This document shows positions 1-64,000 of a stretch of DNA of 64,000 bases, one piece after another. The position numbers were made by a program, and so were the translations under genes. The notes beneath the pieces were generated by a model. The model worked only from the letters and a program-made list of their open reading frames with translations, made no database searches and had not been told where the DNA came from. Origin of the DNA: an uncultured Thermoplasmata archaeon (GTDB taxonomy: Archaea; Thermoplasmatota; Thermoplasmata; RBG-16-68-12); the NCBI GenBank assembly GCA_963768855.1, contig CAVYJM010000011.1:320001-384000 (forward strand). Reading direction: 5' to 3'. Position 1 is the first letter of the stretch. Each line of letters opens with the position of its first letter.

Positions 1-257
1 AAGTAGTACTTGTCCGTGTCAAAGCGCTTGTGCGCGACGTCGATCGTGAGGCCGCGCTCGCGCTCCTCCTTCACTTGGTCCATGACAAAGGCGAACTCAA
101 AGGTGGCCTTGCCCATCTGTTCGGCGAGCTTCTTCAAATTCTCGAGCTCGTGCGGGTCGATGTTTCCCGTGTCGTACAGGATTCGACCGACGGTCGTCGA
201 CTTCCCGTGGTCGACGTGACCGATGAACACGAGGTTCAAGTGTGGCTTGGCGGGCAT
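1..257 (-). CDS. tuf: Translation elongation factor EF-1 alpha, N-terminal part (runs off window start)
   Basis: Manual translation from ATG at 257: [41 protein letters not shown]...[23 protein letters not shown]. Contains the G1 and G2 motifs of aEF-1a; not in the ORF track. Confidence 0.97.
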
Positions 258-366
258 GTCTTCTACCCCGTAGGTCGCACCTTATCATCCAGTCGTATTT
301 ATGCTTTCCTTACGGCGCGAGCGCGTTTCCTCGGAGAGAATCGAGCCGCGTCGGGGCGCCGCTCCT

Positions 367-918
367 TCAGGCGCCGCGGAGATGGAGTCCCGCGGACTCG
401 AGGATGTCCTCGTGCGAGCGCGCGATGTCCGCCCTCGGAGTGGCCGCGAGGTCGACGAACCGCAGCTCCGTCCATGCCGCGGCCTTCGGGGGCGCCCCGC
501 CGGGCCAGTCGCCCCGGAAGAGGAACTCGAGGTCCCAATGCCGGACGACATCCGGGAAGCGCCGGGGCGTGTAGACCTCGGAGACGACTTTCGGTTCCGA
601 GAACGAGAGGTCCGACCGCTCGAGCTGCTCCTCCGCGATGCGTCGCGCCGCGGCCTCGGGGGACTCGTTCAGGATCAGGTGGGACGAGGGAAGCATCCAG
701 CCCTTGCTGTGCACCGCCGTCCGGGAGGCGTCGAGGGCGCCGATGTGGTCCCAGGGCGCCGCGGGGTTCAGGCGCCCCATCAGCACGCGGTCGGCATGTC
801 CCGCTTCGTGGAGGATCAAGAACGCGGACAGGCATAGCCCGCCTTCGGGCACCTCCGGCATCCCGAACGGCACATCCCCGAGCTTGTTGAACCGGCAAAA
901 GCGGCGGTCTGTTGTCAT
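367..918 (-). CDS. NUDIX-family hydrolase
   Basis: 3' part of ORF 367..1365 from ATG at 918 (MTTDRRFC...). Degenerate Nudix box SSHLILNESPEAAARRIAEEQL. Confidence 0.7.
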   Translation of the reverse strand: MTTDRRFCRFNKLGDVPFGMPEVPEGGLCLSAFLILHEAGHADRVLMGRLNPAAPWDHIGALDASRTAVHSKGWMLPSSHLILNESPEAAARRIAEEQLERSDLSFSEPKVVSEVYTPRRFPDVVRHWDLEFLFRGDWPGGAPPKAAAWTELRFVDLAATPRADIARSHEDILESAGLHLRGA

Positions 919-1065
919 GCGTCGAACCGTCTCCCCCACACCCGTCCGGCTTATGAACCCGATGCCTGCAGTCGGTGCCCACCGCGAGACGCTTCGGCGG
1001 CTCCCGTCCGCGATAAGTACAACTCGTACATCGGTTTGAAGTATATCGCGATATAACGTCATCAT

Positions 1066-1566
1066 ATGCAGTCCGGTCCTCTCGTTCGGCCCACGCTCCC
1101 ATTCCTGGCCAAGGGCGGCTTCCGCATCCTTCTCCTGAGGACCCTCGAGGAGAAGCCGATGTACGGGTACGAGGTCATGAAGGAGCTGGAGAACCGCTTC
1201 CAGGGGTTCTACCGTCCAAGCGCCGGTGCGGTCTATCCGGCCCTTCGTTCCCTCCAGCGAGAGGGTCTGGTCGCGGTGAGCGGGTCGGAGCGGCGCAAGA
1301 CATACCGCGTCACGGCGAAGGGAAAAGCCTCCATTCGAAGCCACCGGGCGGAGATGGAGACGCACTTCCGGTCCCTCCAGGCAGCGGTCGGTCCGGAGCG
1401 CGCGGCCCTCCTGCGAGAGCTCCGCGACACGGGGAAGCTCCTCGCCATGAACCTCCGCTCCTTGACGCCGCGGCAGGCCGTCGAACTGCGTTCCGCCGTC
1501 GCGGAGATGCGCAAGCGAATCGCGACGATCCTGGGAGAATCAAAAGGGGAGGATTTCCATGAGTGA
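1066..1566 (+). CDS. PadR-family transcriptional regulator
   Basis: LLLRTLEEKPMYGYEVMKELE...PSAGAVYPALRSLQREGLV...RKTYRVTAKG, the PadR wHTH signature. Confidence 0.92.
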   Translation: MQSGPLVRPTLPFLAKGGFRILLLRTLEEKPMYGYEVMKELENRFQGFYRPSAGAVYPALRSLQREGLVAVSGSERRKTYRVTAKGKASIRSHRAEMETHFRSLQAAVGPERAALLRELRDTGKLLAMNLRSLTPRQAVELRSAVAEMRKRIATILGESKGEDFHE

Positions 1567-2587
1567 GAGTATCATCCAGGTGTCGGGACTGACGAAGCGG
1601 TTCAACGGGTTCACGGCCGTTGACCACGTGGACTTCGATGTGAAGAAGGGAGAAATCTTCGGCTTCCTCGGTCCGAACGGTGCGGGGAAGTCGACGACGA
1701 TCCGGATGCTGTGCACCCTGAGTCGCCCGACGGAGGGTTCGGCGACCGTGGCGGGGTTCGATGTCGTCAAGGACGACAGCAAGGTCCGTCAACACATCGG
1801 CCTGGTCTCCGAGAAACTGATCATGTACAACGACCTGACCGCTCGGGAGAACCTCTTCCTGTTCGGGCAGCTCTATGACATCCCGAGGGAAACGCTCGAC
1901 CGGCGAGTCGAGAAGCTCCTCACGTTCGTCCGCATGGAGAAGTGGGCCGACGCCCGAATCGGAACCTTCTCCACGGGGATGAAGCAGCGGATCAACGTCA
2001 TCCGCGCGTTGGTGAACCAGCCCGAGATCCTTTTCCTCGATGAGCCCACCCTGGGACTCGACCCGCAGTCGACCGCGGAGATCCGCGAGCTCGTGCGACG
2101 GATCAACCTCGAACAGGGGACGACGATCATCCTGACGACCCACATGATGGTCGAGGCGGACCTCCTCTGCGACCGGATCGGGATCATCGACCATGGGAAG
2201 ATCGTCGCGCTCGACACCCCGACGAACCTCAAGGGGAAGGTCTCCGGCACGGATGCGAACACCCTCGAGTTCGAGGTACCCAACCTGACCCCGGCGATCC
2301 TGGCGTCCCTCCAGTCCCTGGAATGCGTCGACTCGATCATCCAGGAGGACGACACGCACATCAAGATCCGCGCGCACGGCGACGGGAGCTTCGACGCGAT
2401 CATCGACGGCCTCCGGCAGACCGGGGCGCGGGTGAAGGGAGTGAAGAACCTCGAACCCTCCCTCGAGGACGTGTTCCTCCGGATCACCGGGCGGGAAGTC
2501 CGGGAGCAGGTGGCGGACCGCGTGCCCATGGCGGCGCGCGGCGGACCCCGGCACGGGATGCGCAATACGAACCGGCGGGCGAGGTGA
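1559..2587 (+). CDS. ABC transporter ATP-binding protein (DrrA/multidrug type)
   Basis: Walker A GPNGAGKST, signature FSTGMKQR, Walker B LFLDEPT, H-loop TTHMM; overlaps the PadR stop. Confidence 0.95.
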   Translation: MSESIIQVSGLTKRFNGFTAVDHVDFDVKKGEIFGFLGPNGAGKSTTIRMLCTLSRPTEGSATVAGFDVVKDDSKVRQHIGLVSEKLIMYNDLTARENLFLFGQLYDIPRETLDRRVEKLLTFVRMEKWADARIGTFSTGMKQRINVIRALVNQPEILFLDEPTLGLDPQSTAEIRELVRRINLEQGTTIILTTHMMVEADLLCDRIGIIDHGKIVALDTPTNLKGKVSGTDANTLEFEVPNLTPAILASLQSLECVDSIIQEDDTHIKIRAHGDGSFDAIIDGLRQTGARVKGVKNLEPSLEDVFLRITGREVREQVADRVPMAARGGPRHGMRNTNRRAR

Positions 2588-2591
2588 GACG

Positions 2592-3812
2592 ATGACCGTC
2601 AAGCAGGTGTTGCGGCACAGCTCGTGGATCTGTTGGAAGGACCTCCTCGAATTCGGGCGCAGCAAGCTGCGGCTTGTGATGCTCGTCGTCATGCCCCTCT
2701 TCATGATGGTCATGGTGGGATTCATCTTCCCCTCGGGGGGTACGATCAGCAACCAGCCGGTCGCCCTCTCGAACCTGGATGCGGGCATGACCGTGCAGGT
2801 TCCACCCGCCAATACGACGACCCAGATGAACCTCGGGACGCAGTTCGTCGGTCAACTGGAGGTCATCAACAACAAGACCGGGATGATGGACCTGAAGAAC
2901 TCGAGCGGGTTCGCCGACATCAAGGACCGCATCCAGAGCGGCGAGATCAGCGGCGGCATCCTGATCCCCGCCGACTTCACGCAGCGCCTGATGACGGCCG
3001 AGCAGGGGAATATCACGATCGTGACGGACCAGTCCAATCCTCAGATGTCCGCCATGATGCAGACCGTGCTGTCCCAGACCATTGGCGCGATGGGGACGCA
3101 ATGGGCGTCGTACAACCTGAACCAGACCTGGCACGTGCCGATCAACCTGACCTTCGCAGCGGTCGTGCCATTCAACGTGCAGTTCACGGGGATCGTCCCC
3201 GGGAATCCGAACTACTTCGAGTTCATCGCGCCCGGGATCATGTCCATGACGGTGATGATGTCCCTCATGACCGGGCTGCCCCATGCCATTTCCTACGAGA
3301 AGGATATGGGCACCCTGGATGGGATGCTCGTCGCTCCGACATCCCGGCTCTCGATCATCCTCGGGAAGGTGATGGCCCAGACCGTCCGAGGACTCGTCCA
3401 AGCCGCGATCATCTTCGTCCTCGCCGTCGCCCTGTTCGGCGTGGTGATCTACGGGAGCGTGTTCCTCCTGGTGGGACTCGTGTTCCTGACGGTCTTCAGC
3501 TTCGTCGGCCTCGGCATCCTGATCACGTCCTTCACGGACCGGGAGGAGACTGCGACGATGGTGATGATGACCCTCATGTTTCCCATGATGTTCCTGAGCG
3601 GGGTCTTCTTCCCGATCCAGCAGATGCCCTGGTTCATGCAGGACATCGCCCAGATCCTGCCGCTGACGTACGCGACGACGGCCATGAGGAAGGTCATGCT
3701 CCTTGGCGCGCCGATGTCGGCGGTCTTCTCCGAGATCGTAATCCTGCTGGGCTTCGGAGTCATCATGCTCGCGATCGCGGTCCCGACGTTCAAGCGCGCG
3801 ATGACGCGGTAG
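2592..3812 (+). CDS. ABC-2 type transporter permease
   Basis: N-terminal TM, large extracellular loop, then multiple TMs with EKDMGTLDGMLVAP, FLSGVFFP and LPLTY motifs; follows the ATPase. Confidence 0.93.
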   Translation: MTVKQVLRHSSWICWKDLLEFGRSKLRLVMLVVMPLFMMVMVGFIFPSGGTISNQPVALSNLDAGMTVQVPPANTTTQMNLGTQFVGQLEVINNKTGMMDLKNSSGFADIKDRIQSGEISGGILIPADFTQRLMTAEQGNITIVTDQSNPQMSAMMQTVLSQTIGAMGTQWASYNLNQTWHVPINLTFAAVVPFNVQFTGIVPGNPNYFEFIAPGIMSMTVMMSLMTGLPHAISYEKDMGTLDGMLVAPTSRLSIILGKVMAQTVRGLVQAAIIFVLAVALFGVVIYGSVFLLVGLVFLTVFSFVGLGILITSFTDREETATMVMMTLMFPMMFLSGVFFPIQQMPWFMQDIAQILPLTYATTAMRKVMLLGAPMSAVFSEIVILLGFGVIMLAIAVPTFKRAMTR

Positions 3813-3869
3813 AGCGGTTCGCTCGCGGAGGCTCGAGGGTCGCGAGGACCACGGGGTCTTCCCCCTCGC

Positions 3870-6068
3870 TCACGCGGAGTAGTAGGCTTCGTCGTAGGGC
3901 TCCGGCGGGAGTCCCTTCCGTGTGCGGATCGAGCGCACGACCTCGCCGAGGAGGTCCTTCGGCACGGGTTCGAAGCCGGCGTTCTCGGTCGACCAGAGGG
4001 CGCGTCCCTGGGTCGCGCTCCGGATCGCGGATGCGAACCCGAACATCTCCGCCACGGGTGCTTTCGACTGGATGACCGTGACCTCGCCCTCCTGGTTGAT
4101 ATCCTCGATCACGCCCCGGCGGCTTTGGACCTCGCCGAGCGCCGCCCCCATGTAGTCCTGCGGGACGTTGATGAAGACTTTCGTGATCGGCTCCAGGAGG
4201 GTGCGCCCTCCCTGGACCATGGAGCCGTAGATTGCGTTGCGGGCCGCAGGGATGACCTGAGCGGGGCCGCGGTGCACGGAATCCTCGTGGAGCTTCGCGT
4301 CGACGAGGCTGATCTTGAGGCCCATGCCCTTCTCCTGGGCGAGGGGTCCGCGGTTCATGACCTCGATGAACCCCTCCTTGATCAGTTCCATCGTCTCGTT
4401 CAGATACTGGATCCCCTTCGTCGAGTCGATGAGCATGTTCTGGTCCTGGATCCAGACCACGTTCTTCGCGTCGTCGCGGTCCATCCCGAGCTCCTCGAGC
4501 TTCTTTGCGAGGACCTTGGAGTCTTTGATCCGCTGGCCCGAGGCGATCTCGCCCGCGCGAATCGCGGCGACGACCTTGGGCTCGAGAGGCTCCGCCTCCA
4601 TGTAGAATCGGTTGTGCTTGTTCGGGGACTTGCCCTCGAAGGGGCCGCCGTGGCCCGTGACGCACTCCCGGTACACGACGATCGGAGGGCTGGTCGTCAC
4701 AGGGATTTTGTAATCGTTCTGGACGCGGTAGATCGTGATTTCCAGGTGGAGTTCGCCCATGCCGCTGATTAGGTGCTCCCCCGTCTCCTGGTTGATTTCG
4801 ACCTGAATGCTCGGGTCCGCCTTCGCGAGGAGGCGCAAGGCTTCGACGAGCTTCGGCAAATCCGACGTGGACTTCGCCTCGACAGCTATCGTGACAACCG
4901 GCTCGGAGTAATGGACGATTTTCTCGAACGGCTGCATCTCCTTGTCGTCGCTGACCGTGGAGCCCGCGACGGCATCCCGCAGCCCGACGACGGCGACCAC
5001 GTTGCCCGCGTCGATCTCCTCGACGGGGATGCGGTCCGGCCCGACGATCATCGCGACGGTCTGCGCGCGCTGGGGCTTCGGCATCCCGATGACCCAGAGC
5101 TCCTGGCCCCGGACGATCTTCCCGGAGTACAGGCGGCCCGCGGCGACCTCACCCGCCTGCGGGTCGACGATGATCTTCGTGACCATGAACGCGACGGGCC
5201 CGCTCTCCCCGACGTTCATCATGGACTTGCCGACCGGGGATTCCAGGTCGCCCTTCCAGATGACGGGGATGCGCACCTTCTGGGCCTCGAGCGGGTTCGG
5301 GAGGTGCTTGATGACCATCTCGAGGACGACGTGGTGGAGGGACGCTTTCTTCGCGAGCTCCTTCATCGTGCCCTCCTGGCAGTGCTTGTAGACGTCCTTG
5401 AATCCGACTCCGGTCTTCTTCGTGAACGGGACCGAGACGGCCCACTTGTGGAAGGCGGAGCCGAAGGCCACGTTGCCCGCCTCGACGTTCAGAAGCCACT
5501 TCTCCTTCAGGTCGTCGGGCAGCTGCTTCCGGATGCGCTGGTTGACCTCCGTGATGATCTTCACGAAGCGCTGTTGCATCTGCTCTTGGCCGATCTTGAG
5601 CTCGTTCACGAGACGGTCGACCTTGTTGATGAACAGGACGGGCCGCACGCGCTCCTTGAGCGCCTGGCGGATGACCGTCTCCGTCTGGGGCATGATGCCC
5701 TCGACCGCGTCGACCAGGATGATGACGCCGTCGATCGCGCGCATGGCGCGGGTGACGTCGCCGCCGAAGTCCACGTGGCCCGGCGTGTCGATCAGGTTGA
5801 TCAGGTACTGCTGGCCATCCTGCTCGTGGACCATGGAGGCGATGGCCGCGTTGATCGTGATGCCTCGCGCCTGCTCCTGCTCGTCGTAGTCCATGAAGAG
5901 CTGGGAGCCCGCGAGCTCCTCGGAGATCATCCCGGCGCCCGCGATGAGGCTGTCCGAAAGGGTGGTCTTGCCGTGATCGATGTGGGCCGCGGTCCCGATG
6001 TTGCGGATCTGCTCCTTCTTGTGGAGGAGGGCCGAGGCCTTCTTGATGTTGTCTTCCTTGCGTCCCAT
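3870..6068 (-). CDS. fusA: Translation elongation factor EF-2
   Basis: [26 protein letters not shown]; diphthamide loop [15 protein letters not shown]; 732 aa. Confidence 0.99.
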
Positions 6069-6158
6069 GCGCGTGTCACCTGACGGGGAGCGTCAACGAG
6101 ATGCCATCGCAGATGGCGGCCCCTAATTAAACCTTCGGTCAAGCCATGGGAGGACGGC

Positions 6159-6938
6159 TCAACGCGCCGATCCCGCGATCCGCTCGAGCTCTTCCTTCTT
6201 CGCGATCGCGGAGCTCTGCATGTCGCCTTTCGAGGCCAGGAAGATCTCGTCCGCGAGGCACTCCTCGACGGGCTTCTTGTTCTTGAACGTCGCCTGGACC
6301 GCGCCGGTCGTGATGTTCCGAAGGGCCATGTCGAGCCGCCGCATCGGCGAGATGTCGACCGCGCGCGGTACGGAGATGCCGCCGAACCGGAGACGGGTAA
6401 TCTCCTCGCGCGGGGCGGCGTGTTCGAGCGCCTCGACGAGGACCTGCACGGGGTTCTTGTTCGACTTCTTCGCGATGATCTCGAACGACGTGCGCACGAC
6501 GCGGTAGGCCTTGGACTTCTTGCCCGTGTAGACCTCCGTCCGCATCATGCCGTTGATCAGGCGCTCGACGATGTTCGCCTTCTGCTTCCCGAAGGGCTTG
6601 TTCGCCCAGCGCGCGCCCGTGTGAGGGATGACGATCGGGTTGAGGTTGATGTACTTCGCGAGGCCGAGGTCGTGGACCGTGATGTCCGCGAGGTCGTACT
6701 TCTCGAAGAGCTTCATCTCGTAGGGAGGCCGCTTCTTCGGCTTCTTGGCCTCCTTCTTGGGCTTCTCTTCGATGGGGGCCTCGCCCTCCGCGGGGACGGG
6801 TTCCGCCGGCACGGGTTCCGCGGGCGCCGGGAGCTCCGCAGGAGGCTCCGCAGGCGGGGCCGGCAGCGCGGGCTCCGGGGGCGGCGGGGCCGGACTCTCG
6901 GGCGCGGGCGGCTCCGGGTTTTTCTCGGGGTCCTCCAC
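6159..6938 (-). CDS. rps7: 30S ribosomal protein S7 (uS7) with Pro/Glu/Ala-rich N-terminal extension
   Basis: NPVQVLVEALEHAAPREE...VDISPMRRLDMALR...CLADEI...KKEELERIA; GTG start preceded by GAGGTGA Shine-Dalgarno (SD). Confidence 0.97.
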   Translation of the reverse strand: MEDPEKNPEPPAPESPAPPPPEPALPAPPAEPPAELPAPAEPVPAEPVPAEGEAPIEEKPKKEAKKPKKRPPYEMKLFEKYDLADITVHDLGLAKYINLNPIVIPHTGARWANKPFGKQKANIVERLINGMMRTEVYTGKKSKAYRVVRTSFEIIAKKSNKNPVQVLVEALEHAAPREEITRLRFGGISVPRAVDISPMRRLDMALRNITTGAVQATFKNKKPVEECLADEIFLASKGDMQSSAIAKKEELERIAGSAR

Positions 6939-6942
6939 CGAC

Positions 6943-7371
6943 TCACCTCACCGGCTTCTCTTTGCGGCCCCGGACGAGCTCGTCGAGGGAGACGCCGTTG
7001 ACCTGGATGACCTTGTAGCGCACGCCCGGGATGTCGCCGTAGGAACGGCCCATGCGGCCGCCGATCCCCTCGACGAGGACCTCGTCGTGCTCATCGATGA
7101 AGTTGATCGCGCCGTCCCCGACGGCGAACGCGGTGATCTGCCGCCCGTTCTTCACGAGCTGCACCTTCACGCACTTGCGCAACGCGGAGTTCGGCTGCTT
7201 CGCCTCGATTGCGACCTTCTCGAGGACGATGCCCTTGCCCTGGGGCGAACCCTCGAGCGGGTCCGACTTCTCCTTCAGGTGCTGCACGCGGCGCTTGTAG
7301 TACCGGTCGGACCAGCGGCGGGTCTGCCGCTCGTCCTTGAGCTTCCGTGCCGCGAACAGTCCCCGTGCCAA
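6943..7371 (-). CDS. rps12: 30S ribosomal protein S12 (uS12)
   Basis: [11 protein letters not shown]...[12 protein letters not shown]...[10 protein letters not shown]; TTG start after a GAGGA SD. Confidence 0.98.
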
Positions 7372-7440
7372 GCTGGTTCCTCGTAGGGCGGAGTGCGTCC
7401 TAATTTGCAGGAGCTATATAAGGATGGCGAGACGCAACGG

Positions 7441-7980
7441 TCAGCCCGTCCCGGACGCCGCGCTCGCGGGAGTCGGAGGCACTTCGACGGCGACATTGCA
7501 GTACGGGCAGAGGAACCGTTCCTCCGGGAACGCCCAGCGGTTCACGACGCCGCCGCAGTGCGGACAGCGCTCGACGAAGACCTGCGCCTTCTCGGTCCCC
7601 GCGAGGACGAACTCGTCTGTGGAGCGGTCGATGACGCCGGCCACGTAGCCGAGCTCGATCGCGCGGGAGAGGAGGCGCTCCGCCTCCATCGGGCTCTTGC
7701 CGACCTTGACCGCCAGCTCGTCGATGCGAATGCGGCGGTAGGTTTTCAGCAGCGTCGCGAACTCCTTGAGCTGCTTCTCGCGATGATACTCGAGAATGCC
7801 GAGGCCGAGGACGATCGCGGCGGGCGCGGCGCCCCCGGGGACGCAGATGTAGGCCAGGACCGGCGTGACGAACAGGGTGGCGCCGATGGCCACGAGGCTG
7901 AACACGAGGACGAAGCCGCCGATCGCGAGCATCGTCTCCGCGTCCATCCCGAGCGGGCCGCCACCCTGGGGGTCGGACAT
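7441..7980 (-). CDS. Membrane protein: 2 TM + PCI-like winged helix + C-terminal zinc ribbon
   Basis: Two hydrophobic helices; YRRIRIDELAVKVG..EAERLL..AIELGYVAGVID (PCI-like); CPHC...CPYC. Confidence 0.75.
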   Translation of the reverse strand: MSDPQGGGPLGMDAETMLAIGGFVLVFSLVAIGATLFVTPVLAYICVPGGAAPAAIVLGLGILEYHREKQLKEFATLLKTYRRIRIDELAVKVGKSPMEAERLLSRAIELGYVAGVIDRSTDEFVLAGTEKAQVFVERCPHCGGVVNRWAFPEERFLCPYCNVAVEVPPTPASAASGTG

Positions 7981-8052
7981 CCGGAGATGGTGTCCGTGGA
8001 CGCCTACTTCAATCCCGCGCCGACGGAATCACGGCGGCGAACGCGGGGGGCA

Positions 8053-8805
8053 TCACGCGGACGGGGCGCCGGTCGAGGCGAGCCCCTTGAGGATCGCGTC
8101 TGCGCTCAGGAGCGCGGGCGAGATGATGTGGTCCGCCTTGACCTCCCGCATCTTCTCCAGGTTCTCCTGGGAGGACACGGTCGCGAAGACGGGGACGCGG
8201 CTGGCGATCTTCTTCGAGGTGAGGCAGATGAACGCGTTCTCCGAGTCGATCTCGGACGCGGCGATCACCGCGCGGCTCTCGGCGACGCCGGCCTTCCGCA
8301 GGACCTCCATGGTCTCGTAGTCCCCCTGGATCGCCGCCGCGCCGCGCTCCGTCAGCTCATCCACGGTCGCCTTGTCCTTGACGAGCACGAGGACCTGGTC
8401 CTTCGGGAGGTTGTTCAGGAGCACGCGCGCGGTGTCCGAATATCCGCAGAGCACGATGTGGTTCTTCATGCGACTCGCCTTCCGGACCCGGTGGCCCTCC
8501 CAGTATGCGGTCAGGGCGGCCGGGCCGAGGATCTGGGTCATGAACGAGAGGATGACGCCCACCGCAAGGAGGGCGACGACGATGCCGACGATCTCGCCGG
8601 CGAACGTGTTCGGGTTCGCGGCGCCGATGAGGGTCATCACCATGACGACGAAGTACAGGCTGTTCGCCAGGGACTGGTTGTCCACGAGGGCGAAGACGAT
8701 CGTCCCGACGACCACGATGGCCAGGATTGCGACCAGGTGGGAGAGCGTCTTCGAGCGGAGCTCGCTCGGGACGTAGGAGAGGGGGCTGAGCCGCCGCCGG
8801 TTCAT
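8053..8805 (-). CDS. 2-TM ion channel subunit with RCK/TrkA-N domain, atypical filter
   Basis: TM, pore helix (SLYFVVMVMTLIGAANP), TM; then RCK: NHIVLCGYSDTA, AIQGDY, LRKAGV..SRAVI, D.EN.FI. Confidence 0.85.
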   Translation of the reverse strand: MNRRRLSPLSYVPSELRSKTLSHLVAILAIVVVGTIVFALVDNQSLANSLYFVVMVMTLIGAANPNTFAGEIVGIVVALLAVGVILSFMTQILGPAALTAYWEGHRVRKASRMKNHIVLCGYSDTARVLLNNLPKDQVLVLVKDKATVDELTERGAAAIQGDYETMEVLRKAGVAESRAVIAASEIDSENAFICLTSKKIASRVPVFATVSSQENLEKMREVKADHIISPALLSADAILKGLASTGAPSA

Positions 8806-8860
8806 CGGCGCCCCCGAAGGGCCGGCGCGTACATAGCCTTGACCGGACCGGACGCCCGGT

Positions 8861-10174
8861 TCACTTGGGAGGGCCTGGGGGATCCGCGGCCGCCGTCGGC
8901 GCGGGAGCCGCCACCCCGTTCCGAGCGGGTTCTCGCAGGAACAGGACGGCGGTCGCGGAGATGGCGATGAGGCTCAGGGCGATGATTGCGAAGGCGATCG
9001 GACCGTAGGCCACCGTCAGCGCGCCGCCCATGATCGGGCCGACGATCAGCCCACTCCCGAAGATCAAGGAGTAGATGCCGAAGCTCGTGCCCGAGACGCT
9101 GCGGTTGATCACGTCTCCGAGGTATGCGAGGGCCGCCGGCGGGAACGTCCCTGCGCCGAACGACAGGACCGCAATCCCGGGCCAGACCCGGTACAGGTAG
9201 TTGGGATCCATCCCGCCGCCCGGCTCGGTCGCGAGGGAGAAGAGGATCGCGAGGCCGCCGAAGCAGCCGAGGCCGATGAGCATGAAGGGCCTCCGGAGGC
9301 GGGCGACGTCCGACCACCGACCGAAGGCCACGAGGGCGATCGCCAGGGGGATCCCAAAGGACAGGACGATGACCAGGATGGTCATCAGCGGGATCTTCCC
9401 TTGGCTCTGGCCCCCGAGGATCTGGTCCGTGAAGGTGAGGACGTACCCGTACAGCGCGACCACGGGGATGTAGACGGGCAGGAGCCGGATGATGTCCTTG
9501 TTCCGGAAGACTTCCTTGAGGAGCCCGATCGTCCCCAGCGGGGGCGCGGGGGTGAACTTGGCGTCCTGCACGAAGAACTGGACCAGGATGACGGAGAGGA
9601 CGACGCCCGCTCCGCCGACGAGGAGGATCGTTTCGGGGCTGAGGTGGAGCAGCGACAGCGCCAGGAACGCGGCGCCGAAGCCCCCGGCGAGCCCGCCGAA
9701 TGTGACGAGGTCGAACACGGCCATGAGTTGCGCGCGGTTCTTCAGCGAGCTGTGATCGTTGACCATGGCGAGGGTCGAGGCGACCTTGGCGCCCGCACCC
9801 AGGCCGAACATCGTGAAGAAGACCGCCGCGAGATACGGCTTGGCCGGGTCCGGGGCGTACGCGCCGATGGTCACGATGAACAGGAGGACCGCGGCCGCCG
9901 TGATCACGTGCGCGAAGATGAGGACGCCCTTCCGCCCGCGGGTGTCGCAGCGTGCGCCGAAGTATCCGACCGTCGCGATTTCCGCGACCGGATACACCGC
10001 GAACAGGAGGCCGTGCCAGAACGCGTTCGCCTGGCCGGGCAGGATGACCTGCTGCATGACCGCGACGCCCGCGAAGGCCGCGGCGCGCATGATGAACGTC
10101 GCGAAGTACAGGGCGGACAGGTTCCGGACATCGGAGCGGTCGAGCCCGAGGAACCGCTTCCAGAATCGGGTCAT
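8861..10174 (-). CDS. MFS transporter
   Basis: About 12 hydrophobic helices; MFS motif A variants GARCDTRGRK and GRWSDVARLRRP. Confidence 0.88.
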   Translation of the reverse strand: MTRFWKRFLGLDRSDVRNLSALYFATFIMRAAAFAGVAVMQQVILPGQANAFWHGLLFAVYPVAEIATVGYFGARCDTRGRKGVLIFAHVITAAAVLLFIVTIGAYAPDPAKPYLAAVFFTMFGLGAGAKVASTLAMVNDHSSLKNRAQLMAVFDLVTFGGLAGGFGAAFLALSLLHLSPETILLVGGAGVVLSVILVQFFVQDAKFTPAPPLGTIGLLKEVFRNKDIIRLLPVYIPVVALYGYVLTFTDQILGGQSQGKIPLMTILVIVLSFGIPLAIALVAFGRWSDVARLRRPFMLIGLGCFGGLAILFSLATEPGGGMDPNYLYRVWPGIAVLSFGAGTFPPAALAYLGDVINRSVSGTSFGIYSLIFGSGLIVGPIMGGALTVAYGPIAFAIIALSLIAISATAVLFLREPARNGVAAPAPTAAADPPGPPK

Positions 10175-10500
10175 CCAGTCCGATACGCCGATGGAGTCAC
10201 CCTCGCGCGCGGCCGCTCAGGGTCGCTGAAGCGGCGCACTTCATCGGGGGGATATAGGCTTATCCGGCTGAAAATCGACGGAGCGTCCCGCGGCCGGCGC
10301 CGTGCGCGGACCGTCCCGCATCGAATGTGGGAGCCGCTGCGACAGGATCGCCAGGGGCGGCAAGCGCGGACCACGGCTCCCTGCCGAAGGCAAGTGCATG
10401 GCCGTGGGCATCCTCAACCCGATAGTCGCACCGCTGACTTTCACTTCGTTATCCTTAAGTATGGAGGGGATGAGTCAGACGCGGTTCAGGAGGTCTTCCC

Positions 10501-11544
10501 CTGTTCTGCAACAAGTGTGGCCGACAACTCCCCGACGGGTCCGTGTTCTGCAACTTCTGTGGCTCCCAGCAGGGCGTCATCCCGCAGGCCGCGGGCGCGC
10601 CCGTGGCGCCAGGCATGCCCCAGCAGGCTCCAGGCGCCCAGCCGTACAACCCGGCGGCTCCCGTGCAGCAGGTCGCGGCTCCGGCCATGCCGCAGAATCT
10701 CAAATGCAACTCGTGTGGCGCTCCCCTGAAGCCCTCCTCGGGCCTCGCCCTCGTGGTGTGCGCGTATTGCGGCGCGGCCACGACGATGGGGGCCGGCGGC
10801 GCGGCCCAGGTCATCCAGAAGCACTTCATGCTCGCGAGCACGATCGGCCAGGAGCAGGCCCTGAACGCGGGCGGCCAGTGGCTCAACAAGGGCATCCTGC
10901 GCCGCAAGGTCGCGGAGAAGTCCGACCTCGGGAACACGATCCTCAAGTTCGTGCCCTACTGGGTCGTCCCGACGACGATCGTCGCGGACTACCAGGGGAC
11001 GAAGGGCTCCGGCGTGGCCCAGATGCGGTCCGAGACGACCGGGGGCAAGGTCCTTGGCGGCGCGCTCTTCGCGCTCCAGGCGGCCGCGGCGGCGAACCAG
11101 AACCGCAACCGCAACCAGGTCCAGCCCCAGATCGTCCGCGTGCGGGACCGGATTCAGATTTCGAAGAACATCCCCGTCGTGGCGGTCCGCGGCTACAACA
11201 AGTACCAGCCCGAGGGCGGCTACGAGTTCAACGAAGCCGCGAAGGTGAACTTCGACAAGAGGGCGAGCGGCGGATCCGAGGTCATGGACGGCGATGTCAC
11301 GGAGGCCGAGGCGAAGCAGCTCGCAGGCGGGCAGGCGCAGAAGATCGCGGAGCGGGAGGCGAAGAAGCGCGTCGACACCCTGGAATCGATCCAGGTCTAC
11401 CCGACGATGACGGATGGCGAGCTGCTCCACGTGCCCGTGTTCTTCGTTGAGTATCAGTTCAAGGGAAAGCCCATGTTCATCGCGATCGACGGGAACGCAG
11501 GACACGTCATGAACGGGGAGCGACCCGCAGTCGCGCTGTGGTGA
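10501..11544 (+). CDS. Zinc-ribbon protein (YdjG-like), probable CTG start
   Basis: ORF 10543 extends in frame to CTG 10501, giving (M)[28 protein letters not shown] at 10489-10494; upstream in-frame TGA at 10471. Second ribbon CNSC...CAYC and a C-terminal HVPVF..EY.F.GK..F.AIDG..G motif. Confidence 0.8.
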
Positions 11545-11631
11545 CCCGTTTGGGACATCCGTTGGAGTTCCACCGGTACCCCTAAATACATAGCTTTCAA
11601 GAACGATAGAGCACAAGGCTAGGCGAAGATC

Positions 11632-12156
11632 ATGCCGGACATACGAGAGAAGGTCGAGGACGATCGTGGCCTCATCAAGAAGATTCAGCTGAAGATCCCC
11701 GGATACGCAGGTTACCGCCGCCGGGAGGACATCCGCAACGCGGACATCCTCCTGCGGAACCAGGTCGCGGACCAGGTGAAGAAGGTCCGCGCGGACCTCG
11801 AAGGGGTCCGCGACGGGCTGGCGGCCGACGGGAAGTACCAGGGGCTTCAGCCCATCGGGAACCTGATCTTCCAGCTCCAGGCGACCGAGGCGAAGGTGCG
11901 CCACTCGGAGGGCGGCTACTCCGGGATCAGCGCGAACATCCGAGTCGAGGAACCCGAGCTGGACAAGCTCTATGAGTACGACTACTCCATGCTCGAGAAC
12001 CTGGACAAGTGCGCCGCGGTGATCCCGATGATCCTGGCCGCGGCGGACCCGGCAAGCTTCAACACCTCGCTCAAGGCGTTCAAGGATGCCCTCGCGGCCT
12101 TCGACCTGTCCTTTGACCAGCGGATGATCATGATAACCGGCACGAACGTGAGGTGA
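11632..12156 (+). CDS. Conserved helical hypothetical protein
   Basis: Host-like codon usage, IPGYAGYRRREDIRNAD.LLR motif, stop overlaps the next gene. Confidence 0.8.
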   Translation: MPDIREKVEDDRGLIKKIQLKIPGYAGYRRREDIRNADILLRNQVADQVKKVRADLEGVRDGLAADGKYQGLQPIGNLIFQLQATEAKVRHSEGGYSGISANIRVEEPELDKLYEYDYSMLENLDKCAAVIPMILAAADPASFNTSLKAFKDALAAFDLSFDQRMIMITGTNVR

Positions 12157-13352
12157 ACACGATGATTCCAAGTGTCTTCTTCTTCGGCGGCGCGAAGCGA
12201 ACGGACCAGACGGCAGGCCGCGGCGAAGGCCTGACCTCGAGCATGACGATTGCGTGGGACGACCAGTTCAAGCGGGCCAACATCATGTGGAAGGTCCCGC
12301 GCAACATCCGGATGAACGACAACATCGTGGTGCGGGAGGACGAGATCGCGGTGTTCTACCGCGACGGGAAGGCCCTCGCGTACCTCGACAAGCCGGACCG
12401 CTATGCCCTGACGTCGCAGAATGTCGCGATCCTGGGCTGGCTCCAGAAGGTCTTCACCGGCGTCGTGCAGCAGGCGGAGGTCTTCTACCTCCAGAAGCGC
12501 ATCTTCGACGGCAAGTTCGGCACGCAGGAGCCGTTCCTGTTCCAGGACCCGGACTTCGACATGATCCAGCTGCGCGCGTTCGGGGACTTCCGGTACCGCA
12601 TCGGCGACCCGGAGATCTTCATCAACCAGTTCGTCGGGACCTTCGGCGCCGCCACCTCGGCGGACATCGAGGACCGGATCAAGGACGAGCTCGTGAAGCA
12701 GCTCAACGTCACCTTGGGCAAGATGAAGCAGCAGGGCCTCAAGGTCGTGGACTTCGCGGCGAGCCTGAACGACATCGAGCAGGGCACGCTCGCGAACTCG
12801 AAGCCCCACTTCGTGAACCTGGGCGTGGAGATCATCCAGGTCAGCGGCATGAACATCCCGCTGCCCGAGACCGTCAAGGCGGCCATCGACAAGATGGGCG
12901 CGGCCCGCACCTTGGGCCGCACGAGCGCCGCGGCGTACCAGCAGTTCGCCGTGGCGGACGCCCTCACGACCGCGGCCGCGAATCCGAGCGGCACCGCGGG
13001 GGTGGGGGTCGGCCTGGGCGCCGGCATCGGTATGGGCTACGGCATGGGCTCCCAGCTCCCCGGGATGATCGCGCAGCCTCCGCAGGCTCAGCAACAGCAG
13101 CAGATGAAGGCGTGTCCGAAGTGCGGTACGATGAACCCCGTGACGATGAAGTTCTGCGGGTCGTGCGGCGCGGACACGACGGTCGCCGCGGGCAGCAAGC
13201 CGTGCATCAAGTGCGGCAAGCCCGTCCCGCCCGGCCTGAAGTTCTGCGGCGAGTGCGGCGCGTCCCAGGTCCTCAAGTGCCCGGACGGTCACGACGTCCC
13301 CGGCGGCATGAAATTCTGCCCCGAGTGCGGCAAGCCGGTCGCGCAACCCTGA
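12153..13352 (+). CDS. SPFH/band-7 protein with C-terminal double zinc ribbons (YdjI-like)
   Basis: IVVREDEIAVFYRDGK, AEVFY, FGT.EP..F.DPDF..I.LRAFG.F; G-rich GVGVGLGAGIGMG; then CPKC..CGSC, CIKC..CGEC, CPDG..CPEC. Confidence 0.88.
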   Translation: MNTMIPSVFFFGGAKRTDQTAGRGEGLTSSMTIAWDDQFKRANIMWKVPRNIRMNDNIVVREDEIAVFYRDGKALAYLDKPDRYALTSQNVAILGWLQKVFTGVVQQAEVFYLQKRIFDGKFGTQEPFLFQDPDFDMIQLRAFGDFRYRIGDPEIFINQFVGTFGAATSADIEDRIKDELVKQLNVTLGKMKQQGLKVVDFAASLNDIEQGTLANSKPHFVNLGVEIIQVSGMNIPLPETVKAAIDKMGAARTLGRTSAAAYQQFAVADALTTAAANPSGTAGVGVGLGAGIGMGYGMGSQLPGMIAQPPQAQQQQQMKACPKCGTMNPVTMKFCGSCGADTTVAAGSKPCIKCGKPVPPGLKFCGECGASQVLKCPDGHDVPGGMKFCPECGKPVAQP

Positions 13353-13368
13353 GCCGGAACCTTGCGAA

Positions 13369-13395
13369 TCCGGGTGGGGCCCCGCCCCATCCGGA
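13369..13395 (+). terminator. 12-bp GC-rich hairpin followed by a short T-tract after the SPFH gene
   Basis: tccgggtggggc-ccc-gccccatccgga (one G-T pair); cacttttc follows 17 nt after the stop region. Confidence 0.45.
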
Positions 13396-13523
13396 CCTTC
13401 CACTTTTCGAGTTTCTCGTGGAGGCCACACCCTCCCGATCCGACCGCGACGCGCCCGGGAGTTCCTACATAACATCTAAGTCCCGATGCGCGAATCGCGG
13501 GCCCAACACGGAAGTGGCAACCC

Positions 13524-13976
13524 ATGCAACCCGCAGCCCCTCCCCCGGCACCCGCTCCTGCGATCGCCGCCCCGAAGCTCTCGTCCCTCGCGCTCTACGC
13601 GATCGCCGCGATCGCGGTCATCGCCATCGCCGCGATTTTCGGCTTCATCCTGTTCGCCTCGGGCCTCAGCTTCACCTCCCAGCTCTGGTGGATGGGCCTG
13701 TGCGGCCTGATCTTCGCCCTCCTCTTCTACATGGTTTACGCGTCCACCCACAACCGGACGATCACCTTCCCGCTCGCGGGCGCGTTCTTCGTCATTGGAG
13801 TCGGCAGCTTCTACGGCTCCATATTCGTGGACGCAAACCAGGGAAACCTGGGGAAGCTCGCGCTCAGCGTAATCCTGTCCATCTTCGTCGTGATCGTCCT
13901 GGCCACAATCTTCTACATGTCCCGACAGGGCGAGCGCGACGCGATCCGGAAGAGCCAGCGCAAGGTCACGCCGTAG
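13524..13976 (+). CDS. Small membrane protein (4 TM)
   Basis: Four hydrophobic segments and a basic C-tail; ttcctacataacatctaag upstream is promoter-like. Confidence 0.75.
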   Translation: MQPAAPPPAPAPAIAAPKLSSLALYAIAAIAVIAIAAIFGFILFASGLSFTSQLWWMGLCGLIFALLFYMVYASTHNRTITFPLAGAFFVIGVGSFYGSIFVDANQGNLGKLALSVILSIFVVIVLATIFYMSRQGERDAIRKSQRKVTP

Positions 13977-14367
13977 CCGGTTCGAGGTAGGCCTTCAGGG
14001 GCGCCCAGTAGAAGTCGAGCCAGCCCTGACGGAGCTCCTCGGCCAGGCGGTTCGGGACGTTGCTGTGGACGAACATGAGCCGCGTCCCCTTTCCCTTCTT
14101 CGAAAAGTGGAACATGATCTTCGAGTCGGGGTCGGACTCCTTGAAGTCCGTCGTCCGCCACGATTGCACGATGACCTTGTCCTTCTCGATCCGCAGGTTC
14201 TTGCCCTCGATATACCCGTCGAAGGCAGTGAACTTCCCGCCGACCTTCCGGGAGAGGGACGCCTTGTCTTTCGTGAACGCGCTGTGCTTCTTTGAGTCCA
14301 AGATCGCCTCGAACACATCGTGCGGCGGCGCGTCAAGGAGGACGGTCTGGCGGATCGTCGTCGACAT
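13966..14367 (-). CDS. SRPBCC/Aha1 (AHSA1-like) domain protein
   Basis: PPHDVFEAILD, VGGKFTAFDG.I.G.NL.IE.DK.IVQSWR, ..GW..FYW..LK.YL. Confidence 0.88.
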   Translation of the reverse strand: MSTTIRQTVLLDAPPHDVFEAILDSKKHSAFTKDKASLSRKVGGKFTAFDGYIEGKNLRIEKDKVIVQSWRTTDFKESDPDSKIMFHFSKKGKGTRLMFVHSNVPNRLAEELRQGWLDFYWAPLKAYLEPATA

Positions 14368-14445
14368 CGCATCCAGGAGGGTTCGAAGGTAACCTAAGCC
14401 TTGCGCCCGCGAGAAGCTCCCGATGCGCGTCTGGGTTCTCTCCTC

Positions 14446-15000
14446 TCACCGAAGAATCCGGCGCCGGAGCACAAGGAAGACCGTGGCGAACACGCCCACC
14501 GCGAGGAAGACCGCGAGGGCCACGATGGTGGGTGTGACCCAGTCAGTCGGGGTCCCGCCGCATGTGAGGCCGAACCCGTTCGTGAGATGGAGGGTTTGCC
14601 ATCCTCCGATTGAGTCCGCGGAGGCGCCAAACCCGAGAGGAAGATCCCCTCCGCACCCGTTCCACACCTCGAGCGTGTCGGCAGCGGAAAGGAAACCGTC
14701 GCGGTCGTTGTCCTGGTACGTGACCGGTTCGGTCGCGGTTGCAGTCCGGCCGACATGCTGGGATGCCTGCACCCACGTGTCGTTCACGGGCCAGGGTTGC
14801 CACCAAACCTGGCTCAACAGGAGGCCCCCGCGCTGCGTCAACGTGACGACGCAGAGGGGCGAGGATTCCGAGACGGTGTAGGAGAGGGGTGGGCACGGTG
14901 AGCTGGCGGAAGCTATCCCCGCGACCGCAAGGAGGATTGTGGCCATCAGCATGCCTGCGAGAGCAGTCCAACGCGCGCGGCAGATGCAGGGGTCCGCCAA
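14446..15000 (-). CDS. Secreted/surface protein with C-terminal TM anchor (start may be ATG 14952)
   Basis: Signal peptide-like MLMATILLAVAGIASA; DNDRDGFLSAADTL motif; C-terminal TM followed by RRRILR. Confidence 0.6.
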   Translation of the reverse strand: MADPCICRARWTALAGMLMATILLAVAGIASASSPCPPLSYTVSESSPLCVVTLTQRGGLLLSQVWWQPWPVNDTWVQASQHVGRTATATEPVTYQDNDRDGFLSAADTLEVWNGCGGDLPLGFGASADSIGGWQTLHLTNGFGLTCGGTPTDWVTPTIVALAVFLAVGVFATVFLVLRRRILR

Positions 15001-15122
15001 GCCTGTCCCTCCGCTTCCGTAGCTGCACAGAAGACGTTAATGCTTGTCTCCACGAACTCGATTCACGGTACCGGACCGCCCAGCCCGCGTGCGCGAGACT
15101 GGGTGAGGTCGATCTGGCGGCC

Positions 15123-16199
15123 TCAGACGAACTTGTAGATGTTCGCGGGAGGCTGGCCGCCGCTCTGGCGGATCTCCTCCTCCATCTGCTCGAGCATGAG
15201 GATCCGGTCGATCGTCGGCGGGTGCGTGGCGAAGAGCTCGTTCGCGCGGCGCCAGTGGCTCTTCTTCTCCGTCTCGAGGGCCTTCTGGAGCTCGTACTCG
15301 TCGATCTGGCCGTCGCGGTTCAGGTCGTACTGCTGCATCCGCTGCCGCAGGTCCTCGTAGTCCTCGCGCGCCTTGACCGGGTCCCCGATGAAGAATGCCC
15401 TCAGGCCGGAGGGTTCCGCGTCCGGCCGGGCCAGGCTCAGGCCGTACGTGATCTTCGTGAGCGCCGAGGCCAGGAGGTGCGGGTCCTTCGTCGCCGCCCC
15501 GCTGTACGCGTCCGCGTAGGACTCGCGGGTACGGGAGAGGTACAGGACGAGCAGCTGGGTGATCAGATAGACACAGTAGGAGAGGATGGCGACCGCAATC
15601 GCGACGGCGATGGCCTGTCCCGCCCCTTTCCCGCGGGCCCGCCCGCTGGCGCGGAGCACCTCGAACCCGCCCCGCGCGATCACGTACGCCAGGAGGGGGA
15701 CCGCGGAGGCCCAGGTCATGATCGTCACGTCCCGGTGCCGCAGGTGGCCGACCTCGTGCGCCAGGACGGCGCGCACCTCGTCCTGGTTCAGCTGCTCCAG
15801 GAGGGGCCGGTTCACGACCATCTCCGCCGAGCCGACCGTGCGGCCGAAGACGAACGCGTTCGGGTCCGACACGTCGCTGACCCAGAGGTGGCGGACCATC
15901 GGCACGCCGGCCTGCTGGCAGAGCTCCTGGACCGTGCGGTAGAGCCAGGGGTTCGTCTGAGGCGTGACCTCCTGGCGGGCCTTGGCGGCCCACCGCACGA
16001 TGGACGGCGAGATGGCCCACTGGAGGATCAGGAAGATCACGGTGAGGAGGACGACCGCGATGAATCCAAGGAGCGGGTCGATCCCGGACACGAAGAAGTC
16101 GACGATGCCGAGGACGGCCAGGAGCAGGAGGGTCAGGATCGCGAAGACGAGGAAGATCGTCAGGTCGCTGCCGCGTCGGAGGGCGCCGAGGGAACCCAT
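15123..16199 (-). CDS. htpX: HtpX-like M48 zinc metalloprotease with EF-hand insert
   Basis: From ATG 16199. Two N-terminal TMs, PNAFVFG, LAHEVGHL (HExxH), RESYAD, THPP; DLNRDGQIDEYE loop. Confidence 0.9.
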   Translation of the reverse strand: MGSLGALRRGSDLTIFLVFAILTLLLLAVLGIVDFFVSGIDPLLGFIAVVLLTVIFLILQWAISPSIVRWAAKARQEVTPQTNPWLYRTVQELCQQAGVPMVRHLWVSDVSDPNAFVFGRTVGSAEMVVNRPLLEQLNQDEVRAVLAHEVGHLRHRDVTIMTWASAVPLLAYVIARGGFEVLRASGRARGKGAGQAIAVAIAVAILSYCVYLITQLLVLYLSRTRESYADAYSGAATKDPHLLASALTKITYGLSLARPDAEPSGLRAFFIGDPVKAREDYEDLRQRMQQYDLNRDGQIDEYELQKALETEKKSHWRRANELFATHPPTIDRILMLEQMEEEIRQSGGQPPANIYKFV

Positions 16200-16241
16200 C
16201 GAAACGGCTATAGGTGCGTTCTTCATGAGTCTTACGCTGGC

Positions 16242-17036
16242 ATGCCCGAGCTCGTCGAGTCGATTAACTGCCCGCACTGCGGCGGACCCCTGAACCTGAC
16301 GACGGGCGAGGTCATCGTGACCTGCCCCTACTGCGGCTCCGCCGTCCGGATCCGGAGCGACAAGCCGTTCCTCCTGGTGCACTCGATGCTCCCCGCCCGG
16401 TTCGACCGGGACGGCGCGGCGGCCCAGATCGGGAGCTGGATGGAGGGCGGCATCATGAAGCCGGACGACCTGCGGCGCGCGTCGCGGATCACGTCCCTGG
16501 ACGGCCTCTACCTCCCGTTCTATGTGTTCGAGGCGGACGCGGACACCGCGTACCAGGGCGTCCTCACCCGGACCGGGACGAATGAGCGCCGGACCGGAGA
16601 CCTCGTCCGGAACTACTTCTGGAAGATCCTGGGCCGCCGCAGCGGGGAGTACCAGGTCGCGGACTACCACATCCCGCTCTCCCTGAAGGTGCCCTTTGAC
16701 TCGACGCAGATGCTGAAGGACGCGCGCCTCCTGAACGCGGAGATCGACGAGGACGAGGCGGGGCGGCTCGTCCAGGAGCAGGTCGACGCCCACCAGCGCG
16801 AGCTCCTCAAGGACCTCGTGGACGTCTTGGAGAACGCGACCACGAAGGTGACGCTGAAGGACGCCGAGTTCCTCCACGCGCCCCTGTGGTTCGCGACGTA
16901 CGAGTACCGCGGGAAGACCTACAAGATCGTGGTCGACGCGGCGTCGGGCGACGTCGTCCGCGGCGACATCCCGGTACCCAGCGGCGGCCTCGGGGAGTTC
17001 CTCAAGGACTCGACGAAGAGCCTGTTCGGCCGCTGA
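16242..17036 (+). CDS. Zinc-ribbon protein, paralog of the 10501 gene (YdjG-like)
   Basis: MPELVESINCPHCGGPL...TCPYCG; YLPFYVF and HAPLWFATYEY.GK.Y...VDAASG match the C-terminus of the 10501 protein. Divergent from htpX. Confidence 0.85.
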   Translation: MPELVESINCPHCGGPLNLTTGEVIVTCPYCGSAVRIRSDKPFLLVHSMLPARFDRDGAAAQIGSWMEGGIMKPDDLRRASRITSLDGLYLPFYVFEADADTAYQGVLTRTGTNERRTGDLVRNYFWKILGRRSGEYQVADYHIPLSLKVPFDSTQMLKDARLLNAEIDEDEAGRLVQEQVDAHQRELLKDLVDVLENATTKVTLKDAEFLHAPLWFATYEYRGKTYKIVVDAASGDVVRGDIPVPSGGLGEFLKDSTKSLFGR

Positions 17037-17042
17037 GTCCCC

Positions 17043-17153
17043 TCAGTCCTCGGTCGGCTCCTGGTCCTCATAGTCGGCCAGGTAGGCCCCGCAGTTCGGG
17101 CACATCTCCGCGTCCGGATCGACCTCCCAGCCGCACTCGGGGCAGTGCTCCAT
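17043..17153 (-). CDS. 36-aa zinc-ribbon microprotein
   Basis: Manual translation: MEHCPECGWEVDPDAEMCPNCGAYLADYEDQEPTED*. Two CPxCG knuckles, GAGG upstream; too short for the ORF track. Confidence 0.75.
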   Translation of the reverse strand: MEHCPECGWEVDPDAEMCPNCGAYLADYEDQEPTED

Positions 17154-17204
17154 CCCCCGCCTCGGACCCCATACGCCGCTCCCGGGGCTAAAAACTAGCG
17201 GGTT

Positions 17205-18887
17205 TCAGAACTCGTCCAGGGTGGTGGGCCCCTTCTTGCGTGGGACGCGGGTTGCGGCGGTCTCCGCCCGCTGCGCGGCCTCTTCCGCGAGCGCCTCCCG
17301 CCGGGCCTCGAGGAGCCTCTCCGGGGCGGCGGTCACGAAGGTCTCGCCGCTCGGCTCGCCGACGAAGATCTTCTGCTTCAGGTCGCGCCGGAGGCGGTCC
17401 AGTTCCTGGTGCATTTTCCGCTCCTTGCGCTTCGCGCTGTAGAGGAACGCCTCGTCCCGCGTATCCTTCGTCACGAGCATGATGACCTTGCCCTTCGCGC
17501 TGCGCCCCGTGCGGCCGCGCCGCTGGATCGTGCGGATCTCGGAGGGCACGGGTTCGTAGAAGACGACGAGGTCGACCTGCGGGATGTCCAGGCCCTCCTC
17601 GCCGATCGACGTGGCGACGATCACGTTGATGTCCCCCTTGCGGAACTTGTCGAGGATATCCACTTGCTCCTTCTGCTTGAGGCCGATGTCCTCCCCCTTC
17701 GAGGACTGCCCGACGAACCGCACGGGCCGGATGCCGGGGATCTTCGCGAGCTCGCGGGTGACCGTCTCCGAGGTCTCGCGGTAATGCGTGAAGACGATGA
17801 TCTTGGAGTCGGGCTTCGCCATGAACTGGTCCCGCACGATCCACGCAGTCTTCTTGAGCTTCGGATGCTCCGCGCTCGTCTCGAGGGCGATCTTGATCGC
17901 CTCCTGGACCTTCGCGTGCTTGATGAACTGGGTGTCCGCGCGGTTCTTCGCCCCGGTCTCGAGGCGGTCGAAGTAGGATCGCAGGGAGCCCATCCCCTGC
18001 GTCTCCGCGAGGGTGATCGCGTGGTTCGCCTTCATCGCGATCGCCTGGGCGGTCATCGCGCCGAATAGGCGGCCGTCCTTCTCCCCGCCATCCAGGCGCT
18101 TGCGGATCTCATCCCCCGCCGCCAGGATGTCCTTCGTCGTGGGCTTCGCCTTTCCCTGGAGGAAGCCGATCTTCTTGAGCCGCTCGGCCTGCTCCTCGTA
18201 GACGGTCTCGAGCAGGGTGCGGATCTCCTTCGCCTCGTTGGGTGCGTCGATCGGGATGCGCTGGATCTCCAGCCCCTGGACGTACGGCACGACGTCCGCG
18301 TCGAACTCCGTGCGGATCTCGACCGCGGTGATCCCGAGGTTGTCGCAGACCTCGAGGATCTTCTCCGCGCTCGACCCCGGGGAGGCGGTCATCCCGAGGA
18401 CGAGGTGGTCCTTCACCTCCTTGTAGACCGCGGCGACGTCCACGTAGGCGTAGTCTCCGGCTGCGCGGTGCGCTTCGTCGAAGACGATCAGGCTGACGTC
18501 CTCGAGGTCGTAGCGGCCCGCGCGGAGGTCGTTCTTGATCACCTGCGGCGTCGAGACGATGATCTTCGTCTCCCGCCACTGGAGCTCGCGGTCCTCCGGG
18601 GCGGCGACCTCCCCTGTGAAGACGGCGATGCGCTCGACGACCAGGATGTCCCGCAGGGAGGCGGCATGCTGCTCGACGAGGGGCTTCGTCGGCGCGAGGA
18701 AGAGGATTCTGCCCCCCTTGCGCCGAAGGATCTCCGCGATGACCATCGCCGCCACGACCGTCTTCCCCATCCCGGTGGGGAGGACGACGAGGGTGGAACG
18801 GGAGAGACAGGCCTTGGCGATGTTCACCTGGTAGGCGCGCTCCTCCACGGCCCCGCGGCGGAGAAGCTCGTGGGTCACGAAGGGCAC
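17205..18887 (-). CDS. hef: Hef/FANCM-like SF2 helicase (helicase-only, no ERCC4 nuclease)
   Basis: GTG start 18887; EERAYQ, LPTGMGKT, FDEAHRA, TASPG, VATSIGEEGLDIP, QRRGRTGR; ends in PTTLDEF. Confidence 0.9.
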   Translation of the reverse strand: MPFVTHELLRRGAVEERAYQVNIAKACLSRSTLVVLPTGMGKTVVAAMVIAEILRRKGGRILFLAPTKPLVEQHAASLRDILVVERIAVFTGEVAAPEDRELQWRETKIIVSTPQVIKNDLRAGRYDLEDVSLIVFDEAHRAAGDYAYVDVAAVYKEVKDHLVLGMTASPGSSAEKILEVCDNLGITAVEIRTEFDADVVPYVQGLEIQRIPIDAPNEAKEIRTLLETVYEEQAERLKKIGFLQGKAKPTTKDILAAGDEIRKRLDGGEKDGRLFGAMTAQAIAMKANHAITLAETQGMGSLRSYFDRLETGAKNRADTQFIKHAKVQEAIKIALETSAEHPKLKKTAWIVRDQFMAKPDSKIIVFTHYRETSETVTRELAKIPGIRPVRFVGQSSKGEDIGLKQKEQVDILDKFRKGDINVIVATSIGEEGLDIPQVDLVVFYEPVPSEIRTIQRRGRTGRSAKGKVIMLVTKDTRDEAFLYSAKRKERKMHQELDRLRRDLKQKIFVGEPSGETFVTAAPERLLEARREALAEEAAQRAETAATRVPRKKGPTTLDEF

Positions 18888-18945
18888 GCTCCGCACACGC
18901 CGGGGAGCGGGGATAACCCTTTGCATCCGTCCCGCGAAACTGGCC

Positions 18946-20223
18946 TCAGTCCAGGCTCGCCTTGTCGAACATCCGCGCATCCTCGCCGAGGGGCTTCGTC
19001 GCGTCGATCCCGACCTTCGAGGTGAACCCGTCCTTCGCGCTCGGATCGATTGAGGAGCCGCGCACCCCATGGAGGACGACGAGCCCGCGGTCCGCTTGGA
19101 ACCGCGTGGCCACGGCCCACTCCACGTCCCGGTCGTCGTACACGTCGATGTCCTCGTCGACGACCGTGACCTGCTTCATCGAGGTGTGCGCGCCGAACGC
19201 TGCCATGATCGCATTCTTCGCGTCGCCCTGATGCTGCTTCCGGATCGACACGATCCCGTGGAGCCAGGCGCACCCGCCTTCCGTGAGCCGCACGGCCTTC
19301 ACGTGGGGCACGGCGCGGGAGACGGCCTGGTAGATCGCGGGTTCGCGAGGCATCCCCATGAACAGGAAGTGCTCGTCGAGTCCGCCGACGATGATGTGGA
19401 AGATGGGCTGGTCGACGTGGTAGATGCGGTCCACGACGAGGACGGGTTCCTTGCGGACGATGTCATAGGTCCGCACCGCATCGACGAAGGGCCCTTCGTC
19501 CGCGGTCTCCTTCGTGAGCCGCCCCTCCAGCACGTACTCCGCGTCCGCCGGGACCGTGAGGCCGCTCTGGATCTGGACCATGTCCACGGGTTTCTTCAGG
19601 GATGCCTGCGTCAGGGCGGAGGCGATTCGGCTCTCATCGACGCCGTATTCGACGGACGTTCCGCCGCCGATGAGGAGCGCGGGGTCCAGGCCGACGCAGA
19701 CCGCGACCTTGAGCTCCTCCCCCGCTTTGATCGCCTCGTTGTACATGTGCCGCAGGTGGCGGGGCACGATCCGGCAGGCGCCCCGTCGCTCGTCCAGGAT
19801 CTGGATCCGGTGGAAGGAGAGGTTCCGCGCGCCCTGCCATTCCGCGACCCAGACGCCCGCAGTGATGTACCGGCCCGCGTCCTTCGGGTAGAGCTTGGGT
19901 ACGGGAGAGTCGAGGAGGTCGACGTCCGTGGACGCGTTCTTCTGGAAGGGTGCTCGGTCCACGAGCCGCGTGTCCTTCGGGTGGGACTGCGCCTCGAGGA
20001 GCTGGGCGAGCAGGTCTCCCTTCGTGACGCCCAGGGCGGCCGCCACGCGATCGCGGGTCGACCAGATGTTCCCGGCGGCCTCGAAGCCGTCGAGGTCCGT
20101 GAAGGCGACGGGGACGTTCGGGTGGGCGAGCAGGTGGCGCGTGACCTCGATCTCGCGGCTCACCTTCTCCTTGATCGTGATCGTCTCGTCGGCGAAGCGC
20201 TCGAGCCAGGGGCGCACGGCCAT
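18946..20223 (-). CDS. UbiD-family prFMN-dependent decarboxylase (possibly anhydromevalonate-phosphate decarboxylase)
   Basis: DAGRYITAG, NLSFHR, EGPFVD, VVDEDIDV, WAVATRFQAD, SSIDPS, K.GIDAT. The AMPD role is inference. Confidence 0.88.
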   Translation of the reverse strand: MAVRPWLERFADETITIKEKVSREIEVTRHLLAHPNVPVAFTDLDGFEAAGNIWSTRDRVAAALGVTKGDLLAQLLEAQSHPKDTRLVDRAPFQKNASTDVDLLDSPVPKLYPKDAGRYITAGVWVAEWQGARNLSFHRIQILDERRGACRIVPRHLRHMYNEAIKAGEELKVAVCVGLDPALLIGGGTSVEYGVDESRIASALTQASLKKPVDMVQIQSGLTVPADAEYVLEGRLTKETADEGPFVDAVRTYDIVRKEPVLVVDRIYHVDQPIFHIIVGGLDEHFLFMGMPREPAIYQAVSRAVPHVKAVRLTEGGCAWLHGIVSIRKQHQGDAKNAIMAAFGAHTSMKQVTVVDEDIDVYDDRDVEWAVATRFQADRGLVVLHGVRGSSIDPSAKDGFTSKVGIDATKPLGEDARMFDKASLD

Positions 20224-20354
20224 GGGAATCCCGGGCCGCGGTATGCCGGGGACGCGTTAGAAAGCTTTGCGAGCTCCCAGGGCGGAACGACGTGGACGGG
20301 CGGGTCGGACGCGTCTGGGTACCAGGTGGGCCGGCGGCTTGTCTGCGGAGGTCC

Positions 20355-21302
20355 TCAGGGCGGCCAGAGCGGCGGCGGGCTGCGGTCAGGCGGCTCCGCG
20401 GACGGAGGCTCCCGCGGGCCCCGGGGCGGGCGTCGCATGAGGAAGTAGCCCGCCCCCGCCATCGCCGCGACGGCCGCGCCGCCCAGGCCGACGGCGAGGG
20501 GCCCCACGTCGAAAGCCGATCCCCCGTTTCCGGGACCGGGTTGGGACGATTCCCCCGGTCCGAGGACCGTCATCGTGACGTTCAGTTCGCGGTTCGGAGA
20601 TCCGGGCTCGACGGGCGTCACGTTGTTCACGGCGATGCGCAAGGTGTGGTTCCCTGCCTGAACGGCCCTGAACGCGGGAAAGGAGACCGTCGCCCCGGCC
20701 GAGGCCGGGAGGGGTCCGACCAGCGCCTGATTCCCGAGGAACGAGACGCTGCCATCGGGCCGCACATCATAGGCGAGGATCGAGGCCGTGGCCGCGGATG
20801 CGGTCCCCCGGTTCAGGAGGTCGACCGTCAGGTGGACCGAATCGTTGACGTGCGGCTCCGCGGGGGAGACCCCTGCACGGATGGGGAGGACCTCCGGAGC
20901 GGGGATCGGGGGTGGCGGCGCGGAGCCGACGTGGATCCCGATAGACGCGGTCGCGGTCAGGTTGCGCGCGTCGGCGACGAGGACGGAGGCCGTTACGTTG
21001 GCCGCTTTCGTGAACGCATGAGCCGCAAGGGGCGAACTCTGCCATCCCGTCCCCGCCCCGTCTCCGAAGTCAAATCGGTACGCGACAATCCGCCCTTTGC
21101 CCTGATCGTGTCCCAGGCTCGCGGAGGCGTTGAAGTGCACGACCTGGCCGATGGCCGGGTAGGTGTCGTCGACGCGAAGGGCGGCGATGGGCCCCTCCGG
21201 GATCGCGCTCGCTACCGCGAGAAGACTGAACGCGACCGCCCACACGGCCAGAGCGATCCCCGCACGTCGGCGGAGGGCTACGTACGTCCTCCGGGAACCC
21301 AC
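20355..21302 (-). CDS. Surface protein with PKD and CARDB domains and C-terminal TM
   Basis: Signal peptide; VHFNASAS...YRFDFGDG (PKD); V.L.NRGT.A and GNHTLRIAV (CARDB); TM and Pro-rich tail. Confidence 0.8.
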   Translation of the reverse strand: MGSRRTYVALRRRAGIALAVWAVAFSLLAVASAIPEGPIAALRVDDTYPAIGQVVHFNASASLGHDQGKGRIVAYRFDFGDGAGTGWQSSPLAAHAFTKAANVTASVLVADARNLTATASIGIHVGSAPPPPIPAPEVLPIRAGVSPAEPHVNDSVHLTVDLLNRGTASAATASILAYDVRPDGSVSFLGNQALVGPLPASAGATVSFPAFRAVQAGNHTLRIAVNNVTPVEPGSPNRELNVTMTVLGPGESSQPGPGNGGSAFDVGPLAVGLGGAAVAAMAGAGYFLMRRPPRGPREPPSAEPPDRSPPPLWPP

Positions 21303-21383
21303 GTTCCGGGAGGCCCGGTGGCTCGCTTAAAGTTTCCCAGGTTCCGCCAGAAGTCTAAATAGCCGCACCCGGTTCGGACCGCC

Positions 21384-23057
21384 GTGCCCGCGCAGTCCGC
21401 GCGCAAGTACGCGCTCCAGAACGCCGTCCTCCATGGCGGCCAGGCCGAGGCGAAGGCCGTCCTGGGCAAGCTCCTCGCGGAGGACCCGGCCCTGCGCCCC
21501 CGGGCGAAAGAGGTGTCCGGCGAGGTCGAGCGCGTCGTGGCCGAGGTCAACGCCCTCTCGGCCGAGGCCCAGAAGGACGCGCTCGCCCAGCTCGCCCCCG
21601 AGCTCCTCGAGAAACCGAAGGGCGAGACGGGCCCGAAGGAGCTCCCGGCCCTCCCGGGCGCGGTCGATGGCGCGGTGGTCGGACGCCTCGCGCCCTATCC
21701 GAGCGGCCCGCTCCACATCGGCAACGCGCGGGCCTTCGTCCTGAACGACGCCTACGTGAAGCGGTACCACGGGAAGCTCATCCTCGCGTTCGACGACACG
21801 ATCGGCTCGGAGGAGAAGCCCGTCCTGCCGGAGGCGTACGACCAGGTCAAGGCCGGCCTCGACTGGGCCGGGGTCACGTATCACGAGATCCTGTACAAGA
21901 GCGACCGCATCCCGATCCATTACGAATGGGCGCAGAAACTCCTGGAACTGGACGCCGCGTACGCCTGCACGTGCGACGCGGACACCCTCCGGAGGAACCG
22001 GGAGGCCGGCCGGGCGTGCGAGCACCGCGGCCAGGACGCGGACGAGACGATTGCGATCTGGAAGGCAATGCTCGACGGGGAGTATGAGGAGGGCCAGGCC
22101 GTCCTGCGGCTCAAGACGGACATGCAGGACCCGAACCCCGCGTTCCGCGACCGCGTCCTCTTCCGCGTGTCCCACCGGGAGCATCCCCGCGTGGGCACGC
22201 GGTACCACGTCTGGCCCATGCTCGAGTTCTCCTGGGCGGTGGACGACCACCTCCTCGGCGTGACCCACGTGATCCGCGGGAAGGACCTCGTCATCGAGGA
22301 CCAGATGGAGACGCGGCTCTGGGACCTCCTCGGGATCGAGCGCCGGCCCGCGTTCGTCCACTTCGGCATCCTCCGGTTCAAGGACCTCGAACTCTCGAAG
22401 TCCCGCTACCGGCGCGAGATCGCAGAGGGCCGGCTCACCGGAATCGACGACCCGCGGACCTGGTCCCTCCAGTCCCTCGCGCGCCGAGGCATCCGGCCCG
22501 CAGCCCTCCGGGAGTTCGTCCTGGACTTCGGCCTGAGCCTATCGGACATCGAGGTCGCCGCGGAGACGCTCTACGCCGCGAACCGGAAGCTCGTGGACGC
22601 GGACGCGAACCGCTACTTCTTCGTGCCCGAGCCGGTAGCCGTGGACCTGCACGGCCTGCCGCCGACCGAGACGGTCCACGCGCCGCTCCATCCGGACTTC
22701 CCGGGTCGCGGGAAGCGGGCGATCCCCGTCGGACCGAAGGTCCACGTGGCGAAGGAGGACTTCGACCGACTCCGCGGGCAGGAGGTCCGCCTCAAGGACT
22801 TCTGCAACGTGGTCCTGGACCACCGCGCGACCTTCGTCTCCATGGAGAACAAGGACATCCCGAAGATCCAGTGGGTCTCCCACGGAGGCGTGCAGACCCA
22901 CGTCGTCATGCCGACTGGTTTCGAGTCGCGCGGCCTCGCGGAGCCCGCGGTGGCCTCCCTCAAGGTCGAGGACGTGATCCAGTTCGAGCGGGTCGGGTTC
23001 GCCCGGATCGACCACGTGAGCCACGCCGAGGTGCGGGCGTACTTCGCCCACCGCTGA
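21384..23057 (+). CDS. gltX: Glutamate--tRNA ligase (archaeal type)
   Basis: APYPSGPLHIGNAR (HIGH), FDDT, THVIRGKD, LSKS, QFERVGFARID. Confidence 0.97.
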   Translation: MPAQSARKYALQNAVLHGGQAEAKAVLGKLLAEDPALRPRAKEVSGEVERVVAEVNALSAEAQKDALAQLAPELLEKPKGETGPKELPALPGAVDGAVVGRLAPYPSGPLHIGNARAFVLNDAYVKRYHGKLILAFDDTIGSEEKPVLPEAYDQVKAGLDWAGVTYHEILYKSDRIPIHYEWAQKLLELDAAYACTCDADTLRRNREAGRACEHRGQDADETIAIWKAMLDGEYEEGQAVLRLKTDMQDPNPAFRDRVLFRVSHREHPRVGTRYHVWPMLEFSWAVDDHLLGVTHVIRGKDLVIEDQMETRLWDLLGIERRPAFVHFGILRFKDLELSKSRYRREIAEGRLTGIDDPRTWSLQSLARRGIRPAALREFVLDFGLSLSDIEVAAETLYAANRKLVDADANRYFFVPEPVAVDLHGLPPTETVHAPLHPDFPGRGKRAIPVGPKVHVAKEDFDRLRGQEVRLKDFCNVVLDHRATFVSMENKDIPKIQWVSHGGVQTHVVMPTGFESRGLAEPAVASLKVEDVIQFERVGFARIDHVSHAEVRAYFAHR

Positions 23058-23147
23058 ACGCCGCCATGCCCAGTTGGGCGTACGGTCCGTCCCGGGACGC
23101 CGGGGTCTGCGGTCAACCTTTTCTACGTCATGGTTCTTCTGCCTGTC

Positions 23148-24308
23148 ATGGTCCGCTTCGCGAAGCGCGTTACCTCGATCGAGTCCTCCCCGACCGTCCG
23201 ACTCGGCAACCTCGTCACGGAGATGAAGGCCCGCGGCGAGAAGGTTCTCTCCCTGTCCGTGGGCGAGCCGGACTTTCCCACGCCGGCGCACATCGTCGAG
23301 GCGGGCAAGAAGGCCCTCGACGAGGGATTCACGAAGTACACCTCCTCCGTGGGCATCAAGGAGCTGCGGGAGGCGATCGCGGAGAAGTCCGTCCACGAGA
23401 ACGGGATCCCCGCGAAGCCCGAGAACGTGCTCGTCGCGCCGACGAAGCACACGCTGTTCATGGCGTGCCTGGCCCTCCTCGAGCCCGGTGACGAGGCAAT
23501 CATCCCAGACCCGGGCTGGGTCTCGTACGGGCCCATGGTGGTCCTCGCGGGCGCTAAGCCCGTCCCCGTGCGTGCCGCGGACGACGAAGGCTTCGTGCCC
23601 ACGCCCGAGGCCCTCGCGGAGCGCATCACCCCCCGGACGCGGATGCTCATGCTGAACTCCCCCTCAAACCCCGCCGGATCCGTGTACCCGCGGGCGACCA
23701 TGAAAGGGATCGCGGACCTCGCGAAGGATCACGACCTCGTCGTCGTGAGCGACGAGATCTACGAGAAGATCCTCTACGAGGGCGAGCACGTGTCGCCCGC
23801 CTCGCTCGACGGGATGTTCGACCGCACGGTCACGGTGAACGGCTTCTCCAAGACGTACTCCATGACGGGATGGCGGCTCGGTTGGCTCGTGGCCCCCGCG
23901 CCGATTCTCAAGGAGGTCTCGAAAATTCAGGAGCACACGATCACCTGTGCCACCGCGTTCGCGCAGAAAGCGGGGGTCGTGGCGTTGCGAGGCCCGACCG
24001 AGCCGCTCCAGAAGATGGTCGCGGAGTTCCGCGCGCGGCGGGATCTCATCTGCGCGGAGCTCGCGAAGATCGACCGAGTCGCCTGCTTCCGCCCCTCCGG
24101 GGCGTTCTACGTCTTCCCGAAGTTCGAGGTGCCGATCGACGACGTCGCGCTGGGAGAGAAACTGTTGAAAGAGGCCCAGGTCGCGATCACGCCCGGCAGC
24201 TCGTTCGGCGCCGCGGGCGCGGACCACCAGCGTCTCTCCTACGCGGCCTCGCGCGAGACGATCACGCAGGCCGTCGCCCGCATCGCCCAGGTCGTGTCGA
24301 AGCTCTAG
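23148..24308 (+). CDS. PLP-dependent class I/II (aspartate-type) aminotransferase
   Basis: SLSVGEPDF, NSPSNPAG, SDEIYE, NGFSKTYSMTGWRLG (PLP Lys). Start 23148 or 23130. Confidence 0.95.
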   Translation: MVRFAKRVTSIESSPTVRLGNLVTEMKARGEKVLSLSVGEPDFPTPAHIVEAGKKALDEGFTKYTSSVGIKELREAIAEKSVHENGIPAKPENVLVAPTKHTLFMACLALLEPGDEAIIPDPGWVSYGPMVVLAGAKPVPVRAADDEGFVPTPEALAERITPRTRMLMLNSPSNPAGSVYPRATMKGIADLAKDHDLVVVSDEIYEKILYEGEHVSPASLDGMFDRTVTVNGFSKTYSMTGWRLGWLVAPAPILKEVSKIQEHTITCATAFAQKAGVVALRGPTEPLQKMVAEFRARRDLICAELAKIDRVACFRPSGAFYVFPKFEVPIDDVALGEKLLKEAQVAITPGSSFGAAGADHQRLSYAASRETITQAVARIAQVVSKL

Positions 24309-24314
24309 CGGGCC

Positions 24315-24974
24315 TCACTTCGCGCCGCGCGACCGAAGCCACTCCGCGGTCTCGGGATGCTTGTACTCGAGCGCGATGGATACCGCGGTCTTCCCCTGTT
24401 CCGTCTCCGCGGTCAGGTCGCCCCCGTGCGCGACGAGCATCTCGAGGATCGGGACGGAGCCGCCCATGGCGGCCTCGAGGACCGGCGTCAGGCCTCCCTC
24501 GTACCAGTAGTTCGGATCCGCGCCCGCGTCCAGGAGCCGCCGCACGACCTCGCGGTGGCCCGAGGAGACCGCGCCCGTCAGGGCGGTGAACCTCCCGCGG
24601 TTCTTCGCCACCTGATTCACGTCCGCGCCCTTCGCGAGCAGGTACTCGACGATCGCGTCGTGCCCCATGTACGTCGCCAGGCCGAGCGGCGGGAAGTCGT
24701 CCGCCGAGTAGGCGCCCACGGACGCCGGGTCCGCCTCGACAAGCTGCTTCACCCGCGGCAGGTCGCCCACGGTCGCCGCGGCATGGAGGTCCAGGACCGG
24801 CCTCCGGGCCAGGATGGCCTTCGACACGTCGCCGTGGCCGTAGTACAGCGCCAAGACGACCGCATGGACGCCCGCCGGCGTCCGCGCGTCCTTGAGCGCC
24901 GGGTCCGCGCTCAGCATGGCTTCAACCCGGCCCGCGTCGCCCGCCTGGACTGCATTCAAGAATTCCTCGGACAT
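24315..24974 (-). CDS. Ankyrin repeat protein
   Basis: Repeated ankyrin motifs: PPLGLA..GH..IVEYLLAKGADVN, TALTGA..GH..VV..LL.AGADPN, TPVLEAA. Confidence 0.9.
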   Translation of the reverse strand: MSEEFLNAVQAGDAGRVEAMLSADPALKDARTPAGVHAVVLALYYGHGDVSKAILARRPVLDLHAAATVGDLPRVKQLVEADPASVGAYSADDFPPLGLATYMGHDAIVEYLLAKGADVNQVAKNRGRFTALTGAVSSGHREVVRRLLDAGADPNYWYEGGLTPVLEAAMGGSVPILEMLVAHGGDLTAETEQGKTAVSIALEYKHPETAEWLRSRGAK

Positions 24975-25076
24975 GGATCCGGCCGTACTCGGCGCGTCCG
25001 CTATAACGGTTTTGGGAAATCCGAAAAGTGGAGAAAGGAAAAGGGAAGGGGTAGGCCCCTTGCGGGGCCTACGTGC

Positions 25077-27296
25077 TCATTGCACGACCTGGGTCTCGCC
25101 GCACGACGGGCACATGACCTCGATCGGCCGCTTGCTCGTCGTGATCTCGATCGACGCGCCGCAGTGCTTGCAGGCGACGGACATCGGTCCGGAGACCTGC
25201 TGGCTCGGCCCGCTCGGGGGCGGGGGCGGCGGCGTGCTCGGCTTGCCCGTCTCGGGGCCCGCGGGCGTCCGTCCCATGCCGGTCCTCCGCCAGAGGAGGA
25301 TGACCACCAGGAGGAGCACCACGAACAGCAGCGTGATCAGAATGTCGAACAGGGGCACGCCACCGATGTCCGCGACGAGCGGGTTGACGGGGCCCACATG
25401 CACGATCAAGAGCTCGGCCGCTCCCGTGTTCAGCTCGAAGACCTGCAGGAGGACGTTCCCGGTCGGGGAGTTCGCGGGGATGACCAGGCTCAGGGTCCCC
25501 GTCGGGCTCGAGGTCGTCACGAACTGGGTCGCGGTGCCGTACAGGGACACGCTGAACTCGTACTGCGACGGGAGGGCCGAGAGTCCGCGACCCGTGACCG
25601 TGTACGAGATCGTCATCGTGTCTCCCGGGACGTAGTTCGACCGGTCCAGGGTGAGGGTCAGGAAGTACCCGGAGGCCTGGTCCGCCGTCACCTGGGCTTG
25701 GAGGCGCATCCCACCCTGGCTCGCGACCACGGTGAACGTGTAGTACTGGGCCGCGGGGGTCGGGATCGTGTAGGTCGCGCTCCCGCCCGAGGTGGGGCCG
25801 GACTGGACCGTGGTGCCCGTCGAGTCGACGATCTGCAGGAGGTAGGTCGGGCTCGTCATCACGTTCGACGACAGGCTGTAGGTCGCCGTGATCGCGTCGC
25901 CGGCGTTGTACTCGAGCTCGTTCAGGTTCAGGCTGAGGTACCCATAGGCGACGTTCGTGTGCGCGTTTCCGAACACGAGCGTCCCGTTGCCGTCGTTGAC
26001 CTCGACCTGGATGATCAGATAGGCCGGCAAGGCAATCTGGTAGTCCGAGGGGATCGTGTACGCGTAGTCCGCCGTGCCGCCGAACTGGGTCGCGAGGATG
26101 AGGCCCGTTCCCGACTCCGAGACGATCCAGGAGTAGGTCAGCGGGAGGCTCTCCGTGGTCACGACGGTCGCCGTGGCATGGATCGTGTCGCCGCTCCGGT
26201 ATTGGAGCTTGTCCAAGGTGACGGACACGGTCAGGACGGAGGCCGGCGCGACGCTGAATCCCGCCACCTCCGTCGCGGACTGCACGCCGTGGGACGTCCC
26301 GGTCGCGGAGAGCTCGTAGTCTGCCGTGGTCGGCGCCGCGGCGAGCACAAAGGAGTACGTCAGGACGCCGGTCCCGTCGGTCGTCAGTCCCGTGGACCCG
26401 TACGCGGGCACGAGGTTCCCCGTGCCCAGGTCCGTCACGTTGATCTGGACCGGGACGTTCGGCTCGAGGTAGCCCCCTGGGACGCCGGTGATCCTCGTCT
26501 GGATGGTCGCCGTCACGAGGTCCCCTGGGTTGTAAGGGGCCCCGGAGAGCCCGGTCACGGTGATCCCGAGGGTGCCGATCCGGAACGTGGCGAACACGTG
26601 GACGGCCCGGAGGGCCGCCGTGTCGTTGAACCAAAACTCGATCGTCCCCGTCTCGGGCACGGCCTGGGCCGTGCCGATCGTGAAGGCGTAGCTGCTCTGA
26701 GACGCCGTGATGTTGGCCTCGGCCGCGGACAGCAGGTTGGCCCCCGTGGAGTCATGGACTTGGATCGCCCCGACGCCCGGCGGCGCGGGGGTGTAGTTCT
26801 GCTCGTACACGATGACCCAGCTGACCGTCACGGTGTCGCCCGGCAGGTAGGCCCGCCGGTCCGTGTAGAGCGCATAGTTGTACTGTCGGATCGTGAAGCC
26901 GACCGGGCCAGCGTTTGTAGCGTCCGTGGTGTCCTGCGCAGTGACCCGGTACGTGGCCGCGTCGGGCCAGACCGTCGGGATCGTCCAGTTGACCTCGCGG
27001 ATGCCCGAGGCCGGCATGATGATGGCGGTGTTCGCGGTCGGGGTCCCGGAGATGTCCTGGATGGTCAGGGTGACGGAGTCTGTCGCCGTGGCGTAGACCG
27101 TGATGCTCATGATCTCGCCGGGGACGAACGTGTGCCCGCCCCAGTATTTGCTGTTCGCTACCGTGAGTCCCGGCGGCGTGAAGGCCGCACGGCCCGTTGG
27201 AAAGGCGACGAGGCCGACGGTGGCCACCATCGCGATTGCAAGCGAGACCGCCAGCAGCCGCACGAGGTTCCGGCTCCGCAGAGTTTGTAGTGCCAT
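25077..27296 (-). CDS. Large surface protein: about 6 MG2/Ig-like repeats + TM + cytoplasmic zinc ribbon
   Basis: Signal peptide; recurring D..Y.[PAS]GD.[VIM] motif; TM, Pro-rich linker, CKHC...CPSC. Confidence 0.85.
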   Translation of the reverse strand: MALQTLRSRNLVRLLAVSLAIAMVATVGLVAFPTGRAAFTPPGLTVANSKYWGGHTFVPGEIMSITVYATATDSVTLTIQDISGTPTANTAIIMPASGIREVNWTIPTVWPDAATYRVTAQDTTDATNAGPVGFTIRQYNYALYTDRRAYLPGDTVTVSWVIVYEQNYTPAPPGVGAIQVHDSTGANLLSAAEANITASQSSYAFTIGTAQAVPETGTIEFWFNDTAALRAVHVFATFRIGTLGITVTGLSGAPYNPGDLVTATIQTRITGVPGGYLEPNVPVQINVTDLGTGNLVPAYGSTGLTTDGTGVLTYSFVLAAAPTTADYELSATGTSHGVQSATEVAGFSVAPASVLTVSVTLDKLQYRSGDTIHATATVVTTESLPLTYSWIVSESGTGLILATQFGGTADYAYTIPSDYQIALPAYLIIQVEVNDGNGTLVFGNAHTNVAYGYLSLNLNELEYNAGDAITATYSLSSNVMTSPTYLLQIVDSTGTTVQSGPTSGGSATYTIPTPAAQYYTFTVVASQGGMRLQAQVTADQASGYFLTLTLDRSNYVPGDTMTISYTVTGRGLSALPSQYEFSVSLYGTATQFVTTSSPTGTLSLVIPANSPTGNVLLQVFELNTGAAELLIVHVGPVNPLVADIGGVPLFDILITLLFVVLLLVVILLWRRTGMGRTPAGPETGKPSTPPPPPPSGPSQQVSGPMSVACKHCGASIEITTSKRPIEVMCPSCGETQVVQ

Positions 27297-27420
27297 CTGA
27301 ACCCATCCCGTGTTAGCGCCGCGGGGGTGCTCCCCGCGGTCGGGCCGCGATGGTGTCTGACATACTTAATGATTTTGTCCGGTCCGCGTCCGACGGAAGG
27401 GCCTCCATCCGGGCGGCGCG

Positions 27421-29907
27421 CTACCCTCCGCGCGCCTGCGCACCGGCCCCCCCGCGCAGGCGGGAGAACAGGGACTGCGCGCGACTGCGCCAGGGCGCCG
27501 CCTCGTCGCGGCGTCCCTGCGCTTCGTAGACCTGTGCGATCTCCTCGCACCGGCTCGCGAGGCTGTACGGATTGTCGAGGCGCGCGATCAGGTCCACGGA
27601 CGCCAGGAGCTCCTGCTCCGCCCGCGGCCACTCGCCTTTCCGGGCCGCCACCATCCCGAGGTTCGCCCGCGCGGTGGACACCGCGACCGGGTCGCGGACC
27701 GTCGAGGCCAGGTCGAGGGCGCGGGAGGCGCACGTCGACGCGGCGTCCGTCGCGTCCATCCGCAGGAAGTTGTCCGCGGCGTTCGCCAGTGCGTACGAGG
27801 CGAATCGCACTTCGCCGGCGCCCAGGGCGAGTTCCGCGGAGCGCTCGAAGGCCCGCGCGGCGTCCTGGGGCTTGCCCTCCTCGCTCAGGATGATCGCGAG
27901 GTTGTTCTCGATCGCCGCGAGCTCCCGGCTTCCCTTCCGGGCCAGGTGCTGGCCTTCTTCAAGCCGCGCGCGGGCGCCACTCAGGTCGCCGCGAGCGATG
28001 AGGGCCGCGCCGAGGTCCGTGAGGGCGCGCGTCCGCTCGCGGGAGGCGTCCGCCAGGAGCAGCGTGGCCCGCGTCAGGTAGTCGATCGCGACGCCCAGGT
28101 TCCCGAGCCGGCGCTCGACCCCGCCGAGCGCACGGAGCGCCTCGCCCTCCAGCTCCGGCACGCCCATGATACTCGCCTCCCGCACCGCCAGGGAGAGGAG
28201 GCGCTGGGCGTCCGCGTATTCCCCCTCGCGGGTCTTAATGCGGCCGAGGTGGACCCGGGCCCGGAGACATTCCTCCGGACTCCCGCGTCGCACGATCGCC
28301 TCCAGGGTCGTTCGGGCCTCGTCGAACTTCCCGAGGAAGACCTGGGTCTCCGCGAGCAGGCGCGGCGGGCGGAGGGGCGGGGGAAGGCCTAGGACGCACG
28401 CCTCCAGCTCGCCCGCCCGCGCCCCGTCCGCGTAGGCTTCGCCATGCTCCAGGAGGAGGTCCGACGCGGCCTGGAGTTCGCGCGCTTCGAGGAGATGGTT
28501 CGCGGCCTCCAGGAAGTCGCCGCGGTCCTCCCAATACGTCGCCGCGCGCGCGTGCGCCTTCCGACGGTCCGTCTCGACCATGCGGCCGAGGTAGAACTCC
28601 TTCACGAGGTCGTGGAGGAGATATCCCTCCTCCCGGTGCTGGAGGACCGCCCGCTTCAGGAGTTGCCGCAGCTGCGCGACCGTCGTGCCGAGCGCCTCCG
28701 GCGACTTGGCGGGGCGGCGGAGGATCGCGAAGGTCTTGAGCGCTTCCTCGGAAACGTCGTCGAGCCCTTCGAGGACGGTCTCGAGGACGAAGCGCTCGGT
28801 CTCGACCGCGCCCGCGTCGAGCCCGCTCGCCGCGAAGAGTTCGAGGGCCAGGGGATGCCCGCGCGTCGCGCGGAGGACGCGGGCTACCGAGCTCGCGTCC
28901 AGATCCCTCCGGCGGTGGGTGAGGAGCTCCTCCGCGGCTGCGGCGTCGAGCCCGCCCAGCGGGACTTCGAGGATCCCGCCTTCGTTCAAGTCGCCGCGAT
29001 CGTAGAAGGCGGGCTGGGTCCGCGTCGCGACGAGCACCTTGAATGGAGGCGCCTTCTCCACGAGGGACGCAAGGACCCCCTCGGCCGCGGGGCACGCGTG
29101 AAGGTCATCGAGGGCCAGGATGCATCCGGCCAGATCCTCCCGGAGGACGGCGATCGCCTCGAGCGGGTCGTAGGCCGGCCGGGACAGGACCGTCTTGAGC
29201 CGGCGGCGCCCCTCGCGGGCGAGGAAGTCGGCGACCGTGGACAGGATGCCGTGCGCGTCGTCGTATGGGTAGAGGCGCCGCTGCAGGACGGGCATTGACG
29301 CATCCTCCAGGGCCTTCGCGACGAGGACGCTCTTCCCGATCCCCGCGACTCCGATGACGACGGCCAGGGGGTGCGCATCGTCGCGCAGCCAGCTGCGGAG
29401 CGTCGCGAGCTCCCCCGTCCGACCGTAGAAGGGGCGTTGAGTTGGCGGTGCTGCACGCGGGCTTTCGTGGGGCCTCAGGTCCACGACCCCGCCCGCGAGG
29501 ATTCGCTGGACGCCGTCCCACTCCCGGATGCCCGCGGCGCGCAAGGCGTCGAGGGCCTCGTCCCCGCGGACCTCGTGCGTGCCGTCCCCGGTGACGAGGA
29601 GGACGTCGCGCGTGCGCGCGTGTTCGCGCATGCGACGGGCGAGGTCCTGTCCTGCGGGGGTCAGGACGTACACCTTGCGGCGGGTGCGAGCGGTCGCCAC
29701 ATGGGCCATCCGCTCCTCCACCTTCCCCACTGCGCGAAGACGCTTGAGTTCGAGGGCCACATGAGCCCGACTGATGCCCAACGCTGAACCAATCCCGTCC
29801 TGGGTCATCTCCGGAGGGACCTCGTAGGCGTCGATGTGACGCAGGAAGCCGGAGAGGTGGACAACGATTCTCTCCCCGACCGTGGCTCCGGTCACGGTAT
29901 GAAGCAC
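27421..29907 (-). CDS. wHTH + STAND-like P-loop NTPase + TPR protein
   Basis: N-terminal TQDGIGSALGISRAHV...RKVY.LT..G; FYGRTGEL; Walker A GVAGIGKS; Walker B LALDDLH; T.GHPLAL; TPR-like C-terminal half. Confidence 0.85.
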   Translation of the reverse strand: MLHTVTGATVGERIVVHLSGFLRHIDAYEVPPEMTQDGIGSALGISRAHVALELKRLRAVGKVEERMAHVATARTRRKVYVLTPAGQDLARRMREHARTRDVLLVTGDGTHEVRGDEALDALRAAGIREWDGVQRILAGGVVDLRPHESPRAAPPTQRPFYGRTGELATLRSWLRDDAHPLAVVIGVAGIGKSVLVAKALEDASMPVLQRRLYPYDDAHGILSTVADFLAREGRRRLKTVLSRPAYDPLEAIAVLREDLAGCILALDDLHACPAAEGVLASLVEKAPPFKVLVATRTQPAFYDRGDLNEGGILEVPLGGLDAAAAEELLTHRRRDLDASSVARVLRATRGHPLALELFAASGLDAGAVETERFVLETVLEGLDDVSEEALKTFAILRRPAKSPEALGTTVAQLRQLLKRAVLQHREEGYLLHDLVKEFYLGRMVETDRRKAHARAATYWEDRGDFLEAANHLLEARELQAASDLLLEHGEAYADGARAGELEACVLGLPPPLRPPRLLAETQVFLGKFDEARTTLEAIVRRGSPEECLRARVHLGRIKTREGEYADAQRLLSLAVREASIMGVPELEGEALRALGGVERRLGNLGVAIDYLTRATLLLADASRERTRALTDLGAALIARGDLSGARARLEEGQHLARKGSRELAAIENNLAIILSEEGKPQDAARAFERSAELALGAGEVRFASYALANAADNFLRMDATDAASTCASRALDLASTVRDPVAVSTARANLGMVAARKGEWPRAEQELLASVDLIARLDNPYSLASRCEEIAQVYEAQGRRDEAAPWRSRAQSLFSRLRGGAGAQARGG

Positions 29908-29994
29908 CCCCAGCTGGAGGACGTAGCCGCGCGATTTCTCTTAAGCGTCTTGTATATGCCGCATGGATTCGAGCAGGCCCCGGTCCTCCCTGGG

Positions 29995-30678
29995 TCACGT
30001 CGTGCGGCGAAGCTCGTCCAGGAGGTCGGGGAGCGGGACGAGGTCCGCGATCTCGTGGTCCGGGCGCGGGTCGGACGCGCCCCGCTCGACCCCGGTCCGG
30101 TTGACCCACACGGTCCGCATGCCGAGGCGCGACGCGCCCTCGACGTCCGCCGTCAGGGAGTCACCCACGTGGACAACCTCGGCGGGCTCTGCGCAGAGGA
30201 GGTCCAGGGCCACTTCGAAGATTCGTGGCCGCGGCTTGTACGAGCGCACGCTCTCCGACGTGATGATGTGGTCGAAGGACAATCCGTTCTTCCGGAGCAG
30301 CCCCTTCAGGAACGCGTCGTCCGCGTTGGAGACGACCGCGCGCGGGAGCCCGTCCACGCGCGCGAGTATCCGCGACGTCTCCGGGAACGCTTTCGCGTTC
30401 TGCCACATCCGCTCGAGCATCTCGATGTACGGGCGCGTCTCGCCCTCGATCCCGAAGTCGCCCATCGCCTTCGCCAGGCTGTCCTCCGTCGTGTCCTCGA
30501 GGGTCTGGAACTCCTCCTGCTCCGCACCGAAGAAGTAGCGGTCCCAGGTCTCGAGCAGCTTCTCCGGCGGGAGGCCGGGGCGGTGGTCCACGCACACGGC
30601 CCGGGCGACATGGATCAGGACGTCCCGACCCGTGTCGATGAGCGTCCCGAACGCGTCGAAGGTGACGGCGCGGATCAT
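29995..30678 (-). CDS. HAD-superfamily hydrolase
   Basis: MIRAVTFDAFGTLID (motif I), VVSNAD, YKPRPRIF, HVGDSLTADVEGA. Confidence 0.92.
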   Translation of the reverse strand: MIRAVTFDAFGTLIDTGRDVLIHVARAVCVDHRPGLPPEKLLETWDRYFFGAEQEEFQTLEDTTEDSLAKAMGDFGIEGETRPYIEMLERMWQNAKAFPETSRILARVDGLPRAVVSNADDAFLKGLLRKNGLSFDHIITSESVRSYKPRPRIFEVALDLLCAEPAEVVHVGDSLTADVEGASRLGMRTVWVNRTGVERGASDPRPDHEIADLVPLPDLLDELRRTT

Positions 30679-30703
30679 CACGTTGCCTGACCGCGCGCGG
30701 GGC

Positions 30704-31360
30704 TCATGACCTTTGTCCTCGTCCGAAGGCGCACATGCGCCGCACGGGGCATGCCTCGCACTGCGGGCGCGGGCGGCAGAACGTCTTCGCATGCCGCACG
30801 AGGAGCGCGTGGTACTCTTGGTACGTGCCGAGGTCCCGAGGGAGATGGTCCTCGAAGAACCGCTGGACCTCCTCGTAGTCCTCTCCCTCGAAAAGCCCGA
30901 TCCTCCTCCCGATCCGGATCGTGTACGCGTCGACGACGAAGATCGGATGGCGGCCCGCGTAGAGCAGGATGGAATCCGCGGTCTCCGGGCCCACGCCGGC
31001 CTGCGCGCGGAGGTCCTCGCGGAGGGCCGCGGTCGCACCCTGGAAGAAACGATCCAGGTTCCCATCGGCCCGCTCCACGAGATGACGGCAGAATGCCTTC
31101 AGGCGGATGGGCTTCGAGCGATACAGGCCGGCGACCCGGATGTGCCGTCGGATCTCGGGGACGGAGGCGGCGGCCAGCGCGTGGGGGTCCAACAGGCCGG
31201 CCTCCCGCAGATTCGCGAGCGCGCGTTCCACGTTCGCCCAGGCGGTCTGCTGCATGAGCAAGGCGCCGACGATGACCTCGAACTCCGTCTTGGCGGGCCA
31301 CCAGCGCTGCGGCCCGTATTCCTCATGGAGGCGCTCGAAGACCTGCCGGACGCGATCCAT
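30704..31360 (-). CDS. HhH-GPD endonuclease III-like protein with 4Fe-4S motif
   Basis: WWPA.T.FEVIVGA.L.QQT.W.NVE, GVGPETADSILLY, FVVDAYT, CRPRPQCEACPVRRMC. Confidence 0.9.
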   Translation of the reverse strand: MDRVRQVFERLHEEYGPQRWWPAKTEFEVIVGALLMQQTAWANVERALANLREAGLLDPHALAAASVPEIRRHIRVAGLYRSKPIRLKAFCRHLVERADGNLDRFFQGATAALREDLRAQAGVGPETADSILLYAGRHPIFVVDAYTIRIGRRIGLFEGEDYEEVQRFFEDHLPRDLGTYQEYHALLVRHAKTFCRPRPQCEACPVRRMCAFGRGQRS

Positions 31361-31446
31361 CGCCCCGGCGAAGACGGCCCGCGCCAAGAGGCTTGCCGTT
31401 GATACTCGCCCCGCCGCCTTTAAGCCCCCTGCCCAGATGCCCGCGC

Positions 31447-32082
31447 GTGGATCTGTTCGCCCTGGCGTTGACCGGGAGCGCGGTCTGGTATCCCGCATGG
31501 GACGAGGCCCTGTTCCGCTCCCTGAACCTGGCCGGGACGAACGCGATCCTGGATCTCGTCATGGTCCTGTTCACGGATCTCGCCCTCCCGTACGTCCTCG
31601 CCCTCCTCGCGATCCCGCTCTGGGCGAAGGGCCATCGCGAACAGGCGTTCGACCTCCTCGTCCTCCTCGCCTTGGTCATCGTCGTCACGGAGGTGCTCAA
31701 GTACGCCTTCGACCGGGCGCGCCCCTGCGATGTCCTGCCGAACGTGAATCTCCTGAGCCCGGAAGCGTGCGCGGCGGAGGGAGACCCCGCGTTCCCGAGC
31801 GGCCACGCCTCCCGGATCTTCGCGGTCGCCGCGTTCCTGGCCGTCTACTTCCGGTGGCCCGTCAAGGCGTCCGCGTTCGCGGTCGCCGTCGTCGTCGGGA
31901 TCAGCCGCGTGTACCTCGGCGTGCACTGGCCCTCCGACGTGCTCGCGGGCGCGGTCCTCGGGATCGCCCTCGCCCTCCTCTACGTGCTCGTCGCCCGGAA
32001 GTGGGACGGCTACCAGCGGCTTCGCACGCGGATCGTCGACGCCCTATCGCGGATCCTGCCGAAGCGGGCGAAGCCCGCCTAG
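31447..32082 (+). CDS. PAP2-family membrane phosphatase
   Basis: KYAFDRARP, FPSGHA, SRVYLGVHWPSDV; start probably GTG 31447. Confidence 0.92.
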   Translation: MDLFALALTGSAVWYPAWDEALFRSLNLAGTNAILDLVMVLFTDLALPYVLALLAIPLWAKGHREQAFDLLVLLALVIVVTEVLKYAFDRARPCDVLPNVNLLSPEACAAEGDPAFPSGHASRIFAVAAFLAVYFRWPVKASAFAVAVVVGISRVYLGVHWPSDVLAGAVLGIALALLYVLVARKWDGYQRLRTRIVDALSRILPKRAKPA

Positions 32083-32450
32083 GACGTCTTTGCCAGGAGG
32101 GCCCGCGCCCGGGTCGCGGTCTCCTCGACCTGCTTCTCGACGTCCGCGGGATGTCCGTCCGTCAGGGCGACGAAGAACACCTTGGACGTGACCACGCGGA
32201 TCAGGAGGTTCCCGTTCTCCGTGTGCACGGCGACCTGCTGAGGGGACGGCCCCTTCGTCGTGGAGTAGATGACCTCCAGGGCACCAAGCAGGGTCGCGGC
32301 CATCGTCGCGAAGTTGTCCGCGGGCACCTCGTCCGGGAGGACGGAGGCGAGCGGCACCCCGGAGCGCGTCACGACGGCGCACATGCGGCTTCCGGTCTGC
32401 CCGTTGAAACCCTTCAGGAGGACGCGTAGTTCGTCGGGGCCGCCAGACAG
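32079..32450 (-). CDS. Roadblock/LC7 domain protein, probable CTG start
   Basis: ORF 32384 extends in frame to CTG 32450, with GGAGGG SD 6 nt upstream. This adds helix DELRVLLKGFNGQTG before CAVVTRSG...FATMAATLLGA. Confidence 0.82.
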   Translation of the reverse strand: MSGGPDELRVLLKGFNGQTGSRMCAVVTRSGVPLASVLPDEVPADNFATMAATLLGALEVIYSTTKGPSPQQVAVHTENGNLLIRVVTSKVFFVALTDGHPADVEKQVEETATRARALLAKTS

Positions 32451-32583
32451 GGAAGTCCCTCCAAGCCCGCGCCGATGAGTCCCTCGTTATTTATACATTC
32501 CTCACGCGGGTCGCTCCTGTGAAATGACTCTCGCGAGCTTGAGGGGAGAAACCTTATCCGCGCCCTTCTGATTCGGCGGGTCG

Positions 32584-33519
32584 ATGGAGGACGGTGCGCG
32601 GCTCATTCTCCGAACAAGCGCCGGCCTCCGCGAGAAGGAGAAGGTCCTGATCCTCGTGGACCGGGACACGAGGACCCTGGGCGACGCGTTCCTCGCCGCG
32701 GCCCGGAGCCTCGGGACGGACCCCGTCCTCTTCCTCATCGTCCCCCGAGAGCGCGACGGCGAGGAGCCGCCCGAGATCGCCTCGACCGCGATGGAGTCGG
32801 CGGACCTCATCGTCCTGGCGACCCGCAGGTCCCTCACGCACACCCACGCGAGACGGCAGGCGAACCGCGCGGGCGCCCGCGTCATCTCGATCCCGGGCAT
32901 CACGGAGGACATGCTCGCGAAGGGCGGGCTCGCCGCCGACTGGATCGAGGTCCACGAGCTCGTCCGCCGCGTCGCACGCCGCCTGCGCAACGCACGGCAG
33001 GTCCACCTGACCTCCTCGGCGGGGACGGACCTGTCCTTCTCGATCGACGGCCGGGAGTGGATCGCGGAGGACACGGGCCTCTGCTCCCGGAGGGGCGCGT
33101 TCACGACCCTCCCGGCGGGGGAGCTCTTCATCGCGCCAATCGAGTCGAGCGCGGAGGGCCGCCTCGTCGCGGACGTCTACTTCGACGAGCCCCTTATCGA
33201 GCCCGTGACCGCGACCCTGCGGGAGGGGCACGCGACCAAGATCGTCGGCGCCTCGAAGGCGGTCCACGCGATGAACCTCGGAGGCCGGGAGGGGCGCACC
33301 CTCGGCCGCTTCGGCTTCGGGCTCAACGCGAAGGCGCGTGCATCGGGTCCCCACTTCGAGGCGGAGAAGTCGCTCGGCTGCGCGAACCTGGGGTTCGGGG
33401 ACAACGTGGCGATCGGCGGGCGGCTCGCATCCAACGTGCGGGTGGAATGCATCCTCTCCGACGTGACCTTCGAGGTCGACGGCAAGCCCGTGATCGAGAA
33501 GGGCCATCTCGTCGGGTGA
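32584..33519 (+). CDS. Aminopeptidase (M29/AmpT-like) homolog with degenerate metal ligands
   Basis: EKVLILVD, EPPE, SLTHT.AR..A...GAR..SIPG, TLPAGELFIAP.E; C-terminal ligand positions substituted. Confidence 0.82.
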   Translation: MEDGARLILRTSAGLREKEKVLILVDRDTRTLGDAFLAAARSLGTDPVLFLIVPRERDGEEPPEIASTAMESADLIVLATRRSLTHTHARRQANRAGARVISIPGITEDMLAKGGLAADWIEVHELVRRVARRLRNARQVHLTSSAGTDLSFSIDGREWIAEDTGLCSRRGAFTTLPAGELFIAPIESSAEGRLVADVYFDEPLIEPVTATLREGHATKIVGASKAVHAMNLGGREGRTLGRFGFGLNAKARASGPHFEAEKSLGCANLGFGDNVAIGGRLASNVRVECILSDVTFEVDGKPVIEKGHLVG

Positions 33520-33525
33520 GCGCGG

Positions 33526-36381
33526 TCAGCGGTGGTAGAGGACCCCGTAGAAGCGGTTCTCCTTCGAGGTCTTCTCCAGGCGGCCCACGATCGCGACCTT
33601 CGTGCCGCACTTCTTGCACTTGTTGTCCTTGTCCAGGTACCAGCCCGTGATGTCGAATCCGTACCGCTTCACGGCCATGGCCCCGCATCCGGGGCAGTAC
33701 GTGTTCTCGAGGCGGTGGCCCGGGACGTTGCCGATGTACGCGTACGGGAGACCTTCCTCCTTCGCGACCGCGCAGTGCCGCTCGAGGGTCTCGACCGGCG
33801 TCCAGGGGAACTCCATCATCTTGTAGTCCGGATGGAAGCGGAGGAAGTGGATCGGCGTGTCGGGGCCGAGGTTGTCGTGGACCCAGCGGGCCAGCTTGCG
33901 GGCCGCCTCCAGGCTGTCCCCCACCTGGGGAACGATGAGGTCCGTGATCTCGATGTGGATCTTCTTCGTGTCCCGCATCTCGAGGATCGTCTGGAAGATG
34001 GGGTCCGCGTTCGGGATGTTGATGTACTTCCGGACGAACTCGGTCTCGCCGGACCCCTTGAAATCGACCGTCACGCAATCGAGGAACTTCTCCATCTCCG
34101 CCACGGTCTCGGGCGTGTCGTAGCCGTTGGACACGAAGATGTTGATGAGGCCCGCCTTCCTGGCGAGGACACCGATGTCCCGGGCGAACTCGATGAAGAT
34201 CGTGGGCTGGTTGTACGTGTACGCGAGGCCCTGACAACCCTGCTCCACGGTCATGCGGACGACGTCTTCGGGTTGGACCTCGATGCCCTCGACCTTGCGC
34301 CGCTGGGAGATGTCAGCGTTCTGGCAGTTCGCGACCGCGAGGCCGTTGGCCGTGTAGCTGTGATCTTCCTCGACCTCGATGTTGTAGACGGGACCGACGT
34401 AGGTCTCCTCTGTGATTTCGCGAATCGGAACGAGCAGATACCGTGCAGTCTTGATTGTGCGGACCTTGCTGCTCACCCACTCCACGGAATCGGGGTCCAT
34501 ACGGACTTGGTCTACGAAGAGCCGAAGCATGAAGTCGTTCGCGCGCGACACCTTCCGGCCTTCGATTTCGTACTCGGTGGGATTCTGGGCGACGTACACT
34601 CGGGGTGTCTCGCCAAGCATGACGAGCAATTGTGCGACGCCAAAGGTCAGCGCTGGAGAAGTGGACGAACTCCCGAGCACCAGGGAATCGCCTCGGCCCT
34701 TGGTTACATAACCGTCCCCGTTGAGATACCCGGAGAGGAATCCGAGGATCACAGGCGGGTCCGTGGACCGGAGGATGAATGAAGGAACCCGCTTGGTTTC
34801 GCAGGAGTCGCCGCATGTCTCTTGGACGAGTCGGGTGAAGGGTGCGTTCGGGACGATGACGGCGGCTCGATGTCCCTGGACGGAGACGCGCGTCGGGAGC
34901 CCGAGAGTCGTCTCGATCAGCCGACGGACCTCCGCAATCCGGTCCGTTTCCTGGAGCCCCAAGCTGAACCAGACTGAGCCGCTATTGGGCCGCTTTCGAT
35001 GCCACGACACCGACCCCTCTGCGCAGTAGTAGCCAAGAAGCCTCGCGAATTCCGGGGTCACACGAATGCGGGCCGGGATTCCAGGTCCCTTCTCGGCAGA
35101 CCAACGGATCCGTCCAGACTGCGTCTTGAGGCTGTACCTGTGCTTGTATTTCGGGGAGCTCGCGGCTCGAACGAACGCATCCATGTCGAGCGGAGGGTTG
35201 GCCTCAGGGAAGGGGCGTGGTATCGCCAGGAAGTCTCCAATCTTGAGATCCCGGGCACGGAGCTTCCGTACCGGCCCACCTGCGACCGAAGCGAAGACCG
35301 GGTGGTCCGGCGTGCAGCGGAAGCCGGGCAGGTAGAACGGTCTGATTGTCAGGAGAGGGCCCTCGTACAAGTGTCGGAATGCCTGCCGGACCTGCTTCCA
35401 CCGACCCCGATGTGTCAGGACCTCGTGGTCGCCGACATCCCGGACATCCATGTTCCTCGTTGCCGTTCCGCTCTCGAATAGCGACTCGATCGGGAGGTGT
35501 CCGTTTTCAGTCAGCACGAGCGTCCCAGGTGCAAAACAGTATCGACAGTTGTGAACGACCGTCCCATCGGCTACATAGTTGTGGAAGGGAACGCATTCGA
35601 AGCTGAAAACCGGTTCGCTGGAGTCCTCTTCGGTGATCGTCCGTACTCGTTTCCACCCAAGCTCCGGCACGGGGGCGTGAAGTGAGTCCAGCGTCGTGAA
35701 GAACGCAGACATCTCCCTCGGGTGTGCCACGACTCCATGTGCTGGAAGGTCATGCGGGCATTCCAAGCTTCGGGGTTCCGGCGCAAAGCCCTGTGAGGCG
35801 AGTACGTCATCCCCGGGAGAGAGCGAAGAGACCCTCGTCCAGCCTTTCGTTGAGAGAACGGGATGCTCGGCGGTAGCGAGTAGCGGCTTGTGCGGACCCC
35901 AGAAGCGGACGCGGAAGGAGGGGGCGCGACGGAACCCTCGTGCAGACACGATGGAGGGCAGGGGGTTCGTGGGCCCGGAGAGTGACCAGAGCACATCCCC
36001 CTCGGACACGTCCTCCACGGGCTTCGTGGACCCGTCCGCCAGAAGGACTTGAGTGCCCGCAGGGTGGCAGAGCCAGTTGCACCCCGTCGTCGCGATGCTG
36101 AAGATCTTCGACCCCGGTCGATAGTGCTGGACCGGCTTCTTCTCGATCGGATCGACATGGCCGGTGATCACGCGCCCGTACACGTAGAGCCACAGTTTCC
36201 CCTGGTGGACCCCTCGGATCCCACAGAGGCCGACCTGGCCCTCGCCGATCTTGCAGTACCGCGCGCAGGCGGTGCACATGATCTTGTTCGTTCCCTCGAC
36301 GGGCTTCCACAGCTCCGCCACCTTGCCCACCGCCTGTCCGGGCGGCTGGCGCACGTCGAGGACATCCTCGGGAGGAATCAT
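33526..36381 (-). CDS. AmmeMemoRadiSam-type radical SAM enzyme interrupted by two inteins (spliced product about 373 aa)
   Basis: DPIEKKP..HY.PGS..FS.AT.GCNWL|C RY|CQNADISQ after removing inteins; AYTYNQPTIF, VSNGY, VDFKG, EITDL.VP, PIHFLRFHPDYK, ENTYCP.C. Confidence 0.93.
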   Translation of the reverse strand: MIPPEDVLDVRQPPGQAVGKVAELWKPVEGTNKIMCTACARYCKIGEGQVGLCGIRGVHQGKLWLYVYGRVITGHVDPIEKKPVQHYRPGSKIFSIATTGCNWLCHPAGTQVLLADGSTKPVEDVSEGDVLWSLSGPTNPLPSIVSARGFRRAPSFRVRFWGPHKPLLATAEHPVLSTKGWTRVSSLSPGDDVLASQGFAPEPRSLECPHDLPAHGVVAHPREMSAFFTTLDSLHAPVPELGWKRVRTITEEDSSEPVFSFECVPFHNYVADGTVVHNCRYCFAPGTLVLTENGHLPIESLFESGTATRNMDVRDVGDHEVLTHRGRWKQVRQAFRHLYEGPLLTIRPFYLPGFRCTPDHPVFASVAGGPVRKLRARDLKIGDFLAIPRPFPEANPPLDMDAFVRAASSPKYKHRYSLKTQSGRIRWSAEKGPGIPARIRVTPEFARLLGYYCAEGSVSWHRKRPNSGSVWFSLGLQETDRIAEVRRLIETTLGLPTRVSVQGHRAAVIVPNAPFTRLVQETCGDSCETKRVPSFILRSTDPPVILGFLSGYLNGDGYVTKGRGDSLVLGSSSTSPALTFGVAQLLVMLGETPRVYVAQNPTEYEIEGRKVSRANDFMLRLFVDQVRMDPDSVEWVSSKVRTIKTARYLLVPIREITEETYVGPVYNIEVEEDHSYTANGLAVANCQNADISQRRKVEGIEVQPEDVVRMTVEQGCQGLAYTYNQPTIFIEFARDIGVLARKAGLINIFVSNGYDTPETVAEMEKFLDCVTVDFKGSGETEFVRKYINIPNADPIFQTILEMRDTKKIHIEITDLIVPQVGDSLEAARKLARWVHDNLGPDTPIHFLRFHPDYKMMEFPWTPVETLERHCAVAKEEGLPYAYIGNVPGHRLENTYCPGCGAMAVKRYGFDITGWYLDKDNKCKKCGTKVAIVGRLEKTSKENRFYGVLYHR
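34327..35538 (-). mobile_element. Intein 2 (404 aa) with LAGLIDADG homing endonuclease
   Basis: Starts CFAPGTLVLTENG; block B TPDHPV; LAGLIDADG-like LLGYYCAEGS and FLSGYLNGDG; ends VYNIEVEEDHSYTANGLAVAN with Cys at +1. Confidence 0.93.
35548..36069 (-). mobile_element. Intein 1 (mini-intein, 174 aa, no endonuclease)
   Basis: Starts CHPAGTQVLLADG; block B TAEHPVL; ends VFSFEC.P.HNYVADGTVVHN with Cys at +1. Confidence 0.9.
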
Positions 36382-36429
36382 GCTCCCTCCAGATTAGGCC
36401 AGAGCGACCATAAACATGTTTCGAGGAGA

Positions 36430-37416
36430 CTACCCCGAATGTGAAACTCGGAAGTGCTCCCATCCGCGGCCCGCGAGCGGCTCCGGTTTCCCCAAAACTA
36501 CCAGGACGTTGGGTCCGGGCTTGCCCACCTTCCCGATGACCGTGAGCGCGTGATGGGTCCCGCGGTGCGGCTCGTTGAGCCGCGCCGCCAGATCCGCGAC
36601 GGCCTCCGGCTTGACCGTGGCCACGAGCTCGAAATCCCCGCCGGAGTAGAGCGCGTACTCCCGCTGACGTTCGAGCGGGGCGGATTCGAGCGGTTTGTAG
36701 AGCGGGACCTTCTCCCACTCGACGGCGTAGGACAGTCCGCTCATCGCCGCCATCTGCGCGAGGCTCAGCCCGAGGCCATCCGAGATGTCCATGCAGCTCG
36801 TCACGACCCCGGAATCGGAGAAGATCTGTCCCTCCGCCACGCGCGGGTACGGATGGAGGAGCTGCTCGAGGCCCTCCGCGCGAGTCGTGGGTGCGGCGAT
36901 CTGCTCGTACGCCAGCCCCGCGCGCCCGAGGTCGCCCGTGACGACGATCGCGTCCCCCGGGCGGGCTCCCTTCCGGAGCAGGATTCGCTCCTTCCGCACG
37001 CGGCCGATCGCGGTGCCCGCGAGGGACATCACGTCGGCCTCCTTCGTGTCCCCCCCGAGCACGGCGACCCCGAACTCGCGCGTGCAGGCCTCCATGCCCT
37101 GCGCGAGCCCCTTGAGGAAGTCGACCTCCGTGGTCGGCGGGAGGGACAAGGCCGCCACGAACCCGAGCGGGCGCGCGCCCGCCGCGGCGATGTCGCTCAA
37201 GTTCACAGCGACGAAGTACCAGCCGACCGCCTCGGGCCGCGAGCCTTCCGGGATATGGGTCCGCGGGTTCACGACGTCCGTCGTGATGACGAGGTAGTCC
37301 TCGCCCCACTCCGCGACGCCGCAGTCGTGCCCCAGGCCGATGGGCTGCCCGCGGTCGAAGATGCGGGTCAGGAGCCGGATCGCCTCGCGCTCGCCGATGT
37401 CGGAGAGCTTCGCCAT
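36430..37416 (-). CDS. thiL: Thiamine-monophosphate kinase
   Basis: GEREAI, GHDC, AVNLSDIAAAGARP, VLGGDT, GARPGD.IVVTG.LG, CMDISDGL, SGGDFELV. Confidence 0.95.
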   Translation of the reverse strand: MAKLSDIGEREAIRLLTRIFDRGQPIGLGHDCGVAEWGEDYLVITTDVVNPRTHIPEGSRPEAVGWYFVAVNLSDIAAAGARPLGFVAALSLPPTTEVDFLKGLAQGMEACTREFGVAVLGGDTKEADVMSLAGTAIGRVRKERILLRKGARPGDAIVVTGDLGRAGLAYEQIAAPTTRAEGLEQLLHPYPRVAEGQIFSDSGVVTSCMDISDGLGLSLAQMAAMSGLSYAVEWEKVPLYKPLESAPLERQREYALYSGGDFELVATVKPEAVADLAARLNEPHRGTHHALTVIGKVGKPGPNVLVVLGKPEPLAGRGWEHFRVSHSG

Positions 37417-37464
37417 CCCCCCCGGGAAGGCGGGGCCGCTACAGAAGACTGTCGCCCGCCGGCG

Positions 37465-37992
37465 TCACGGGGTGGTCCAGGACTCGTCCGTGAGGAGGGA
37501 CGCGTCCGACCAGAGGAGGGAGAAGTCGAAGAAGGTCGTGCTCGGCAGGGACACGCCGTTCCCGGAGACCGTGATCAGGTCGCCCTGGGTGAGCGCGCCT
37601 CCGCTGTCGAGGTCCGACCAGGTAACGCGGTACACGGTCCCGTTGACCGTGACCAGCGCGGGGACCTCGCTCGCGGCGAAGTCGGTCCGGGCTCCGAGCG
37701 TGTCCCCGACCTGCAGGACGAACCGGTAGTTCGGGATCGTGATGGTCCGCGAGGCGCCTGCGACCGAGAAGGTCGTGTTGTATCCGCCGAGGGTGAAGGG
37801 GTGGACGGCCGAGAACGCGACGGTGGGCGGGACGGACGAACCCGTGCTCAGGAGGCCGCTCGCCATGATGTAGAGGACAGCCGCCAGGACGACCGCGATG
37901 GCCACCAGGAGGATCTCGGCGACGACGGGCGAGACCGCATGCCGGTCCGGACGAAGGATGGACCTCATCTCTTCTCGGGTCCAGCGCCCCAT
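37465..37992 (-). CDS. Archaeal type IV pilin (class III signal peptide)
   Basis: RHA|VSPVVAEILLVAIAVVLAAVLYIMASGL pilin N-terminal helix; start 37992 or 37968. Confidence 0.88.
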   Translation of the reverse strand: MGRWTREEMRSILRPDRHAVSPVVAEILLVAIAVVLAAVLYIMASGLLSTGSSVPPTVAFSAVHPFTLGGYNTTFSVAGASRTITIPNYRFVLQVGDTLGARTDFAASEVPALVTVNGTVYRVTWSDLDSGGALTQGDLITVSGNGVSLPSTTFFDFSLLWSDASLLTDESWTTP

Positions 37993-38143
37993 GGAGGTCA
38001 AGTAGCTTCCGGGGCTATTATCCATCTGTGAACTCGGCTGCCCCCGCCGAGGTCGCGGGGAGGGCGCGGGAGGTCCGCGCCGCCAAGGGCTCCCTCTCGT
38101 CGGCCGCAACCTTTTCAAACCACCCCGCGTTGGTCCCCCCCGC

Positions 38144-38215
38144 GCGCCGCTAGTCTAGCCGGTAGGACATAGCCTTGCCAAGGCTATAACTCGGGTTCAA
38201 ATCCCGAGCGGCGCA
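38144..38215 (+). tRNA. tRNA-Gly (GCC), intronless, CCA not encoded
   Basis: Acceptor gcgccgc/gcggcgc, D arm gtct/ggac, anticodon arm tagcc-ttGCCaa-ggcta, T arm tcggg-ttcaaat-cccga, discriminator A. Confidence 0.97.
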
Positions 38216-38305
38216 CTCCTCGGCCCGCCCTCCTTCTGGGCCGCTGCAGGGCCTTTGGGCGAGTCGTTATTATCCTCTCCCCGGGTTCCCGTCCCCGGTC
38301 ATCGC

Positions 38306-39179
38306 ATGGACGAGGGGTTCGTCGATCGTCCGGAGGTGCGGCTCTACTGGCGGAGCGTGGGCGAGGGCGAGCCTCTGCTGGTCCTCCATGGCGGCCCCGC
38401 ACTGTCCCACGAGTACCTCTACCTAGGCCTCGCTCCCCTCCAAGACGTCGCCCGCGTGGTCTTCTTCGACCAGCGCGGCTGCGGGCGATCCAAGAAACCC
38501 CGCGACGGCCACTACGACATGGCGACCCTTGCGGCCGACGTCGAAGGCGTCCGGACCTCCCTGGGCCTCGGGAAGGTGAACGTCCTCGGGTTCTCGTTCG
38601 GCGGGATGCTGGCGCAGGAGTACGCCCTGCGCTACCCCGCGTCCGTCCGCCGGCTGATCCTCGCGGGTGCGGGACCCAGCGGCTCTGACATCAACCGGCG
38701 CCTTCGCGAGGTCAAGGCCGCCGTCTCGCCAGAGATCCGCTCCGTGATCGATCGATACGAACGCGCCGCTCCGTTCACGAGGGGATGCGTATCCGTCCGA
38801 ATACGCCCAGGCGGCCGACGCGGCCTACCGCCCGTTCTCGTTCCACCGCCTGGCAGCGCCTCCACCCGAGGTCGCGGAGATCCTCGGCCACCTCTCGTTC
38901 GACGTGTACAAGGTCCTCTGGGGGGACCGCGGCGAGTTCGAGGTGACGGGTGTCCTCCGGGACTGGGACCGGCTCGAAGATCTGCCGCGGATCTCCGTCC
39001 CGACGCTGATCCTCCTCGGCCGGTACGACCTGACGACCGTGGAGACCGCGCGGGAGATGGAGCGCCGCATCCCGCACTCGAAGCTCGTGGTCTTCGAGGA
39101 GAGCGGGCACTTCATGTATCTCGAGGAACCGGAGACGTTCCTGCGCGAGGTCCGTTCGTTCCTCCGCGGGCCGGGCTGA
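38306..39179 (+). pseudogene. Alpha/beta hydrolase (proline iminopeptidase-like), frameshifted near 38781
   Basis: Frame 1: LHGGP, FDQRGCGRS, GFSFGG. After the GGGG run at 38781-38784 a different frame continues DAYPSEY...LPRISVPTLILLGRYD...SGHF. Confidence 0.8.
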
Positions 39180-39200
39180 GCGACCTTCTTGCGAGTCGGA

Positions 39201-39980
39201 TTAGGCTGGCGCCCCGACGAGGTAGGCGATCAGGAACCCGGCCAGCGCCGACACGATGCCGATGATCAGCATCTGCGTGCCGCTGCGGTACGGCCGGCCG
39301 ACCGTGATCCGCCCCTTGTACCAGCCGATGACGAACAGCACGATCGCCGCGACGATCACGGACCCGATCATCCCCAGGATGACGTCGGAGGAGAACACGA
39401 GGAACGGGAGGAGCGGGATGATCGATCCGAAGATGGCCGCGAAGCCGACGAGGAGCGCGCTCTTCCGCGCCTGGTTGTCCTCGAGAGGGGCGAGGCCGAG
39501 CTCGTGGGCCATCATGAACTCGAGCCAGGCTTTGGGCTTGGAGATGATGTGCCCGACGGCGGCTTCGAGTTCCTTCCCTTCGAAGCCCCACCGCTGGAAG
39601 ACCTCGCGGACCTCCTGCCGCTCGACGTCCGGGAGCTCCTCCATCTCGCGCTGCTCGCGCGCCAGTTCGCCGAGATAGTGGTCCCGCCTCGCCAGGGTGG
39701 ACGTGTAGGCCACCGCGCCCATCGAGATCGACTCGCCGAACGTGGCCGCGAGGCCTCCCGCGAGCACCACCCGGAACACGGCGCTCGAGGGGCCGTACTG
39801 CTGCATGGCCCCCGCGGCGACTCCGAGGAGGACCGCGAGGACGTTCACGATGCCGTCTTGGCTCCCGAGGATGAAGTCGGAGAGCATCCCGGGGTGGGTG
39901 TGCCGCTCCGCCCCCTCCTCGAGCTCTTCCTTCCGCCAGAACGTGAGTCGCGTGACCACGGTCGCTTCCGGGGGGAGCAC
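39201..39980 (-). CDS. VIT1/CCC1-family metal transporter (paralog 1)
   Basis: DFILGSQDG, AATFGESISMGA.AY, E.RE.EE.P..E..E, FMMAHELGL. Confidence 0.93.
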   Translation of the reverse strand: MLPPEATVVTRLTFWRKEELEEGAERHTHPGMLSDFILGSQDGIVNVLAVLLGVAAGAMQQYGPSSAVFRVVLAGGLAATFGESISMGAVAYTSTLARRDHYLGELAREQREMEELPDVERQEVREVFQRWGFEGKELEAAVGHIISKPKAWLEFMMAHELGLAPLEDNQARKSALLVGFAAIFGSIIPLLPFLVFSSDVILGMIGSVIVAAIVLFVIGWYKGRITVGRPYRSGTQMLIIGIVSALAGFLIAYLVGAPA

Positions 39981-40065
39981 CGCGATGGGCCCGATTTAGG
40001 GGTTGCGTCCTTACTATTGTCCGGATACGCATTTTCGGTTGGAGGAGCGAAAGCCGAAACCCTTA

Positions 40066-40875
40066 TCAGATGGGCCCTGCGCCGACGAGGTACGCGATCA
40101 GGAACCCAGCCACCGCGGACGCGATCCCGATCGCGACCATCTCGAGGCCGCTGCGGGCCGGCCGCCCGACCGTGCTCGTGGCCTTGTACCAGCCGATCAG
40201 GAACAGGGCGACCGCGGCGACCAGGACGGACGCGAGCATCCCGGTCAGGATGTCCCCCGGGAAGACCAGAAAGGGGAGGAGGGGGATGACTGATCCGAAG
40301 ATCGCCGCGAAGCCCACCAGGAACGCGCTGTTCCGCGCCTGGCGCTTTTCCACGGGCGTCAGGCCGAGCTCGTGGGCCATCATGAACTCGAGCCACGCCT
40401 TCGGGTTCGAGACGATGTCGTCCGTGACCTGCTCCAGCTTCGCGCCCTGGAACCCCCATTTCTCGAAGACCTCCCGCACCTCCTGCCGCTCGAGGTCGGG
40501 GAGCTCCCGCATCTCGCGCTCCTCCCGCTCCCGCTCCTTCAGGTAGTGGTCCCGCCGGGCAAGGGTCGTCGTGTAGGCGACGGCCCCCATGGAGATGGAC
40601 TCCGCGAACGTCGCGGCGAGCGCGCCCGCGACGACGATCCGGAACGGGTCGGCCAGTTGCTGCGCCAGGGCCTGCTGGTGCGCCGCGATCGCGATCCCGA
40701 GGATCACGCCGAGGACGTTCACGAGCCCGTCCTGGCTGCCGAGGATGAAATCGGACAGGAGTCCCGGCCGGGCGTGCTCCTCGCCCGCGGCCTCCTCTTC
40801 CTGCTTCCGCCAGAACGCCAACCGTGTCGACACCGGCCCACCGTGGGTCCCGAACCGGTCGGGTCTTTTAGCCAT
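40066..40875 (-). CDS. VIT1/CCC1-family metal transporter (paralog 2)
   Basis: Same motifs as paralog 1; start ATG 40875 or GTG 40833. Confidence 0.92.
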   Translation of the reverse strand: MAKRPDRFGTHGGPVSTRLAFWRKQEEEAAGEEHARPGLLSDFILGSQDGLVNVLGVILGIAIAAHQQALAQQLADPFRIVVAGALAATFAESISMGAVAYTTTLARRDHYLKEREREEREMRELPDLERQEVREVFEKWGFQGAKLEQVTDDIVSNPKAWLEFMMAHELGLTPVEKRQARNSAFLVGFAAIFGSVIPLLPFLVFPGDILTGMLASVLVAAVALFLIGWYKATSTVGRPARSGLEMVAIGIASAVAGFLIAYLVGAGPI

Positions 40876-40959
40876 TGCGCTGGCCGCCCTCGGCGGACGG
40901 GGCGAAACCGAACCGGGTCGGGAAGGTATTTCAAGGAAACCTGAGATGCCGCGCCGGCC

Positions 40960-42294
40960 ATGCCCGATTCCCCCCAGGCATCCCCGCTGGCCGAGCTGGA
41001 GCTCGCCCTCGCGGCGTCTCGCTCGGACCGGGCCGCGGACGCTGTCCTCGCGGCCCTCCGGGAGCACGTCGGGCCGGTCGAACTCCTGCGGACCGCGGCC
41101 CGCGTCGCGGCCTCCCGATACGACGCGGCCTCCCGCCTCGCGCCCCACGCCCTCCCGACCCTCGCGGCCGCGGCCGCCCTGCGGGACGCGATGGATCCGC
41201 GTCACGTCCCGCTCGCCCTCCTCCAGGCCGTCGTCCTCGTGGCCGCGGAGAAGAAGCTCCCGGCCCCGCAACGGCCGCCGGCCGTGGTCTCCGGGGAGAT
41301 CACCCACCTGGGCCGCTCCGCCCTCTTGGCCCTCCGCGCAGGCAACCTGTCCGATGCGGAGCCGATCTTCCTGGGGATCGTCGACGAGGGGTGGGAACGC
41401 CGGATGGCGGGGGAGATCCTGTTCCGCGCGGCCGTCGAGGATCCCGGCGAGGGCGGTCACAAGCTCCTCGCGGCCGTCGCGACGTGGCGCCTCGCGCGCG
41501 CGCTGGGCTTCCGCGATGCCCGCACCCTCCTGCGCCCGGCGGTCCAGTATCTCGTGAACGGCGAACCTGCGAAAAGGTCCTATGCGGTAACGATGACCCT
41601 CCTGGGGAAGGAGCGGGCGGACCTCGACACCCTCGCGTCCGGAGGAAGACCCCTCGACGAGCCCGCGCGCGGACGTCTGGCCACCGCGCTCGCGACCCCC
41701 ACGGACGAGGCCTGCGCCGCGGCGATCCTGGGGATGCTGCGCGACGGATACGCGGCGTCCTCCCTCGCACTGGGCATCGGAATCGAGGCGTCCAAGCGGC
41801 TCCTGGCTTCGGAGGGCTACCACCCCGAGCTCGCGCACGTGCTCCTCTGCGCCCACTCCGCCCGGTTCGCCCTCGAGTTCACCCGTTCGAGCGACCGCGT
41901 TTACGCCCTCTTCCGCGCCGCGCTGCGCGTCCGTTCCCCGGCGCCGCACCTCCCCTCCGTCGCCGTCGCCGAGGTCGTGGGCGAGGACGCCGCCCTGAAG
42001 CAGGTCGTTGAGGACCTCGCGTCCCGGAGGCCCCGCGAGGCCGCGGCGCACGTGCGCGTCTACCTGGCGCGCGGCCATCCTGCATCGCGCCTCGTCCCGG
42101 TCCTAGCCTACCACGCAGCCCTGGATTCCTCCCTCGCGAACCAGGGCCACAACCTGCAGCTCGCGGACGCCTGCGTCTCGGAGCACGCCGCGACGGGGGC
42201 CCCCGAGTTCCTCATGGCCCTCGCGAAGAGCGTCGCCGCCTCGCCCAAGGACGTGACCGCCTCGAAGGCGTGGGCCGCGGCCCTCGGCCTCTGA
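40960..42294 (+). CDS. All-helical hypothetical protein with repeated His motifs
   Basis: 444-aa ORF with host codon usage; PHAL, GHKL, AHVL, GHNL segments. Confidence 0.7.
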   Translation: MPDSPQASPLAELELALAASRSDRAADAVLAALREHVGPVELLRTAARVAASRYDAASRLAPHALPTLAAAAALRDAMDPRHVPLALLQAVVLVAAEKKLPAPQRPPAVVSGEITHLGRSALLALRAGNLSDAEPIFLGIVDEGWERRMAGEILFRAAVEDPGEGGHKLLAAVATWRLARALGFRDARTLLRPAVQYLVNGEPAKRSYAVTMTLLGKERADLDTLASGGRPLDEPARGRLATALATPTDEACAAAILGMLRDGYAASSLALGIGIEASKRLLASEGYHPELAHVLLCAHSARFALEFTRSSDRVYALFRAALRVRSPAPHLPSVAVAEVVGEDAALKQVVEDLASRRPREAAAHVRVYLARGHPASRLVPVLAYHAALDSSLANQGHNLQLADACVSEHAATGAPEFLMALAKSVAASPKDVTASKAWAAALGL

Positions 42295-43257
42295 CTACTT
42301 CTTGATCTCCTGGCCGACGAGGGCGAAGTGCGCGAGCAAGGCCTCGATCTGGATCCGCTCGTTGCTGCCTTCGACGAGCCGGTAGTCCGTCTCGCCGATG
42401 CGGTCCAGGAGCCGCACCTTGATTTCGTCGGGCACGTTGAGGTCGAAGACGGACCGGTGCAGCTGGCGCACGACGTCCTCCCCGGAGACGCCGTACTCGA
42501 TGAGCAGCTTGTCGAGGACCTCGCGCGCCTTCAGGAACTCCCCGGCGAGGGCGCGCTCGACGATCTTCTTGACCTCCTCCGGGCGGATCGTGCTGGCCAC
42601 CTTGTACAGGGCGTCCGCGTCGATTGTCGAGCTCAGGGAGGCCGCGACCTGCAGCGAGTTCACCGCGCGCCGCATGTCCCCCTCGGAGATGTACACGAGG
42701 GCTTCCATGCCATCGTCCGTGATCTTCAGCTTCTCCGCCTTCGCGATTCGCGCCAGGTACGCCCGAATCGCCTCCGGCTTCAGCGGACGGAAGCGGAAGA
42801 CCGCGCACCGCGACTGGATCGGCTCGATGATCCGCGAGGAGTAATTCGCGGAGAGGATGAACCGCGAAGTCTTCGAGTACGTCTCCATCGTGCGACGCAG
42901 GGCCGCCTGGGCGTCCGCGGTCAGGTTGTCCGCCTCATCGAGGAAGAGCAATTTGAAGTCCGTGCCGCCGAGGGGCGCGAGGCGGGCGATCTCCTTGATC
43001 TTCGTTCGGACCGTGTCGATCCCGCGTTCATCCGACGCATTGAGCTCGTAGTAGTTCTGCCGCCAGGTCTCGCCGAACAGGTCGCGGGAGAGCGCCATGG
43101 CGCTCGTCGTCTTGCCCGTGCCCGCGGGTCCGGCAAACAGGAGGTGCGGCAGGTTCCGGGAATCGCGGTAGGCCTTGAGCCTCTCCACGATTTCGTCCTG
43201 ACCGACGATATCCTCGAGGGTCTTTGGTCGGTACTTCTCGACCCAGATCTCCTTCAT
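42295..43257 (-). CDS. rfcS: Replication factor C small subunit
   Basis: WVEKYRP, GPAGTGKT, ELNASDERG, DEAD, QAALRRTME, IQSRC. Confidence 0.98.
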   Translation of the reverse strand: MKEIWVEKYRPKTLEDIVGQDEIVERLKAYRDSRNLPHLLFAGPAGTGKTTSAMALSRDLFGETWRQNYYELNASDERGIDTVRTKIKEIARLAPLGGTDFKLLFLDEADNLTADAQAALRRTMETYSKTSRFILSANYSSRIIEPIQSRCAVFRFRPLKPEAIRAYLARIAKAEKLKITDDGMEALVYISEGDMRRAVNSLQVAASLSSTIDADALYKVASTIRPEEVKKIVERALAGEFLKAREVLDKLLIEYGVSGEDVVRQLHRSVFDLNVPDEIKVRLLDRIGETDYRLVEGSNERIQIEALLAHFALVGQEIKK

Positions 43258-43469
43258 CCTGGCCCCAACGTCCGCGGCATCCGGCGGGAGCGTAATAACC
43301 CTTTGCCGGAGGGCCCCGATTGGGACCTTTGGCGTCCCGCCGGTGAGAACCGCTAGGAAGGTTTCAAGACACCTAAATCACATCGACCAGGAGATAGCAT
43401 AGGCCCGCCGGGTCGTCCGGGAGAAGCCGAGGTGCCCCTCCCGCCGCTCCTGCGGAGAGGGACGCTACG

Positions 43470-44306
43470 ATGAAGATCCTGATCGCGGACGACGATGAGC
43501 TGCTGCGGGAGCTCTTGGCGGAGTTCCTTCGGGACCACGGCCACTCGGTCGATCTCGCGAACGATGGGACCGAGGCCCTCGAACGTCTGCGCACAGGCTC
43601 GTACGAGGTTGCGTTCCTCGACTACGCCATGCCTGGCATGTCCGGAATGGAGGTCATCCGCGCCGCGCGCGAGGCGGTTCCGCAAACGGCCTGCGTGATG
43701 ATGACCGGGCACACGAGCGTCACGACGGCCGTGGAGGCGATCAAGTCCGGAGCGAGTGACTTCGTCGCAAAGCCGCTCGAACCAGAGGCGATCGACCGCG
43801 TCCTGGAGAGCGTGAAGACGGCCACCCGAGCGCGGGAGGCGGCCGGGGTACGCTCCCGCGCGAGCGGTCTCTCCCGCCAGCCCGAGATTCGCGCCGCCTT
43901 CCTCACCGACCACGCAGGCCTCCTCATCGCCTCCCGGGTGGACCCGGAAGAGGGCATGGTGGACGGGGATCTCTTCAGCGCGACGCTCGACGTCATCCAG
44001 AACTTCATGCGCACTTCCTTCCCGGTGCTCCGCGGCCGCTCCCTGTCGGCCATCCACCAGGGCGACTGCACCCTCGTGCTCGAGCCCGGCGACCAGGCGC
44101 TCCTCACGGTCCTCGTCCAGGGGCGGGAGACCGAGTCCCTACGGCGTCGGATGCGGAAGGTCCTGCGGGACTTCGAGGTCCAGAACGAAGGGCGACTCCA
44201 AGCCGGTCTCGTCCACACGGACGCGGTCCGTGGAGCGGAGGAGCTGATGTCGAGGATCATGGTCAGCGGCGATTCGCACTCCGCCCGGCCACCGCGCGCC
44301 CCCTAG
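43470..44306 (+). CDS. Response regulator: REC domain + roadblock/longin-like domain
   Basis: KILIADDD, FLDYAMPGMSG, MTGH, DFVAKP; C-terminal DGDLFSATLDVIQNFMRTSFP domain. Confidence 0.9.
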   Translation: MKILIADDDELLRELLAEFLRDHGHSVDLANDGTEALERLRTGSYEVAFLDYAMPGMSGMEVIRAAREAVPQTACVMMTGHTSVTTAVEAIKSGASDFVAKPLEPEAIDRVLESVKTATRAREAAGVRSRASGLSRQPEIRAAFLTDHAGLLIASRVDPEEGMVDGDLFSATLDVIQNFMRTSFPVLRGRSLSAIHQGDCTLVLEPGDQALLTVLVQGRETESLRRRMRKVLRDFEVQNEGRLQAGLVHTDAVRGAEELMSRIMVSGDSHSARPPRAP

Positions 44307-45301
44307 AGGCGAAGGTGGAGAGCCGCGAGGACCTCTTCGATCGGGTTCAGGATCGTCGTCGTGGCCCCGCCGGCGAAGAGCAGGCCGACGGCCCGGTTGG
44401 CGTCGTCGAGGATGAGGGATCCGCTGTCGCCGCCTCGGGACAGGATGTCGCCCACGACCTGGCGCCGGAAGAGGGCGGTCTTCCCGCCGTAGTCGACTTC
44501 GACGGAGGCGTCCAGCGCCGTGATCCGACCCCGCGTCAACCCGGTCGTGCGCCCGCTCTTCTTGACCCGCGTGCCGATTTCCGCTTGGGCGGTCCCCGAG
44601 ACCCGCCCCACTTCGAGGATGTCCGGGGCCACGAGGTCCGTTGCGAGCGGCCGGGCCAAGGCCGCATCGACCACGTTCGTGTTCGCGGATGGCAGGCGGC
44701 GCACCCCGAGCCCGATGGGCGCCAGGAGTGGTCCGAGCGCCCGTTCCAGGAGGCGTCCCAGTCCGCCCAGATCCTGCTCGCGAAACTGGATCGGGACGAA
44801 CTCGACGAGCTCCGCGATCGCATCCTGCGGACGCCCTCCGTCGTACGGACCGGGCTGAAGGATTCGGTCGCCCACCTTGGCCTCGTTGCTGTTTGCGAGC
44901 ACGTGGTTGTTCGAGAGGATGACCGCCTCGCCCGACGTCCGCCGCGCGAGGACGCCCAGCGTCCCTGCGGTGACCCGCTCATGGGCGATGCTCACGCCGC
45001 CCGGCGCGGGCCGGACCTTGGCGGTGTGACTCACCGCGAGCGTCTCGAGGAGGGGCAGGGCCCGGAACCGCCCGGTCTCCACGACGTCCGTCCGGATGCC
45101 GTCGAGGGCCTTCGGCACGAGGTCCCTCCGCCGCAGGCGGTCCTCGTCCTCCTTATGGTCCACATAGACGACGACGCACGGCTCGTCGCTCTCGCGACCT
45201 CCGGTGACCTTGCGGCCCACCGCCACGCCGACCACGTTCGCGCGGTCGAAGAGCTCCGCCTCGTACGCGGCCTTCGCCTCGCGTGCCCCGTCGAAGGCCA
45301 T
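44303..45301 (-). CDS. Trypsin-like (Nal1-type) serine protease without signal peptide
   Basis: N-terminal NVVGVAVG.K...VVYV..K prodomain; AGTLG, LSNNHV (His), VDAAL (Asp), K.GRTTGLT.G, GDSGS (Ser). Confidence 0.88.
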   Translation of the reverse strand: MAFDGAREAKAAYEAELFDRANVVGVAVGRKVTGGRESDEPCVVVYVDHKEDEDRLRRRDLVPKALDGIRTDVVETGRFRALPLLETLAVSHTAKVRPAPGGVSIAHERVTAGTLGVLARRTSGEAVILSNNHVLANSNEAKVGDRILQPGPYDGGRPQDAIAELVEFVPIQFREQDLGGLGRLLERALGPLLAPIGLGVRRLPSANTNVVDAALARPLATDLVAPDILEVGRVSGTAQAEIGTRVKKSGRTTGLTRGRITALDASVEVDYGGKTALFRRQVVGDILSRGGDSGSLILDDANRAVGLLFAGGATTTILNPIEEVLAALHLRL

Positions 45302-45305
45302 GCGA

Positions 45306-45596
45306 TCACTTCTCGTGGGAGCGGAACGCGCTGATCTCCAGGAGGCCTTCGCCGAGCTTCCCGCCCGCGGTGATCCCCGCGACCCGGACGATCATGTTCG
45401 CGACGAAGCCCAGGAAGATGCCGATGCCGTAGTACGCGAGCAGGTCCTTCGCGTACAGCCACGAGATCAGGCTCACGCCGAACCCGATCACGAAGAACGC
45501 GGCGAACGCGCCCCACTGGACCTTGTACCTCCGCACCGCGAAGAGGAGGAACCAGCCCAGGACCGAGCCCATGAGCAGGATGCCGACTTGGTTCAC
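45306..45596 (-). CDS. Small membrane protein (about 3 TM)
   Basis: 96-aa hydrophobic ORF ending 4 nt before the protease start on the same strand. Confidence 0.75.
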   Translation of the reverse strand: MNQVGILLMGSVLGWFLLFAVRRYKVQWGAFAAFFVIGFGVSLISWLYAKDLLAYYGIGIFLGFVANMIVRVAGITAGGKLGEGLLEISAFRSHEK

Positions 45597-45832
45597 ATCG
45601 ATCGAGATCCCTCCGGATGGGGTCGCCGAGTCGACGGACGTTGGATAAACGGACCTCCGCGGTTCTCATGCGCAGTAACCGCGGCGCGTCCGGCTGCCGA
45701 TATCCGACAACCTCTGGCACCGCGTCTTGAGGCCCTCTCGCAACCCGCGCCGAAGCCGGCGCACTCCCTGCCGGTCAGTAGCGGCGTCCCGAAATCCTGA
45801 AGCTTTCTCAACATCCTCCGGGCGTCGGAGGG

Positions 45833-46924
45833 TTGCCCACGTCTGCATCCCGATTCTGTCCGAACTGCGGCCGGCCCCTGTCTCCCGAACACCGATTCTG
45901 CCCGGCGTGCGGAACCGCCACGGGAGGCGCGGCCGCGACGCCGATTGCCGCTCCGCCCGCGGCGCCTCGTCCCGCTTATCCGCTATACCCTGGGTATCCG
46001 CCGTATCCCGCCTATCCACCAGGCTACTGGCAGCCGCGCCGGATGGCAGACTTCTCCAACATGTTCTCCGGCGTCTTCAACGTCTGGACGAAGAACTTCC
46101 TCGAGTTCTTCGTCGTCTACGTCCTCCTGGCGGCCGTGATCCTGGGCCTCACCGACTTGGGCGGGATTCTCCTCCTGCACACGCCGGTCCTCAGCGGAGC
46201 ATTCGGTGGGGTCACGACCGTGCCCAGTTTCACGAGCCTCGACCTCGGCGCGTTCGTTGCCTACGAGCTTCTCGTCGCCCTCGTCTCCTGGTTCTTCGGG
46301 AGCATCGCGATCGGGTCGATGACGGACTTCTCAGTGCGACGGTACCGGGGCGAGAAGGTCCGGCTCGGTGAGTCCTTCTCCCGCGGGTTTCAGAGGTTAC
46401 CGAGCGTGCTCGGTGCCAACTTCCTCGTGACCCTCGCGACGACCGGAGCGATTGTTCTCCCGCTCTTCGTCGCGCTCATGGGCGTCCTTTCGTTCGCCAC
46501 ATCGCCGGGCGTCGCGGTCGGCGTCCTGTGCGGCTTCGTCGTCGCGCTACCCTTCCTCCTGGTCCTCATCCTGTACCTGCTGCTCTCCCTCTTCCTGTAC
46601 GGACCCGCGATTATGGTGGAGGGTGCGGCCGCCGTGGACAGCCTCCAGCGCAGCTGGACCCTCACGAAAGGGTACAAATGGTCCATCTTCGGGACCGCCC
46701 TGATTCTGGGCATCCTGTCGGTTCTCTTCTCGGTCGTCGCTTTCGTCGTTGGGCTCGTGGCGGCGAACGGACTGGTCACCCTGGTGGCTTCCATCCTGCT
46801 GAGCGGCCTTACGGGAGGCTGGTTCACGATTCTGGCGGCGGTCGTGTACCACCTGATCATCCAGGATCAGAGGGCTGCGCCGTGGCCCTGGCCGTATCCG
46901 CCTGCGCCCGTCCCGCCGCGGTGA
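45833..46924 (+). CDS. Zinc-ribbon + multi-TM membrane protein
   Basis: TTG start with GGAGGG SD; FCPNCG..FCPACG, Pro/Tyr-rich linker, about 6 TM, SL.RSW.LTKG..W motif. Confidence 0.8.
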   Translation: MPTSASRFCPNCGRPLSPEHRFCPACGTATGGAAATPIAAPPAAPRPAYPLYPGYPPYPAYPPGYWQPRRMADFSNMFSGVFNVWTKNFLEFFVVYVLLAAVILGLTDLGGILLLHTPVLSGAFGGVTTVPSFTSLDLGAFVAYELLVALVSWFFGSIAIGSMTDFSVRRYRGEKVRLGESFSRGFQRLPSVLGANFLVTLATTGAIVLPLFVALMGVLSFATSPGVAVGVLCGFVVALPFLLVLILYLLLSLFLYGPAIMVEGAAAVDSLQRSWTLTKGYKWSIFGTALILGILSVLFSVVAFVVGLVAANGLVTLVASILLSGLTGGWFTILAAVVYHLIIQDQRAAPWPWPYPPAPVPPR

Positions 46925-46964
46925 AGCCTGAAGGGTAAAGAACCCGGGCCGCGCTCTCAGCGAC

Positions 46965-47891
46965 GTGCCCTGCAACCGGTGCGACACGCCCGCGGTCCTC
47001 TTCATCCGGTACAGCGGCGCCCACCTGTGCGCCAAGCATTTCCAGGAATACGTGGAGCACCGCGTGAAGCAGGAGATCCGCCGCGAGCTTGACCTGACGG
47101 GCGACCCGACGACGATCGCGGTCGGGCTCTCCGGCGGCAAGGACAGCAGCACGACCCTCGTACTCCTCCATGAGTACCTGGGCCGCCGGCCGGACGTGAC
47201 CCTCGCGGCGATCACGGTCGACGAGGGCATCGCGGGCTACCGGCCTCCGAGCCTGGAGTCGGCGCGCGCCCTCTGCGAAAACCTGGGCGTCCCGCATCAC
47301 GTGATTGCCTATCGGGAGAGCCAAGGATTCGAGATGGACCGAGTGGTCCGCGTCGATCCAGACGCGATCCCGTGCAGCTACTGCGGCGTCTTCCGTCGGG
47401 CCGCGCTGAACGAGAAGGCCAAGGAGATCGGCGCAAACTTCCTCGCGACGGGCCTCAACCTGGACGACACGGCCGAGTCCATCCTGATGAACGTGGCGCG
47501 GGGCGACGTGGAGCGCCTCGCCCGCCTCGGCCCGCACGAGCATGTCCAGCCCGGTCTCGTCCCGAGGCTCCAGCCCCTGCGGATGATCCCCGAGCTCGAG
47601 GTCTACCTGTACGCGTACCTGCGGAAGATCCCGTTCCACGATGCGGAGTGTCCGTATGCCGCGAGGGCGCAGCGCGGACGGTTCAAGGAGATCGTGCACC
47701 GCCTCGAGGCGGAGAGCCCGGGGACACGCCACGCGATCGTGCGCGGCTACGACGAACTGAGGCCGGTTCTCCTGTCCGCGTGGCCTCCCGCGACCCTCCG
47801 CACGTGCACGAGTTGCGGCGAGCCGACAGTCCACGAGATGTGCAAGGCGTGCGAGCTCCGGCTGCACCTCGAGTCGCTCGCCGGTGCGTGA
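46965..47891 (+). CDS. tRNA 2-thiolation protein (TIGR00269 / Ncs6-TtcA family)
   Basis: CNRC, SGGKDS PP-loop, CSYCGVFRR, TGLNLDD, ECPY, CTSC...CKAC. Confidence 0.92.
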   Translation: MPCNRCDTPAVLFIRYSGAHLCAKHFQEYVEHRVKQEIRRELDLTGDPTTIAVGLSGGKDSSTTLVLLHEYLGRRPDVTLAAITVDEGIAGYRPPSLESARALCENLGVPHHVIAYRESQGFEMDRVVRVDPDAIPCSYCGVFRRAALNEKAKEIGANFLATGLNLDDTAESILMNVARGDVERLARLGPHEHVQPGLVPRLQPLRMIPELEVYLYAYLRKIPFHDAECPYAARAQRGRFKEIVHRLEAESPGTRHAIVRGYDELRPVLLSAWPPATLRTCTSCGEPTVHEMCKACELRLHLESLAGA

Positions 47892-47903
47892 TCGTCACGC
47901 GCC

Positions 47904-49202
47904 TCAGCGGTGCAGCGCCATCGTCGCGGCGCGTGAGCGACCGACGGACGCGATGTCGACGCGAACCTTGAGCGCCGACTCCAGGTACGCCAGGTAGCGG
48001 CGCACCGGGGGCGGGAGCGCCCGCGAGCCCTTCTTCGCGATTCGGATCCAATCATCCTCAGGGAGTTCGGGCCAGCCCTTGAAGTCGCGGTACACGGGTT
48101 CGGCCTCCGCGAGGACCTTCGTCGAGGCGGGGAACTCCTTCACGGTCGTCCCGTGGTGGCGGTACGCCGTGCAGACCCGGATCCGGTCGAGACCGCCGAG
48201 CACGTCGAGCTTGGTCACCGCGAGACCCGTGAGCCCGTTCACCCGCACGGCCGCGCGGAGCATGACGAGGTCGATCCATCCGACCCGCCGCGGCCGATGC
48301 GTCGTCGTCCCGTACTCGCCTCCCCCGGTCTCTCGGAGATGGGTGGCCACGTCATCCTGTTGTTCCGTGGGAAAGGGCCCCGCGCCGACGCGGGAGGTGA
48401 ACGCCTTCGCGACGCCGAGGATCGTGTCGAGGTATCGGGGGGAGACGCCCGCGCCGGTCGCCGCCGCCCCCGCGGTACAGTTGCTCGAGGTGCCGTACGG
48501 GTAGATGCCGTGGTCGATGCAGAGGAGCGTCCCCTGGGCGCCCTCGAAGAGGACCCGCTTGCGCCGCTTCAGCATCCCGTCCAGGAGCACGGAGGTGTCC
48601 GTGACGAAGGGCGCGAGCCTCTTGCCGTACAGCGCGTACTCCGTGTAGATCGCCTCGAGGTCGAGGACGTCCGTGCCGCCGTAGGCCTGGATGAGCCGCT
48701 GCTTGATCGGGACGACGAGGGAGAGCCTCTCGCGCAGGGCGTCCGGATCCACGAGGTCGCACATCCGCAGGCCCCACTTGCCCACCTTGTCCTCGAACAC
48801 GGGCGCGATCCCGCGGCGCGTGCTCCCCGCGGCGAGGCTGCCCTTGAGGCCCTCCTCGAGCCCGTCGAGGATCTTGTGGTACGGCATGACGACGTGCGCG
48901 CGGTCGGAGATGCGGAGGTTCTTCGCCGGATGCCCGCGCGCCTCGACCTCGTCGATCTCCGCGAGGAGCTGCCCCGGTTCCACGACGACGCCGCCCGCGA
49001 TCACGTTCAGGGTGCGGGGTCGCAGGATCCCGGACGGCATGAGGTGGAACGCGTAGAGCTCGTCGCCCACCTGGACCGTGTGCCCGGCGTTCGCTCCGCC
49101 CTGAAAGCGAACCACGACGTCGGCCCGCTCCCCGAGGAAGTCGATGATCTTCCCCTTGCCTTCGTCCCCGAATTGGCAGCCCAAGACTACCGTGGCGGGC
49201 AT
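47904..49202 (-). CDS. purA: Adenylosuccinate synthetase
   Basis: GCQFGDEGKGK, GGANAGHT, EGAQGTLL.IDHG.YPY, EYGTTT.RPRR, TKLDVL. Confidence 0.97.
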   Translation of the reverse strand: MPATVVLGCQFGDEGKGKIIDFLGERADVVVRFQGGANAGHTVQVGDELYAFHLMPSGILRPRTLNVIAGGVVVEPGQLLAEIDEVEARGHPAKNLRISDRAHVVMPYHKILDGLEEGLKGSLAAGSTRRGIAPVFEDKVGKWGLRMCDLVDPDALRERLSLVVPIKQRLIQAYGGTDVLDLEAIYTEYALYGKRLAPFVTDTSVLLDGMLKRRKRVLFEGAQGTLLCIDHGIYPYGTSSNCTAGAAATGAGVSPRYLDTILGVAKAFTSRVGAGPFPTEQQDDVATHLRETGGGEYGTTTHRPRRVGWIDLVMLRAAVRVNGLTGLAVTKLDVLGGLDRIRVCTAYRHHGTTVKEFPASTKVLAEAEPVYRDFKGWPELPEDDWIRIAKKGSRALPPPVRRYLAYLESALKVRVDIASVGRSRAATMALHR

Positions 49203-49309
49203 GGCCGTCCTCGCCGAGAGGATGACCTGGGAGATAAGGAGCTTTCGCCCTCCATCGCCCGGCCGAGCGCCGCGGGTGAAAACGGAACATACTCCGGTCC
49301 GCCTACCGA

Positions 49310-50098
49310 ATGTATTTATCCGCAGCAACCGTTCGCCGTCCCACACCGCTCGGGCCGGGGGGTGCGGGTTCCACGTCGGAGTACATACCACTGGACAGTC
49401 GAGTGCCCACGCGCGTCGCCGGCCTCGATGACCGGCTCGGTGGCGGCATCCCCCGGGGTCACATCGTCCTCGTCGCCGGCCCGCCCGGATCGCTCAAGTC
49501 CACGTTCGCGTACCGGATCCTGTACCAGGAAGCGAAGGAGCACGGCGCCTCCTGCCTCTATCTCTCGATGGAGCAGAGCCGCGCCTCCCTCATCGCGCAG
49601 ATGACCTCCCTGGGGATGGACCCGGAGCAGGTCAAGGGCGTCCACATCATCGACGTCCGCGCCCTCCGCAAGGAGATCGAGGACCTCCGGGAACAGCCGC
49701 GGTGGCTCCTCGGCCTGCGCCGCCAGCTCGGCCGCTACAAGGAGGAGATGGGCTGCGACCTCCTCGCGATCGACAGCCTCGACGCGCTCTACGCGCTCAC
49801 GCCGATGGAGAACCCGCGCAACGAAGTGTTCCATTTCTTCGAGGAGTTGCGGGAGCTCCAGGCAACGACCTTCCTCGTCTCGGAGATGGGCCGCGACGAC
49901 GTGCGCCTCTCGCACTACGGCGTCGAGGAGTTCCTCGCGGACACGATCGTCCACCTGCGCCTCCGGGAGATCGACATCGGGATGAGCACCTCCGTCCGCC
50001 GATACATCGGCGTGGTGAAGATGCGCGGCGTGGACCACGACCTCGACTACTATCCGTTGCTCATTGAGGACGGCGGCTTCGAGATCGTGTCGGAGTGA
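49310..50098 (+). CDS. KaiC/RAD55-like RecA-superfamily ATPase (start uncertain, possibly GTG 49403)
   Basis: LDDRLGGGIPRG, GPPGSLKST, YLSMEQ, AIDSL, EEFLADTIV.L, VVKMRG. Confidence 0.88.
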   Translation: MYLSAATVRRPTPLGPGGAGSTSEYIPLDSRVPTRVAGLDDRLGGGIPRGHIVLVAGPPGSLKSTFAYRILYQEAKEHGASCLYLSMEQSRASLIAQMTSLGMDPEQVKGVHIIDVRALRKEIEDLREQPRWLLGLRRQLGRYKEEMGCDLLAIDSLDALYALTPMENPRNEVFHFFEELRELQATTFLVSEMGRDDVRLSHYGVEEFLADTIVHLRLREIDIGMSTSVRRYIGVVKMRGVDHDLDYYPLLIEDGGFEIVSE

Positions 50099-50119
50099 GA
50101 CCACGCGCGGGGTGGGACC

Positions 50120-51871
50120 GTGAACCTCCTCGGTGCGGCTCTCTCCCTGGCGGCCTTGGGCGTCAGCGCGTTCCTCGCGGTGTACGTCCTCGGGATGCAC
50201 CCGCGCTCGTTGCCGAGCCGCGCCTTCTTCGCCCTCATGATGACGTTCGTGTGGTGGGACGCCTGCGAGGCGGTCGAGCGGGCGCTGCCCGCCGGGACCA
50301 CGCCGTCCGCGGCCTTCCCGTGGACTCAGGGCGTGTGGCTCGGGATCAGCGCGGTGCCCGCCGCCCTGATGCAGCTCGCCCTCGTGTACCCGGAGCGGCG
50401 ACCCTGGTTCCGGCGCGAGTACCTCCCGCTGATCTACGCCCCCGTGGTCGGGTGGGCCTACCTGATCTTCGGGACCCGCCATCTGATCGCCGGTGTGGCG
50501 GAGGGGCCCCTCGGTCCCGGCGCAGTCGTCGGGGATAGCTACCTCCCCCTCGCTTCGGTCTACGCGGCCTGGTTCTACCTCAGCGTCGTCCTGTTCGCCG
50601 TGAACTGGTGGCGTCTGCGCGGGAGCAACCTCCGCCAGATGCAGGGCGTCGTCGTCCTCGGCCTGCTGGTCGGGTCCGTCCCCGCCGGCGTGACGGAGAT
50701 CTTCTGGCCCCTGATCGACGGATTCTCGGTCCGCCTGGGGCTGGGGTCCCTCTATACGCTCGTCTGGTCCATCTTCCTCGCGTTCGCCATCGCGCGCTAC
50801 CGCTACCTGGTCATCGAGCCCGTGACGGAGTCGCTCGGCGCGACGCGTGCCCGCCATCCGCTCTCCCGCGGGTTCAACTACCTCGTTCTGGAGCCGGGCC
50901 GGGCCGCGGGGATGGGGGCGTTCCGCGAGATCGTCTCGACGACGCCGGGGTTGTGCGTGACGGGCCTCGCGCCGGCTCGGATCGCCGAGCGGTTCGGGCT
51001 CGAGCGGACGCCCGTCCTGTGGATCACGACCGTCTCGGGCGAGGGGCGCACGGTCCGCCCGCAGGGGCTCGACTTCGAGCTCGTGCACACGGTCCTGAAG
51101 TTCCAGCGGGAGAACCCGGGGACCGCGATCCTCCTCGACGATCTGGACTACCTGGCCGCGGTGGACGGGTTCGAGGCGGTCGCCCGCTTCCTGAAGCGTG
51201 TCGCGAATCAGGCGAGTTCCTCGAGCGGCACGCTCATCGTGACGGCGGGCCACGGTACGTTCACGGCGGAGCAGGTCGCGGTGCTCGGCGGTTGCGTCGA
51301 CCATGTCCTCGACATCCCCGAGACCTCGAACGGGACGCTCGCCCCTTCGCGGGGTCACGCCCTCCTCTTCGTGCCGCAACAGGACGTCGGGGGCGTCCTC
51401 GCCCTCGTCGGCGCCAGCCGCGGCCTGATCGTGACCACGGAGCACCCCGCGAAGGCCCGCCGCCGGCTCGGAGAAGGCTTCGACATCCTCTGGATCACGG
51501 AGCATCCGGAGGCAGGGATCCTCTGCGCGCGACCGACGGCGCTCGACACGGAAGCCCGCCGCGCCATCAGCAATCACCTTTCCGCCCATCCGGGATCGGC
51601 CGTCGTCCTAGCGGGGCTCGAGCAGCTGTCCCTCTTCGCGGACTTCCCCGCCCTCCTGTCCTTCGTGAAGGACACGGTCGACGCGGCGTCCCTCCGGGGA
51701 AGCCAGGTCATCGCCGCGGTCAGTCCGAACGGGCTCCCCGCCCGGGAGGTCGCGATGCTCGCCCGCCGCTTGGATGTTCCCGCGGGCTCTTTTGTCAGGG
51801 GTTCTCCGGCTGGAGGGCTGTCCACAGCCGTTCCTGGAAGTCGAACTCCGATTCGAGGACCCGTTTCATGA
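50120..51871 (+). CDS. 7TM (HisKA_7TM-like) sensor fused to two DUF835 domains
   Basis: Seven hydrophobic helices ending FAIARYRYL; two DUF835-like units (GLCVT..P, VLWIT, ILLDDLDYL...GF..V..F; ILWIT, VVLAGLEQL). Confidence 0.85.
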   Translation: MNLLGAALSLAALGVSAFLAVYVLGMHPRSLPSRAFFALMMTFVWWDACEAVERALPAGTTPSAAFPWTQGVWLGISAVPAALMQLALVYPERRPWFRREYLPLIYAPVVGWAYLIFGTRHLIAGVAEGPLGPGAVVGDSYLPLASVYAAWFYLSVVLFAVNWWRLRGSNLRQMQGVVVLGLLVGSVPAGVTEIFWPLIDGFSVRLGLGSLYTLVWSIFLAFAIARYRYLVIEPVTESLGATRARHPLSRGFNYLVLEPGRAAGMGAFREIVSTTPGLCVTGLAPARIAERFGLERTPVLWITTVSGEGRTVRPQGLDFELVHTVLKFQRENPGTAILLDDLDYLAAVDGFEAVARFLKRVANQASSSSGTLIVTAGHGTFTAEQVAVLGGCVDHVLDIPETSNGTLAPSRGHALLFVPQQDVGGVLALVGASRGLIVTTEHPAKARRRLGEGFDILWITEHPEAGILCARPTALDTEARRAISNHLSAHPGSAVVLAGLEQLSLFADFPALLSFVKDTVDAASLRGSQVIAAVSPNGLPAREVAMLARRLDVPAGSFVRGSPAGGLSTAVPGSRTPIRGPVS

Positions 51872-52022
51872 AGAGGACGATCTGACCCTGCGGGTCGAGG
51901 CCGTTCCGGGCGCAGTACTCGCGGAAGCCGTGGAGGACCTCCCCCTCGACGCGGATGTTGTACTGCACCTTGGCTTTCCTCGGCGGGGGCGATCCTCGGG
52001 GCGCCACGGCCCTCCGAATCAC
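51795..52022 (-). CDS. Small ribbon-helix-helix (CopG-like) DNA-binding protein
   Basis: GTG 52022 after GAGG; KVQYNIRVEGEVLHGFREYCARNGLDPQGQIVLFMKRVL has a beta-alpha-alpha pattern. Confidence 0.65.
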   Translation of the reverse strand: MIRRAVAPRGSPPPRKAKVQYNIRVEGEVLHGFREYCARNGLDPQGQIVLFMKRVLESEFDFQERLWTALQPENP

Positions 52023-52030
52023 ACCGCCTC

Positions 52031-52099
52031 TATATCTACATTCTGTAGCATTTGCTATCTTTTTGTTCAAATCGTAGCCATTAAGTAAGTGATAATCAC
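52031..52099. promoter_or_regulatory. AT-rich divergent promoter region with three inverted repeats
   Basis: ctaca-ttc-tgtag (52036-52048), tagca-tt-tgcta (52046-52057), gtgat-a-atcac (52089-52099); TATA-like tatat and ttaag. Confidence 0.7.
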
Positions 52100-52134
52100 A
52101 TCTGGGAACGAGTGGGAGAGGAGGAGACCATCGG

Positions 52135-53196
52135 ATGACCGAGGCGACCCCCGCCCGGAACCGGCCGGCGACCCCCGAGGAACCAGGACTGGAACCCCCT
52201 GATTCGACGGTATCCGGCTCCACCGACGCCGACTTGCAGGCGGACCTGCTTGAGTCGCTCGTCGAGTCGGCGGACTACGTGGACGTCCGGAAACCACTCC
52301 CGGCCCGGAGTGGAGGGGGCCTGCTACTGGCCACCCCCGAGGCGATTCGGGACGCCTTCGTCACCGCATGGGAGGGCCTCTCCCATTCTCTCCATCTGGA
52401 GATCAGCGCGGCGCGCGCGCTCGACGGCGTGAGGGACCTCGTGCTCTACGACATCCCGGATGGGACCCGCAGCACGCTCTCCGTGCCCGCGGCGACGGAC
52501 GTCGAGACGGACGCCGGGCTGTATTGCCTCGCGCTCGTGCACACGCTCGCGTCGCTCGGAGCGGCGAGGACCGTCCTGCTCACGCACACGGTCTACAATC
52601 GCGAGCGCGGGCCCGAGGACACGAAGCGCTTCCTCGAGATCATGGCCCACGGCGTCGAACCCTTCCGCGGGTACACCCGGCGGCACAAGATCCGCGTGCA
52701 CCTCCACGGGATTCACGAGGGCTACGAACTCGGCCCCCTCCTCTCGAAGGCCTTCCCCGTCCCTGCGGCCCCCAAGTTCGATGCCCATTTCCTCCTGGAG
52801 TACGAGGAGGAATGGTTCCTGACCCCGCAGGGTCGCGCCCTGCTGGAGATGCTCCCGGACATCGACGTCGTCGTGCGCCACACGAAGCTCCAGGTGAGCG
52901 GCGGCTGGATCCCGATGAAGATGCGCAAGTCCGCGTACGTGTACTCCCAGAACGGGAGCCTGAACTCGAACTGGTCCTACGACGAGTACGCCTCGATGGT
53001 CGCCGTGGCCTACCTGGCCAAGGTCCTGCACTCCGGCGAGGCCCTGAGCAAGAAGTACGTCTCGATCGACGAGATCAAGGAGCGCTACCAGCAGCGGGAG
53101 ATGCGGCTCCAGACACGGGTCGTGCGGCTCAGGGAGAAACCGCGGAAGCTCTTCGTCGTCGGCTCCGCGACCGGCCTCATCCAGGTCTACGCCTGA
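52135..53196 (+). CDS. Divergent cis-prenyltransferase-fold protein (Rv3378c-like)
   Basis: YDIPDGTRS (cf. DGNRR/DGTRR), LGA..TVLLTHTVYNRERG, IRVHLHG, LPDIDVVVR, SAYVY, C-terminal KPRKLFVVG. Confidence 0.6.
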   Translation: MTEATPARNRPATPEEPGLEPPDSTVSGSTDADLQADLLESLVESADYVDVRKPLPARSGGGLLLATPEAIRDAFVTAWEGLSHSLHLEISAARALDGVRDLVLYDIPDGTRSTLSVPAATDVETDAGLYCLALVHTLASLGAARTVLLTHTVYNRERGPEDTKRFLEIMAHGVEPFRGYTRRHKIRVHLHGIHEGYELGPLLSKAFPVPAAPKFDAHFLLEYEEEWFLTPQGRALLEMLPDIDVVVRHTKLQVSGGWIPMKMRKSAYVYSQNGSLNSNWSYDEYASMVAVAYLAKVLHSGEALSKKYVSIDEIKERYQQREMRLQTRVVRLREKPRKLFVVGSATGLIQVYA

Positions 53197-53207
53197 GGCT
53201 GGCGCGG

Positions 53208-54326
53208 TCACGAGGCGGCCAGCAGGGCAGTGAGCAGGTCGTCGACGCCCCGGGCGTCTTTCGCCATGCCCCGCCAGTTGCCCAGCGCCTCCGCGTTCTC
53301 CTCTTCGAATTTCTCGACGGCCTCGATGACCAGCCGACGGAGCTGGTCGTTCTCCTCCCCGTCGAGGACGAGGGTGAGGCAGGCATGCCGTCCGCGCTCC
53401 ATGAGGAGCGTGTAGTTGCCATGGCGGATGGACTTGAGCCACTTCCCTCGCAGGGTCGGGAACGACGTGCGCATGAAGTTCGAGATCACGTCGAGCGTCG
53501 CGCTGAACGAGTCCGCGTCGATCATGCGTTCTTCCGGCTGGATTCTTGACCCGATCAGCGTGCCGTCGCTGAAGGTGAGGAAGGCGCCCTTCACATCGTA
53601 GGTCGAAGCCTTCTTCCGCCGGAGGGCGTCGTTCAGCCTCCGGCTGGCGGACGGGCTCGTCGCAAAGAAGATCAGGAATCCGGGGACGGCGAGAAAGGTC
53701 GAGAACAACGGAGGCTGGCCCGGGGAGTCCTCGAGGCCGAGCACCGCGTTCGAGAACGTGCCCGCCAGGAGGGCGGCGACGAAGCCAACGAGGATCGCCT
53801 CGATCCGATGCGCGAGTTTGGGACTCTGGCCGTGGACTTCGAAGACCGTCCGCCCGATTTGGGCCAGAGCGACCAGCCAGCACGCGGCAACAAACAGGAG
53901 CCACGGAAGATACCAATCCAGGTTGTACTGGGGGACCCGCGGGACCGGGCCCGGCGGGAGGGGCGGGAATCCGGCGAACATGTGTGTCGGGAACGAGACG
54001 ATGAAGAACGCGGCGGGGACGAAGACCAGGAGCGACACACGGCGGAACCGGCCGTGGAACGCCATCCCATAGAGGAGCAGGAACACGCTCCCCACGGTGA
54101 GGCAGGTCAGGGAGACGCTGGCCTCGAGCGTCAGGTCCGCACCTGGGGGCATGTTGAAGAAGATCGCATCGCCCAGGGCGTACCCTCCCGTCAGCGTGCA
54201 GAGGAGGACGAAGAACAACTCGGTCCACGTCCGGTACCGCTCCTGATACGTGAGGTACCCCGCCAGGGAGAACCAGATCCCCGCACTGACCAGGGGGGCC
54301 CAGAACAGGAAGTCGTACGCGGACAT
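53208..54326 (-). CDS. 7TM sensor-like protein fused to roadblock/longin-like domain (paralog 1)
   Basis: YRTWTELFF motif, 7 TM; C-terminal AFL...DGTLIGS...DADSFSATLDVISNFMRTSFP...GEENDQLRR. Confidence 0.85.
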   Translation of the reverse strand: MSAYDFLFWAPLVSAGIWFSLAGYLTYQERYRTWTELFFVLLCTLTGGYALGDAIFFNMPPGADLTLEASVSLTCLTVGSVFLLLYGMAFHGRFRRVSLLVFVPAAFFIVSFPTHMFAGFPPLPPGPVPRVPQYNLDWYLPWLLFVAACWLVALAQIGRTVFEVHGQSPKLAHRIEAILVGFVAALLAGTFSNAVLGLEDSPGQPPLFSTFLAVPGFLIFFATSPSASRRLNDALRRKKASTYDVKGAFLTFSDGTLIGSRIQPEERMIDADSFSATLDVISNFMRTSFPTLRGKWLKSIRHGNYTLLMERGRHACLTLVLDGEENDQLRRLVIEAVEKFEEENAEALGNWRGMAKDARGVDDLLTALLAAS

Positions 54327-54387
54327 GCGGGTTCCTCGATTCTTCAGTCCCCGTTGTGTCTTAAGCATTTAGTGTTCGAGTTCGGCC

Positions 54388-55527
54388 TCATGTCTGCTCG
54401 AGGAGGGAGGTGAGCAGCCCGTCCGTCCCGATCGCCTCGGACGGCATGCCTCTCCAGTCCGCGAGGACGGGCTGGTTGTCCCGCTCGTACCCCAGGAGGA
54501 GATCGCGCATGTGCCGGCGCAACTGGTCGTTCTCCTCTCCTTGTAGGATCACGGTCAGGTAGGCGTACCGGCCGCGTTCCATGACGAGCGTGTAGTCCCC
54601 GTGTTTGATCGCGCTCAGCGAACCGCGCAGGGTCGGGAAGGAGGTGCGCATGAAGTTCTGGATCACGTCGAGCGTCGCGCTGAACAGGTCCTGGTCGATG
54701 ACCTTCTCCCCGGGTCGGACCTTCGCGCCGATCAGGGTGCCGTCCGTGAAGATCACGAAGGCCGCCTTGATGTTGTAGCGGCTTGCCTTCCACCGCCGCA
54801 CCGCAACGGAGAACCGCTCCGTGCTCAGAGGCGACAGGGTCACGACCGAGACGATTCCCGGGAGGACGAGCCCGGTGGAGAAGAGCGGGAGGAACTGGTA
54901 ATTCCCGAGCCCGCGCGTCACGTTCGTCAGCCCTCCGAGGGCCAGGGCGAGGAGGGTCGAGACGAGCAGGCCGAGCATCCGGCGGCGGAGCTTCGTCGTC
55001 TGGTCCGCCACCTCCCGATAGGTTCGCAGGAGGAAGTACGCGGCGAGGCCGGCGTAGGCCACCACGCCCACCACCCAAGTGATGAACACGGTCTTGTCCC
55101 AGGAGCCGAGCCAGGGCGGCCCGAACAGCGCGCCGGGCGACGAGTCGAGGGGCTGGATCATGCCCAGGTTCGGGACGAGACCCGCCCACACGAGCGCGAT
55201 GAGGCCGACCGCGGGCACGAACGCGAGCAGGTACCCGGTCCGCATCCTCGTGTAGAAGACGAGGGAGAAGAGGAAGATGAAGCAGACACTGAGGGTGAGG
55301 ACGCTGAAGCCAAGCAGGGCGGCGGTTCTGGCTTGCATCTGGTCCGGCGAAGTGAAGAAGAGGACATCGGCAAAGGCGTACGCCCCGACGAAAATGCAGC
55401 CGGCGAGGAAGAACACCTCGGTCCACGTACGATAGCGGTCGCGATAGACCTGGTAGAGGGCGAGGCCCCACCACACGCCGACCGTGGCGAGGGGCAACCA
55501 CTGCTGGCCGGGGATGGGGAGGGCCAT
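54388..55527 (-). CDS. 7TM sensor-like protein fused to roadblock/longin-like domain (paralog 2)
   Basis: YRTWTEVFF motif, 7 TM; C-terminal DQDLFSATLDVIQNFMRTSFP...GEENDQLRR. Confidence 0.87.
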   Translation of the reverse strand: MALPIPGQQWLPLATVGVWWGLALYQVYRDRYRTWTEVFFLAGCIFVGAYAFADVLFFTSPDQMQARTAALLGFSVLTLSVCFIFLFSLVFYTRMRTGYLLAFVPAVGLIALVWAGLVPNLGMIQPLDSSPGALFGPPWLGSWDKTVFITWVVGVVAYAGLAAYFLLRTYREVADQTTKLRRRMLGLLVSTLLALALGGLTNVTRGLGNYQFLPLFSTGLVLPGIVSVVTLSPLSTERFSVAVRRWKASRYNIKAAFVIFTDGTLIGAKVRPGEKVIDQDLFSATLDVIQNFMRTSFPTLRGSLSAIKHGDYTLVMERGRYAYLTVILQGEENDQLRRHMRDLLLGYERDNQPVLADWRGMPSEAIGTDGLLTSLLEQT

Positions 55528-55637
55528 GGAAACCAAGGGGTAGTTTCCCAACCTTCGCAAGGTATGTTAAAGCCTTCGACGTGATTTTCCGTCGCAAGAA
55601 GAGCCCGGGGCGCGCAACGGCTAAGGCGGTGGGTCCG

Positions 55638-56665
55638 ATGCCCCGTCCACGAAGGTCCGGATCGCGGGCGCGGGTCCCGCAGGCCTCAGCGCGGCCTGCG
55701 TCCTCGCCGAGGGGGGAGCTGAGGTGGAGGTCTTCGATCGAGGACCCGCCCTCGGGTCGAAAGAGGCCGATTTCTCCGCAGGTCTGCGGAACTACGCCGG
55801 CCGGGACGCCCTCGAGGAACTTGCGTCCTACGGCGTGCCGGTCCGTCCGTTCGCCACCGCGCAGAAAACGATCCGGCATTCGCCGCGGTTCGCGAACGTG
55901 CTCCATGGCCCCTCCTACTTCATCCTGGCCCGCGGCGCGGGGCCGACCACGGTCGAGCGCCAGCTCTTCGACCGGGCCGTGCGGGCGGGAGCTCGGGTGC
56001 GGTTCGGGACGGCGAAGGATCCTCAGGACGTGGACATCGTGGCCGCGGGACGGCCCACCGGTCCGCCGTCCCTCCTCGGCGTGGGGTTCACGTTCTCGCG
56101 GGAGGGGAGCCCGATGGACGACACGACGCTCTACGCCCTCCTCGATAACTCGATCGCGCCCGCCGGCTACTTCGCCCTCGCCCCGGGGCCTGAGGCTTGC
56201 ACGCTCTACGCCGTCTCCTGGACGGATCTGGATCTGGAGAGCATGCGGTCGCGCGTCGAGGCCTCGCTCCAGATTCCCTGGGTGAGGGAGCTCGTCGGAT
56301 CGAGCCGCCGGCTTCAGCGGATCGAGTGCGGCGCCTACTTCGCGCGGGACCCGATCGCCGATGCGGTGGCCCCGTCGGGCGCGCTCCGGGTCGGAGAGGC
56401 CGCCGGCTTCCTCGATGCGATCGGCGGCTATGGCGTCCGGTACGCGTTGATCACGGGAGCCCTCGCGGCGAAGTCGGTCCTCGACCGGTCCGACTATCCT
56501 GCCCTCCTGCGGCAGGCGTTCGGCACTGAGTTCGAGGAAGCCTTCGCGTTCAGGCAGCAGTTGAACCGCGCGACGAACGAGGACATGGACCGCCTCGTGG
56601 CGTCCATGGGGCCGGAGATGGATCTGGCCGCGTACCAACAGCACCGGTCCTCCCGACTCCTGTGA
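55638..56665 (+). CDS. Geranylgeranyl-reductase-like FAD oxidoreductase; 5' end lacks an in-frame start (possible frameshift)
   Basis: The frame of ORF 55724 extends upstream to KVRIAGAGPAGLSAA (GxGxxG) but meets TAA at 55622 without a start; ATG 55638 is out of frame. Also IAPAGY and GEAAGFLD..GYGVRYA..TG.LAA. Confidence 0.8.
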
Positions 56666-56706
56666 CCCGCGCAAGCTTATTCTGGGGATCCCACCATCGT
56701 GCCGCG

Positions 56707-57726
56707 ATGGCCGATTCGGTCCGCGTCGCAGGGGCCGGCCTTGGAGGTCTGACCGCGGCACTCGTGCTCGCGCGAGCGGGGCGGACGGTCGAGGTCTTCG
56801 ACCCGAAGACGGCGCTGCTCCCCAGCTCGGGCCCGCACACGGAAGGCATCCGGAACTACCGCAAGTTGGACGCTCTCGAGGAACTGCGGTCCGTGGGCTT
56901 CGATTTTTCGCCGTTCTCGACCGTCCAGCGGACGATTCGCGCCGCGCCGCACGCCCGAACCGAGCTCCTCGGCCCCGCGCACTACCTGTTCCAGCGGGGC
57001 CGTGAACCCGAATCCGTCGATCAGGTCCTCTTCCGTCGGGCCCAGGAGGCCGGGGTCCGGTTCCACTTCGGCGCCTCCCTCGGCGCCGATGATGCAGACA
57101 TCGTCGCGACCGGTCCTCCGAAGGACGAGACCCAGATCCTCGGCGCGGGCTACACGTTCTCGGCCACGGGTAGCTCCCTGACGCGCGACGTCGCATGCGC
57201 CCTCTTCGACAACGAGGTCGCACCAGCCGGATACCTGGCCATCACGCCCGGCATCGACTACCACTCGATCTACAGCGTCTCCTGGTCCGAGTTCGACTAC
57301 GCGCGGCTCCTCGCTCGCGTCCACAAGGCGTTCGAGGTCCCCTGGGTCAAGGCGATTCTCGGGACGAGCACCTGGGTCGGCAAGATCCACGGCCGCGCAC
57401 ATTTCGTCCGAGATCCGATCGCGGACGCGGAGCGGGGCGGGGTGCTGTATGTCGGCGAGGCCGGAGGCTTCCAGGACGCCGTTGCGGGCTTCGGCTTCCG
57501 GTACGCGGCGATGACGGGCGCGCTCGCCGCACGGTCCATCCTGGAGGGCCGGGACTATCGTGGACTCCTGCGCCAGGCCTTCGGCAACGAGTTCGTGGAG
57601 TCCTGGGTCTTCCGGGAGAAGCTGAACGCCGCGACGAACGAGGACTATGACCGGATGTTCGCGGCCCTTGGCCCCGAGATCACCCTCGAGGCGTACGTCG
57701 CCCAGCGTGGCTCCCGCGGGTTCTGA
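56707..57726 (+). CDS. Geranylgeranyl-reductase-like FAD oxidoreductase (paralog 2)
   Basis: MADSVRVAGAGLGGL, VAPAGY, VGEAGGFQD..GFGFRYA.MTG.LAA; tandem paralog of the upstream gene. Confidence 0.88.
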   Translation: MADSVRVAGAGLGGLTAALVLARAGRTVEVFDPKTALLPSSGPHTEGIRNYRKLDALEELRSVGFDFSPFSTVQRTIRAAPHARTELLGPAHYLFQRGREPESVDQVLFRRAQEAGVRFHFGASLGADDADIVATGPPKDETQILGAGYTFSATGSSLTRDVACALFDNEVAPAGYLAITPGIDYHSIYSVSWSEFDYARLLARVHKAFEVPWVKAILGTSTWVGKIHGRAHFVRDPIADAERGGVLYVGEAGGFQDAVAGFGFRYAAMTGALAARSILEGRDYRGLLRQAFGNEFVESWVFREKLNAATNEDYDRMFAALGPEITLEAYVAQRGSRGF

Positions 57727-57728
57727 AC

Positions 57729-59489
57729 TCATGCGCCGCCGGGCTTCACGGCCTTGAGCTGTCCGCGGTACATCTCGAGCAGCTCTTTCTGGGAGGTCGC
57801 GTCCTCGGGCTTCTTGTCGTCGCGCCACTTGCCGGTGAACCGGGGGAACCGGACGGCAAGGCCCGCGCCCTTGCGGACCGCATCGCGGGCGCACGTGTGG
57901 ACCGGGCTGACCGTGATCTCCGCACCCTTGACCTCGAGGACGAACCGCGGCTCGAACCAGACGTCGGGTGTGAGCGCGGAATCCACGCGGGCGTGCCGGT
58001 GCGGGACGACCGCGTCCTGGAATCGGTCCTTCAAGCCGAACAGGGTCTCGTCGTCGAAGCCCGTGCCGAGCTTGCAGGTCGTGCGGAACACGTCCGCCTG
58101 GTCATCGTAGGCGGCCATGAGCAACGCACCGTACGTGCCGGCGCGCTTCCCCCGCCCCGCGAACGCGCCGACCGCCACGAGATCGATCGTGTCGCTCAGC
58201 TCCGTGCTGTATTCCTTCTTGAACTTGATCCACTGAAAGCCGCGGGCGCCCGCGTCGTACGTCGAGGAGAGGGCCTTCGCCATGAGGCCCTCGCACCCCG
58301 CCTGGAGGGCCTCGTCGAAGAACGCCTCCGCGGCCTTGACGTCCGCGGTGACCTTGTACGTCGCGCGCCGCACGCGCTCGTTCTCCTTCAGGATCCCGTC
58401 CAGGGCCTTCCTCCGCTCGACATACGTACGAATCGTGAGGTCCTCTCCCTCCAGGAAGAGGCAGTCGAAGGTGAACAGGGTCACGGGGAACTCCTGCGAC
58501 ATCCGGTCCACGTCCGTCTTCCGTCCGCGACGGCGGCTGACCTCCTGGAACGGGAGGAACTCGCCCGTGTTTGCGTCGACGGGGACCGCCTCGCCCTCGA
58601 CGATCGCCTCTTTCGCGCGGATCGCGGTCCGCAGCCCTTCGACAATCTCGGGGAACTGCCCCGTGATGTTTTCGAGCTCCCGCGAGAAGAGCCGGATCTT
58701 GTCGTTCGAGATGTGCGCCTGGCACCGCAGGCCGTCGTACTTGTACTCGAGCGCGGGCTCCCCCATCCTCTCCATGATTTCCTGCAACGTGGGCAGCCGC
58801 TCCGCGAGCATGGAGCGGATTGGGCGGAAGAGCTGGAGATGGATTGCATCGGCGCCCGCGAGCCCGTTCTCGGCGAGGGCGCGGGCCACCTCGCCCAGGT
58901 CGGACGACACGTTGTACGCGCGCTCGACGCGGTCCCGCTCCTCCTTCGTCGCGAAGGTGGCCGCAAGGGCGTCCACGATCGTCATGTCCGCGACCCCGAG
59001 GCGCATCTTGCCCACGACGATCCGCACGAGGTAGCGCGCCTCCTTCGGTTCCGCGTCAGTCAGGAGCTCCGCGAGGAGCCGCAGCTTCTTCTCCTGCGAA
59101 CCGGATCCACCGGTGGTCGCGATCTCCTTCAGGTTCTCGTAGACCTTCGCGATGGTCAGCGGCTCGGAGGTGAGCGAGGTCTGCTTCTTCCCGCGGAGGC
59201 GCTCCTCTGCCACGAGCCCGAGATCGCCGGAGGCCTTCCAGGCCTTCTCGATGTCCTCGTCCCGGTCCCCGGTGGCCTGAGCGATTGCGCGGATCGCGAG
59301 CTTCTCCGCGACGCCGAGCTCGATCCCTGCGTAGCCCGGATAGACCCGGCCCTGCGTGAGGTAGACGACCGGTTCCAGATCGGGCTTGGGCACCTGCCTG
59401 AACAGGCTGACGAGGAGGTCGGTCATCTCGAGGCGCTTCGTCGTGGCCTCGAGCTTCTCGTACGCGTCGACCAGGGTCGCGTACTGCAT
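57729..59489 (-). CDS. lig: ATP-dependent DNA ligase (archaeal)
   Basis: MLAERL, EYKYDGLR.Q.H (adenylation Lys), EGLMAK, W.KFK, DTIDL, RFPRF. Confidence 0.98.
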   Translation of the reverse strand: MQYATLVDAYEKLEATTKRLEMTDLLVSLFRQVPKPDLEPVVYLTQGRVYPGYAGIELGVAEKLAIRAIAQATGDRDEDIEKAWKASGDLGLVAEERLRGKKQTSLTSEPLTIAKVYENLKEIATTGGSGSQEKKLRLLAELLTDAEPKEARYLVRIVVGKMRLGVADMTIVDALAATFATKEERDRVERAYNVSSDLGEVARALAENGLAGADAIHLQLFRPIRSMLAERLPTLQEIMERMGEPALEYKYDGLRCQAHISNDKIRLFSRELENITGQFPEIVEGLRTAIRAKEAIVEGEAVPVDANTGEFLPFQEVSRRRGRKTDVDRMSQEFPVTLFTFDCLFLEGEDLTIRTYVERRKALDGILKENERVRRATYKVTADVKAAEAFFDEALQAGCEGLMAKALSSTYDAGARGFQWIKFKKEYSTELSDTIDLVAVGAFAGRGKRAGTYGALLMAAYDDQADVFRTTCKLGTGFDDETLFGLKDRFQDAVVPHRHARVDSALTPDVWFEPRFVLEVKGAEITVSPVHTCARDAVRKGAGLAVRFPRFTGKWRDDKKPEDATSQKELLEMYRGQLKAVKPGGA

Positions 59490-59532
59490 CGGCCGGGCTA
59501 GGCAGGACGACGGCTTAAGCGTGGCGGGAGGG

Positions 59533-60876
59533 TCACCGGGACTTCGCGACCACGGCGGCGACGATCTCCTCGCTCTTCCCGGTGTAGCGGTCCGGGCGCA
59601 TGGCCTCGTCGATCTCCTTGTCGGTGAGGTGGGCCTTGATCCGCTTGTCCGCCTTCAGCGCGTCCCGGAGGTGGCGGCCCTCCGCGCGGGCTCTCATCGC
59701 GACCTCCCGGACGAGGCGGTGCGCTTCCTGGCGGCCCAGCCCCTTGCGCGTCAAGGCGATCATCACGGACTCCGACATGACCTGCCCCTTCGTCGCCTCG
59801 AGGTTCTCCTTCATGCGCTCCGGGTACACGCGCAGGTCTCGGAAGATCTCGATGCTCCGGGCGAGCATCTCGTCAAGCAGGACGCAGGCGTGCGGGATCA
59901 GGATGCGTTCGGACGCGCTGTTCGTCAGGTCCCGCTCGTGCCACAGCGCGACGTTCTCGTACGCGGGGATGACGAAGGACCGGACGATTCGCGCGAGGGA
60001 GACCACGTTCTCCGCGTTGACCGGGTTCTCTTTCTGGGCCATCGTCGAGCTGCCGACCTGCTTGGTCGACTCGAACGCCTCCGCGGCCTCGCCGATTTCG
60101 TTCCGCTGGAGGTTCCGCACTTCGGTCGCGAACTTCTCCAGGGAGGACGCGACGTTCGCGAGGACCGCGATGAACTCTGCGTAGCGGTCGCGCCCGACCA
60201 CCTGGGTGGACGCCTCGTCCACGCCGACGCCAAGGTCCGCCATGACGGCCGACTGAATCTCGAGGGCCTTCGGGCCGAACGCCGCGCCCGTGCCCACCGC
60301 GCCGGACATCTTGCCGACGACCACGCGCTTCGTCATCTCGACGATCCGTTCGCGGTGGCGGTCCACCTCGGCGGTGTACACGGCCATCTTCAGTCCGAAG
60401 GTGATCGGGATCGCCGCCTGCCCGTGGGTCCGTCCGAGCATGACTGTGCCCTTGTGCTTCTTCGCGAGGTCCGCGAGGGCCTGCGCCAGGGTTGCGAGAT
60501 CGTCGTCCACAATCGCGATCGCGTCGCGTAGCTGCAACGCCGTCGCCGTGTCCGAGATGTCGTTGCTCGTCGCCCCGAAGTGGACGAACTTCCCCGCCTC
60601 AGGGCCGCTCGCCTCGGTCAGCGCGAGGACGACGGCCATGATGTCGTGGCGGGTCTCCTTCTCGAGCTCGGACACCCGGTCGACGGTCACGTCCTTCGTG
60701 GTCGCATGCTTCGTGATGCCCTTCGCCGCGGGGGCTGGGATCAGGCCCGCCTTCGCCTCGGCCCGGGCCAACGCCGCTTCCACGTCGAGGAGCCGCTGGA
60801 GTCGGGTCTCTTCCTCGAAGACGGCTTTCATCTTCGGGCGTCCGTAGCGGAAGTCGATCGGGCAGAGGAGCGACAT
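59533..60876 (-). CDS. purB: Adenylosuccinate lyase
   Basis: PIDFRYG, HFGATSND, GRTHGQ.A.P.T.G, GSSTMAQKENP, ERDLTNS. Confidence 0.97.
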   Translation of the reverse strand: MSLLCPIDFRYGRPKMKAVFEEETRLQRLLDVEAALARAEAKAGLIPAPAAKGITKHATTKDVTVDRVSELEKETRHDIMAVVLALTEASGPEAGKFVHFGATSNDISDTATALQLRDAIAIVDDDLATLAQALADLAKKHKGTVMLGRTHGQAAIPITFGLKMAVYTAEVDRHRERIVEMTKRVVVGKMSGAVGTGAAFGPKALEIQSAVMADLGVGVDEASTQVVGRDRYAEFIAVLANVASSLEKFATEVRNLQRNEIGEAAEAFESTKQVGSSTMAQKENPVNAENVVSLARIVRSFVIPAYENVALWHERDLTNSASERILIPHACVLLDEMLARSIEIFRDLRVYPERMKENLEATKGQVMSESVMIALTRKGLGRQEAHRLVREVAMRARAEGRHLRDALKADKRIKAHLTDKEIDEAMRPDRYTGKSEEIVAAVVAKSR

Positions 60877-60982
60877 GGCCTTCCCGCACGGGGAACCGCA
60901 CGGGCCGTTATGGAGCTTTCCTCCCGGCGGCTGCGAGGCCGGGGACCACCGGTCACCGCCCTGCCGGGACGGCGCGGCCCGT

Positions 60983-61654
60983 CTACGCGCGGCGGACGGG
61001 ACTGCCATGCCCAGGGAGGAGAACCGGCGCGTCGAGGGTCGTGAGCTTGCGGTACGAATCGAGCGCTGCCTCGCGGTCCTCCACGACGATCGGCGGCTCG
61101 GGCTTTCCCTGCCGGCCGTTCACCGCGTCCCCGGCGAACAGGATGCCAGCGGAGCGGGCGTAGAAGGTGCACGATCCGAGCGTGTGCCCGGGCGCATGAA
61201 TGACCTCGATGGGCCAGCCGAGGACGTCCAGGACCTCGCCGCCTTGGAGGATGCGGTCCGTCTCGAGGGGAGGCCCTCGCATGAACGGAGTGAAGACGCC
61301 CATCAGGGCGGCGACGACCATCATCGACGGCCGCGTGCCGTGCGTCCGTCGGCGCTCGCGACGGGCCGCGACCGGGGCGTCGAGCGCATGGAGGTCGACC
61401 TGGGCTCGGCTCTCGCGCTTCCACACCGCCGCCGTGCCGATGTGGTCGACGTGGTGGTGGGTGAGCAGGAGCATGGAGACGTCCTGCACCTCCTTGCCGA
61501 GCTCCCGGAGCCCGCGGCGGATCGGTTCTTCCGCACGGCGCGTCCCCGTGTCCACGAGGACGACCTTGCCGAGGTCGAGGAGGTAGAGGTTGACGAAGCG
61601 GTCCTCGAGACGGTACACCTGGTCCGCGATGCGCTGGAGGACGTCGGCGGCCAC
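60983..61654 (-). CDS. MBL-fold metallo-hydrolase
   Basis: LVDTG, THHHVDH, HAPGHT.GS, FAGDA, PGHG. Confidence 0.93.
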   Translation of the reverse strand: MAADVLQRIADQVYRLEDRFVNLYLLDLGKVVLVDTGTRRAEEPIRRGLRELGKEVQDVSMLLLTHHHVDHIGTAAVWKRESRAQVDLHALDAPVAARRERRRTHGTRPSMMVVAALMGVFTPFMRGPPLETDRILQGGEVLDVLGWPIEVIHAPGHTLGSCTFYARSAGILFAGDAVNGRQGKPEPPIVVEDREAALDSYRKLTTLDAPVLLPGHGSPVRRA

Positions 61655-61697
61655 GGATCAGGGAGCCGTGCGTCGCGGATAAGCCTCGCGGTCTCGA

Positions 61698-63707
61698 TCA
61701 GGGACCCGCGACCTCGGTCGGCAGGAGGAGGGAGAACGAGGCGCCCCGCCCCGGCTCGGACGCCAGTTCGATCCGCCCGCCGTGGGCCTCGGCGACGGCC
61801 TTCACGAAGAGCAGTCCGAGCCCGACCCCTTCGCCGTGCGGCTTCGTCGTGAAGAACGGCTGGAAGATCCGGTCCCGGTCCTGCGGCGAGATCCCCTTCC
61901 CCGTGTCCCGCACCGTGACGCACGCCCACTCCCCCTCGCGCCGCAGGGACACCGTCACGGTCCCCTTGTCCGTCGCCTGGTACGCGTTCTTGATCAGGTT
62001 GCCGACCGCCTGGGAGATCTTCAGCGCGTCGACGGTCATCGGGAGCGGCGCGTCGCCGACGTCGAGGTCAAGCGCCACGGCCGGTTTCCGGTAGGCGGCC
62101 ACTTGCTCCGCGGCGGCCCGAAGCAGGGTCGCGAGGTCCGCCTCCTGCCGGCGGATCTCCGTGGACCGGGTGAAGGTCATGATTTCCTCGATGATGCGGG
62201 CCGCGAGGCGCCGCTGGGCGTCGATCCGGTCGAGGCGCTCCCTCGTCGCATCCTCCTGGGTCTGGCGCCGGATGCTCGCGGTCAGCAGGGAGATGTTCGT
62301 CAGGGGCGTATTCAGCTCGTGGGCCACGTACGACGCGGTGCGGCCGATCGACGCGAGGCGCTCCGTCTCGAGGAGGGCCCGTTGAGCCTCCCGAAGGCTC
62401 GTGACGTCCACGAGGGTCGTGAGGATCGTCGGCTCGTCGGCGAGGGTCATCGGCTCGACGAACACGAGCGCGGTCCACGTCCGGCCCGACCTCGTCCGGA
62501 ACCGTTCCTCGACGCCGCGAACGCTCTCGCCCCGTCGCACGGGCTCCAAGATCCGGTCGCGCTGCGCCGCGTCGGACCAGATTTCGAGTTCGGGCGACGG
62601 TCGTCCGAGGACCTCGTACGGGGCGTACTCGCAGGCGCGGAGGAAGCTCGCGTTCGCCTCGATCACCCTGCCGTCCGCGAGGCGCGTGACCGCAGCGGGC
62701 ACCGGGCTGTTGTGGAAAGCCTTCGCGAACCGCTCCTCGGCCTTCCTCCGCTCGCTCTCGAGCCGCTCCGACTCGAGGAACTGTCCCATCCGATCCCCCA
62801 GGTCGGCCATGAGCTCGAGGAGTTGGGGATCCGGCTCGCGGGTGCTCCGGCTGAAGAAGACCATCACGCCGAGGACCCGCGGTCCGCGCCCGGTGATCGG
62901 GAAGGAGAGTCCCTGCCGCAGGCCGAGGTCCGCGCCGGATTGGCCGCGGGCGAAGTGCGTCCGGGGTGTCAGCTCCTCGAGCCACTCGGGGCGTCCGGTC
63001 GCCCAGGTGGTCCCCGGGATCCCGACCCCGCGCGGGACGGCGACGGTCCGGCTCGCGGCCTCGAACTCGGCGGAAGGGAACCCCGGGACGTGCCAGGCCG
63101 CCTGCCACCGCAGGCTCGTGCCCTCGGCGGACGCGATCCACAGTTCCCCGTACTCCCAGCTCGCTTCCTCGCAGACCGCCTGGAGGAGGCGCGGGATTGC
63201 CTCCCGAGCCGGGGCCGAGTCGTTCAGGACCCGGGTCACCGCGAACTCGGTCCGGAGGCGGCGCTCGAGCCGCAGCCGCTCCGTGATGTCGTGGCACAGC
63301 ACGAGGCGCGCGCGGTGGTCGTCGAAGTCGATCTCGCTCGCCAGGACCTCGACGTCGATGATGCTCCCGTCGCGCTTGAGATGCCTCCAGATCCCGATCG
63401 TCGTGGTGCCGCTGTCGAGCCGCCTGACCTCGTCCATGAGCGCGGGGATGTCCTCGGGCGGCCGGATGTCCTTGATCGTCATCCGGAGGAACTCGTTCCT
63501 CGAGTAGCCGTAGTGGGTGACCGCCGCGTCGTTGACGGCGAGGAAGTAGAGGGACTTGACATCGAACACCCACATCGGGAGCGGGTTCTTCTCGAACAGC
63601 AGGCGGTACGACTCCCTGATGAAGTGCATCCGACCGTTCCGTGGGCTCTCGGCTTCCCGCCGTTGGCTCGGGAACTCATCGGATGGTATGGGCTCGTTGC
63701 CGGGCAT
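61698..63707 (-). CDS. PAS-GAF-PAS sensor histidine kinase (start may be ATG 63629)
   Basis: Two PAS domains, GAF (GVGIPG..W), H-box VAHELNTPL, N-box NLIKNA, G1 DTGKG, FTTK, G2 GVGLGL. Confidence 0.95.
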   Translation of the reverse strand: MPGNEPIPSDEFPSQRREAESPRNGRMHFIRESYRLLFEKNPLPMWVFDVKSLYFLAVNDAAVTHYGYSRNEFLRMTIKDIRPPEDIPALMDEVRRLDSGTTTIGIWRHLKRDGSIIDVEVLASEIDFDDHRARLVLCHDITERLRLERRLRTEFAVTRVLNDSAPAREAIPRLLQAVCEEASWEYGELWIASAEGTSLRWQAAWHVPGFPSAEFEAASRTVAVPRGVGIPGTTWATGRPEWLEELTPRTHFARGQSGADLGLRQGLSFPITGRGPRVLGVMVFFSRSTREPDPQLLELMADLGDRMGQFLESERLESERRKAEERFAKAFHNSPVPAAVTRLADGRVIEANASFLRACEYAPYEVLGRPSPELEIWSDAAQRDRILEPVRRGESVRGVEERFRTRSGRTWTALVFVEPMTLADEPTILTTLVDVTSLREAQRALLETERLASIGRTASYVAHELNTPLTNISLLTASIRRQTQEDATRERLDRIDAQRRLAARIIEEIMTFTRSTEIRRQEADLATLLRAAAEQVAAYRKPAVALDLDVGDAPLPMTVDALKISQAVGNLIKNAYQATDKGTVTVSLRREGEWACVTVRDTGKGISPQDRDRIFQPFFTTKPHGEGVGLGLLFVKAVAEAHGGRIELASEPGRGASFSLLLPTEVAGP

Positions 63708-63847
63708 TGGAAAGGGTCAGCCGACCGGCCGTGGCCGCATCGCGCCCGGGGATACCATCCCCCGCGCGCGTATTTCCCCTTTGTGCAGTCGGATAAGGCA
63801 AGCCTAAAGAGTCGGATGGGCTCGCCCCCCATCCCCGGGCCGGGGGA

Positions 63848-64000
<153 letters not shown>

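What the first reader, a model, noticed from the sequence alone, without database searches (positions are those of the whole stretch)
49310..57726. Candidate isoprenoid signal-synthesis-and-sensing island (prenyltransferase + 7TM receptors + KaiC + RHH + GGR-like flavoproteins)
Seen: a contiguous 8.4 kb block between purA and lig. It encodes a KaiC-like ATPase, a 7TM-2xDUF835 protein, an RHH regulator divergent from a cis-prenyltransferase-fold gene, two 7TM-roadblock/longin-like proteins and two tandem GGR-like flavoproteins. Known: DUF835 is an inactivated KaiC-like domain proposed to relay signals to KaiC ATPases in archaea, and GGR-family enzymes act on isoprenoid chains. Inference: a small-molecule synthase and modifying enzymes placed among three membrane receptors and a regulator resemble a quorum-sensing or autoinducer-type circuit using a prenylated metabolite. 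I know of no described system with this layout.
Basis: partly seen in the sequence, partly recalled or inferred. Interest (0 to 1): 0.85.

Follow-up and report, generated by a model that had tools for sequence, protein, structure and literature searches.

The report
Archaeal isoprenoid enzyme wired to 7TM receptors
An uncultured soil archaeon carries a small gene island in which an unusual prenyl-transferase-type enzyme and a lipid reductase sit among three membrane receptors. The same enzyme–receptor pairing recurs in distant archaea, so it is probably an undescribed system that makes and senses an isoprenoid lipid.

Summary
Between purA and lig lie eight genes:
- a KaiC-like ATPase
- a HisKA_7TM–DUF835–DUF835 receptor
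- a small RHH protein, divergent from a 353-aa protein ("X353") with a cis-prenyltransferase fold (Z 16–17)
- two 7TM–longin-like receptors
- two GGR-related flavoproteins

The new evidence is comparative. X353 defines a small family: 60 clusters in 1.8 billion proteins, and 59 loci in 185,579 species genomes. In 52 of 54 informative loci it lies within about 3 kb of a HisKA_7TM-type receptor, a domain present only 1–3 times per genome.

A distant Thermoplasmatota family re-assorts the same modules. There a 7TM histidine kinase and a REC–PAS–DUF835 regulator sit beside X353, with the flavoprotein, a HAD phosphatase and B12 radical-SAM enzymes. The receptor's output domain is swapped (kinase, DUF835 or longin-like), but the sensor stays with the enzyme.

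This supports a real synthesis-plus-sensing module. It does not show whether the product is an intercellular signal or a membrane-state feedback cue. No chemistry or binding was tested.

The scan had noted this stretch before, only on this same genome.

The parts
49310..50098 (+). Single-domain KaiC-like ATPase, the proposed relay partner of DUF835. Its Walker A motif is atypical: GPPGS(L/M)KS, conserved in orthologs.
   Evidence: PF06745 E 6e-46. Walker A variant in 9 orthologs. Syntenic in families f1 and f7.
50120..51871 (+). Membrane receptor: HisKA_7TM sensor domain fused to two DUF835 (inactivated KaiC-like) domains.
   Evidence: PF16927 at 38.3 bits (cut-off 28.6) and PF05763 at 107.6 bits in two stretches. 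It is the only Pfam-level HisKA_7TM in the genome.
51795..52022 (-). Small ribbon-helix-helix-type DNA-binding protein (about 75 aa, GTG start at 52022), divergent from X353.
   Evidence: Sequence read. Ortholog alignment A4, 55-78% identical to the window's copy (mean column identity 67%). The profile hits 2kel at E 2e-3 and Arc repressor at about 0.9. Atlas RHH clusters score 0.92-0.94.
52023..52134 (.). AT-rich divergent promoter/operator. It holds TTTCTAC, repeated GTAGCA units, a TATA-like TTAAGTAA, the near-palindrome TGATAATCAC and a GGGAGAGGAGG ribosome-binding site.
   Evidence: Alignment of 8 orthologous intergenic regions gives 40 invariant columns.
52135..53196 (+). X353: a soluble, divergent cis-prenyltransferase-fold enzyme that founds a small family. 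Motifs are YDIPDGTRS, THTxYNRxRG, RHTKxxxSGGW, YSQNG and SNW. The N-terminal 62 residues are predicted disordered.
   Evidence: AF2 pLDDT 76. 108 Foldseek matches at E<=0.001, and all 50 listed are cis-PTs. VIA Z 16-17 at rmsd about 2.8 A over about 200 aa. Profile A2 vs E. coli UPPS E 8e-5. hhalign vs the genome's own UppS E 8e-6. No Pfam or NCBIfam hit.
53208..54368 (-). TM_A: HisKA_7TM-like 7TM sensor fused to a cytoplasmic longin/roadblock-like domain.
   Evidence: 42% identical to TM_B. hhalign of family alignment A3 vs HisKA_7TM set A6: probability 93.7%, E 2e-7.
54388..55560 (-). TM_B: a second 7TM–longin-like receptor. The start is probably the ATG at 55527.
   Evidence: AF2 pLDDT 81, seven TM helices plus a beta-beta-alpha-beta-beta-beta-alpha domain. 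Foldseek gives GPCR-like 7TM at E about 1e-3 and longin proteins (zeta-COP, AP sigma) at E about 4e-3. Some homologs carry PF16927.
55625..56665 (+). FlavA: a divergent paralog of the GGR-related flavoprotein. The FAD motif KVRIAGAGPAG is in frame, but the first canonical start (GTG 55724) lies after it. A 1-nt indel or assembly error near a C-run is suspected.
   Evidence: Three-frame translation. At most 48% identical to all orthologs. NCBIfam GGR hits are sub-threshold.
56662..57726 (+). FlavB: the conserved GGR-related FAD flavoprotein, the ortholog of the single copy found in relatives.
   Evidence: TIGR02032 E 9e-11, below cut-off. Family profile A5 vs T. acidophilum digeranylgeranylglycerophospholipid reductase 3oz2: E 7e-9 over residues 154-321. 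81% identical to the copy in L064.
43470..44306 (+). Outlying relative: a response regulator (REC) carrying the same longin-like output domain, 59% identical to TM_B's.
   Evidence: PF00072 E 2e-28. tblastn with the TM_B C-terminal domain.

Best explanation
The island is a self-contained module that makes and senses an isoprenoid lipid.

Proposed mechanism (inferred unless marked):
- X353 is a soluble, non-canonical cis-prenyltransferase-fold enzyme. It uses a prenyl diphosphate and transfers the prenyl group to an acceptor that is probably not bound like IPP.
- The GGR-related flavoprotein saturates double bonds in the product.
- In relatives, a HAD phosphatase removes phosphate and B12 radical-SAM enzymes tailor the product further.
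- The hydrophobic product partitions into the membrane. There it, or the membrane state it creates, is perceived by the HisKA_7TM-type seven-helix domains of the three receptors encoded beside the enzyme.
- One receptor signals through its two DUF835 (inactive KaiC-like) domains to the adjacent KaiC-like ATPase. The other two signal through a longin/roadblock-like adaptor domain that this genome also uses on a response regulator and fuses to DUF835.
- The RHH protein binds the conserved GTAGCA / TGATAATCA operator in the divergent promoter and sets X353 expression, closing the loop.

Shown here: the folds and families of all parts, the conserved operator, and the cross-lineage enzyme–receptor linkage.

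Inferred, not shown: the chemistry, ligand binding, signal flow, and whether the lipid acts within one cell or between cells.
For: Enzyme:
- X353 has a cis-PT fold and profile-level homology.
- It keeps the catalytic-type residues D109-G-x-R112, T152/N155/R158 and R248 across 33 family members.
- The genome has two canonical PF01255 enzymes elsewhere, so X353 is an extra one.

Linkage:
- Within the order, X353 and the 7TM–longin gene are adjacent in three families. They occur in the same 3 of 9 genera.
- In a distant family (f29; 15 of 108 genomes, 11 of 40 genera), 13 of 13 loci put X353 beside a HisKA_7TM kinase. REC–PAS–DUF835, the flavoprotein, HAD, B12-rSAM and once KaiC are also present.
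- Across 185,579 species genomes, 52 of 54 informative loci carry the receptor within about 3 kb.
- HisKA_7TM occurs only 1-3 times per genome. Chance adjacency is therefore roughly 1% per lineage.

Sensor versus output:
- The f29-linked 7TM domains form one clade (support 94/99) in which kinase and DUF835 outputs are intermixed. The sensor, not the output, stays with the enzyme.
- The 7TM–longin sensors are homologous to HisKA_7TM.
- A DUF835–longin fusion exists elsewhere in the genome.

Other parts:
- The flavoprotein is GGR-related and co-directional with X353 in f29.
- HAD also occurs in many loci of the window's own genus.
- The operator is conserved.
Against: - No biochemical datum exists for any member.
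- The second-substrate (IPP) motif is not kept: the R200 and S202 equivalents are lost. Even the reaction type is therefore open.
- Adjacency of a sensor to enzymes is equally expected if the sensor merely regulates them in response to an unrelated cue.
- The f4 family lacks KaiC, DUF835 and RHH. One family-f54 locus and a broken Methanocellales copy have no receptor nearby.
- The more distant subfamily (about 27% identity) sits among housekeeping genes or next to UbiA, without receptors.
- The KaiC Walker A variant may mean a weak or inactive ATPase.
- The longin and RHH assignments rest on weak scores.
- The genomes are related MAGs, so locus counts overstate the number of independent events. 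There are about three independent architectures.
Confidence: 0.55

Rival explanations
1. Cue-regulated lipid remodelling. The 7TM receptors sense an unrelated physical or chemical cue such as temperature, pH, redox state or envelope stress. They then switch on or modulate X353 and the tailoring enzymes. The product is an adaptive membrane lipid, not the ligand.
For: - Sensor genes next to the enzymes they control are common. DesK/DesR–des is an example (my own knowledge).
- The f29 kinases also carry PAS domains that could take other inputs.
- An RHH with a conserved operator sits on the X353 promoter.
Against: - The sensor domain stays with X353 while outputs are swapped.
- Up to three receptors of the same sensor family surround one enzyme.
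- The module is patchy and accessory: 16 of 401 genomes in the phylum sample and 15 of 108 in f29. That is unlike core membrane homeostasis.
Confidence: 0.25
2. Receptor–enzyme complex. The 7TM proteins are membrane anchors or regulatory subunits of the soluble X353. They deliver or gate hydrophobic substrate after translation, much as NgBR/Nus1 partners DHDDS, rather than acting as ligand sensors.
For: - X353 has no TM segment and probably makes a hydrophobic product.
- In f4 only X353 and the 7TM–longin gene are present, with no regulator.
- Heteromeric cis-PT complexes are among the structural matches.
Against: - In f29 the partner is a complete histidine kinase with a cognate response regulator, which is a signalling device.
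- The X353 and TM_A genes are convergent, not co-transcribed.
- No binding test could be run.
Confidence: 0.1
3. Carrier-lipid tailoring. X353, the reductase, HAD and the SDR make or trim a dolichol-type glycan carrier for surface glycosylation. The receptors monitor the envelope.
For: - GGR-family paralogs reduce dolichol in some archaea (my own knowledge).
- An NAD-dependent epimerase/dehydratase is in several f29 loci and near lig in some loci of the window's genus.
Against: - Two canonical cis-PTs already exist in the genome.
- The distribution is patchy.
- The IPP-site motif needed for chain elongation is not kept.
- No glycosyltransferases or flippases are in the island.
Confidence: 0.07
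4. Inherited synteny only. The genes are neighbours by descent between purA and lig and have no functional coupling.
For: Within the order the block always lies between purA and lig, as vertical inheritance would give.
Against: The same families are re-assorted in f29 and in a MAG labelled Halobacteriota, in other genomic contexts and other orders. Presence and absence match at genus level.
Confidence: 0.03

Closest known systems
ComQXPA quorum sensing of Bacillus subtilis (my own knowledge)
   Same: A prenyl-transferring enzyme gene sits next to a polytopic membrane histidine kinase and its response regulator. The sensor perceives a prenylated product.
   Different: - ComQ is an all-alpha trans-type enzyme that prenylates the ComX peptide.
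- Here the enzyme has a cis-PT fold.
- No conserved small precursor ORF was found in 17 loci.
- The relay is DUF835/KaiC or longin-like, and the hosts are archaea.
CqsA/CqsS and LqsA/LqsS alpha-hydroxyketone systems (my own knowledge)
   Same: The synthase is adjacent to a multi-pass membrane kinase whose TM domain binds a hydrophobic small molecule.
   Different: The protein families are unrelated. Secretion and density dependence are shown there and not here.
DesK/DesR–des membrane-fluidity circuit (my own knowledge)
   Same: A lipid-modifying enzyme is clustered with a multi-pass sensor that reads the membrane state the enzyme changes.
   Different: That circuit has one desaturase and a DNA-binding regulator, and is core physiology. 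Here there is a multi-enzyme isoprenoid set, 7TM sensors, a KaiC-type relay and a patchy distribution.
Non-canonical cis-prenyltransferases: MM_0014, MA1831, lavandulyl/cyclolavandulyl-PP synthases, Rv3378c
   Same: The fold is shared: Z 13.8-15.8, with Foldseek top hits MM_0014 and MA1831. The catalytic Asp/Arg loop is kept. The second-substrate site is altered, as expected for non-IPP acceptors.
   Different: - 9-18% identity.
- No Pfam PF01255 hit.
- A C-terminal beta-hairpin extension and its own motifs (RHTK, YSQNG).
- Rv3378c is not the closest match: Z 13.8 vs 16.6, and no sequence hit.
Archaeal KaiC / DUF835 (iKaiC) signalling network, proposed by Makarova et al. 2017 as summarised in PMC5847659
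   Same: KaiC next to DUF835 proteins. REC–PAS–PAS–DUF835 regulators are listed there for Thermoplasmata.
   Different: That work gives no input ligand and no linked biosynthetic enzyme. Here a specific enzyme family is tied to the sensor.

Membership tests
cis-prenyltransferase superfamily (UPPS fold, PF01255) | Three-dimensional fold | tested here: met
   The top 12 cluster representatives are all cis-PTs at Z 16.6-8.4; the next is an unrelated protein at 5.9.
cis-prenyltransferase superfamily (UPPS fold, PF01255) | Pfam PF01255 at gathering score | tested here: not met
   No hit for X353. Distant family members reach only E 3e-4 at 21 bits against a cut-off of 27.
cis-prenyltransferase superfamily (UPPS fold, PF01255) | Catalytic Asp and Arg in the loop after strand 1 (DGNxR in UPPS) | tested here: met
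   D109, G110 and R112 are invariant in 33 sequences. They lie right after strand 103-107 of the model. Equivalence to D26/R30 is inferred from position.
cis-prenyltransferase superfamily (UPPS fold, PF01255) | S/T..N.xR motif after strand 2 | tested here: met
   THTxYNRxRG aligns to FSSENWxRP.
cis-prenyltransferase superfamily (UPPS fold, PF01255) | IPP-diphosphate motif R-T-x-G-E-x-R-x-S | tested here: not met
   The first Arg is kept (R248). The positions of the second Arg and the Ser are V and G, with K251 invariant instead.
cis-prenyltransferase superfamily (UPPS fold, PF01255) | Prenyl chain-elongating activity | not testable with these tools
   Needs an enzyme assay.
Geranylgeranyl reductase family (TIGR02032) | N-terminal FAD-binding GxGxxG | tested here: met
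   FlavB has VRVAGAGLGG. FlavA has VRIAGAGPAG in frame but upstream of any canonical start.
Geranylgeranyl reductase family (TIGR02032) | Family model at curated cut-off | tested here: not met
   42 bits against 158.8. The f29 ortholog scores 59.6 bits.
Geranylgeranyl reductase family (TIGR02032) | Similarity to solved GGRs beyond the Rossmann motif | tested here: met
   Profile A5 vs 3oz2: E 7e-9 over residues 154-321. Versus the archaeal protein 3atq/4opt: E 2e-5.
HisKA_7TM (PF16927) | Pfam model at gathering score | tested here: met
   7TM–DUF835: 38.3 bits against 28.6. TM_A and TM_B get no direct hit, but hhalign to the HisKA_7TM set gives probability 93.7%, E 2e-7, and some homologs carry PF16927.
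KaiC family (PF06745) | Pfam model and canonical Walker A GxxxxGK[ST] | tested here: inconclusive
   The model is met at E 6e-46. The Walker A motif is GPPGSLKS, with Leu/Met in place of the Gly before Lys in all nine copies compared (the window's and eight orthologs).
Longin / roadblock domain | beta-beta-alpha-beta-beta-beta-alpha fold matching solved members | tested here: inconclusive
   The secondary-structure order fits. Foldseek gives zeta-COP and AP sigma subunits at E about 4e-3, TM about 0.5. No Pfam hit. The domain was not folded on its own.
Ribbon-helix-helix regulators | Sequence or profile match to RHH proteins | tested here: inconclusive
   2kel E 2e-3 and Arc repressor E about 0.9. 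Atlas RHH clusters score 0.92-0.94. Pfam BrnA only at E 0.19.
Quorum-sensing synthase–receptor pair | Synthase gene linked to its receptor gene across genomes | tested here: met
   52 of 54 loci.
Quorum-sensing synthase–receptor pair | Product is released, accumulates with cell density and is bound by the receptor | not testable with these tools
   Needs culture or heterologous experiments.

The most novel reading that the evidence does not exclude
This is a kinase-optional archaeal cell-to-cell signalling system.
- X353 and its tailoring enzymes make a diffusible modified isoprenoid. It may be a prenylated small molecule or nucleoside, as with Rv3378c; the linked HAD enzymes resemble nucleotidases.
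- HisKA_7TM domains are its dedicated receptors.
- The signal enters the archaea-specific DUF835 to KaiC network.

If so, this gives the first ligand class for HisKA_7TM, the first defined input for KaiC-type signalling, and an isoprenoid autoinducer in Archaea.
Probability: 0.2. Interest if true: 0.92.

Novelty: new variant of a known kind. Interest (0 to 1): 0.78.

Why it matters
- What HisKA_7TM sensors detect has not been reported in the two reviews of archaeal two-component systems I read. No linked biosynthetic enzyme is described there for the DUF835/KaiC network either.
- Archaeal quorum sensing is barely characterised. In Haloferax a KaiC-type protein and a two-component system respond to a secreted signal whose structure that preprint does not give (PMC12642392).
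- This module supplies a concrete, testable pairing. A small new enzyme family is genetically locked to one sensor-domain family, whatever the output domain.
- It therefore names a candidate ligand class (a tailored isoprenoid) and a short list of genes to express.
- It also defines a new cis-prenyltransferase-fold family and a new GGR-related family, both invisible to Pfam. The family is confined almost entirely to uncultured Thermoplasmatota.

Tried and rejected
- Single-sequence and close-ortholog profile searches of X353 against PDB sequences found nothing. Only the broad family profile reached UPPS.
- Pfam and NCBIfam gave nothing for X353, TM_A/TM_B or the RHH.
- BLASTP of TM_B against the 7TM–DUF835 protein found nothing. 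Only profile–profile comparison showed the homology.
- The search for related loci with the broad alignment failed for lack of a conserved stretch. It was redone with A8.
- Contexts of two distant family members from metagenomes were uninformative.
- The Rv3378c-specific reading from earlier notes did not stand out. Its Z is 13.8 against 16.6 for the best cis-PT, and no sequence hit appeared at E<=10.
- A defence-system reading found no PADLOC match worth noting.
- A mobile-island reading found no tRNA genes and no composition break.
- The bacterial sigma-70 and terminator scan is not applicable to an archaeon and found nothing.
- A ComX- or RiPP-like precursor was not found. No small ORF is conserved between different genomes in 17 f29 loci.
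- The Makarova 2017 paper is not held. It is cited only through PMC5847659.

Full report
**What is there**

The window is 65-70% G+C with no composition break across the block. Third-position GC was used to pick real frames. purA is 47904-49391(-), PF00709 E 2e-157. The ATP-dependent ligase is 57729-59489(-). Between them lie eight genes.

- KaiC-like ATPase, 49310-50098(+): PF06745 E 6e-46.
- Receptor, 50120-51871(+): a HisKA_7TM domain above the Pfam cut-off plus two DUF835 stretches.
- RHH-type protein, about 75 aa, 51795-52022(-).
- X353, 353 aa, no Pfam or NCBIfam match, 52135-53196(+).
- Two paralogous membrane proteins, 53208-54368(-) and 54388-55560(-), 42% identical.
- Two paralogous flavoproteins, 55724-56665(+) and 56662-57726(+), 47% identical.

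Source names of close homologs place the genome among uncultured, high-GC soil and sediment Thermoplasmata.

**The enzyme**

An AF2 model of X353 (pLDDT 76; residues 1-62 disordered) matches cis-prenyltransferases.

- Foldseek finds 108 matches at E<=0.001. All 50 listed are cis-PTs, led by the non-canonical archaeal enzymes MM_0014 and MA1831.
- VIA-align gives Z 16-17 at rmsd about 2.8 A over about 200 residues.
- In an exhaustive search of 48,161 representatives, the first 12 are all cis-PT superfamily (Z 16.6 to 8.4). The next chain drops to 5.9.

Sequence homology appears only at profile level.

- A 33-member family profile hits E. coli UPPS at E 8e-5.
- It hits the genome's own canonical enzyme at E 8e-6.

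The Asp/Arg loop (D109-G-T-R112), T152/N155/R158 and R248 are conserved. The second Arg and the Ser of the IPP-diphosphate motif are not; K251 is invariant instead. The genome has two canonical PF01255 genes elsewhere, so X353 is an additional, specialised enzyme. The family is small: 60 clusters at 50% identity among 1.84 billion proteins.

**The other parts**

- Flavoproteins. The family profile matches Thermoplasma digeranylgeranylglycerophospholipid reductase at E 7e-9, well beyond the Rossmann motif. It falls far below the GGR family cut-off. FlavB is the conserved ortholog. FlavA is a divergent extra copy whose FAD motif lies in frame upstream of any canonical start.
- TM_B. The model (pLDDT 81) has seven helices and a beta-beta-alpha-beta-beta-beta-alpha domain. 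Foldseek gives GPCR-like bundles at E about 1e-3 and longin proteins at E about 4e-3.
- Sensor homology. The 7TM part is homologous to HisKA_7TM by profile–profile comparison: 93.7%, E 2e-7.
- Longin-like domain. It has at least 14 copies in the genome. One is on a response regulator at 43470-44306. Another is fused directly after a DUF835 domain on contig 3.
- KaiC. Its Walker A reads GPPGS(L/M)KS in all nine copies compared (the window's and eight orthologs).
- Promoter. The RHH–X353 intergenic region keeps TTTCTAC, GTAGCA repeats, a TATA-like box and TGATAATCAC across eight genomes.

**Comparative genomics, the decisive evidence**

Within the window's order:

- X353 is found in 24 of the 41 genomes searched, G000 included, in 3 of 9 genera.
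- It always lies between purA and lig and always next to a 7TM–longin gene.
- KaiC, 7TM–DUF835 and RHH are present in two families and missing in a third.
- The flavoprotein, and often a HAD phosphatase, occur in the window's genus.
- The 7TM–longin sensor occurs in exactly the same three genera.

In a distant low-GC family (f29):

- X353 orthologs (35-41% identical to the window's protein) are patchy: 15 of 108 genomes.
- In 13 of 13 loci with flanks they sit beside a HisKA_7TM histidine kinase.
- That kinase is usually followed by a REC–PAS–DUF835 regulator.
- X353 is co-directional with the flavoprotein, a HAD phosphatase, B12-binding radical-SAM enzymes and an SDR. One locus also has a KaiC.
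- Some f29 loci, and a MAG labelled Halobacteriota, carry a direct 7TM–DUF835 fusion instead of the kinase.

Across 185,579 species genomes there are 59 loci. Of 54 informative ones, 52 have the receptor within about 3 kb. HisKA_7TM is present only 1-3 times per genome. A tree of the sensor domains shows the f29-linked sensors as one clade, with kinase and DUF835 outputs intermixed.

**Reading**

The same five module types recur in at least three architectures and different genomic contexts: X353, the GGR-like reductase, HAD, the HisKA_7TM sensor and DUF835/KaiC. This rules out mere inherited synteny. The constant element is the enzyme–sensor pair.

I therefore read the island as a module that makes a tailored isoprenoid and perceives it, or the membrane state it causes, through HisKA_7TM domains. 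Relay is through DUF835/KaiC and a longin-like adaptor, with an RHH acting on the enzyme's promoter.

The data cannot separate a cell-autonomous feedback loop from an intercellular signal. They also do not exclude sensors that respond to an unrelated cue and simply control the enzymes. The chemistry is unknown, and the altered second-substrate site suggests a non-IPP acceptor.

**What is known**

Literature searches found no description of a cis-PT-like enzyme tied to archaeal sensors. HisKA_7TM and REC–PAS–PAS–DUF835 are catalogued without ligands. A Haloferax preprint links a KaiC-type protein and a two-component system to a secreted signal and gives no structure for it.

The closest logical analogues are ComQXPA, CqsA/CqsS and DesK/DesR–des (my own knowledge). 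No ComX-like precursor ORF is conserved.

**Limits**

- All genomes are MAGs and are related to one another.
- The longin and RHH calls are weak.
- No experiment exists for any member of the family.

Noticed in passing
window 55625-55730: FlavA's FAD-binding motif is in frame after a stop at about 55622, but no ATG, GTG or TTG precedes it. An ATG at about 55647 lies one base out of frame next to a CCCC run. This suggests a 1-nt indel, either an assembly error or a real frameshift.
   Followed up: partly
window 43470-44306 (+): A response regulator (REC) carries the same longin-like output domain as the two 7TM receptors, 59% identical to TM_B's. The domain has at least 14 copies in the genome.
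   Followed up: partly
G000 contig C3:19036-19785 (+): One 539-aa ORF holds a DUF835 domain followed directly by the longin-like domain. This fusion links the two output modules.
   Followed up: no
window 49470-49500 (KaiC residues 55-65): The KaiC-like ATPase has the Walker A motif GPPGS(L/M)KS(S/T) in all nine copies compared (the window's and eight orthologs), with Leu or Met where P-loops have Gly. The KaiC near the f29 cluster has the canonical GPPGSGKT.
   Followed up: partly
window 52135-52320 (X353 residues 1-62): In the window's genus, X353 has a disordered N-terminal extension with a conserved PEEPGLEPPDS motif. The extension is absent from f7 and f29 orthologs. It may be a docking motif.
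   Followed up: no
L046 (G191) 8084-9850; L118-L120 (Candidatus Altarchaeum): A more distant X353 subfamily (about 27% identical) lies divergent from a UbiA prenyltransferase in one Thermoplasmatota family. It also occurs in Altarchaeum, without 7TM receptors nearby.
   Followed up: partly
G000 whole genome: Thirteen DUF835 matches but only one Pfam-level HisKA_7TM. This points to a large KaiC/DUF835-type signalling repertoire.
   Followed up: no
window 44303-45301 (-) and 61698-63707 (-): A protein with weak NAL1-type protease N- and C-domain hits sits next to the REC–longin gene. A cytoplasmic PAS–GAF–PAS histidine kinase lies downstream of purB and a metallo-beta-lactamase-fold gene.
   Followed up: no
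L115 (Methanocellales MAG) 6947-7872: The X353 homolog is split into two adjacent ORFs (124 and 187 aa) and has no receptor nearby. It is probably a decaying copy.
   Followed up: no
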